In this document: positions 1-20,000 of the stretch, in pieces
Layout of the letters: the number at the start of each line of letters is the position of its first letter
How positions within the stretch are numbered: position 1 is the first letter of the stretch
DNA from: an uncultured virus (IMG/VR IMGVR_UViG_3300044621_002455)
Lineage: Duplodnaviria > Heunggongvirae > Uroviricota > Caudoviricetes
DNA: 20,000 nucleotides
Reading direction: 5' to 3' (one strand)
IMG/VR virus record: IMGVR_UViG_3300044621_002455
Notes under the pieces: model-generated
Told to the model about the DNA's origin: nothing
Seen by the model: the letters and a program-made list of their open reading frames with translations, nothing else
Databases searched by the model: none
Position numbers and translations under genes: made by a program

Positions 1-50
1 AATCTTCGTCATCTTAAGGGGCTTTTATACTGACGGCAAAAGGAGGCTAG

Positions 51-746
51 ATGATTCTTCCAGAGGGTTCAATTCGTTTCTGTATTAGTACGTGCAAGAA
101 GTTTGCTCCGCATACCATTCCCGTCATTATTCCCAGCTTGCTTGCTGCCGGCTTGAAGCCAGAGGAGATTTTAATTGTCAATGGTGGGCAAACTGTCAGG
201 GCTTTTACCAGCTACAAAGATGTGCCAATGCTGCTGACGCAGCAAAATTCCTTTGAATACACGCCGCTCATTGAAATTGTTGAGCATTCAATGGAAAGCC
301 AATATTGGTTCCTTTTGCACGATACCTGCATTGCAGGGCCAACTTTTAGGCAGCTTGCTTACGAACCTCCCGTAGAGGTGCCTGAGAAAGTGGCGATGAA
401 GCATACGCCCTCCATGAGCATCGGCCTTTACCGCTACGACTACCTCATGGCTCACAAGGAGCGCTTGATGGCCATTAAAAATACAGATAGCTCACCAGGG
501 GCTTTGCAGCAATGGAAGCAGTGGGGAGTGCCAAACGAGGATTACATGCTTTGGAAGCTTCAAGACGTACCGTGCCACATTTACCATCCAGACAAACACG
601 GTCCTGACGAATGGAATTATCAAGGACACGCAGACCCCTACGGCACTGGCATGCAGCGCCGCATTGAATACTTCCCTCAGTTAGAACTAGCCAAAGCCAA
701 AAGTAATTGGCAAGGCGTACAGCCCCACCTTTGTATTGACATCTGA
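51..746 (+). CDS. Glycosyltransferase-like protein (GT-A-like fold, tentative)
   Basis: 231 aa ORF with GGAGG RBS. N-terminal IRFCIST strand, ILIVNGG and YWFLLHDT resemble GT-A nucleotide-sugar-binding elements. Adjacent to sugar-modifying enzymes. Confidence 0.5.
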   Translation: MILPEGSIRFCISTCKKFAPHTIPVIIPSLLAAGLKPEEILIVNGGQTVRAFTSYKDVPMLLTQQNSFEYTPLIEIVEHSMESQYWFLLHDTCIAGPTFRQLAYEPPVEVPEKVAMKHTPSMSIGLYRYDYLMAHKERLMAIKNTDSSPGALQQWKQWGVPNEDYMLWKLQDVPCHIYHPDKHGPDEWNYQGHADPYGTGMQRRIEYFPQLELAKAKSNWQGVQPHLCIDI

Positions 747-1699
747 TGAAGCGCATTGCAATTATTGGCGGAGGCTGGGTGGGATGCCATTTAGCAATGG
801 CTTTTCGCGATGAGGCAGAAGTGACGCTGTACGAAAAGAACCATACGCTCATTTCGGAAACGTCCTTCATCAATCAGAATCGACTGCACTATGGCTATCA
901 CTACGCCAGGAATGCCGCCACTCGCCGTTTATGCGCCACCACTTTTGTGCGATTTATGGAGGACTATGGCGATCTTGTTCATGATGTAGAGAATAATTAC
1001 TACGCCGTATCAGAAGACGAAAGTCTTCTTGATGCTGAAACCATTTCAATTCTTTTTGGGAGCGGTCCGCATACTTCGCTGGATCCACAAACTTTTAACC
1101 ATACATCGCTCTTGCTGAACACCCCCGAGAAGCGCATTGATGCCATTGGAGCGAGCCTGTATTTTCAATGGTGTCTAGATTCATTGGTTAAAAGGGAAGC
1201 GATTCAACGGTCTAGTTTGCAGTCGCTAAAGAAGGATTACGATTTTATTTTTGACTGTACTAATAATTCCCTCCTGGAGCCATTGCCTTCTCAATTCTTT
1301 GAGGCAGTGGCCATGTTTATTTATCGCCCCAAGAAGCCTCTTCCTTTTGGCGCCCTCACTTACATAGATGGCGAACTGTTCTCCATCTATCCATACAACG
1401 ACAAATGCTTCTCGTTAAGCCATGTGAAGCATGGAATTATGCCTAGCAATTCGCTTGATAATGCGGACAATGCGAGGCGCGAGATTGAGCGGCATGTGGA
1501 GCGCTACTGGCCTGACTTTGCTGATAGCTTTGACTATTTATTCCCAACGCTTTCTATCAAAGCAAAAACTAGAGACAGCAGCGCCAATCGCACGCCATTA
1601 ATGCGCCAAGAAGGCAATTTGTTTTCCTTCTTTACTGGCAAAATCCAAGGCATCTATGCTATTGAGCAAATGGCAAGGCAAATTATTGCTCAACCATAA
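746..1699 (+). CDS. FAD-dependent oxidoreductase (DAO-like)
   Basis: N-terminal RIAIIGGGWVGCHLA...VTLYEK Rossmann motif; TS..NQNRLHYGYHY; C-terminal GKI. Coupled to the upstream gene by a TGATG overlap. Confidence 0.85.
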   Translation: MKRIAIIGGGWVGCHLAMAFRDEAEVTLYEKNHTLISETSFINQNRLHYGYHYARNAATRRLCATTFVRFMEDYGDLVHDVENNYYAVSEDESLLDAETISILFGSGPHTSLDPQTFNHTSLLLNTPEKRIDAIGASLYFQWCLDSLVKREAIQRSSLQSLKKDYDFIFDCTNNSLLEPLPSQFFEAVAMFIYRPKKPLPFGALTYIDGELFSIYPYNDKCFSLSHVKHGIMPSNSLDNADNARREIERHVERYWPDFADSFDYLFPTLSIKAKTRDSSANRTPLMRQEGNLFSFFTGKIQGIYAIEQMARQIIAQP

Positions 1700-2430
1700 A
1701 GCTGCCTAAATAAAGGATATTCGCGATGATGCTTAGGGGCGTCAACCAGTTCACGTGTGATGCCATGCTGATATGAGCTTGAATCAAGAAGAAGCTTGAT
1801 TTGCCTGTGCTCATACTGATTCAGAATGGGGCCGTTGTCAGTGTCGCTGATATGCACGTGAACAATGAAACGAAAATAATGCTTGATGATCTTCATGGGG
1901 CTATCCCCCTGCAGCCAGGCATTGTTCGTATCAAGCATTGTCTTTACATTGCGTAAGTTGTAGAAGTCAATGTGATTGACAATTTCCTCAACTGTATAAA
2001 AATACTTTCCGCCAAATGCCTTAGCAATTGGTTCAATGCAAAGGATGGCATCGTTCGCTTCCAGGACTGAATCCATGCGCTTGAGCGTTTCCATCAGGCT
2101 TGATGGGCTTCCTCTGCGCAATGCAGGACTACCAAGTACAAAGCGTTTGATGCCCATTAACGAACCTAGCCTCACCACTCGCAACAAATGCTCTTGAGTG
2201 GCAGCAACGTCTTCAAAGCTTTGCACTGCACTGTCATAGAACAATGCCTGAGCTGAATACGCCCAAAGCCCGTAATCTTCTCTATAGCGCTTGGCAATAT
2301 CGCCAAAGTCTTCATTCCTCGCGAAGATGCGGGATGGCACCAACTCAATGAAATTGAAAGCGCCAGCATTGACACTTAAGATTTCATGCTCCTCTTCATC
2401 CTTCCAGCCAATAGCACTAATTCCAAGCAT
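1690..2430 (-). CDS. Sugar phosphate isomerase/epimerase, xylose-isomerase-like TIM barrel
   Basis: Motifs IELVP, VLGSP..R, LCIEP, MLDTNN and HVHISD (metal ligands E/D/H/E). ATG at 2430 overlaps the end of the upstream gene. Confidence 0.8.
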   Translation of the reverse strand: MLGISAIGWKDEEEHEILSVNAGAFNFIELVPSRIFARNEDFGDIAKRYREDYGLWAYSAQALFYDSAVQSFEDVAATQEHLLRVVRLGSLMGIKRFVLGSPALRRGSPSSLMETLKRMDSVLEANDAILCIEPIAKAFGGKYFYTVEEIVNHIDFYNLRNVKTMLDTNNAWLQGDSPMKIIKHYFRFIVHVHISDTDNGPILNQYEHRQIKLLLDSSSYQHGITRELVDAPKHHREYPLFRQLYG

Positions 2431-3142
2431 CAATCAAAGCTCCCATCTTCTTCATAGTTTCTTCTTTACTAGCAGAATATGGAGCGTAATTGTATTCAAC
2501 ACGCTTGCCACAATCAACTATTTCCCTTGCCCATGGGAACCACTTGTCAATAATCTCTAAGGTTTCAACGGGTTCGGGAAACCACTGATGTTCTTCGCCT
2601 TTTCTGCAAGCTTCAGTGTCGGCCCATAAGTCATTTAAATCGTACCATTGATAAGACGAATTGGCATTAATCTTCTCCACGTTATTTCTATTGAGAAGAT
2701 CAAACAGCACGTTCTTTTTAATGCGCCGATGGAATAATGCAGGAAGGCGAATGATGGTAATAATTGATTCAGGAAAAGTGCCCCTGACTAACATTTCAAA
2801 AATATAACGAACAGAGCCATAGTCAATCCCGTGAATTTCAGGGAAGTTTTGCACGTATTTGCAAGTTTGACTGTAAATATCAATGGTGGAATAGAGAATA
2901 ATTTCCCTCGGTTTCCATAGTCTTATTTTTGTAACAACGTGATACATATTGTTGAAATCATCCATGGGGGCTTGGTTTGCCTTCCATTTCTCCGCTGGTA
3001 AACAAGCCAGATAAAGCTTGTCAACATCTTCCTTCAGCAATGGTGCAAGGTGAATGTTCTCAGAATTGAAGCGGCAATCAAACTCGTGATGTTCACGAAG
3101 CACGCTGCCGATTAAGCCCGTGCTTCCAACCAATACATCCAT
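2417..3142 (-). CDS. NAD(P)-dependent epimerase/dehydratase-like protein
   Basis: Start moved to ATG 3142 (MDVLVGSTGLIGS, GxxGxxG). Also PAEKWKAN, STIDIY, YG..RY.FE, IRLPALF and KKN.LFDLL. Confidence 0.8.
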   Translation of the reverse strand: MDVLVGSTGLIGSVLREHHEFDCRFNSENIHLAPLLKEDVDKLYLACLPAEKWKANQAPMDDFNNMYHVVTKIRLWKPREIILYSTIDIYSQTCKYVQNFPEIHGIDYGSVRYIFEMLVRGTFPESIITIIRLPALFHRRIKKNVLFDLLNRNNVEKINANSSYQWYDLNDLWADTEACRKGEEHQWFPEPVETLEIIDKWFPWAREIVDCGKRVEYNYAPYSASKEETMKKMGALIDAWN

Positions 3143-3144
3143 GC

Positions 3145-3828
3145 TCAAACCGCTACGACGGGCGCTTGCTGACGCATGTATTGTACGCGGCATTTGCAAT
3201 TGCTCATGCAGGCACAGCGTTGCCCTGGCATTGGCAAACTACCAATAGGCACCGCTCCCCTCGCTGCAAAATTCACGCAATCACTACAGTGCTTTGCCTG
3301 TGGGTCCAAGATGCGACGCATCAGACTGTAGCCTTGTCGTTCTTGACGAATTGCGGAACCCTCCCAGTAAGAACCTCGCACAGCCTGAGAATACATGCCG
3401 ATACGAGCAAGAGCCATGGGAGCAGAAATGCTCCCAGCCAGAAGATCGCGAGCAAAACTCTCCAAGTAACGGTATTCCGCACGAAGGCGTTGGCCGATGC
3501 GGCCCCATTCTGCAGCTTGCATCGAATCTCGTCCACCATTGCCAATGATTGCAGCTTGCGTGTGGGCAAGCTTAAGTGCTTCCCTTACGCTTCGCTGCCA
3601 TTGATCCAGCGTGATATCGCCGCTACTAAGCATGTTTGTAAGACGGCGTAACAAAGTACCAAGCTTGTTAATTCGACCATCGACCAAACTCTCAACGGCA
3701 GACTGGCTGAGAAATCGCCCGTTAGCTCCGCGATAACGGCCACTAACGGGATCGTAGTTCCATGAGGATTGATCCAGGCGAAGCTGAATGGTGGCTGCGA
3801 ATGTTGAGAGATCATTCAGGCTTTGCAT
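3145..3828 (-). CDS. Phage head morphogenesis / minor capsid protein (Mu gpF / SPP1 gp7-like)
   Basis: Directly downstream of the portal. C-terminal HCSDC...LPMPGQRCACMSNCKC Cys motif is typical of this family. Confidence 0.65.
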   Translation of the reverse strand: MQSLNDLSTFAATIQLRLDQSSWNYDPVSGRYRGANGRFLSQSAVESLVDGRINKLGTLLRRLTNMLSSGDITLDQWQRSVREALKLAHTQAAIIGNGGRDSMQAAEWGRIGQRLRAEYRYLESFARDLLAGSISAPMALARIGMYSQAVRGSYWEGSAIRQERQGYSLMRRILDPQAKHCSDCVNFAARGAVPIGSLPMPGQRCACMSNCKCRVQYMRQQAPVVAV

Positions 3829-5680
3829 CCTCTGCCTCCAGGATATCCTTGAAACGCTCAGGCGCTTCCTCTTTCCATTGGTTCAATGCAGCGTCAATGT
3901 CTTCTGGGTTGATCAAAGAGGCTTCGTCAACGTCAGAAAGCACAAGACCTTCCACTTTCATTGCCTCCATTGCATCTTGTTTCTTGAAATATTCAGCAGT
4001 TTCTTTCTTGCCCTTGAATGCTCCTTCCATTGAACCATGCTTGCGCTTGTAAAGAGCCTTGTATTTTTGCGTGACATAAGCCCCAGCAACTGCACTTGGC
4101 CACACCTTGAATTTTGCTTTTGCTGCTGCGATGGCCTGTTGATGCAGCTCCTTGTCCTTGAACTCAGCATCTTCCTTCTCTTCGCGCTTGTGCTCAAGAT
4201 CACCCGACAGATGAAGCGAAGCTGAGTCTTCTACTTCCCTGCTCCCGTCCATGGGAAGCGTGCCATTTTCTTCGTTCATTGGATCGCGGCCACCAGGAGG
4301 TACCGCCAGACCACCCCCTTTCTGAGTGGAACCACCCCCTCCTTGAGTGGGCAATTCTCGGACGACACTGGGATCGAGCGTAAGTTCCATGCTCCATTCA
4401 GAACCGCCGTAGCGGGCGTCTGCCACTTCCTTAGGACTCAATACTCCCAGTTGGATGTAACGGCCATCTACAGCCGCTACACGCGCCCTCACATCCGCCA
4501 TCTCGCGCTCATTAAGCTCGAACAATGGATTAAAAGCAATGCGCCACGACTCAGGCAATTCTCCTTTTGTGGGGCCTTCCTTGCTCAGCATGATGTATTC
4601 AAGCAGCTTCTTCATGGGCCGCTTGAAATTGACGCTTTGATAATCAGCAAGCATCTTGGCAAAGTCACGCTCTTCGCTGCGACCAGTGGAACCAAGACCA
4701 CTCGGGCTTTCGCCAAACAAAACAGTGTGAGGAATCTTGCTGGCGCCAATAATATCAACGCGCAGCTTTTCTAAGATTTCTCCAATGCCACCAAAGTTGC
4801 GACTGATAAATTCAAGCTCTTCTTTCTCCGCATCAATCGCGTAGCCGCGATAAATGCTTTTGCTCATATCATTCACCTGTAGGCGATCACGAATGGAACT
4901 TTCTTTGCCAGCAGCAAGCATCGCTGCCAAGCCCCTCACTTTGTGAACAAAGATGTCAAACTCGGTGAGAAGCGTAGCCGCTGAATTTAATCCCGTCCAA
5001 TAATGCCTGAAGCTGTCATAAACAGTCTGCAAGCTGCTCATGCCCCATCCATAGTTCCTTTGCCGAATGCGATAAGGAAGCCAGTCCCCGTCAAAGCGAA
5101 GAATCCTATCTTTGTGAATGTAGGACAATTGTGGCTGGTTAATTAAATCTCCAGAGATGATCTGATAATAAGTGGCTTTTGAATAGTCGTAGAGGTTTTC
5201 TTCGTTGATAACGGGAGCAATTTGCCATCTATCCAAACATTCAATGTCTTCGATGCGACGTATATTACGTTTATCGACAGGCATGTAAGCGGGACGCCCA
5301 TCGTCAATAAAAAGAAGTAGACAAGCACCCCCATAAAGGCGGGAGTTTTTCGCTGCGAGGTTGAGATGTTCAAGGATGTATAGGTCTTCAATTACTTGTT
5401 CAATGCCTTGTACTTCCTCGGCCCTAACGCCCTCTCCGCCAAACAATACTTTGAAGCCTTTTCGCGTGGCTTGGTCAGCATAGATGTCAACAATACGACG
5501 AGGGAGCCATTCACCATAAAGATTTTCTAGTTCTTCTTGAGCCAAGAAAACAGTGGCCGTAGTTTTAGTATATTGCGCCTTGTCACGGCCAGTGCCCATG
5601 CCAATGAGCACGTTCTGAAGACCATCAGCCCTTACGCCGCCGCTTCCGGCGTGACCAAGATCAACTGCTTCGTTTTCCAT
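3812..5680 (-). CDS. Phage portal protein (DUF1073 / HI1409 family) with C-terminal extension
   Basis: 622 aa. LENLY..WL.RRIVD..ADQATRKGF, SRLYGGA, IHKDRILRF, GWG.S.LQ, IPHTVLFGESPSGL.STG and F.PL.E..E.E.A match DUF1073 portals. Confidence 0.85.
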   Translation of the reverse strand: MENEAVDLGHAGSGGVRADGLQNVLIGMGTGRDKAQYTKTTATVFLAQEELENLYGEWLPRRIVDIYADQATRKGFKVLFGGEGVRAEEVQGIEQVIEDLYILEHLNLAAKNSRLYGGACLLLFIDDGRPAYMPVDKRNIRRIEDIECLDRWQIAPVINEENLYDYSKATYYQIISGDLINQPQLSYIHKDRILRFDGDWLPYRIRQRNYGWGMSSLQTVYDSFRHYWTGLNSAATLLTEFDIFVHKVRGLAAMLAAGKESSIRDRLQVNDMSKSIYRGYAIDAEKEELEFISRNFGGIGEILEKLRVDIIGASKIPHTVLFGESPSGLGSTGRSEERDFAKMLADYQSVNFKRPMKKLLEYIMLSKEGPTKGELPESWRIAFNPLFELNEREMADVRARVAAVDGRYIQLGVLSPKEVADARYGGSEWSMELTLDPSVVRELPTQGGGGSTQKGGGLAVPPGGRDPMNEENGTLPMDGSREVEDSASLHLSGDLEHKREEKEDAEFKDKELHQQAIAAAKAKFKVWPSAVAGAYVTQKYKALYKRKHGSMEGAFKGKKETAEYFKKQDAMEAMKVEGLVLSDVDEASLINPEDIDAALNQWKEEAPERFKDILEAEDAKPE

Positions 5681-5746
5681 AAGCTTTATTTATGGCCATG
5701 ATGTGTTGCTTTTATTCTAGAACCTGGCTACATTGGCACGTAGCTT

Positions 5747-6262
5747 ATGCGCACTATGGCCAGCTTTGGCATCGTTTTCCATTTCAGCGAGGAAGACAAG
5801 GAGCTTGTACGGTCAGAAGCCGTACGCAGGCAGCGTTTCAACGAGGAAAAAGGCCTAAAAGGACGCAATGGAGGGCCGGAACAGGGGGAGAAAGCTCTTT
5901 TTATTCACAAGCTTGGTGCTGCTGGCGAACTGGCAGTGGCAGATTTTCTTAATCTTCGTCAGTTTCTCTATCAAGAAACAGAAGCAAAACGAGGATCTTG
6001 CGATCTTCCGCCAGACATCGACGTGAAAACCCGTTCTCGTCATGACTACGATCTCATCTGCCAATTAGACGAGAAGCCTGGAAAAACCTTAGTGTTGGTT
6101 ACGATACAGAACAAAATCACTCTTCTCCATGGTTGGATGAAAAGTGAAGATGCAATGCAGGAACAATGGAAAAAAGATCCTGCTCGCGGAAGACCAGCTT
6201 ATTTCGTTCCACAATCTGCTTTGTTTCCTCTCATAGACCTACGCCATGCTGAAATGTTCTGA
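5747..6262 (+). CDS. Hypothetical phage protein, PD-(D/E)xK nuclease-like
   Basis: GAAGELAVADFL...D...DIDVKT pattern resembles a restriction-endonuclease-like fold. Overlaps the TerL start. Confidence 0.5.
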   Translation: MRTMASFGIVFHFSEEDKELVRSEAVRRQRFNEEKGLKGRNGGPEQGEKALFIHKLGAAGELAVADFLNLRQFLYQETEAKRGSCDLPPDIDVKTRSRHDYDLICQLDEKPGKTLVLVTIQNKITLLHGWMKSEDAMQEQWKKDPARGRPAYFVPQSALFPLIDLRHAEMF

Positions 6263-7613
6263 CTTTTCTAAGCACGCTCTCAAGCTCGATCTCTACCCTC
6301 AGCAGGCGAAGATTCTCGATAATTTCTTCCAGCCCGATAAGAGCCATGCAGTGTGGGCTCTTGGACGACGATCAGGCAAAACTGTCATGGCGGCAGTGGC
6401 ATGCGTCTATATGTGCTTCGTCTTGGAGGATGAATATCGTCGGCGCGTGAGAAAAGGCGAGAAATGGTACATCGTCACCGTCGCCAACAGTCAGGATCAG
6501 GCTCGCATTGCTCTCAACAACATCCGTCAGCTCATTCTTGACAGTCCCTTCGCTCAAGAAATTGTCCGAGAAACTGCCGACATCATTGAACTGAGCAACA
6601 ATTGCGTGTTCAAAGCTATTCCCACTTCAGGCCGCGCTGCTCGTGGCTTGGCTTGCGCTGGAGCAGTATTTGACGAGCTTGCTTTTGCCACTGAAGGCGA
6701 TGCAAATAGTGGAGGCCGTGGCATCTACGACGCACTATCTCCCGCCATCGCTCAGTTTGGAGGCAAAGGACGCATCCTTGAACTCTCTTCTCCATGGTTA
6801 ACGGACGGCATCTTCTATCAGCATTTCAAAGAAGCAAGCTCTGGCCGCTTCCCTTTCATGCAGGCTATCAACCTCCCAACGTGGGAGATGAACCCAAGCA
6901 TTTCGCAAGAGTTTCTTGACACAGAGAGACAGCGCGATCCAGAGAAGTTTAAAGTGGAATATGGGGCGCAATTCGCGAGCAATCTTTCAGCCCTTGTTGC
7001 AAGCGATGTTGTTGATGCCTGTGTTGATGACCGTCGAGCGGCTCTACCACCCCGCCCTGAATTCCAAGGCGCTTACGTTCTTGCCCTTGACCCCGCCCGT
7101 GGTGGCGTTGGCCGTGACGACTACACTGCTTGCATTGTTCACTATGAGAACGGCACGCTAGTCGTAGACAAATTTCATTCGTTCGCTGCTGATTTTGAAA
7201 TCAATGGAAGGATGGAAGTAAATATCAATGCAGTGGAAGATTGGATTAAAGAGCAGCATCGTCTATATATTTTTGACACCATCGTGATGGACCAGTTCAA
7301 CAGTGCTGGCACCATTCAAAGCCTTGCCAGCGACCTTCCCATCACGGAACTCACTTGGACCGTCAGCTCCAAAATGAAAGCATTCAGCAAGATGCGAGAG
7401 TTGTTTAATGCAGGACAGATCAACGTCTATCGCCATGAGAAAGCAATCATGCAATTAAAGAATCTCACTGTCATCTATAAGCCCAGTGGACAATGGAGTG
7501 TGACTGGTGGCAAGGCTTCGGGAATTGACGACTTGGCATTTGCAATGGCAGGTGCAATTCTTGCCGCTAGTAAAGACGACGACATTGGCTGGATTGAGAG
7601 CTTGATTTCATAG
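6246..7613 (+). CDS. terL: Terminase large subunit
   Basis: Walker A GRRSGKT, Walker B AVFDELAF, coupling motif LSSP, PTWEMNP, EYGAQF; RNase H-like nuclease acidic residues LALDPA, MDQFN, DDLAFA. Confidence 0.92.
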   Translation: MLKCSDFSKHALKLDLYPQQAKILDNFFQPDKSHAVWALGRRSGKTVMAAVACVYMCFVLEDEYRRRVRKGEKWYIVTVANSQDQARIALNNIRQLILDSPFAQEIVRETADIIELSNNCVFKAIPTSGRAARGLACAGAVFDELAFATEGDANSGGRGIYDALSPAIAQFGGKGRILELSSPWLTDGIFYQHFKEASSGRFPFMQAINLPTWEMNPSISQEFLDTERQRDPEKFKVEYGAQFASNLSALVASDVVDACVDDRRAALPPRPEFQGAYVLALDPARGGVGRDDYTACIVHYENGTLVVDKFHSFAADFEINGRMEVNINAVEDWIKEQHRLYIFDTIVMDQFNSAGTIQSLASDLPITELTWTVSSKMKAFSKMRELFNAGQINVYRHEKAIMQLKNLTVIYKPSGQWSVTGGKASGIDDLAFAMAGAILAASKDDDIGWIESLIS

Positions 7614-7657
7614 ACAATTCTCCTAGTATGATTTTCAAACAATAGTTCTTCCATGGG

Positions 7658-7924
7658 ATGAATAATTGCAATTTATCTATGCAAGAGACTCAGTTTCTCA
7701 TTGCACTCCTAATAAATGGCACAACTAGCAAGCAAACGTGCCTTCAGCTTCTCGCCGCCGAACACCTCTACATTCCCACGCTTCTGCCCAAGCTCAAGGC
7801 TCATGCAAAACAGCTAAGACAAGCCGAGCTTGTTGCGTTGGAAAGCGATGGCGGAGAGGAGGATGACTATTGCCGAGACCGCAGCTTTCCCGAAGAGCAG
7901 TCCCTGAGGGAATATGACGCCTAA
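7658..7924 (+). CDS. Hypothetical protein
   Basis: 88 aa ORF after TerL, preceded by a TATGAT -10-like box near 7627. The start may be ATG 7679. Confidence 0.5.
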   Translation: MNNCNLSMQETQFLIALLINGTTSKQTCLQLLAAEHLYIPTLLPKLKAHAKQLRQAELVALESDGGEEDDYCRDRSFPEEQSLREYDA

Positions 7925-7933
7925 GTCAAGGCG

Positions 7934-7942
7934 TGTTATGAT
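7934..7942 (+). promoter_or_regulatory. Extended -10 promoter (TGnTATGAT)
   Basis: tgttatgat lies immediately upstream of a hairpin-dense non-coding stretch. Confidence 0.5.
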
Positions 7943-7948
7943 TTCAAA

Positions 7949-8133
7949 GCTTTCGCGAAGCACGCTGGCCAGCGTTGGATCAACAAGGAACAATGGTTTC
8001 AGGCGCCATTGTTTCGTAAAGCGATGTTGCACATCGCTGCCCTGTGCAACAGGGCCTTCAGGGGAAGAGGGGAGTAGGCCCACCTGCTCTGAAATGCTGT
8101 ACAAGGCGGATTGAAGCCCCGCTCAGCGCCCTC
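7949..8133 (+). ncRNA. Candidate multi-hairpin structured RNA
   Basis: At least seven consecutive stem-loops and no convincing ORF. Follows an extended -10 box. Confidence 0.5.
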
Positions 8134-8170
8134 AACTTCCTCTAGCCTCCCCTTTGCTACACTGATGGTA

Positions 8171-8220
8171 CGTTCGGCCTTCGGGCTGCATAATCACTTG
8201 AGGATGGAACGGGCCTCAAG
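8171..8220 (+). promoter_or_regulatory. Glutamine riboswitch, Downstream-peptide (glutamine-II)-like
   Basis: CGTTC...GGAACG P1 stem; internal hairpin ggcc-ttcg-ggct; pseudoknot cttgagg (8197-8203) / cctcaag (8214-8220). Upstream -10-like TACACT; downstream DUF4278-like peptide. Confidence 0.75.
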
Positions 8221-8236
8221 GTTATGGAGAACCATC

Positions 8237-8356
8237 ATGAACCCACTCGCCCTCATCAAGCAGCAGCTTGAGAAAGCAGCTCGTCTGCGTGAAGCACAAA
8301 TGGCTTCGCTGGTCTATCGCGGCGTCGCTTATGTGCCCAAGCCTCATTGGTTTTGA
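8237..8356 (+). CDS. DUF4278-like small protein (39 aa)
   Basis: MNPLALIKQQLEKAARLREAQMASLVYRGVAYVPKPHWF contains the L.YRGV.Y signature; GGAGA RBS at 8226. Confidence 0.75.
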   Translation: MNPLALIKQQLEKAARLREAQMASLVYRGVAYVPKPHWF

Positions 8357-8384
8357 CCTGCTATTGGTTCTGAACTAACTGAGC

Positions 8385-8410
8385 AAGGGGGAGCTTAAGC
8401 TCCCTTTTTT
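8385..8410 (+). terminator. Intrinsic terminator
   Basis: aagggggagc-ttaa-gctccctttttt, between convergent genes. Confidence 0.7.
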
Positions 8411-8610
8411 AATGCTTGAACGCAACTAGATGGTTGCCCATTATTCCAATGGCGAACGACGCCAGAAATTATCATCGCGTTTGTAATTAAATACGAAGCG
8501 AAAATAAATGTGCGGACAAGAGCAACTCTGTCCGCCTCCTTATGACAATTGCTCTCTTTCGCTCCCAGCGCCTTCGCCCATACTCGCCACGCTCCTTTCT
8601 TCCTGCTCAT
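8395..8610 (-). CDS. Small hypothetical membrane protein
   Basis: 71 aa; WRVWAKALG.K...AD.VA.VRT followed by a hydrophobic helix ending in RHW. Confidence 0.6.
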   Translation of the reverse strand: MSRKKGAWRVWAKALGAKESNCHKEADRVALVRTFIFASYLITNAMIISGVVRHWNNGQPSSCVQALKKGA

Positions 8611-8788
8611 AAATCCAAGCTTTTAGCTCTGTCACATACCCTCTAATGATGGCAGCTTTTTCAAGATGCCACTGGTCCATGGTGAGAAAATATTGCGCAT
8701 TGTGCCAATCAATGGCTCGTAACGATTGATAGATGATGGGATTGAGCGGTTCACGCAGGGGAGTATTGAAGGTCCGGCGCTCGGTCAT
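8540..8788 (-). CDS. Hypothetical protein (82 aa)
   Basis: ATG 8788 (MTERRTFNTPLREP...AID.HN...WH.EKA) overlaps its neighbours in operon fashion. Confidence 0.6.
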   Translation of the reverse strand: MTERRTFNTPLREPLNPIIYQSLRAIDWHNAQYFLTMDQWHLEKAAIIRGYVTELKAWIYEQEERSVASMGEGAGSEREQLS

Positions 8789-9308
8789 TGGAGGAGAAAT
8801 AAAGCATCGCCTCGTCCCAATGAACAGGCGCAAAGTTGTGTTGTTCTACACAACAATTAAAATAGCGCCTATCTAAGCTTCCATCAGGCATTCTTACATT
8901 ATGAGAATGTAAATGCCCGTGAATATTTCCTTTAAATCGCTGTTCAAACAGTTCTGGATGGAGGGGAATATGGCTCATCATGAATTCATGGTGGTAAAAA
9001 CATCCACGAATGTCGTCGAAATATTGCGCGTAGTCTTGCAGCTTGAAAATATCGTGATTGCCGCGCACTAGCACTTTCCTTCCATTGAGCTGTTCCAGAA
9101 TCTTTAAGCCGCGACGGGCAATAGCCACGTCCCCCAGCACGTAAATCCTATCTTTTGCCCCCACTTTCTTGTTCCATTGTTCCACCATGAACGCATCACC
9201 TTCTGCTGCGTCCTTAAAGGGACGCAGCTTCTTGCCATCAGGCCTTAAAAACGTATAGGCCTTATCGTGACAGAAGTGATTGTCTGACGTGAGCCAGCAA
9301 TTGACCAT
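8751..9308 (-). CDS. Calcineurin-like metallophosphoesterase
   Basis: SDNHF, LGDV, GNHD, SHIP and HGHLH motifs. Confidence 0.9.
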   Translation of the reverse strand: MVNCWLTSDNHFCHDKAYTFLRPDGKKLRPFKDAAEGDAFMVEQWNKKVGAKDRIYVLGDVAIARRGLKILEQLNGRKVLVRGNHDIFKLQDYAQYFDDIRGCFYHHEFMMSHIPLHPELFEQRFKGNIHGHLHSHNVRMPDGSLDRRYFNCCVEQHNFAPVHWDEAMLYFSSNDRAPDLQYSPA

Positions 9309-9323
9309 GGTTCAATGGAGAAA

Positions 9324-9392
9324 CGGCGCTGCTGGGAATCGAACCACAGGATTCTAGGCTATGTGCCTAACGTGTGCCAACACTTCAGGACC
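9324..9392 (-). pseudogene. Degenerate tRNA-like element (CAT at the anticodon position)
   Basis: Minus strand folds as a cloverleaf: acceptor GGTCCTG/CAGCGCC (one mismatch), D arm GTGT-TGGC-ACAC, anticodon arm TTAGG-CACATAG-CCTAG, T loop GGTTCGATTCC. Lacks U8, U33 and an encoded CCA. Confidence 0.55.
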
Positions 9393-9495
9393 AGATGGCC
9401 CAAGCGTGAAGCGATTAACAAGAGCTAATCGCTTCAGAGGCTTAGGCTCTGTCTGCCCGATGCTAGCGCAGAGCGGGAACTCGCTCAATATAGCG

Positions 9496-10230
9496 TCAAG
9501 CCCTGCCGTAGGAAGGCAAATTAGTGTTGGCCGCCTCAAAGAACGCAGGCATCCGGCTCCGTTGCGTTTCTGCCAGGCCATCTGCTTTGCCCTTCTCAAA
9601 CAAGCTGTCACTCTGCTTGAGCCAGAAATCTTTGTTCAACCATTTGTTCTCGCTGGCACCCAGCGCATCAAATGCCCACAATGCAGTGGCGCGACGCAGC
9701 TTATTCAAGCTCTGACCAGCATCCTCCCCTAGTTCCTTAGCCACAAGACTATGCACGCCAACGTGGGTAATCTCGTCACGGCTAATATCAGCAGCCACAG
9801 TGCGAATGCCCATATCGCCATTAAAGCGGAAGAACGGCAGCACAACAAAGAAGATGCTGCGCTCCAAAATGGCAGCTTTCAAAATGGGGTGGGCAGGATG
9901 CTCCTGCCATGCATTCAGAATGCCTTCCACTTCCTTCTCGGCCTTTTCATCGGCACCATGGGCAGCAACAATGTAGTTGAGGGCCTGATCATGACGCTGT
10001 TCATCTTCCTGGTTATGACGAAGGGCTTCCACAACGCCAGGCGTGGAAGGCAGATCACGCTCTAGCCCCTGCTCCAGAAAGTCCTTCACAGGCAGTTCCA
10101 AATGACGCAGTGCCAGCAGCTTACCAAGAGTGGCCTCGCTGCCTTCCTGCACAACGCCCTTGTCCACGGCAACGGCCTGCCAAGGCCGTTTTTTAGCAAT
10201 CATCGACAAATAAGGACTCTTCGTCGTCAT
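9496..10230 (-). CDS. nrdB: Ribonucleotide reductase class I beta subunit (short ferritin-like, cyanophage type)
   Basis: LELPV, DEQRH, LERSIFF and DEITH di-metal ligands; immediately downstream of the alpha subunit. Confidence 0.8.
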   Translation of the reverse strand: MTTKSPYLSMIAKKRPWQAVAVDKGVVQEGSEATLGKLLALRHLELPVKDFLEQGLERDLPSTPGVVEALRHNQEDEQRHDQALNYIVAAHGADEKAEKEVEGILNAWQEHPAHPILKAAILERSIFFVVLPFFRFNGDMGIRTVAADISRDEITHVGVHSLVAKELGEDAGQSLNKLRRATALWAFDALGASENKWLNKDFWLKQSDSLFEKGKADGLAETQRSRMPAFFEAANTNLPSYGRA

Positions 10231-10263
10231 GGTCTTACTATCATTCAGTGGGTGTTGAGGAGA

Positions 10264-10290
10264 AAGGGGCCTTTGGGCCCCTTCTTTTTT
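10264..10290. terminator. Hairpin / intrinsic terminator between the RNR genes
   Basis: aaggggcc-tttg-ggcccctt followed by ctttttt. Confidence 0.55.
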
Positions 10291-10291
10291 G

Positions 10292-11737
10292 TCATTCAGC
10301 GCAGGCAGCGCAGTATCCAGCCTCTACGGAACAAGACGCAGAATCCTGCTCGGTCTCTTCATTGAGACCAAACATGCTCTTAAAGTCGTCGTCCAACGCA
10401 GCATATGCATCATCCTTGCGCTGAGTGTCAGGCAGGACTTGCAAGCTGTAATAGAGGCTCGTCTGAGGAGAGTCTAGCCAATCCTTCAGGAACACTTCGT
10501 CATAATTCACAATGTCTGACCATGAATTAAACGAATAACCATGGAAGAGGCCAGTGCGTTGGTACAACTGAACTAGTCCATTGGCAGTCTTGAAGAAAGC
10601 TTCCCAGCCCACTTCCGCAGCCGTTTCCACTTCGCCATAGTCAAAGCTCTCCACGCCAAACGTGCCGCTATCGCGATCTACAGTCCGAGCAATGGGAGGA
10701 GCAATTTCAGGCGTGGTGGTGAAGCCCCGCGTGTCTAAGTAGCGATAGGAGCACGATGCAGTGGGAGCAATGCAAAAAGCACGTTCCATTCCATGCTCAC
10801 GAGCAACTTCCGCAGCCCTCTGAATGCCTTGGTCAATTTGCCAGACGGCTTCTCCAGAAATGGTGTTCTTCCAGAAATCATTCCAGCCACGAGCATCTTC
10901 TGCAAGGAATGCTTCCAATGCATTGCCAAAATCTTCATAGCTAATGCCATGGATGGCAAGGAAATTAGCTAGGCCCAACACGCCCAAGCCAATTTGCTTG
11001 TCAATGACAGGAGGCAGATATTCGCCAGTGTCGCCAACGCCAGTACCAGGATGCAGCTCACAAAGCTGCATCATGCCCTCGACAAATGCTCCTTGAATGT
11101 TATCCAGCGTGCATGCGCCCAAATTAACGTGCTGAAGAAGACAAGTGCCACGATGCGGAAGATATACCTCTAAACAGACATTGGCCCTGATGCGTTCTCC
11201 ACGATTGTTATATCGGATTTTGTTGAGCCAGAGATCGCCAGAAGAGATGGCACGAAGACAGGCATTAATCAGTTCAGGAGACGATGCAGAAAGAAAATTG
11301 TCATCAACGTTTAAACAACGCTTCACCCAAGGAAGCTCACTACGTGATGCACTAACAAATTCAATGGCATCAGGGCTTGTATAGTCAAGATGCAGCACTA
11401 CGGCACCATTCTTGTATAAACCACCCCTACGCAAGATTTCATTAAGCGTGGAATAAATCTTCCCAAAACTTACTGGCCCGCTTGCCACGAGGCCTTTGCC
11501 ATTTTCAGCGCCCCTTTCGCGCAGAGAAGATAAATGAACAGCGACCCCCGCACCATTGCGCAAACCATGGCTAACAAACCGCCAAGACGCTTCAATGCCA
11601 TCTTCGCCCTCCATTGAATCTTCTACGTTGAACACCGTGCAACTCACAGGCAGGCGTCCATCAGGACTACCCAGCCAATCTTGAACGCGCCCCGTGCGGG
11701 CAATTGGCTCACATTTTGCCTTTTCCTTCAGCTTCAT
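10292..11737 (-). CDS. nrdA: Ribonucleotide reductase class I alpha subunit (minimal, no ATP cone)
   Basis: PVSCTV, NVCLE catalytic N-x-C-x-E, CLLQHVNL, IAPTASCS, SLYY tyrosine dyad and C-terminal CAAC. Start taken at ATG 11737. Confidence 0.9.
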   Translation of the reverse strand: MKLKEKAKCEPIARTGRVQDWLGSPDGRLPVSCTVFNVEDSMEGEDGIEASWRFVSHGLRNGAGVAVHLSSLRERGAENGKGLVASGPVSFGKIYSTLNEILRRGGLYKNGAVVLHLDYTSPDAIEFVSASRSELPWVKRCLNVDDNFLSASSPELINACLRAISSGDLWLNKIRYNNRGERIRANVCLEVYLPHRGTCLLQHVNLGACTLDNIQGAFVEGMMQLCELHPGTGVGDTGEYLPPVIDKQIGLGVLGLANFLAIHGISYEDFGNALEAFLAEDARGWNDFWKNTISGEAVWQIDQGIQRAAEVAREHGMERAFCIAPTASCSYRYLDTRGFTTTPEIAPPIARTVDRDSGTFGVESFDYGEVETAAEVGWEAFFKTANGLVQLYQRTGLFHGYSFNSWSDIVNYDEVFLKDWLDSPQTSLYYSLQVLPDTQRKDDAYAALDDDFKSMFGLNEETEQDSASCSVEAGYCAACAE

Positions 11738-11822
11738 AAGACGACAAAAGGGGACCATGGTCCCCCGAGAATCAACAGAAGCAGGCTAGCGCAGGGAAGC
11801 GATGGTGAAGAGGAAATTAAGC

Positions 11823-12014
11823 TTAATCACAGAGTCCCTCCTCGTCGCTCACGGCTAAGAGGTCGCGCACGTAAAGCTTCGCTTCATTAGTCGTGCGGAA
11901 ATAATGCGGTTGTCCGTCAATAGCAGCAAACCATTGAAATTCTGGCTTACTAAAACATGGCCACAATTTATACGGGCCAATATTAAATGGCTGGCGATCA
12001 GGAAGGCCCCACAT
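11823..12014 (-). CDS. Hypothetical protein
   Basis: 63 aa ATG ORF with protein-like composition, co-oriented with the RNR genes. Confidence 0.55.
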   Translation of the reverse strand: MWGLPDRQPFNIGPYKLWPCFSKPEFQWFAAIDGQPHYFRTTNEAKLYVRDLLAVSDEEGLCD

Positions 12015-12717
12015 AGAAGCTTTGCGAAGATCATCTCACGCTAGTCGTTATCAATAATTGCACAAGTGCCATTTAATACAAAATGCAGCTTTCCCATTGA
12101 ATCCTTAAGAAACTTGGAAGAATTTAGTCATAATGTTCACCACGATACCAAAAACGCCACATTTGAGCCACAGTGCGAGATACGATACCTAAGCGGAGCC
12201 ACTACTAAAGAGCTTAAGCGGCTCCGCGCCTAGCCTGCTAGACGACGCTTCTAAGCGAAAGCTTCAAGCGAGCGGAGTCCCCCGAAGGGACGAAGCGTCT
12301 ACTGAGAAAAAAGGCTAGACAAGCTGCTCATTCATGACGAGTGGAGCCCCAAAGGCGGAACGTTCTTCTCTGAGCAGCGAAAAACAAAAAGGCTGATCCA
12401 GATCCTATGTAATGGATTGGGCATACTATGTCTCGCCAATTGGAACGAGCTAAAAGCTTTTCCATCTCAAGAAGGTCTAGCAACGGCGGCCGTCAGGGCC
12501 GCCTTTTCAAGAAAACAGACGATGGAGAGGAGGGTGATGCAAATTGTTTAGAGCTGGCATATTGTCTTGTTTCGCTTTTGTTTATCATTCCGCCCCCTTT
12601 GGGGCTTCATTCGTCTTGCTTATTGTCTTGAAATGCCTCAAGCGGCGCCTGCGGCTTGCTTTCGGCATAGTGCTACTGGGCTTTTGCTGGTTAGCATTTA
12701 GCAGTTACGAAAAGGTT

Positions 12718-13212
12718 ATGGAAGCTAGCTCAAAGCGTTGTTCGGTTTGCAAGGAGATCAAAAACCTCTCGTTGTTTGGTGTTCGCAAAAAAGCTAAAGA
12801 TGGTCGCAATTATCGCTGTAAAGTTTGCCAGTCAAAATCGAGCAGAGACAGTCGGTCCAAAAATCCAGTGGCAACACAAATTGGGACTATGGTCAAAAAA
12901 GCTAAAGAGCGCTCTATCTTGAAAAAATTGCCCTTTGACATTGATTCCGAATACCTCCTTGATCGGGCTCCTTCCCATTGCCCAATTTTCAATATTCCAC
13001 TGGAATGGTCGTGCTTTCGTTCAGGGAAAAAAGGCCCGCTCCCCAATAGCCCATCCCTAGACCGCATCGTCCCGGATCTTGGCTACGTCAAAGGAAACGT
13101 ATGGATTATTAGCCATAGGGCAAATACAATCAAAAGCAATGCCACTCACGAAGAACTAAAACTAGTGGCAAACGCCGTAGGCAAAGCAATAGTCGATAGC
13201 CTAGAATTTTAG
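12718..13212 (+). CDS. HNH endonuclease with N-terminal zinc finger
   Basis: KRCSVCKEIK...CKVC, CPIF, and SPSLDRIVPDLGYVKGNVWIISHRANTIKSN (DR-type HNH). Start at ATG 12718. Confidence 0.85.
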   Translation: MEASSKRCSVCKEIKNLSLFGVRKKAKDGRNYRCKVCQSKSSRDSRSKNPVATQIGTMVKKAKERSILKKLPFDIDSEYLLDRAPSHCPIFNIPLEWSCFRSGKKGPLPNSPSLDRIVPDLGYVKGNVWIISHRANTIKSNATHEELKLVANAVGKAIVDSLEF

Positions 13213-13468
13213 ACTAGGCATAAATACTTAGGCGAAAAAAAAGGGGATGAAAAATGGCGCCACTTTTCGGGGAGGTATGCCCACATGCGCCTTGCCGCAT
13301 AAGCCGGTTACTGCTCTATGCGCCTACACGCATAAGCGCATAACAGTACGGTTGTACCATCAGAAAAACTAATGTTACGAAATGTTACGATTGCGGGAAT
13401 CTGGCGAAATTTCGACTAGATTTGGGCATGAGACGGGCGACCGTCTCGCCGCCCCTCGACAACCTGCC

Positions 13469-13621
13469 ATGACCTCCCCCTCGATCGCCTCCCTGTTCGC
13501 CGCTCGCCTTCGCGAGCTCGAGGAGCAGGATCGCCAGAGCCAGGCGAAAACAGCCAAAACACTAGCTAGCGTCAAGGCTACGATCGCCGAGCTCGAGAGC
13601 CTAGAGATCCCTCTAGACTGA
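13469..13621 (+). CDS. Small coiled-coil protein (50 aa)
   Basis: MTSPSIASLFAARLRELEEQDRQSQAKTAKTLASVKATIAELESLEIPLD; preceded by a GTTACGAAAT motif and followed by a terminator. Confidence 0.6.
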   Translation: MTSPSIASLFAARLRELEEQDRQSQAKTAKTLASVKATIAELESLEIPLD

Positions 13622-13626
13622 TAGCT

Positions 13627-13653
13627 AAAAGCCGACCTTAGAGGTCGGCTTTT
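13627..13653. terminator. Bidirectional intrinsic terminator
   Basis: aaaagccgacct-tag-aggtcggctttt, between convergent units. Confidence 0.8.
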
Positions 13654-13820
13654 CTATTCTTGCCATTATGACGCTATGCGCATAGGAGATATTCTCTCGA
13701 TCAGCAGAGAAGCGAGACAGGAGCGAGAGGGGAGAGCATGAGAAGGCCTCTCAACCTAAGGAGGCTGAGAGGCTAGGGAGAGAGGCCAGGAGAGGCCTCT
13801 GAGAAGGAGAAGGAGGGAGG

Positions 13821-14066
13821 TTATGGGAGGGGGAGGCGAAGCTCCTTGAGGCGCTCCTGATTTGAGCGAGAGCGAAGGAGGAGAAGCCAGAGGCCGGGGA
13901 GGCGAAGGGAGAGGAGGGAGAGCCAGCCAGAGCGGCGAGACCAGGAGGAGAAGCGAGAGAAGAGGGGGAGGCGAGGGGGAGGAGAGAGGAGGAGGAGAAA
14001 GGAGCGGCGAGAGAGGGGGAGACAGCGAGGGAGAGGAGAGGAGGGGAGACAGCGAGGGGAGAGCAT
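13821..14066 (-). CDS. Hypothetical S/L/P/R-rich protein
   Basis: ATG ORF with the same MLSP start as neighbouring island ORFs; low complexity. Confidence 0.4.
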   Translation of the reverse strand: MLSPRCLPSSPLPRCLPLSRRSFLLLLSPPPRLPLFSRFSSWSRRSGWLSLLSLRLPGLWLLLLRSRSNQERLKELRLPLP

Positions 14067-14080
14067 GAGAGGGAGCGCTC

Positions 14081-14302
14081 CTAGTGACGATCAGAGAGGA
14101 GCCAGACAGAGGAGGGAGGGAGGGGAGGCTCTCCCCTGAGGGAGCGCTCTCGAGCGAGAGCAGAGGCTCGAGCCTCAGAGGCGAGGCGCTCGCAGTAGGA
14201 GCGCAAGACGGAGGAGAGGAGAGGAGAGAGCTCGCCAGAGGAGACAGAGCCGAGGAGAGCGCCAGAGGAGGAGCGAACAGAGCGAAGGGGAGCCGAGGTC
14301 AT
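14081..14302 (-). CDS. Hypothetical protein (73 aa)
   Basis: Preceded by the island's palindrome plus CTTCTCTTCTC-ATG leader. Confidence 0.6.
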   Translation of the reverse strand: MTSAPLRSVRSSSGALLGSVSSGELSPLLSSVLRSYCERLASEARASALARERSLRGEPPLPPSSVWLLSDRH

Positions 14303-14323
14303 GAGAAGAGAAGAGAAAGGAGC

Positions 14324-14343
14324 GGGAGGCCTTGAGGCCTCCC
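14324..14343. repeat. Intergenic palindrome, copy 1 (GGGAGGCCTTGAGGCCTCCC)
   Basis: One-mismatch copy of the palindrome at 15826 and 16835. Confidence 0.85.
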
Positions 14344-14367
14344 TAGGAGGAGAAAGGCGAGAGCTTC

Positions 14368-15486
14368 TCAGGAGCGAGAGAAGGCGAAGGAGCCACCATC
14401 GGGGAGAGCTTGCCAGGAGCCAGAGCCGAGAGGGAGAGCGAAGCGAGAGGCGCTCTCAGGCTTCGCTCCTCGCGAGCGCTTGAGGCGAAGGAGCACAGCG
14501 AGGCCAGAGAAGCCAGGAGCGGGAGAGGGATCGAGCATCCTTAAATCATTCGCGTCGCCATTGATGCACTGCAGGAGCGCCTCTCGGCCGTGCTGATCGC
14601 GAAGGAGGAGCGAGACAGGGAGAGGCTCCCCCTTAGGGAGGAGGATTGGCACGGCAACAGAGAAGCCGGCCTCTGCTGCGTCAATTGCTCGAGAGGAGCA
14701 GCGCTCCTGATCAGCAGCGAAGGAGGCCGTCACGTGCACGCCGGCCTCGCGAGCGGCGAGGAGGCCAGCAGCGCCGAACAGGGGAGATTTCGCATAATCG
14801 TAGAGAGAAAGGAAGGGGACAGAGGCGAGCGCCTCGGGGATAGTGCGGATGCCAGAGGGGATAGGAGCGCCGAACAGCTCAGAGAGGAGAGCGGCCTCCT
14901 CTGTTGAGAGGCGAGCGGCGAGCCAGGCCTCCTGCCATGGGAGCTCCTGGGTTCCGTTGAGCCTCAGAGCGAAGGGGAGGCCGAGGCGGCGAGCCTTGCG
15001 ATAGGAGAGGCCTGCAGCCCATAGGAGGCAGCGAGCGAAGGCCTCACGATCGGCGAGAAAGGCGAGGGAGCGGCGAGAGCGGCAGAGCTGGACAGCAGTT
15101 GAGAGCCCCCCATGGCCAGAGAAGGCGAGGCAGAGATCCTCACAAGATGCCGTCTTAAAAGGGCAGGCATCGAACAGGAGAGCGCGAGCCGTGAGGCCTT
15201 CGCGATCGGCAAGCTCTCTCAAGCCAGGGAGCTCCCCTCTCACGGCAACAGAGCCAGGCAGAGAAGGAGACAGAGCGCGAGCCAGGGAGCGCGAGGGAGG
15301 GAGATGCAACAGAGCAGAGAAGGCGAGGCCGCTCCCCTTCGCGAGCTTCGCGTTTGAGCTCCCATAGGTGAGGAGAGAATCAAAGGAGAGGCCGAACCGA
15401 GCAAGGAAGGGGGAGAGATCCTCAGGAGGCCGAGGAGCGCGGCCGAGCTTAAGGGGAGCGGGAGGAGCCAGGAGAGCGGCAGGCAT
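14368..15486 (-). CDS. GP88-like phage protein (Cys-cluster, radical-SAM-like)
   Basis: SNAKLAK, CP.....C...CL..SGHG, LRLNGTQE, LYDYAK, GFSVAV, INGDANDLRMLDP and LRLK match the Gene product 88 family pattern. Confidence 0.7.
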   Translation of the reverse strand: MPAALLAPPAPLKLGRAPRPPEDLSPFLARFGLSFDSLLTYGSSNAKLAKGSGLAFSALLHLPPSRSLARALSPSLPGSVAVRGELPGLRELADREGLTARALLFDACPFKTASCEDLCLAFSGHGGLSTAVQLCRSRRSLAFLADREAFARCLLWAAGLSYRKARRLGLPFALRLNGTQELPWQEAWLAARLSTEEAALLSELFGAPIPSGIRTIPEALASVPFLSLYDYAKSPLFGAAGLLAAREAGVHVTASFAADQERCSSRAIDAAEAGFSVAVPILLPKGEPLPVSLLLRDQHGREALLQCINGDANDLRMLDPSPAPGFSGLAVLLRLKRSRGAKPESASRFALPLGSGSWQALPDGGSFAFSRS

Positions 15487-15549
15487 GATCAACAGAGAAG
15501 AGAGGGGACAGAGAGAAGGCCTCCCCCTTGAGAAGGAGAGGCCAGAGCC

Positions 15550-15795
15550 TCAGGAGAGGCGAGAGCGGCGATTGTCTCTCTGAGCGAGGCCGTCACCGAG
15601 AGCAGCGCCAGAGAGGAGGAGAGAAGTGACGGCAGAAGTGGAGAAGAGAATAAAGGGGAGAGCCAGGGGAGCGGCCTCCTTAGCAGAGGGAGCCTCAGAG
15701 GCCCATTTCGCGTAGGAGAAGGAGCAGAGGCCGAATAGGACAGAGCCGAGGCCGAGGAGGCCAGAGAAGGCGAAGGAGGAGAGAGGGGAGCGCAT
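15550..15795 (-). CDS. Small two-helix membrane protein (81 aa)
   Basis: ATG 15795 after the palindrome and CT leader; two hydrophobic segments. Confidence 0.6.
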   Translation of the reverse strand: MRSPLSSFAFSGLLGLGSVLFGLCSFSYAKWASEAPSAKEAAPLALPFILFSTSAVTSLLLSGAALGDGLAQRDNRRSRLS

Positions 15796-15825
15796 GAGAA
15801 GAGAAGCGAAGGAAGGGGAGGAGAA

Positions 15826-15847
15826 AGGGAGGCCTCGAGGCCTCCCT
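15826..15847. repeat. Intergenic 22-bp perfect palindrome, copy 2
   Basis: AGGGAGGCCTCGAGGCCTCCCT followed by AGG. Confidence 0.9.
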
Positions 15848-15856
15848 AGGAGGAGC

Positions 15857-16012
15857 TCAGAACCGAGCAACAGAGAGGGGGAAGGAGACGGAGCCTTGAG
15901 CGTGTCCACGCTCCTTATGGGCAGCAGAGAAGGAGGGGAAGGAAGGGAAGCCAGGGAGAGGCTCTCCCGAGCGTGCATCGATAATACGGAAGGAGACAGA
16001 GCGGCGAGCCAT
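15857..16012 (-). CDS. Hypothetical protein (51 aa)
   Basis: MARRSVSFRIIDARSGEPLPGFPSFPSFSAAH...; follows a TATTGT promoter and the CT leader. Confidence 0.6.
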   Translation of the reverse strand: MARRSVSFRIIDARSGEPLPGFPSFPSFSAAHKERGHAQGSVSFPLSVARF

Positions 16013-16104
16013 GAGAAGAGAAGCGAGAGAGCGAGGCGATCGCTCGCCTCTGAAGAGACAATAGAAAGGAAGGAGAGGGAGGCCAGAGCCTCCCCTCCCT
16101 TTTG

Positions 16105-16281
16105 TCACAATCCGTCACAATCGGGAAGGAGCTCCTCAAGGTCAGAGAGAAAGGCCTCGAGCGTGGCGGAGGGGAGCCACCTAGCGAGCTCCTCGAGCAC
16201 AAGAGGGAGGCCAGAGGAGGCGAGGCCGAGCTCCTCGGCTCGATCGAGGAGGAGAGCACGTTGATAGGAGGGGAGAGCCAC
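16105..16281 (-). CDS. Hypothetical acidic helical protein (58 aa), not in the ORF track
   Basis: GTG start overlapping the upstream TAG: MALPSYQRALLLDRAEELGLASSGLPLVLEELARWLPSATLEAFLSDLEELLPDCDGL. Confidence 0.6.
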   Translation of the reverse strand: MALPSYQRALLLDRAEELGLASSGLPLVLEELARWLPSATLEAFLSDLEELLPDCDGL

Positions 16282-16586
16282 TAGGAAGGAGAGCAGAGAT
16301 CAGCAGAGCAGACAGAGGGGGGAAGCCCAACAGAGAGCGGCACGCCATGGCGAAGGCGAAGGAGGGAGCGCCTCTCGAGGAGGAGCCTCTCGATCGCTTC
16401 ACCATCCCCAGAGAGGCGAGGGAGAAGGCGCTCGATCGTGGCGAGGCGCTTCTCCTCTGGCGAGAGCTCAGAGCGAGGAGGGAGCGAGAGCACGGCCTCG
16501 AGCTCAGAGGGGGAGAACTGGCGGCCCTCGCTCTCAACAGAGGCGAGGAGCGAGGCGAGCTCAGAGGGGGAGAGGGGGGAGAGCAT
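16281..16586 (-). CDS. Hypothetical protein (101 aa)
   Basis: ATG ORF tiling with neighbours; internal SPSEL repeats. Confidence 0.6.
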   Translation of the reverse strand: MLSPLSPSELASLLASVESEGRQFSPSELEAVLSLPPRSELSPEEKRLATIERLLPRLSGDGEAIERLLLERRSLLRLRHGVPLSVGLPPSVCSADLCSPS

Positions 16587-16595
16587 GGCAGAGCC

Positions 16596-16796
16596 TCAGG
16601 AGAGGGGAGAGAAGAGAAGGGAGAGAAGCTCCTCGAGAGCCTCCTCGAGCTCCTCACGATCAACAGCAGAGAGAGGAGCGGGAGAGGCGAGGCGCTCCTC
16701 GAGCTCGCGAGCGTAGAGAGCGGCCTCACGGCGAGAGGAGAAGGAGAAGCGAGGCCAGGAGAGATCAGAGGCGAGGAGCTCGTGAGAGGAGGCCAT
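16596..16796 (-). CDS. Hypothetical acidic protein (66 aa)
   Basis: ATG after the palindrome and CT leader; E-rich amphipathic helices. Confidence 0.6.
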   Translation of the reverse strand: MASSHELLASDLSWPRFSFSSRREAALYARELEERLASPAPLSAVDREELEEALEELLSLLFSPLS

Positions 16797-16834
16797 AGGA
16801 AGGAGAGCGAGAGAACAGAGAAAGGAAGGAGAGG

Positions 16835-16856
16835 AGGGAGGCCTCGAGGCCTCCCT
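16835..16856. repeat. Intergenic 22-bp perfect palindrome, copy 3
   Basis: AGGGAGGCCTCGAGGCCTCCCT followed by AGG. Confidence 0.9.
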
Positions 16857-16868
16857 AGGGGGAGAGCC

Positions 16869-17237
16869 TCAGAGGAGGCCGAGGCGAGCGGCTCGCTTGA
16901 GCAGAGCAGAGCGGGAGGCCTTCGCCAGAGAAGAGGAGCTCTCGCCAGCTTGAGCCAGAGCCTCGATCAACAGAGCGCGAGGAGAGGCCTCAGAGAGAGG
17001 CTCGGGCAGAGAAGCGGCGAGGCGCTCGAGGAGAGCAGCAACAGAGCGAAGGAAGGGAGCGAGGCGGCCTCGCTCCTGCCAGAGGCGAGAGGCGAGAGCA
17101 TGGCAGAGAGCCAGAGAGAACAGGAGAGCCTCGAGAGAGCGAGAGGCGATCGCCTGCCATGGCAGAGAAGAGAGCGCCTCGATCGCGTCAGACAGAGGAG
17201 GGAAGGAGGGGGATCTATGGGGGGAAGGAGCGAGCAT
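16869..17237 (-). CDS. Hypothetical helical protein (122 aa)
   Basis: ATG 17237 with CTTCTCTTCTC leader downstream of the TATTGT promoter at 17287-17292. Confidence 0.6.
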   Translation of the reverse strand: MLAPSPHRSPSFPPLSDAIEALSSLPWQAIASRSLEALLFSLALCHALASRLWQERGRLAPFLRSVAALLERLAASLPEPLSEASPRALLIEALAQAGESSSSLAKASRSALLKRAARLGLL

Positions 17238-17286
17238 GAGAAGAGAAGCGAGGGGACAGAGGCCAGGAGGAGCGGCCTCGATCGAG

Positions 17287-17347
17287 ACAATAAAGAGAAG
17301 AGGAGAGGAGGCCAGAGGCTCTCTGGCCCATTGAAATATTTCGTAAC
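17287..17347 (-). promoter_or_regulatory. Early-type promoter module: GTTACGAAAT - hairpin - TATTGT
   Basis: Similar architecture at 16058-16121, 18888-18938 and 19355-19403; only the TATTGT box is visible at 19987-19992 (window edge). Confidence 0.6.
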
Positions 17348-17408
17348 GTATGTGCCTATGCGCCTTGGCGCATAAAAGCATAGGCGGCCAAGCATGACTG
17401 GTTGCAAT

Positions 17409-17613
17409 ACGTATCAGTATCAACGAACTGGCATGATCAGTATCAACAACAGACTGCGCTTGTGATCATGATCATGATCAAACGGTGCTATCAGTACGTA
17501 TCAGGAATCAATGCCTGATAACGATCAGTATCAAGAATTGGGCCTGATCATGATACGTATCACGGCCGCCGCTGCTACGGTTCCGTATCAGTAGCGATAG
17601 TACAAATGTACTA
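17409..17613. repeat. ATCA (GTATCA / TGATCA) motif array
   Basis: 15 ATCA on the + strand in about 180 bp; palindromes TGATACGTATCA and TAGTACA-AA-TGTACTA. Confidence 0.85.
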
Positions 17614-17641
17614 GAAAAATGGCCTATTTAAGCGCTTCTAA

Positions 17642-17695
17642 TATACCGCATTTCAGCAAGTCCCTATACCGCCTTTTAGCAAGTCCCTATACCGC
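17642..17695. repeat. 23-bp-period tandem repeat
   Basis: AGCAAGTCCCTATACCGC at 17655 and 17678, plus a partial TATACCGC at 17642. Confidence 0.85.
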
Positions 17696-17716
17696 TTCCC
17701 ATCGTTTCCAAAATTT

Positions 17717-17875
17717 TTACCAGCCATTCCCATCAAAAGCGGCCTTGATGGCCGCTTCTTCACTTTCAAACGGCCCACCAACAATTTGCTCGTCGCTGTC
17801 GCTGTAGTAATACCAACCTTCAATAAGTTCTGTGCCTTTGCAGCAGTCTTCGTTAAAGAAATCAATGAGGATCAT
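17717..17875 (-). CDS. Hypothetical protein (52 aa)
   Basis: ATGA overlap with the upstream gene; GWYY...GPFESEEAA motif common in small phage proteins. Confidence 0.65.
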   Translation of the reverse strand: MILIDFFNEDCCKGTELIEGWYYYSDSDEQIVGGPFESEEAAIKAAFDGNGW

Positions 17876-18174
17876 GCCAGAATCTCCTGAAGCCTGCCCC
17901 ACATCCATTGTTCCCTAGTGTCAGGGCGCAGCAGCTCATAGGCTTCATGATCCACGATGGCATCACCAGCACTGTCCACGTGCCCTTCAATATCGAGCTG
18001 CCAGATGCCCTTGCAGGCCCCATCAGCCCCATAAATGCCAATGATGTGCTCCCTGTCTTCCATGGCAAGCCTCACGTGGAAAATAAGCTGCTGGAGCGAA
18101 GCGGCCTGGTAGGAGCCCTTAGTGCAAGAGAAATACGGGCCGTTGTCTTGGAAGGTCTTGATGGTGGTGATCAT
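17872..18174 (-). CDS. Hypothetical protein
   Basis: 100 aa; ATGA-coupled on both sides. Confidence 0.7.
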   Translation of the reverse strand: MITTIKTFQDNGPYFSCTKGSYQAASLQQLIFHVRLAMEDREHIIGIYGADGACKGIWQLDIEGHVDSAGDAIVDHEAYELLRPDTREQWMWGRLQEILA

Positions 18175-18395
18175 TGGTCGTAAGTGGCGAGAGGTTCTTC
18201 TTCGATGGAAAGGGCAAGTTGCTTGAGCTGGTCTAGAGCTGCTCTGATCACATATGCTCTACTCACGGAAGCTTCATCAAGAAGCTCATCAAGAGCGTGG
18301 ATTTCGTCATAGAGTTCTTCAATGGAAGAGAAAGTACGTGCAGCGTAGGGCACGCCATATTCATCTTCCGAGACAAAACTAACGGGAAAAGGCAT
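18171..18395 (-). CDS. Hypothetical acidic protein
   Basis: 74 aa; tiles in the operon. Confidence 0.7.
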   Translation of the reverse strand: MPFPVSFVSEDEYGVPYAARTFSSIEELYDEIHALDELLDEASVSRAYVIRAALDQLKQLALSIEEEPLATYDQ

Positions 18396-18397
18396 GA

Positions 18398-18610
18398 TCA
18401 GCCGTTAATGCAAGAGTTGAAGAATTGTTCTGCTTCCCACTTGTGGTCGAAGAGACCGTAGGAAGTGGTGTGGAGCTGGAATTCTGTGATGCGTTCCCAG
18501 CCATAGGCTTCCCACTTGCGGGAGCCATCAGCGCAGAGATAGGACTGCACGCCGTAGCCGCTGTGCTGAGCCTGGCGATCAGCTTCAAGCTTTTCGAGGT
18601 AGGAAGACAT
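18398..18610 (-). CDS. Hypothetical protein
   Basis: 70 aa; tiles in the operon. Confidence 0.7.
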   Translation of the reverse strand: MSSYLEKLEADRQAQHSGYGVQSYLCADGSRKWEAYGWERITEFQLHTTSYGLFDHKWEAEQFFNSCING

Positions 18611-18619
18611 GATTGGTTC

Positions 18620-18847
18620 TCAATAGTTGGTCTGAAAAGAGCTATGTCGCTTTGCCAGCGGAAGCTGCAGCGTGCCAATTGTCCAGCTCTGATATTCAGA
18701 AGTGGCGCCAGGCTTGCCGAAAACGAATGTTTCAACAAACACTTCATCATGCTTAGCGTCATAGCTATAAGCGCGGCAAACACCAGTGGCAAGGTGATGG
18801 GTTTTGAGGGTTTTGCCGTTTTTGAGGTCTTGCAGGAAGTCGGTCAT
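18620..18847 (-). CDS. Hypothetical protein
   Basis: 75 aa; first gene after the promoter module at 18888. Confidence 0.65.
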   Translation of the reverse strand: MTDFLQDLKNGKTLKTHHLATGVCRAYSYDAKHDEVFVETFVFGKPGATSEYQSWTIGTLQLPLAKRHSSFQTNY

Positions 18848-18932
18848 TGTTGGTTAATCGAAAGGGAGGCTCGCGCCTCATGAAAGAACAATAAAAGAGA
18901 AGCGGGGCGTTTCCGCCCCTTTGCAACAATGC

Positions 18933-19313
18933 TTAACAGAAGGCCGTGCGTCCGTTGGAATAGGCCCACCACTGCTTGGTACCTTCGCTGGCTTCCTGCT
19001 CCCATGCTGCCCACTTCTCAGGCACAGGCTCAGAAACAATGCGGGTGCCAGCGGGCACCTTAATGGGGCCAGAGAGCGTGCTGATGGTCCATTGATCCAT
19101 CACAGGGCCATTGATGTACCAGCTCTGGCAAACGTGCAGCAGGCCAATCAGCTCAAGGGAGCGAGGATCCTCGGCGCCAGCTCTCTGCTGGGTGGGGAAA
19201 GGCTGGTGCCAGTTCGGCACGGTGACAGTGATCTTGATGCGATCCAGCTCTTCAAATTTGGTCCAGTAGCCAGGGCCGGTGAGCTGCTCGACGGAGTGGT
19301 TGATGATTGCCAC
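18933..19313 (-). CDS. Hypothetical protein (126 aa, GTG start)
   Basis: A GTG at 19313 lies after the TATTGT box at 19355-19360 and a pyrimidine leader. Confidence 0.65.
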   Translation of the reverse strand: MAIINHSVEQLTGPGYWTKFEELDRIKITVTVPNWHQPFPTQQRAGAEDPRSLELIGLLHVCQSWYINGPVMDQWTISTLSGPIKVPAGTRIVSEPVPEKWAAWEQEASEGTKQWWAYSNGRTAFC

Positions 19314-19407
19314 GGAAGGAAAGCGAAGAAAGGGCGTCGCCGCCCATGCAGAGAACAATACAGCATGACGGGGCCTGTGACGAGGCCCGTTACATTTCGT
19401 AATATTC

Positions 19408-19608
19408 TTAATAGAGGCTCTTTATTGAGAATGGCCCAAGCCTGCCAATGCGTAGGGCGGTTTCCTTGACAAATTGCTGGCTATTGGTTTTTGTATTTTT
19501 GATTTTATGCAAGCCAGTTTCCGTTATCTTCACCACTGCATATTCGCCCCTCCATTGTTGAAAGCCTGAATCATAAAGGTCAACGAGGGTTCCAATGGGG
19601 AAAGGCAT
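19408..19608 (-). CDS. Small hypothetical protein (SH3/KOW-like beta pattern)
   Basis: FPIGTLVDL...GEYAVVKI pattern. Confidence 0.6.
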   Translation of the reverse strand: MPFPIGTLVDLYDSGFQQWRGEYAVVKITETGLHKIKNTKTNSQQFVKETALRIGRLGPFSIKSLY

Positions 19609-19672
19609 GATAGTATTTGTGTTCCCAATGATTTCTTCATTGAGGCGTTACCAGCGAGGGAGCACGCTGTGA

Positions 19673-19698
19673 GGGCTAGGCCTCGTGAAGCCTAGCCC
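19673..19698. terminator. Intergenic hairpin
   Basis: gggctaggc-ctcgtgaa-gcctagccc just after the stop of 19710-19964; no clear U tract. Confidence 0.45.
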
Positions 19699-19709
19699 AG
19701 CTCTACCAT

Positions 19710-19964
19710 TCAGCCTTGCTGGGCCATGATGCCCATGAGAATTTCTTCCACATAGCTTTTGGTGGCGCGAAGCTTCTCAAGGGCTTCTGTTCTTTCATCA
19801 CGAGCTTTGTAAAACGTTTCCCAATCATTAAAATCACGTCCGTTGCATGTGGCTTCACAGAGCGTGTCGATGGCGGAATCAATAGCCTTGTAAGCGGCGT
19901 GATATTCGTTCCAAAGGGTTTTGCCGCCAGTGCCGTTGAGAGTGATGGTGGGGATGGTTGCCAT
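19710..19964 (-). CDS. Hypothetical protein (84 aa)
   Basis: MATIPTITLNGTGGKTL..EY...NGRDF; follows the TATTGT box at 19987. Confidence 0.7.
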   Translation of the reverse strand: MATIPTITLNGTGGKTLWNEYHAAYKAIDSAIDTLCEATCNGRDFNDWETFYKARDERTEALEKLRATKSYVEEILMGIMAQQG

Positions 19965-20000
19965 GGTTTGAGGCGCGAACAAGGGAACAATACAAAAGAA

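Follow-up and report, generated by a model that had tools for sequence, protein, structure and literature searches.

A 3.6 kb adenine-poor, pyrimidine-rich gene island, apparently a single transcription unit, in an uncultured virus taken to be a lake cyanophage

Szybalski's rule, or purine loading, describes a strand-specific bias that follows the direction of transcription, extends to silent sites, and influences the choice of both codons and amino acids. The T7 class I and T5 pre-early regions are compact groups of small genes for host take-over, preceded by host-type promoters, and we know of no compositional code for them. Other comparable cases are the islands attributed to transfer, amelioration or GC-biased conversion, and the depletion of PAM or restriction sites from phage genomes. 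The window analysed here (20,000 nt) comes from an uncultured freshwater siphovirus, which we infer to be a lake cyanophage, and contains at positions 13690-17330 an island of 3.6 kb with all the above features of purine loading. However, its sign is reversed, the message being 69% pyrimidine, and a single 3.6 kb operon is affected, not a whole genome. Passages of PMC13323073 ascribe purine bias in bacteria to avoidance of Rho, the target of which is pyrimidine-rich RNA with more C than G. Rho is absent from cyanobacteria according to PMC12642595, and thus the known driver of purine loading would be absent from the presumed host lineage; this would account for the tolerance of the island, not for its existence. 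Like the T7 and T5 early regions, the island appears as a single unit that encodes small, often acidic accessory proteins, with intergenic hairpins and a gene content varying among relatives, whereas a position at the genome end and early timing are only presumed for it. With transfer-type islands it shares a sharp GC jump, a cassette swapped between close relatives, and an excess of GC>AT changes, but it differs in its strong strand asymmetry, in keeping its composition over near-saturated silent divergence, and in occupying the same genome place across the family. As in PAM or restriction-site depletion, one pair (GT/AC) is lost symmetrically, silent sites included; here, however, a local 3- to 4-fold loss takes the place of a slight one throughout the genome, other palindromes show strong enrichment, and the skew is left unexplained.

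Base fractions on the + strand of the island were A.274, C.222, G.414, and T.090, versus.263,.257,.229, and.252 for A, C, G, and T in the left flank; that is, T and G, about 25% each in the flanks, were 9% and 41% in the island. GC content was 0.58-0.66 within and 0.44-0.58 outside the island with sharp edges, in agreement with the abrupt switch at both edges described in the initial annotation. Among the dinucleotides listed there as scarce, AC (observed/expected 0.29, 65 copies), GT (0.27, 36 copies), TA (0.39), and TG (0.55) remained depleted on the + strand after correction for mononucleotide composition, as did AA (0.52), whereas TT, with 46 copies versus 29 expected from the T content, was not depleted. 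The count of about four TGT was exact, ACA occurring 4 times on the message (minus) strand versus 38 times on the template strand. The bias had been said to cover codon positions and leaders alike, and message-strand A was indeed low at all three codon positions (.069,.156, and.049), at four-fold sites (n = 645; A.043, C.555, G.098, T.304), and in intergenic DNA (497 nt; A.074). Silent sites and leaders were the most biased parts, with pyrimidines making up 86% of the four-fold silent sites in supported genes. The net message-strand shift relative to the flanks (A -.166, C +.170, G -.022, T +.018) amounts to replacement of A by C; at silent sites, G also gives way to C or T. Silent-site context was such that T runs and C runs were avoided (TTT, z -4.9; CCC, z -4.0) and alternating CT favoured, with C-ending to T-ending ratios of 14:31 for NAY, 108:11 for NGY, and 122:161 for NCY codons. 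The remaining message purines lie mostly in GAG/AGG words, which could pair with the abundant CTC/CCT words. The island proteins are rich in L (21%), S (14.5%), A (12.8%), R (9.5%), and P (8.9%) and, as anticipated, contain little K (1.5%), N (0.6%), T (1.3%), and Y (0.8%). Rewriting these proteins in flank codon usage gave 17% A versus the actual 9%, which, together with the extreme bias of silent sites and leaders, bears out the core proposal of a pressure on the nucleic acid beyond that on the proteins. The proposed independence from particular tRNAs is thereby refuted, since the bias is not confined to amino-acid content.

Adenine poverty extends from a conserved -10-like hexamer to just before a terminator-like hairpin, and the island is therefore read as one transcription unit. 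The hexamer, TTCAAT (GACAAT in relatives), located on the minus strand at nt 17330..17335, is a putative operon promoter; its columns were invariant or nearly so in 13 sequences, and A makes up.24 of the 100 nt before it but.07 of the 100 nt after it, the drop being seen in 13 of 13 relatives. Promoter consensus scanning did not call this hexamer, and it found none of the internal promoters that had been suggested for the island. Just upstream lies an operator-like palindrome, TATGCGCC-AA-GGCGCATA (nt 17357..17374), in a region conserved among relatives. Half-site copies of it also flank the other island edge, where a palindrome CTATGCGCATAG is located (nt 13674..13685); TATGCGC occurs 8 times in the window versus 2.27 expected, a number reached in 0 of 200 shuffles. 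At the presumed transcript start, a possible 5' stem-loop, GGCCAGAG-AGC-CTCTGGCC (minus strand, nt 17310..17328), can be read from the sequence, and the differing sequences of relatives at this site can also pair. An intergenic hairpin, AGGGAGGCCTCGAGGCCTCCCT (repeats D1 and I1), followed by a pyrimidine-only leader, was observed at nt 16835..16856, and repeat search revealed further copies at nt 15826..15847 and 14324..14344; its 8-mer GGGAGGCC was present in 15 of 15 islands, with 109 copies in total. The two-way terminator-like hairpin at nt 13627..13653, with a 12-pair stem and A and T runs on either side, probably marks the end of the unit, the adenine poverty stopping about 40 nt before it.

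Nine ORFs, all on the minus strand, tile the island, compared with the eight or so initially counted; judged from substitution counts at codon positions 1/2/3, coding support was clear for five, weak for two and ambiguous for the two candidates described below, and none of the + strand ORFs in the island was supported by codon-position patterns. Homologues given below were counted among the fetched loci. The first gene (nt 16869..17237; 79/41/143) encoded a helical protein of 122 aa with homologues in 28 loci, 4 of them of the unskewed clade, and no match in Pfam, PHROG or Atlas, thus belonging to no known family. It is followed by genes for an acidic 66-aa protein (nt 16596..16796; 25/21/36, a weak signal; 13 loci), a 101-aa protein (nt 16281..16586; 28/27/76; 19 loci), and an acidic, helical 58-aa protein (nt 16105..16281; 51/26/87; 26 loci). 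The GTG start of the latter overlaps the stop codon of the preceding gene (TAGTG at 16281); the stop/start coupling noted earlier thus holds for some junctions such as this one, but not for others. A candidate ORF of 51 aa (nt 15857..16012; 9/20/22; 4 loci) and a candidate gene of 81 aa with two hydrophobic stretches (nt 15550..15795; 124/105/139; 3 loci) come next, the former preceded by a repeated leader, CTTCTCTTCTCATG, with copies at nt 16010-16023 and, at the 81-aa candidate, nt 15793-15806. The largest product, a GP88-family protein of 372 aa (nt 14368..15486; 265/159/691), matched Pfam PF17338 (E 2.1e-8; 34.8 bits, cut-off 24.4) and phrog_1617 (E 2.8e-21) and possessed a conserved Cys triad. 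Its predicted structure (pLDDT 88) had radical SAM enzymes as all 20 of its best 20 VIA matches (Z 4.8-6.5), suggesting an enzyme-like protein with a predicted radical-SAM-like fold. The last two genes encoded a 73-aa protein (nt 14081..14302; 24/10/34, weak; 10 loci), missing from a strain variant found in 3 of 4 runs, and an 81-aa protein of very low complexity (L/S/P/R; nt 13821..14066; 68/55/111; 17 loci).

Skewed islands were common to all 21 related viral loci having a GP88 homologue of at least 58% identity, so that the island is conserved, and synteny was kept in dozens of loci. Each of five near-complete relatives carried one skewed island, in one case located 6.5-9.5 kb from an arbitrary record end; some podovirus records have distant GP88 homologues at 0.4-2.5 kb from their start. 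Genes next to the island are similar to genes of Synechococcus phage S-CBS4. In sister phages the allele is GC-rich without the skew, and flanks are about 90% identical in phages with either allele. The closest flank relative, locus L061, is sister to the window in the tree of RNR (93% identical), while its GP88 allele shares only 46% identity with that of the window. Within the GP88 family (37-92% identity), gene GC ranged from.55 to.75 in genomes of.40 to.69 GC.

Silent divergence among islands was up to.57, with saturation at about.64, and the composition was kept. Recent polarised changes in an island gene comprised 165 GC>AT versus 82 AT>GC, compared with 156 versus 161 in RNR, the flank control; pyrimidine-to-purine changes outnumbered purine-to-pyrimidine ones in this control as well, and their excess is thus not island-specific. 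Because near-saturated silent sites keep the composition and recent changes erode GC here, unlike in the flank, the island composition is maintained against mutation by selection or a selection-like force.

As to the target of this force, we tentatively favour, at clearly less than even chance, a persistent, selection-like pressure acting on the unit's nucleic acid, in which the transcript is protected from ribonucleases. The message is purine-poor, its single-stranded parts almost pure pyrimidine, and would offer few targets to endoribonucleases that depend on A or another purine being unpaired; candidates may include cyanobacterial RNase E with its 'A-U clamp', mRNA-interferase toxins, and defence RNases. 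Passages of PMC8682795 state that cyanobacterial RNase E prefers single-stranded RNA with A at -3/-4 and U at +2, and parts of PMC3113571 and PMC9692554 describe the exploitation of host RNase E in cyanophage infection. A C-rich, G-poor message would be affordable only without Rho, as in cyanobacteria. In support, it is the coding strand that carries the skew in every supported gene, predicted unpaired A amounts to 32 per kb in the island versus 137 per kb in flank genes, and 88% of the predicted single-stranded bases of the island message are pyrimidine. Of the drivers initially proposed, RNase-resistant mRNA thus fits best, the asymmetry of ACA included, but without motif-specific support: ACA, AAA, and A-N3-U were not rarer than predicted by synonymous codon shuffles (z -1.2 to +1.2), so that the support is purely compositional. 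Against protection from RNases, the silent-site avoidance of G and the symmetric GT/AC loss are left unexplained by an A-specific RNase, and the unskewed GC-rich allele suffices in sister phages with nearly identical flanks. The island message was not less structured than flank messages (-34.9 versus -30.5 kcal per 120 nt), and no nuclease gene co-occurred with the skewed allele in two skewed versus three unskewed genomes.

Alternatively, though this is rather unlikely, the operon may be kept at a host-like GC of about 64-70% in a phage of about 49% GC, for efficient translation or for escape from AT-sensing silencers and defences, the skew being secondary and keeping a GC-rich message from over-folding; random unskewed sequence of GC.64 indeed folds to -43.2 kcal per 120 nt versus the island value of -34.9. 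The GP88-family GC range, which holds whatever the genome GC, agrees with host matching, as do the HIP1 core CGATCG (9 in the island versus 2 in 16.2 kb of flanks; z +3.7 versus shuffles) and the codon usage of the unskewed L061 allele, correlated at r =.78 with psbA-like genes of a picocyanobacterial MAG of 66% GC. For the window island, however, r was only.47 with this MAG and.29-.36 with three HIP1-rich genomes (flank genes,.24-.30); the island uses CTC rather than CTG and TCY rather than AGC, leaders and amino-acid content are shifted too, and the occurrence of either allele between such similar flanks argues against different hosts. A local mutation or repair bias, combining GC-biased gene conversion at a recombination hot spot with transcription-associated purine damage on the exposed non-template strand, seems still more doubtful. 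It would fit a swapped cassette, as the contrast between RNR and GP88 in L061 indicates, a bias strongest at the least constrained sites and bounded by the transcription unit, and the GC>AT excess, which biased conversion predicts. On the other hand, known transcription-associated asymmetries enrich the coding strand in G and T, not C, the net change needed, A to C, is a transversion, gene conversion lacks strand specificity, and the silent-site rules (NAY/NGY/NCY, TTT, CCC) resemble selection on words.

Evasion of DNA-targeting defence, with GT/AC (GTN PAM, restriction or BREX sites) and A/T-containing sites purged from the first-acting DNA, is improbable. The symmetric loss proposed at the outset is real, symmetrised AC/GT being.27 (.20-.33) in 11 of 11 skewed islands versus.67 in unskewed islands and.70 in flanks; NGT and NAC codons are lost at silent sites (GT, z -3.0; AC, z -4.5), and 19 of 64 palindromic hexamers are present in the island versus 45 of 64 in flanks 4.4 times longer. 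Yet it is second-order, since the main feature, the purine/pyrimidine asymmetry, cannot arise from a target on double-stranded DNA; moreover, 101 GT sites persist on the two strands, GTG versus GTA/GTC/GTT is spared weakly on one strand and not on the other, CTCGAG (14), GAGCTC (15), AGGCCT (16), and CGATCG are hugely enriched, and picocyanobacteria are, to our knowledge, mostly without CRISPR. Very improbable, too, is a template poor in thymine so that modified or UV-dimerised T would not stop the host RNA polymerase. Template T is 9%, and template TT is reduced 6-fold relative to the flanks (12.6 versus 78.9 per kb), but it is not avoided once protein sequence and codon usage are allowed for, message AA being slightly enriched (z +3.6); the avoided word is message-strand TT (z -8.7), template pyrimidines are clustered (CT and TC observed/expected, 2.3-2.4), and relatives encode ThyX and dCTP deaminase, with ThyA-type hydroxymethylase in none of five near-complete genomes. 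Recent import from an odd donor, or an assembly chimera, is largely refuted and scarcely credible. The sharp GC jump and the absence of any nucleotide match among 50,697 phage records would suit it, but both edges are spanned by independent contigs of other lake metagenomes (left edge, 4 of 4 runs; right edge, 3 of 4) with 0 differences, synteny and composition are retained as described above, and Pfam and PHROG searches found no mobility genes.

Under protection of the transcript from ribonucleases, the benefit would be continued synthesis of the operon proteins at a time when ordinary messages are being degraded by host or phage RNases. The operon, with about nine small genes and one GP88-family enzyme-like protein, is accessory and probably early. 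The long-kept skew points to persistent pressure at the level of the DNA or RNA.

On the plus strand, which is the template for the island genes, base composition switched abruptly at both edges of the island (nt 13690–17330), from about 25% of each base in the flanks to A.274, C.222, G.414, and T.090, and GC rose from about.47 outside to about.64 within, in agreement with the initial annotation. As had also been described, AC, GT, TA, and TG were scarce on this strand and remained so after correction for base frequency (observed/expected.29,.27,.39, and.55, respectively), and TGT occurred 4 times; TT, which had been listed among the scarce words, was not depleted relative to T content (46 seen versus 29 expected). 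CT and TC were enriched more than 2-fold. The island was not a simple repeat, the repeats found being short shared modules, and the bias spanned the codon positions (A.069,.156, and.049 at positions 1, 2, and 3) as well as intergenic DNA (A.074).

Relative to the flanks, the message strand differed by A −.166, C +.170, G −.022, and T +.018, so that the net change was essentially A to C. Four-fold sites in the island had A.043, C.555, G.098, and T.304 (n = 645), versus.186,.302,.185, and.328 in flank genes (n = 1401). Recoding the island proteins with flank codon usage gave A.172 versus the actual.091, indicating that about half of the A loss was synonymous and about half was due to amino-acid replacement; the pressure on the nucleic-acid sequence that had been claimed is thus supported by the biased silent sites and intergenic DNA. 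Counts of C-ending to T-ending codons were 108:11 for NGY, 178:34 for NTY, 122:161 for NCY, and 14:31 for NAY, that is, silent third-base context rules avoid GT, TT, and AC. Beyond what protein sequence and codon usage predict, TTT (z −4.9), CCC (z −4.0), AC (z −4.5), and GT (z −3.0) were low, and CTCT (z +4.5), GAG (z +6.9), and CGATCG (z +3.7) were high.

All of the coding evidence, an excess of third-position substitutions relative to six relatives, was found on the minus strand, to which the genes had been assigned. Substitutions at codon positions 1, 2, and 3 numbered 265/159/691 for the ORF at nt 14368–15486, 68/55/111 for nt 13821–14066, 51/26/87 for nt 16105–16281, 28/27/76 for nt 16281–16586, and 79/41/143 for nt 16869–17237; the minus-strand ORFs at nt 14081–14302 and 16596–16796 gave a weak signal, and the minus-strand candidates at nt 15857–16012 and 15550–15795 gave no clear one. 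Plus-strand ORFs were rejected as genes, their most variable first codon position being the mirror image of the real minus-strand frame. The small island proteins had no functional match in Pfam, PHROG, or Atlas, and searches of the DNA revealed no tRNA genes and no Rfam family at E ≤ 0.1. An exact leader, CTTCTCTTCTCATG, was common to four starts (four copies were reached in 0 of 200 shuffles), the island leaders were 75% to 100% pyrimidine, and the hairpin AGGGAGGCCTCGAGGCCTCCCT was located at three gene junctions. A special ribosome-binding mode for the island genes was rejected, since a Shine-Dalgarno sequence was also missing from most flank genes; so was avoidance of internal Shine-Dalgarno-like words, as the message strand had 8.5 GGAG per kb versus 3.7 per kb in the flanks.

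Upstream of the island, a −10-like hexamer (TTCAAT here, GACAAT in relatives) formed invariant columns in 13 sequences, in all 13 of which the A fraction fell from.24 to.07 across the hexamer, and the island ended about 40 nt before a two-way terminator-like hairpin (nt 13627–13653). With this putative start and end, the island is probably one transcription unit; internal promoters had been proposed, and the promoter scan found no sigma-70-like promoter within it. For comparison with first-entering early regions such as T7 class I and T5 pre-early, the island of the relative G002 lies at 6.5–9.5 kb of 74.9 kb; the related records are described as linear with no end repeats found, so their ends may be arbitrary. 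Polar DNA motifs were rejected: the window contained 0 KOPS sites, no oriented 8-mer dominated in the way Chi does, and AGCGG, although present 21 times versus 1, was expected about 16 times from base composition alone.

Several features were observed around the island. The gene-free region upstream of it (nt 17380–17700) was packed with TGATAC/GTATCA words and GATC-rich palindromes (GATCATGATCATGATCA), carried the palindrome TAGTACAaaTGTACTA and two direct repeats of GCGGTATAGGGACTTGCT, and has the look of a replication origin or of a control region with several operators. TATGCGC half-sites were present in 8 copies in the window versus 2.3 expected, with palindromes at both island edges (nt 13675–13684 and 17357–17374) and 350 nt beyond (nt 13317–13342); a single regulator may bind these half-sites, or they may be cassette recombination joints. 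The convergent gene beyond the terminator (nt 13382–13621, plus strand) had a GC of.60 (.60–.65 in 10 of 16 homologs) and no purine/pyrimidine skew, and is therefore uninformative on strand versus gene direction. The HNH/endonuclease VII-type gene adjoining the island (nt 12544–13212, plus strand) was present, absent, or replaced among relatives; its product may be a homing endonuclease promoting cassette exchange.

Nine lake-water metagenome runs contained at least.71 of the sampled window words, and the DNA of the window may itself come from three of these runs; none of the runs listed was an RNA run. Among the matches listed, contigs from four other runs spanned the left edge of the island in all four and its right edge in three of the four, with 0 differences, and their depth was similar within and outside the island. 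Independent contigs thus crossed both edges, and the assembly artefact or chimera considered earlier was not borne out. In three of the four runs compared, a strain variant had nt 13735–14363 (about 627 bases, two small genes) swapped for 28 other nucleotides; cassette gene content differs within populations. No nucleotide match of the island was found among phage records.

The family was surveyed in the best 80 of 471 viral loci encoding relatives, and three states were seen, described here with the identity of the GP88 protein, the 372-aa product of nt 14368–15486. Among these 80, 21 loci shared at least 58% GP88 identity with the window, had a genome GC of.45–.55, and carried the skewed composition at four-fold sites (A.09, C.51, G.12, T.28); 42 loci, at 37% to 47% identity, had a GC-rich, nearly unskewed island (G.26–.31, T.14–.18), the rest of the locus being of mid or low GC in 34 of the 42; and 17 loci, at 25% to 30% identity, were of ordinary composition. 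The first two states had several small island genes in common, and their flanking genes were syntenic. The closest flank relative of the window, locus L061, had an RNR 93% identical and sister to that of the window in the RNR tree, and a neighbouring gene 98% identical; at nt 4001–6250 it carried a GC-rich, unskewed GP88 allele with host-like codon usage, 46% identical to that of the window. Near-identical flanks around so different an allele indicate that the island is exchanged as a cassette, and one locus is occupied by two alleles of very different 'alphabets'. Five near-complete relatives (68–75 kb), encoding siphovirus-type structural genes, RNR, ThyX, dCTP deaminase, and primase/helicase, had one GC-rich island each (2.3–4 kb), with a stray single GC-rich window additionally in two of the five. 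One near-complete relative (G005, nt 56251–59000, locus L117) contained an intermediate-type island, with GC up to.71 and a purine fraction of.33–.47 along its length.

GP88 was the only island product assigned to a family, matching PF17338 (34.8 bits versus a cut-off of 24.4, E = 2.1e-8) and phrog_1617 (E = 2.8e-21); most of its 53 homologs also matched PF17338, and its Atlas neighbours were DUF7227 viral clusters. The gene was found in bacterial genomes in 4 MAG contigs only, which are probably phage DNA. Three invariant cysteines (C108, C115, and C119) were spaced Cx6Cx3C, and a GHGG motif was also present in the family. The structure model was confident (pLDDT 88), and its best 20 of 20 VIA structural matches were radical SAM enzymes, a superfamily with a partial TIM-barrel fold, at low Z scores (4.8–6.5); it had no Foldseek match at E ≤ 0.001, the protein had no Pfam Radical_SAM match at E ≤ 0.01, and the cysteine spacing differed from the CxxxCxxC cluster motif. 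Non-canonical cysteine motifs exist within the radical SAM superfamily. Kinship with radical SAM enzymes is thus a lead and not an assignment, and GP88 may represent an unrecognised iron-sulfur enzyme family widespread in phages.

Silent sites of the skewed alleles differed by.21–.57, approaching the saturation of about.64 for that composition, and four-fold sites were 64% to 84% pyrimidine in all 21 skewed loci of the best 80 of 471. Since composition was kept despite near-saturated silent divergence, the island is not a recent import, and a horizontally acquired, still ameliorating island was rejected. By parsimony, which is biased towards the common-to-rare direction, terminal-branch changes in the island gene comprised 165 GC>AT versus 82 AT>GC, and those in the flank RNR gene 156 versus 161, indicating that mutation wears down the surplus of GC and that some force rebuilds it. 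Flux between purines and pyrimidines was unbalanced in both genes and is therefore uninformative for the skew. Known transcription-linked mutation makes the coding strand richer in G and T, not in C.

A cyanobacterial host was inferred from the RNR gene (74% nucleotide identity to that of Synechococcus phage S-CBS4), the lake-water sources, the binning of one relative with a cyanobacterial MAG, and enrichment of the HIP1 core CGATCG (9 in the island versus 2 in the flanks, z +3.7 versus codon shuffles), the full octamer GCGATCGC occurring 2 times versus 0. Codon usage of the window's island correlated with psbA-type genes at r =.47 for one high-GC picocyanobacterial MAG and at r =.29–.36 for three HIP1-rich genomes (flank genes,.24–.30); for the unskewed allele, the correlation with the high-GC MAG was r =.78. 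Host codon matching would thus explain the unskewed allele well and that of the window poorly.

Four drivers of the bias had been put forward. Independence from cleaved tRNAs is refuted by the bias of silent sites and intergenic DNA, which is not limited to amino acids, and a thymine-poor template is disfavoured: template TT was rare absolutely, yet not avoided given the coding, and template-strand pyrimidines clustered in the island. Thymine hypermodification was likewise rejected, as the ThyA family was found in 0 of the 5 near-complete genomes and ThyX was present, gene content that points to ordinary dTMP synthesis. Escape from DNA-targeting defence fits the symmetric loss of GT/AC in 11 of 11 islands (ratio.27 versus.70 in flanks) but leaves the strand skew unexplained, since a double-strand target is strand-blind and its avoidance, whether of a PAM or of a restriction site, cannot make such a skew. 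GTA, GTC, GTG, and GTT numbered 1, 22, 22, and 20 on the message strand and 4, 12, 13, and 7 on the template, so that the contrast between GTH and GTG expected of PAM avoidance was not consistent across the two strands of the island, and several palindromes were strongly enriched, counter to general site avoidance; the GT/AC loss is a second-order feature.

Evasion of A-cutting ribonucleases agrees with the strand asymmetry: AAA (1.6 versus 21.7 per kb) and predicted unpaired A (32 versus 137 per kb) were low, and ACA occurred 4 times on the message strand versus 38 on the template; depletion specific to any one motif was not found. An unstructured message was rejected, the predicted folding energy per 120 nt being −34.9 kcal for the island, −30.5 for flank genes, and −26.9 for composition-matched random sequence. 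A phage-encoded shut-off RNase was also rejected, the PHROG label 'Rnase E' at nt 74162–74911 of G002 having no Pfam backing, and no nuclease was specific to skewed genomes in a comparison of two skewed with three unskewed genomes.

A transcript-level constraint, kept by selection in a host without Rho, is our tentative explanation, which we regard as possible rather than probable, with protection from A- or purine-dependent RNases as the most likely benefit. The C-rich, G-poor island message (C.414 versus G.222) resembles Rho-utilisation RNA, and cyanobacteria are without Rho (PMC12642595). The coding alphabet would remove adenine and the leftover purines would be hidden in short duplexes, leaving single-stranded RNA nearly pure pyrimidine; such an 'RNase-proof' message would counter host and defence endoribonucleases needing an unpaired A or purine, could evolve only in Rho-free hosts, and would make the unskewed GC-rich allele of sister phages a second way of solving the problem at this locus. 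In this full form, as a general counter-measure to endoribonucleases that is possible only without Rho and has the unskewed allele as its alternative, the reading seems rather unlikely.

No description of such an island was listed by the literature searches. The strand-composition signal of bacterial and phage DNA tends to be weak and genome-wide; here it is confined to one operon, extreme, and reversed. The island bears on the recent claim that Rho dictates purine-rich genes (PMC13323073), as the opposite extreme of sequence space may become available where the host has no Rho. Its adenine content is 9%, its silent sites are 86% pyrimidine, this composition has been kept through long divergence, and sister phages provide a natural control allele; the island is thus well suited to finding out what senses the base composition of a message or of its template. 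It also bears on the tolerance of proteins to recoding, as a conserved enzyme-like family persists at an L+S+P+A+R content of 60%. If the RNase reading is true, the island would represent a new kind of anti-defence, one written into the alphabet of the genes and not carried by a protein.

Follow-up and report, generated by a model that had tools for sequence, protein, structure and literature searches.

A GP88-family gene in a compositionally biased cyanophage cassette whose nucleotide vocabulary appears to have shaped its protein

Results

A single-orientation cassette surrounds the GP88-family gene

The window (the whole 20,000-nucleotide stretch analysed here, from the uncultured Caudoviricetes virus IMGVR_UViG_3300044621_002455) carries a GP88-family gene on its minus strand at 14368..15486, which encodes a 372-aa protein from an ATG start and is identified by its Pfam match, its dN/dS and a six-frame scan. 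The gene sits in a compositional cassette on the same strand (13690..17325), the B-type island, where AC, GT and TA steps are depleted and AG, GA, CT and TC steps are enriched. The other reading frames of the cassette are small and likewise on the minus strand. Its first gene (16869..17237, 122 aa) has pN/pS 0.12-0.57 in 7 comparisons, with frame -0 best, and its protein has no Pfam, PHROG or PADLOC match and no usable Atlas hit. ORFs of 66 aa (16596..16796; dN/dS 0.32-0.53 in 3 comparisons) and 101 aa (16281..16586; dN/dS 0.18-0.45 in 3 comparisons) follow; across 16250-16760 the two best frames are -0 and the wobble-sharing antisense +1, which is nominally lower in 2 of 3 windows. Next come a weakly supported 51-aa ORF (15857..16012), identical at the protein level in contig L002 (pS 0.12) and missing from most relatives, and an 81-aa ORF with two hydrophobic stretches (15550..15795; pN/pS 0.23-0.73). 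Beyond the GP88 gene lie ORFs of 73 aa (14081..14302; dN/dS 0.25-0.37) and 81 aa (13821..14066; dN/dS 0.40-0.76 in six comparisons, the seventh, with L002, being an identical protein), and variant contigs of 3 runs skip 13735-14363, which includes both. None of the small ORFs belongs to a Pfam, PHROG or PADLOC family. A 342-aa plus-strand ORF (16347-17375) was rejected as a gene, as its frame +0 has pN/pS 0.86-1.55.

Several regulatory-like elements punctuate the cassette. An intergenic hairpin, GGGAGGCC-N4-GGCCTCCC, occurs three times on the minus strand, at 14324..14344 (repeat families D1, D9 and D12; inverted repeats I1, I3 and I4), 15826..15847 (I1, 22 nt, 100 %) and 16835..16856 (I1); the copy at 14324..14344 receives a terminator-like call and is followed by a CU-rich leader lacking a Shine-Dalgarno sequence and then an ATG. 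At the downstream end of the cassette is a bidirectional hairpin (13627..13653), also called terminator-like, and the composition bias ends at a distance of about 40 bases. An unstranded, operator-like palindrome adjoins the cassette on its upstream side, ATGCGCCTTGGCGCATAA (17356..17375), and the bias begins about 30 bases downstream of it. This palindrome has 4 matches in the window versus 0.02 expected, two further copies (13285..13335, unstranded) lying upstream of a convergent small plus-strand ORF (13382-13621) with a weak capH-like match (E 0.0039). Further upstream is an unstranded, iteron- or operator-like array of TGATAC/TGATCA repeats (17400..17565; inverted repeats I20, I23 and I24). 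A search with PF00940, for a T7-like RNA polymerase, gave no match anywhere, controls included. The cassette is a single-orientation, operon-like unit, and the phage that carries it is a lake-water cyanosiphovirus resembling S-CBS4.

The bias acts at the nucleotide level

Over about 13690-17325 the plus strand is 41.4 % G, 27.5 % A, 22.2 % C and 9.0 % T, so that the sense strand of the cassette is C41 T27 G22 A9 %. Observed-to-expected ratios are 0.29 for AC, 0.27 for GT and 0.40 for TA. In 14 genes, AC stands at 0.54/0.32/0.16 and GT at 0.26/0.37/0.40 across codon junctions 1-2, 2-3 and 3-1; AC, GT and TA steps reach 0.16-0.54 of expectation at every junction, and AG, GA, CT and TC range from 1.2 to 2.5 (14 genes). 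Synonymous choices are equally lopsided: GAT 12 versus GAC 2, CGC 21 versus CGT 1, GGC 22 versus GGT 1, CTC for 45 of 65 Leu and GAG for 17 of 18 Glu. Because the depletion is found at all codon junctions and the spacers are as biased as the codons, the bias is one of nucleotides and not of codons. The sequence-only reading had looked for a single avoided motif; the codon-junction counts in 14 genes bear out avoidance, of AC, GT and TA, and replace the single motif with a dinucleotide vocabulary.

The cassette is not an artefact, since at least 9 metagenome runs contain the stretch and contigs from 4 other runs bridge both of its borders with 0 differences. One might imagine that such a composition serves to keep the mRNA unstructured, an explanation that we reject: per 120 nt, the folding energy is -39.1 kcal for the GP88 mRNA versus -35.7 when shuffled, -35.3 versus -27.1 for the whole island and -29 to -33 for backbone genes, so that the island has more structure than its composition would lead one to expect, and more than backbone genes have. 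A literature search over titles and the beginnings of abstracts returned no paper on such an island.

A genuine member of the GP88 family

The 372-aa protein matches Pfam GP88 (PF17338) over residues 106-320 with E 2.1e-8 and 34.8 bits, above the gathering cut-off of 24.4 bits and covering profile positions 36-209 of 230, which upholds its earlier description as GP88-like; it also matches phrog_1617 (E 2.8e-21). Both families comprise phage proteins of unknown function. We collected 53 homologues of the protein, the wider family counts 2872 members at E<=0.001, and 20 of 20 sister-clade proteins match Pfam GP88. A protein scan of the genome_contigs collection found no relative, the nearest record (G001) gave no match, and a full-text literature search found no paper on PF17338. 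The gene has dN/dS 0.13-0.33 in 7 comparisons and the minus frame (-1) scores best of six, and therefore 14368-15486 is a genuine GP88 gene under purifying selection and real coding DNA, the latter as had been argued from its family motifs.

The family consensus that the sequence-only reading gave (RLNGTSD, YDYTK, DLRFLDP) agrees with column frequencies in 109 distant members (of 118 members P0086-P0203, those of 200-450 aa). The first motif reads R100 L86 N97 G82 T93 S91 D98 (%), the second Y97 D96 Y99 T90 K100 and the third D100 L52 R95 F72 L59 D91 P60; the window copy has RLNGTQE, YDYAK and DLRMLDP. Kept in the window protein are the tested family columns of the Cys triad, R-L-N-G-T, Y-D-Y-x-K, T-x-S, G-D-x-x-D-x-R and L-R-x-K, which are 82-100 % conserved in the 109 distant members, and the biased clade also retains KRSRG. 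The three cysteines (C108, C115, C119) are invariant, spaced C108-x6-C115-x3-C119.

An AlphaFold2 model of the protein (pLDDT 85.7) was compared with known structures by VIA-align in its wide mode, where 19 rows reach a Z of at least 5 and all but one of these are radical-SAM enzymes (18 rows, Z 5.1-6.6 over 158-206 aligned residues; a Z below 8 may reflect no more than a common arrangement). Foldseek against the PDB found nothing for the model at E<=0.001, a PDB sequence-profile search (E up to 10) gave rows only at E>1, and Pfam Radical_SAM matched neither the window protein nor any of 20 relatives (E up to 0.1 and 1). Judging from the model, GP88 probably folds as a partial barrel of radical-SAM type, its cysteine triad having the non-canonical spacing Cx6Cx3C.

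Directional replacement at tolerant positions

GP88 proteins from biased islands form a class of their own. All 37 have 3-6 % T+V and 36-46 % L+S+F+P, versus 8-19 % and 19-30 % in all 39 others; the 37 form a single clade and none falls within the range of the 39, so the biased composition is the derived state of one clade. These tests omit the fragments P0037, P0039, P0040, P0042, P0047 and P0048 and the partial or fused P0063, P0068 and P0071-P0073, and the tree was rooted with 13 distant members only. Measured against its sister clade and the family at large, the biased clade has given up Thr, Val, Ile, Asn and Gln and part of its Asp, and has gained Ser, Leu, Glu and Phe.

Consensus changes run from disfavoured to favoured residues 23 times versus 6 in reverse (p 0.002), and 20 versus 9 in a further count, which becomes 13 versus 1 at the stricter threshold of 0.6; a control pair of unbiased clades gives 7 versus 7. 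Disfavoured consensus residues have changed in 23 of 49 columns and favoured ones in 29 of 140 (OR 3.4, p 0.0007). Disfavoured residues fall from 43.4 to 24.8 % at variable columns versus a small shift, from 30.7 to 26.2 %, at conserved ones, and 51 of the 57 columns that are at least 90 % conserved are unchanged in the biased clade. The idea that the bias drives amino-acid replacement thus survives in its direction (23 versus 6, control 7 versus 7) and shrinks in its reach, the effect at conserved columns being small. These alignments indicate that the nucleotide vocabulary has shifted GP88 composition, overwhelmingly where the family tolerates variation. Conserved motif residues are mostly kept, each spelled by whichever synonymous codon clashes least with the vocabulary (GAT rather than GAC, CGC rather than CGT, GGC rather than GGT, AAG rather than AAA).

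Other parts of the earlier picture fare less evenly. Rare dinucleotides were said to cluster at indispensable residues, and they do not: codons with AC, GT or TA (codon plus next base) fall at 14 of 102 residues shared with the outgroup consensus (at >=0.7) versus 30 of the remaining 270 (Fisher p 0.48), codons with any A at 31 of 102 versus 69 of 270 (p 0.36), and the leftover disfavoured residues are not enriched at conserved columns. Among the residues named as indispensable, LNGT and YDY are kept, but K111, T112 and N309 vary within the biased clade: in 10 sampled B rows the 'CPFKT' positions read A50/S30/K20 (K111) and S80/T20 (T112), in %, and N309 of 'INGDAND' is D in 90 %. The proposed Thr>Ala, Asp>Glu and Ile/Val>Leu replacements occur, whereas K>R (1 %) and N>S (4 %), proposed with them, do not show up as directions of change. 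Some fixed changes go against the bias, namely F317>M, T/S313>N, S>Q at 180 and E>D at 230 (in YDY, versus the sister clade), and the bias-compliant states E181 and a residue other than Thr at 232 can already be found in the sister clade.

Two properties of the family temper the comparison. Disfavoured residue types are generally more variable in GP88 (outgroup odds ratios 0.28-0.55), and therefore part of their loss is ordinary turnover. The 'unbiased' sister clade itself sits in atypical GC-rich, A-poor islands at the same locus and is therefore not a normal-composition control, so that the proposed alignment with unbiased homologues does yield a directional shift, but one measured against a clade from an atypical island.

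The bias appears to follow the cassette lineage

Relatives carry the cassette in synteny and with a bias of the same degree. All 5 complete genomes have exactly one island apiece, embedded in the genome, and since the backbone genes of the window are also unbiased in composition, the bias is not genome-wide. The complete genomes also contain other 500-base segments rich in purines or pyrimidines; these are mild A- or T-rich stretches and not B-type. A blastn search with the island turned up no match among 50,697 phage records. Nor is the bias positional, because B-type islands share one locus, between endonuclease VII/RNR and the homologue of w17872, with O-type islands, whose step preferences are opposite (GA/TC 0.5, TG 1.5-2.0), and because island and backbone affinities are discordant: the window backbone is closer to an O-type phage (77 % nt) than to B-type (about 70 %), and its island aligns only to a B-type island. 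The B-type phages have certain tail-fibre genes in common that are missing from the O-type ones (2 versus 3 genomes).

Synonymous difference in GP88 levels off at 0.42-0.47, versus 0.63-0.84 in backbone genes of the same pairs, and the codon bias is nonetheless kept, which argues that the bias is stationary. A plateau is expected from extreme codon bias, so its low level fits selection or mutation bias alike. We infer a force that belongs to the lineage of the cassette, and not to the genome or to chromosomal position, and that has long been stationary.

Discussion

The reading that we favour, and think likely, is that the window encodes a functional GP88 member whose protein has been bent by a restricted vocabulary that spans the cassette, under a lineage-bound force that is most likely selection on nucleic acid. 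Such selection would act on the transcript or the duplex itself and not on proteins. GP88 motif residues would be held by function, and free positions would yield to the vocabulary. As for the agent, our best guess is that the cassette evades a host factor which recognises short words containing A, AC/GU or UA.

Mutation could write such a cassette as well, for example by transcription-coupled loss of A and G from the sense strand, with the protein following passively. The biased stretch coincides with the inferred transcription unit, from ~30 bases below the palindrome to the terminator, spacers and codons are equally biased, replacement is concentrated in unconstrained columns, and from O-type to B-type the main sense-strand shift is from G (0.315 to 0.253) to T (0.177 to 0.241), all of which one might expect of a local mutational process. 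However, known transcription-linked damage predicts sense strands rich in G+T and the cassette's is rich in C; GAT is preferred to GAC although C is the commonest base; a symmetric depletion of AC/GT with enrichment of AG/CT and GA/TC at all junctions is not a simple substitution spectrum; and O-type cassettes, at the same locus and on near backbones, do not acquire the B-type bias. We regard local mutation bias as rather unlikely, though it is the strongest of the competing explanations. The discordance of island type with backbone could instead mean that the cassette came from a replicon or virus written this way throughout, GP88 composition merely recording ancestry, and the many homologues on contigs of 3.6-4.9 kb and the varying gene content within the cassette would suit such a donor. 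Yet all contigs with enough flank show normal-composition phage DNA on both sides, the island is embedded in all 5 complete genomes, no other source was found in genome_contigs or the phage collection, B-type island divergence resembles backbone divergence, and there is no amelioration across the clade down to 59 % identity, which together make inherited donor composition improbable.

Avoidance of restriction or CRISPR, whereby the vocabulary removes sites or PAMs (e.g. GTN) from DNA that must survive first, has an evident appeal in a group of phages where the 16 AC/GT hexamer palindromes total 36-79 per genome versus about 260-280 expected (5 genomes), the other 48 being near expectation, and where GT+AC in the island number 101 versus about 316 at the backbone rate. 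But the island is enriched in the very palindromes that the backbone avoids. In the window there are 14 CTCGAG inside versus 0 outside, 15 GAGCTC versus 0 and 9 CGATCG versus 0, and in genome G004 22 CTCGAG versus 4 and 9 CGATCG versus 2; these two B-type islands are the ones in which enrichment was checked, and the other B genome, G002, shows none. Those 101 GT/AC steps still stand in the island, site avoidance leaves the strand asymmetry unexplained, and in the O-type genome G003, complete with terminal repeats, the island locus occupies the middle of the genome (30.5-33 of 68.5 kb). The explanation is largely refuted, and we give it the least credence of all.

A more elaborate form of selection on nucleic acid, which we offer as a speculation and think unlikely, is a 'stealth operon' in which the small vocabulary (CTC, CCT, TCT, GAG, AGG and so on) would hide DNA or mRNA from a host nuclease or sensor. 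The O-type cassette would then be a second dialect tuned to other hosts, and GP88-like proteins would be collateral, a ruler for the strength and target of the pressure.

The cassette shows a local, heritable force at work on nucleic acid in a widespread freshwater cyanophage group, one strong enough to have cost GP88 three quarters of its Thr and two thirds of its Val at free positions. The sister clade and the large family are built-in controls, and therefore the size of the effect can be worked out for each column; codon junctions show directly which words are favoured and which avoided. Candidate agents include a nuclease, a DNA modification, a polymerase or a mode of translation without Shine-Dalgarno sequences, and to find the agent could uncover a further level of conflict between phage and host, or of cyanobacterial gene expression. 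Among the genes of these phages are ones for a thymidylate-synthase-like protein, a dCTP deaminase, a glycosyltransferase and a methyltransferase.

Comparison with known systems

Within Pfam GP88 and phrog_1617, the window protein comes from a longer (about 370 aa), phage-carried subfamily with N- and C-terminal extensions, and it keeps the invariant Cys triad and the RLNGT, YDYxK, TAS, GDxxDxR and LRxK columns. Like enzymes of the radical-SAM superfamily, with their partial TIM barrel and 4Fe-4S cluster, GP88 has three invariant cysteines near the predicted start of the barrel, but the superfamily motif CX3CX2C is absent and the spacing is Cx6Cx3C. The window phage resembles the cyanosiphovirus Synechococcus phage S-CBS4 (69.4 kb) in TerL (76 % identical), portal (70 %) and the common gene order of RNR, endonuclease VII, phosphoesterase, TerL and portal; unlike the window phage, S-CBS4 has no GP88 homologue that we could find, and the 36 of its 69 kb that we inspected contain no island of this kind. 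The early, first-entering regions of T5 and T7 are likewise compact blocks of small genes in one orientation with their own regulatory sites, whereas the cassette locus is not terminal in a complete genome and the cassette is rich in palindromes avoided elsewhere.

A further parallel is with composition-driven amino-acid usage. Genomic GC content is known to shape the composition of proteins, and there, as here, nucleotide bias shifts residues chiefly at unconstrained positions and spares conserved sites. What differs is the scale and the grain: in the present case the bias is local, confined to a single cassette of 3.6 kb within a genome of 70 kb and 50 % GC, and it is strand-specific, bears on dinucleotide steps and not on GC content, and travels with the cassette. 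An effect of composition on proteins that is known at the scale of genomes is here seen inside one cassette of an otherwise ordinary phage genome.

Results

The ORF at 14368-15486 (minus strand, 372 aa) is present as the sequence-only reading described it, and its assignment to the GP88 family holds, with a Pfam GP88 score of 34.8 bits (cut-off 24.4) and a match to phrog_1617 at E 2.8e-21. A word-indexed search returned 53 homologues, and a profile search of 1.84 billion representatives yielded 2872 family members at E<=0.001. The claim that the surrounding biased island is real coding DNA is also borne out: dN/dS of the GP88 gene is 0.13-0.33 against seven related phages, and of the six frames scanned, with data from 12 relatives summed, the annotated minus frame gives the smallest pN/pS (0.24-0.35) along the whole gene. 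The ORF is a genuine gene for a GP88 protein, and the remaining minus-strand ORFs of the island are likewise under purifying selection. We reject as a gene a 342-aa ORF on the plus strand, which is without such selection; a stop codon requires T or A, so long open frames on either strand are to be expected in this DNA.

On its plus strand the island (~13690-17325) is 41.4 % G, 27.5 % A, 22.2 % C and 9.0 % T, and outside it each base is near 25 % of the window. Contigs from four other metagenome runs bridge both borders with zero differences from the window, so an assembly artefact can be excluded. Contigs from three of those four runs have the same 28 letters in place of 13735-14363 (627 bases, two small ORFs), and therefore the gene content of the cassette differs among co-occurring phages.

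In the GP88 gene, A on the sense strand occupies 9.7 % of first, 16.1 % of second and 6.2 % of third codon positions, compared with 25, 32 and 18 % in backbone genes of the same window. Synonymous choice in the gene shows that words count, not bases alone: Asp is GAT 12 times and GAC twice, despite C being the commonest base, CGC outnumbers CGT 21 to 1 and GGC outnumbers GGT 22 to 1, CTC serves 45 of 65 Leu and GAG 17 of 18 Glu. Across 14 biased genes, observed/expected ratios at codon junctions 1-2, 2-3 and 3-1 are 0.54, 0.32 and 0.16 for AC and 0.26, 0.37 and 0.40 for GT; TA lies at 0.39-0.52 across the three junctions, and AG, GA, CT and TC at 1.2-2.5. The like behaviour of complementary steps points to a bias that acts on the duplex or follows a symmetric rule, and superimposed on it is a strong asymmetry, an excess of pyrimidines on the sense strand. 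Spacers within the island share the codons' bias. Three of them carry a repeated unit consisting of a stop codon, a hairpin GGGAGGCC-N4-GGCCTCCC, a CU-rich leader and then ATG, and no Shine-Dalgarno sequence was found in these three leaders.

The bias sets in some 30 bases downstream of a palindrome resembling an operator (17356-17375) and stops at a hairpin resembling a bidirectional terminator (13627-13653), and the stretch between them looks like one transcription unit. The palindrome is a copy of a near-palindromic 18-mer, ATGCGCCTTGSCGCATAA, with 4 matches in the window at <=3 mismatches against 0.02 expected; copies at 13285-13335 and 17356-17375 lie on both sides of the cassette, each upstream of a transcription unit, and the element is probably an operator. 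A small plus-strand ORF at 13382-13621 has a weak capH-like (HTH) match (E 0.0039). A short way upstream of the cassette is a dense array of TGATAC, TGATCA and GATCATGATCATGATCA repeats (17400-17565), which could be origin iterons or the binding array of a regulator, and between this array and the next gene AGCAAGTCCCTATACCGC occurs twice in direct orientation, ~30 bases apart (17640-17700).

The rest of the window comes from a tailed phage genome, with genes for the portal (3812-5680, minus), the large terminase TerL (6246-7613, plus) and a class Ia ribonucleotide reductase (9496-11758, minus), as well as a phosphoesterase and an endonuclease VII. The closest isolate is Synechococcus phage S-CBS4 (TerL 76 %, portal 70 % identity), in which the ribonucleotide reductase, endonuclease VII, phosphoesterase, TerL and portal genes follow the same order. 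Within an ORF at 8111-8356, flanked by the terminase and phosphoesterase genes, lies a full-length glutamine-II riboswitch aptamer (RF01704, 8168-8220, plus; 35.3 bits against an Rfam gathering score of 33), which we take to fit a picocyanobacterial phage. To the right of the island, the long ORFs at 18379-18792 (minus) and 18921-19469 (plus) have dN/dS of ~0.9-1.6 against relatives; probably they were called in the wrong frame, or are not genes in the form listed.

In a maximum-likelihood tree of 76 proteins (37 biased, 26 of clade O and 13 distant members as root), all 37 biased proteins form a single clade, B, sister to O. Thr plus Val account for 3-6 % of every biased protein and 8-19 % of every other, and Leu, Ser, Phe and Pro together for 36-46 % and 19-30 %, respectively. 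The family consensus given in the sequence-only reading (RLNGTSD, YDYTK, DLRFLDP) is correct, at 52-100 % per column in 109 distant GP88 proteins, and at these motifs the biased clade has Q180, E181, A/G/S232 and M317.

That the bias had driven amino-acid replacement, even at conserved residues, stands as to direction and largely fails as to place. We counted as favoured L, S, P, A, R, G, F, C and W, whose codons contain neither A nor GT, and as disfavoured the rest, and compared clade consensus residues. From the unbiased clade O1 to B, 23 changes run from disfavoured to favoured and 6 the other way (p 0.002); from the second unbiased clade, O2, the counts are 20 and 9 (13 and 1 at a 0.6 threshold), and between the two unbiased clades 7 and 7. 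Disfavoured residues fall from 43.4 to 24.8 % in 119 variable columns, and only from 30.7 to 26.2 % in the 133 columns whose conservation in O is >=0.7. The variable columns gain Ser (7.2 to 18.1 %), Leu (9.1 to 17.7 %) and Glu (3.6 to 9.3 %) and lose Thr (7.3 to 1.6 %), Val (5.4 to 1.7 %), Ile (5.6 to 2.1 %) and Asn (2.7 to 0.3 %); Glu increases though its codon contains A, because GAG belongs to the favoured vocabulary. Where the outgroup is >=90 % conserved, 51 of 57 columns are unchanged, the other six being I>L, D>Q, D>H, G>A, R>L and R>S. Among the predicted directions, the residue fates bear out Ile>Leu (63 %), Val>Leu/Ile (29 and 15 %), Thr>Ser/Leu/Ala, Tyr>Phe (35 %) and, modestly, Asp>Glu (16 %), but not K>R (84 % of Lys retained, 1 % Arg) or N>S. 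There are also fixed changes that oppose the bias: F317>M and T/S313>N, together with E230>D when the sister clade is the reference.

Rare dinucleotides had been thought to cluster at indispensable residues, and they do not: 14 of 102 conserved codons contain one, compared with 30 of the 270 others (p 0.48), and counting inside the biased clade's own invariant columns is negative too. Conserved columns hold no greater share of the leftover disfavoured residues than of favoured ones (fractions 0.33 and 0.43; odds ratio 0.67, nearer 1 than the 0.28-0.55 of outgroup proteins). Nor do the homologues supply the unbiased context proposed as a control, since the O-type gene itself sits inside a GC-rich, A-poor island.

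Discussion

The O-type island is a second dialect surrounding the sister-clade GP88 gene. It spans 2-3 kb and reaches 63-73 % GC, against 45-53 % for the related phages that carry it; A is scarce and C exceeds G, while GA/TC steps stand at ~0.5 and TG at 1.5-2.0. It occupies the same locus in three relatives' sequence records (L013 4000-6400, L019 3600-6400, L023 3600-6400) and in three complete genomes (G003 30.5-33 kb, G005 42-44.5 kb, G006 64-66 kb). Genes that both complete B-type genomes have and all three O-type genomes lack (in the B-type G004, at 54727-55902, 57858-58352, 6105-6431 and 15624-16292) include tail-fibre and tail-fibre-assembly genes, and island type may track host range, in a comparison of 2 genomes with 3 only.

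What force writes the island? The bias is not genome-wide: in five complete genomes of 68-75 kb and ~50 % GC, a single island is present in each. Nor is it set by position. Islands of both types share a locus, and the window's backbone is closer to an O-type phage (77 % nucleotide identity) than to a B-type one (~70 %), yet its island aligns to B-type only. It is long-lived, as composition is unchanged across the biased clade down to 59 % protein identity, and codon bias is kept even though synonymous difference in GP88 has reached a plateau of 0.42-0.47 (backbone genes 0.63-0.84). We regard selection on the cassette's nucleic acid as the likelier source of this composition, and a mutation bias linked to the cassette as the less likely one. 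G004 also has thymidylate-synthase-like, dCTP deaminase, two glycosyltransferase and one SAM-methyltransferase genes (L095 4668-5381, 6425-6994; L093 6364-8787), which may belong to a route for DNA-base modification or simply to ordinary nucleotide metabolism, and which are relevant to the T-poor-template-strand idea.

Two particular forms of selection can be set aside. Selection for unstructured mRNA is at odds with island mRNA that folds better than shuffled copies. Restriction-site dodging by the island is not borne out either. Many palindromes are avoided in the backbones, where the 16 hexamer palindromes containing AC or GT occur 36-79 times outside the islands of the five genomes against ~260-280 expected (3.6- to 7-fold depleted), with the other 48 near expectation and GT/AC steps at ~0.55-0.8 throughout these phages. 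Sites avoided by the backbone are, however, abundant in both B-type islands checked: CTCGAG occurs 14 times in the window's island and 0 outside (G004, 22 and 4), and CGATCG 9 times and 0 (G004, 9 and 2). The island of the other B-type genome, G002, has no excess of such sites.

The AlphaFold2 model of the GP88 protein is confident (pLDDT 85.7, pTM 0.87). Foldseek returned nothing for it at E<=0.001, and a full VIA-align scan of 48,161 chains gave 19 rows at Z>=5, 18 of them radical-SAM enzymes (Z 5.1-6.6, 158-206 residues aligned). C108, C115 and C119 are invariant across the family; unlike the canonical radical-SAM motif, their spacing is Cx6Cx3C, and sequence-profile searches gave no link between the family and Radical_SAM. 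We treat a radical-SAM-like Fe-S enzyme as a lead and not as family membership.

Full-text literature searches, at the level of their listings, gave no match for a local, strand-specific, dinucleotide-level recoding that travels with a phage cassette; composition-driven amino-acid change is itself textbook knowledge at the scale of whole genomes.

Follow-up and report, generated by a model that had tools for sequence, protein, structure and literature searches.

The hexamer array at 17411..17590 (minus strand) in the genome of a lake cyanophage is predicted to be an accessory, interchangeable module of multiple protein-binding sites, operator-like in character; from sequence comparison, we put the probability of this reading at about 0.45. 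The array consists of 15 TGAT-hexamers forming ~7 composite sites with a pitch of ~29 bp. The operator reading draws on the shortness of the sites, their constant pitch, a selection that appears to act on the motif and not on the spacers, the position of the array, the exchange of cassettes at that position and the apparent dispensability of the array. Short protein-binding repeats arranged in arrays are familiar; the particular feature of this one is an unassigned motif, TGAT-N4-ATCA or TGATAC-TGATCA at a pitch of 29 bp, and none of the papers we found describes the control region in which it lies. All positions are those of the window, by which we mean the whole stretch of 20,000 nucleotides that was analysed.

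The initial annotation had described 17409-17613 as a dense, non-coding run of ATCA rich in GTATCA and TGATCA and holding a perfect palindrome, and a recount of these positions agrees. The + strand contains 15 ATCA and 7 TGAT, as well as seven GTATCA, one TGATAC, five TGATCA and six GATC. With 117 ATCA on the + strand of the whole 20-kb window, 1.06-1.2 would be expected per 205 bp, so that the Poisson tail for at least 15 is ~1e-12; all other 205-bp windows in a scan of the 20 kb had four at most. The pattern TGATNNNNATCA (TGAT-N4-ATCA) was matched five times in the 20 kb, each time inside the array, against 0.46 expected in the window, and none of 200 shuffles reached five. One of these sites is the perfect 12-bp palindrome TGATACGTATCA (17551..17562), and the remaining four start at 17434, 17463, 17469 and 17516. 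The tandem triplet of TGATCA at 17463..17480, TGATCATGATCATGATCA, forms an 18-bp palindrome with three GATC sites (TRF: period 6, 3.0 copies, 100% matches). A gene for a repetitive peptide was also considered. Between 17381 and 17640, each of the six frames is interrupted by 4-9 stops, with 44 aa as the longest open stretch; no ORF of at least 40 aa extends over the array, TTG-started extensions reaching only 17423. Every frame thus being closed over the array, it is not a repetitive-peptide gene, and its description as non-coding stands. A blastn search with 17300-19300 against 50,697 phage records returned no match, and a 15-mer of the array gave at least 120 single chance matches to genome contigs of unrelated taxa, which was uninformative.

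Read on the operon-sense (minus) strand, the array is built of seven TGATAC, five TGATCA and one each of TGATCG, TGATTC and TGATAG. In minus-strand array coordinates, the hexamers start at 7, 35, 47, 64, 70, 87, 94, 104, 117, 123, 129, 152, 158, 175 and 181. They form groups of two or three (TGATAC-GTATCA-TGATCA; TGATAC-TGATCG-TTATCA; TGATCA three times; TGATAC-TGATCA; TGATAC-TGATAC) separated by spacers of 11-17 bp. The distance from one hexamer start to another, taken over five arrays, has its peaks at 6, 23, 29 and 35 bp and so points to composite sites with a pitch of ~29 bp. Three metagenome contigs (L083, L093 and L097) are made of the repeat unit TGATCA-N6-TGATCA-N11, that is 29 bp.

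Arrays occur at the same position in other viral contigs (L013, L021/L022, L055 and L068) and in metagenome contigs (L082, L083, L084, L088, L093 and L097), and versions made of TGATCA only were found in the L014-L017/L044 group and in L025. Six lineages (the window, L013, L068, L088, L082 and L083) align without gaps over ~170 columns, with pairwise identities between distinct lineages of 0.67-0.83. Conservation was 0.82 in the hexamer columns, which were defined on the window, compared to 0.63-0.66 in the spacers. When the window was left out, the three remaining independent lineages (L013, L068 and L082) gave 0.77 for hexamer columns and 0.60 for spacers, and 5 of 183 circular label shifts reached this hexamer-spacer difference. 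Contigs from four other lake runs, whose studies may come from one campaign, contain an array identical to the window's at every position and without a joint. Conservation of motif density in related phages had been put forward as a check on the array: the array is colinear in these six lineages, and 70 of 86 relatives are without it.

The array is also lost cleanly. The metagenome contig L081 corresponds to L088 minus exactly 214 bp of array, the flanks differing at ~12 of ~400 positions, and L083 and L084 differ by several TGATCA-N6-TGATCA-N11 units while the contigs otherwise match. Variable unit number, clean loss and absence from most relatives would all fit a functionless or selfish expansion, in which the hexamer and the 29-bp units multiply by slippage or unequal recombination and are tolerated because the slot is non-coding. 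This explanation appears unlikely in view of six gap-free lineages at 0.67-0.83 identity, of hexamers more conserved than their spacers and of the identical sequence in four other runs.

The window is an S-CBS4-like cyanosiphovirus of lake water. The 24 sequencing runs containing the stretch are all environmental metagenomes, and the best 9 of the 24 are lake water. The window carries a portal gene (3812-5680, minus strand), a TerL gene (6246-7613, plus strand) whose product shares 76% identity with its counterpart in Synechococcus siphovirus S-CBS4, the closest isolate, and genes for ribonucleotide reductase and endonuclease VII. Complete relatives measure 68-74 kb. One of them, G003, has a TerL 99% identical to that of the window, and closes into a circle on a 127-bp assembly overlap; an integrase and an AAA_25 helicase are among its gene products. 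S-CBS4 contains neither the array nor the neighbouring T-poor island in 1-14000 and 52000-69420, its homologous place being without the array module, and the titles and abstracts of the S-CBS4 literature apparently make no mention of this control region. The S-CBS4 record (NC_016766; L003/L004) opens and closes within one gene, the counterpart of the window's 100-aa gene (17872-18174); this gene is split over the start and end of the record and unannotated, and because the record is cut inside it, the record's ends are arbitrary.

The control region has a layout common to all relatives: the 52-aa gene, iterons and LexA box lie before, and a palindrome and the GP88 operon after. Upstream are two early genes on the minus strand, the 100-aa gene (17872-18174) and an acidic 52-aa gene (17717..17875) that always precedes the non-coding control region and was detected by tblastn at 38 of 42 viral loci and at 64 metagenome loci. 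Along the minus strand there follow the iterons, the LexA box, the array, the TATGCGC palindrome, an HLR1-like element, a hairpin, TATTGT and the operon. The iterons are 23-bp direct repeats of the GGGACTTGCT..GCGGTAT type (17642..17695; 2.3 copies by TRF), which immediately follow the stop codon of the 52-aa gene and number 3-7 copies in relatives (~7 in L082). The palindrome block TATGCGCC..GGCGCATA (TATGCGC..GCGCATA; 17348..17385) is kept in relatives, and a related TATGCGC..GCGCATA block, 82% identical over 28 nt, is found at the other island/operon border (13275-13343). TATTGT at 17287..17292 (minus strand) is conserved and is a candidate -10 box of the operon; a block of the form ..CTATTGTCTC.. 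or ..TTTATTGTCTC.. is conserved before the first operon gene in relatives. This first gene (16869..17237, minus strand, ATG at 17237) encodes 122 aa and lies inside the island. An attP site was considered for the region and rejected, the G003 integrase being ~27 kb away.

Two elements of the control region resemble sites of host regulators. The LexA box AGTACAAATGTACT (17599..17612) matches the cyanobacterial consensus AGTACWNWTGTACT, a 14-bp palindrome (PMC3091678), at 14 of 14 positions. Allowing one mismatch, this consensus is matched twice in the window compared to 0.10 expected; the second copy, with one mismatch, is at the other island border (13345-13358). At 29 of 37 viral loci, a LexA-type box was located in the first 1 kb beyond the 52-aa gene, and in two complete relatives such palindromes are almost confined to the control region. 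This confinement suggests, from sequence, SOS control in an integrase-carrying phage family. In G003, the control region has three perfect LexA boxes within a span of 70 bp. The second element is the direct repeat GTTACGAA-AT-ATTTCAAT (17330..17347, minus strand), with three mismatches to the HLR1 pattern that defines RpaB sites (PMC6525291), and we infer RpaB binding there from this resemblance. Paired octamers of this kind lie between genes, for example at 13371-13391, 16104-16121, 17330-17347 and 19389-19406. At up to three mismatches, the window has seven compared to 1.8 expected, a number reached by 2 of 200 shuffles; they may be phage promoter elements using the light/redox regulator of the host.

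The place occupied by the array holds other elements in sister phages. Six of 53 metagenome loci and the viral loci L006 and L036 have, in the same slot, 5-6 matches to ATTCTCAAT, a sequence that forms the core of AAATAAATTCTCAATAAAT, the FurA consensus of Anabaena (PMC4005646). These loci (L006, L036, L095, L096, L108, L126, L129 and L131) often carry the element as TGAGAATCATTCTCA, and all but one (five of the six from metagenomes) also carry 3-4 LexA-like boxes, mostly interleaved with it. Another six of the 53 metagenome loci have at least six TGATCA; ATTCTCAAT is not matched in any of these, and none has more than one LexA-like box. L042 contains long runs of GTTACATTTC-type repeats resembling HLR1. 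The presence of LexA-like and Fur-like cassettes at the position of the array indicates that the slot takes cassettes of the transcription-factor type. The LexA box itself is broken in L055, L081 and L088, of which L055 and L088 still have the array. A tentative extension is that the slot would act as a regulatory socket into which cassettes (LexA boxes, Fur-like boxes, HLR1-like repeats or, here, the TGATAC/TGATCA array) are plugged and swapped, so that the operon would be wired to different host signals. In that case the array would serve as operators for a regulator not yet described, of host or phage origin, with the site TGAT-N4-ATCA and possibly sensing methylation. The control region gathers motifs of host regulators (LexA and HLR1-like, and Fur-like in sisters) next to a selectively maintained array whose motif is unassigned, a combination that makes it a concrete probe for a new DNA-binding specificity.

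The initial annotation had listed a multivalent protein-binding array among several possibilities. We keep this part as the best reading, on the indirect evidence of the conserved hexamers and of palindromic or tandem sites of 12-18 bp at a regular pitch of ~29 bp; the parts tied to the island or to DNA entry were not supported. Under the operator reading, the array would offer ~7 composite sites in double-stranded DNA, one every ~29 bp, each made of two or three TGAT(A/C)(C/A) hexamers that partly form TGAT-N4-ATCA palindromes. A dimeric or oligomerising DNA-binding protein, from the host or the phage, would fill these sites cooperatively, and the occupied array would tune transcription from the control region, which follows the early genes and lies ahead of the GP88 operon. 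Because six hexamers contain GATC, occupancy could depend on adenine methylation. We infer the protein binding, the effect on transcription and the role of methylation alike; as a promoter scan found no sigma-70-like site in the control region, the regulatory role is read from position.

Candidates for the binding protein were sought among known operators and neighbouring genes. Fur recognises, in E. coli and B. subtilis, three GATAAT units or the 7-1-7 arrangement TGATAAT-N-ATTATCA. The array resembles Fur operators, as a lead and no more, in being built of 6-bp units that adjoin one another, point in both directions and end in TGATA/TATCA; in the GAT register its units GATACT and GATCAT agree with GATAAT at 5 of 6 positions, and Fur-like ATTCTCAAT or TGAGAATCATTCTCA boxes stand at the same position in sister phages. 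It differs in that its palindromes are 6-0-6 or 4-4-4, that is 12 bp and 3 bp shorter than the 15 bp of the 7-1-7 form, and are richer in C; array loci have no ATTCTCAAT match at up to one mismatch. The hexamers matched neither the 7-1-7 geometry nor any other known operator tested, and no NtcA site (GTA-N8-TAC) was seen by eye in the array. No ORF family within ~6 kb was exclusive to array loci. An RHH-like gene (18171-18395; weak PF01402 match, E 1.6e-3) was rejected as the source of the binder since it does not co-occur with the array, being absent from array-bearing L021/L022 and present in array-less L006-L012. A partition site was also compared. The F centromere sopC is a tandem array of 43-bp units that each contain an inverted repeat, and the array analysed here is similar in having tandem units of constant pitch (here 29 bp) and variable number, each with a short palindrome; no ParA or ParB gene was found among the 49 G003 proteins scanned, which include an integrase instead.

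The iterons raise the possibility that the array is an auxiliary element of a replication origin, of the lytic or plasmid type. In such an origin, the iterons would bind an initiator, and the GATC hexamers would act like the GATC repeats in P1 oriR, which are sensitive to methylation, or as loading sites of the phage's AAA_25 primase-helicase. The region is large, non-coding and repeat-rich, and is almost the only place with LexA-type palindromes in two complete relatives; the iterons adjoin the array (2.3 copies, and 3-7 in relatives). As in an oriR-type origin, which in P1 has five iterons and five Dam sites (NC_005856 annotation), 23-bp direct repeats stand beside short GATC-bearing repeats in one non-coding region. 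GATC density in G004, another complete relative, peaks in the control region with 7 per 300 bp, G003 encodes an AAA_25-type helicase, and a local minimum of cumulative GC skew falls 0-3 kb from the region (in G003, G004 and several loci). The iterons and this skew change would suit an origin as well as they suit an operator. Other features of iteron origins, namely a DnaA box, an adjacent rep gene and an AT-rich stretch, were not found here. The DnaA box TTATCCACA has no match at up to one mismatch in 17300-17750, the three one-mismatch matches elsewhere in the window being at chance level. At 44% G+C, the array is not AT-rich. The neighbouring ORFs gave no Rep-family match, most of them belonging to no family, and the G003 helicase is encoded ~12 kb away. 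Set beside the usual pattern of iteron origins, at least three direct repeats of 17-23 bp at a pitch of ~22 bp, the neighbouring 23-bp repeats fit (2.3 copies here and 3-7 in relatives), and the array itself has composite sites at a pitch of ~29 bp. The iterons remain in L081 while the whole array is deleted, 70 of 86 relatives lack the array, and the complete relative G003 has a single GATC in its control region. Finally, the skew pattern is a 10-kb patch matching the early-gene block and may therefore reflect transcription. Taken as a whole, an origin role for the array, the main alternative to the operator reading, seems doubtful to us.

The bias in hexamer orientation bears on the question of whether the array could act as RNA. 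A LexA-controlled promoter, with a TACTAT that overlaps the box, would then produce a leader or small RNA of ~300 nt that would carry 15 UGAU motifs, end at a hairpin and a U/C-rich run at ~17297-17330, and serve as a multivalent sponge or an attenuator. The ratio of TGATAC to GTATCA on the operon-sense strand is 7:1 in the window, 4:1 in L013, 5:0 in L082 and 4:1 in L083; the minus strand folds better than its shuffles (z -3.9, 0 of 100 as good), and the hairpin and pyrimidine run precede the first operon gene. Against this, the bias is gone in L055 and L068 (2:3), a stable fold is expected of any mixture of TGAT and ATCA, and L055 and L088 keep the array with a broken LexA box. There was no Rfam family for the stretch, a scan of 12800-18600 with Rfam 15 at E ≤1 giving only a chance-level match at 13503-13655, and none of the runs containing it is recorded as RNA. 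The palindromic TGAT-N4-ATCA sites point to recognition of duplex DNA, and we regard an element acting at the RNA level as improbable.

The hexamer TGATCA is also that of the P1 packaging site, and a headful packaging signal of this type, with the small terminase binding the TGATCA/G clusters and cutting gated by methylation, was weighed against the operator reading. P1 pac is bound by PacA and regulated by Dam, its cutting depending on methylation. In NC_005856, it comprises four TGATCA at 90722-90756 and three TGATCG/TGATCA at 90852-90875, with cuts at 90804-90813 between the two clusters. The array (five TGATCA and one TGATCG, six hexamers in 205 bp) and P1 pac (seven in 160 bp) are alike in having 6-7 copies of TGATCA/G in 160-200 bp, an irregular spacing of 6-15 bp and a GATC in each. 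The assemblies of relatives are circular, as expected of permuted headful genomes, and the S-CBS4 record is linearised inside a gene. The two sites differ in arrangement. Between its two clusters, P1 has a cleavage region of ~95 bp that is free of hexamers and includes an IHF site, whereas in the array the hexamers are spread evenly without such a central region, the largest gap is 28 bp, and TGATCA is mixed with TGATAC at an even ~29-bp pitch. Furthermore, P1 pac lies inside the small-terminase gene; the array is ~10 kb from TerL (6246-7613) and from the 171-aa gene upstream of TerL, is missing in 70 of 86 relatives, among them G003 with its 99% identical TerL, and is deleted in L081. Contig ends, which are ends of contigs and not of reads, do not pile up in the array in four runs. 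We therefore consider a packaging role very unlikely.

The operon downstream of the array ends with a GP88-family gene (PF17338, phrog_1617; 14368..15492, minus strand). A relative of its product (L032:3980-4888) has three invariant cysteines, C58, C64 and C68, and its AlphaFold model has a pLDDT of 83.7. The 23 best VIA matches of the model are all radical SAM enzymes, at Z 5.1-7.0, weak scores at which, as the tool warns, similarity may mean only a common arrangement. From this model, the GP88 family may be an Fe-S/SAM enzyme. A PDB sequence search with a GP88 relative gave no match, and Foldseek against the PDB gave nothing at E ≤1e-3; a literature search on PF17338 found no paper. Siphoviruses of freshwater picocyanobacteria are abundant, with 1056 proteins at E ≤1e-5 from the search for GP88 alone, and their regulation is almost unstudied. 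The L088 and L081 types form a natural plus/minus pair with which the coupling of a radical-SAM-like operon to host state in a temperate cyanophage can be examined.

The T-poor island (~13700-17330, genes on the minus strand) lies ~80 bp from the array, with the TATGCGC palindrome and the HLR1-like element in between, and the initial annotation had linked the two. On that account the array would be an injection stop, a roadblock, a decoy or a heavily modified patch functionally coupled to the island. The array does adjoin the island in the window and at five further loci, one of which (L005) is the same phage; its GATC density would allow dense methylation, and one may speculate from the radical-SAM-like model that the GP88 protein could be a modification enzyme. 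We tallied both features at 86 loci, each with 700 bp or more of sequence beyond the 52-aa gene (L082 and L083 were too short and were left out). Ten loci have the array only, seven the island only, six both (the window and L005, the same phage, included) and 63 neither. Array and island assort independently, and the array is not coupled to the island: a role linked to the island is contradicted by the seven loci that keep the island without the array and by the ten with the reverse.

The same data bear on DNA entry. The T5 injection stop signal consists of dense direct and inverted short repeats in non-coding DNA. The array shares these repeats and its non-coding location, and nothing beyond the repeats speaks for such a function here: the array is not terminal, relatives assemble into circles, and close relatives can do without the array, which is deleted in L081. 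No fixed genome end is nearby, G003 closing into a circle on its 127-bp overlap. The first gene of the island (16869-17237) and the GP88 gene have homologues of normal composition at the same place in L021 and L068, so the island is neither foreign DNA nor an inserted first-entry segment. Taking these points with the tally, we consider any role coupled to the island highly improbable. From its composition and gene homology, the island is the same operon recoded to an A-poor sense strand. Homologues of normal composition are present at the same position in L088 as well. The recoded state was seen at 13 of the 86 loci, and the G001 and L005 contigs break inside the island.
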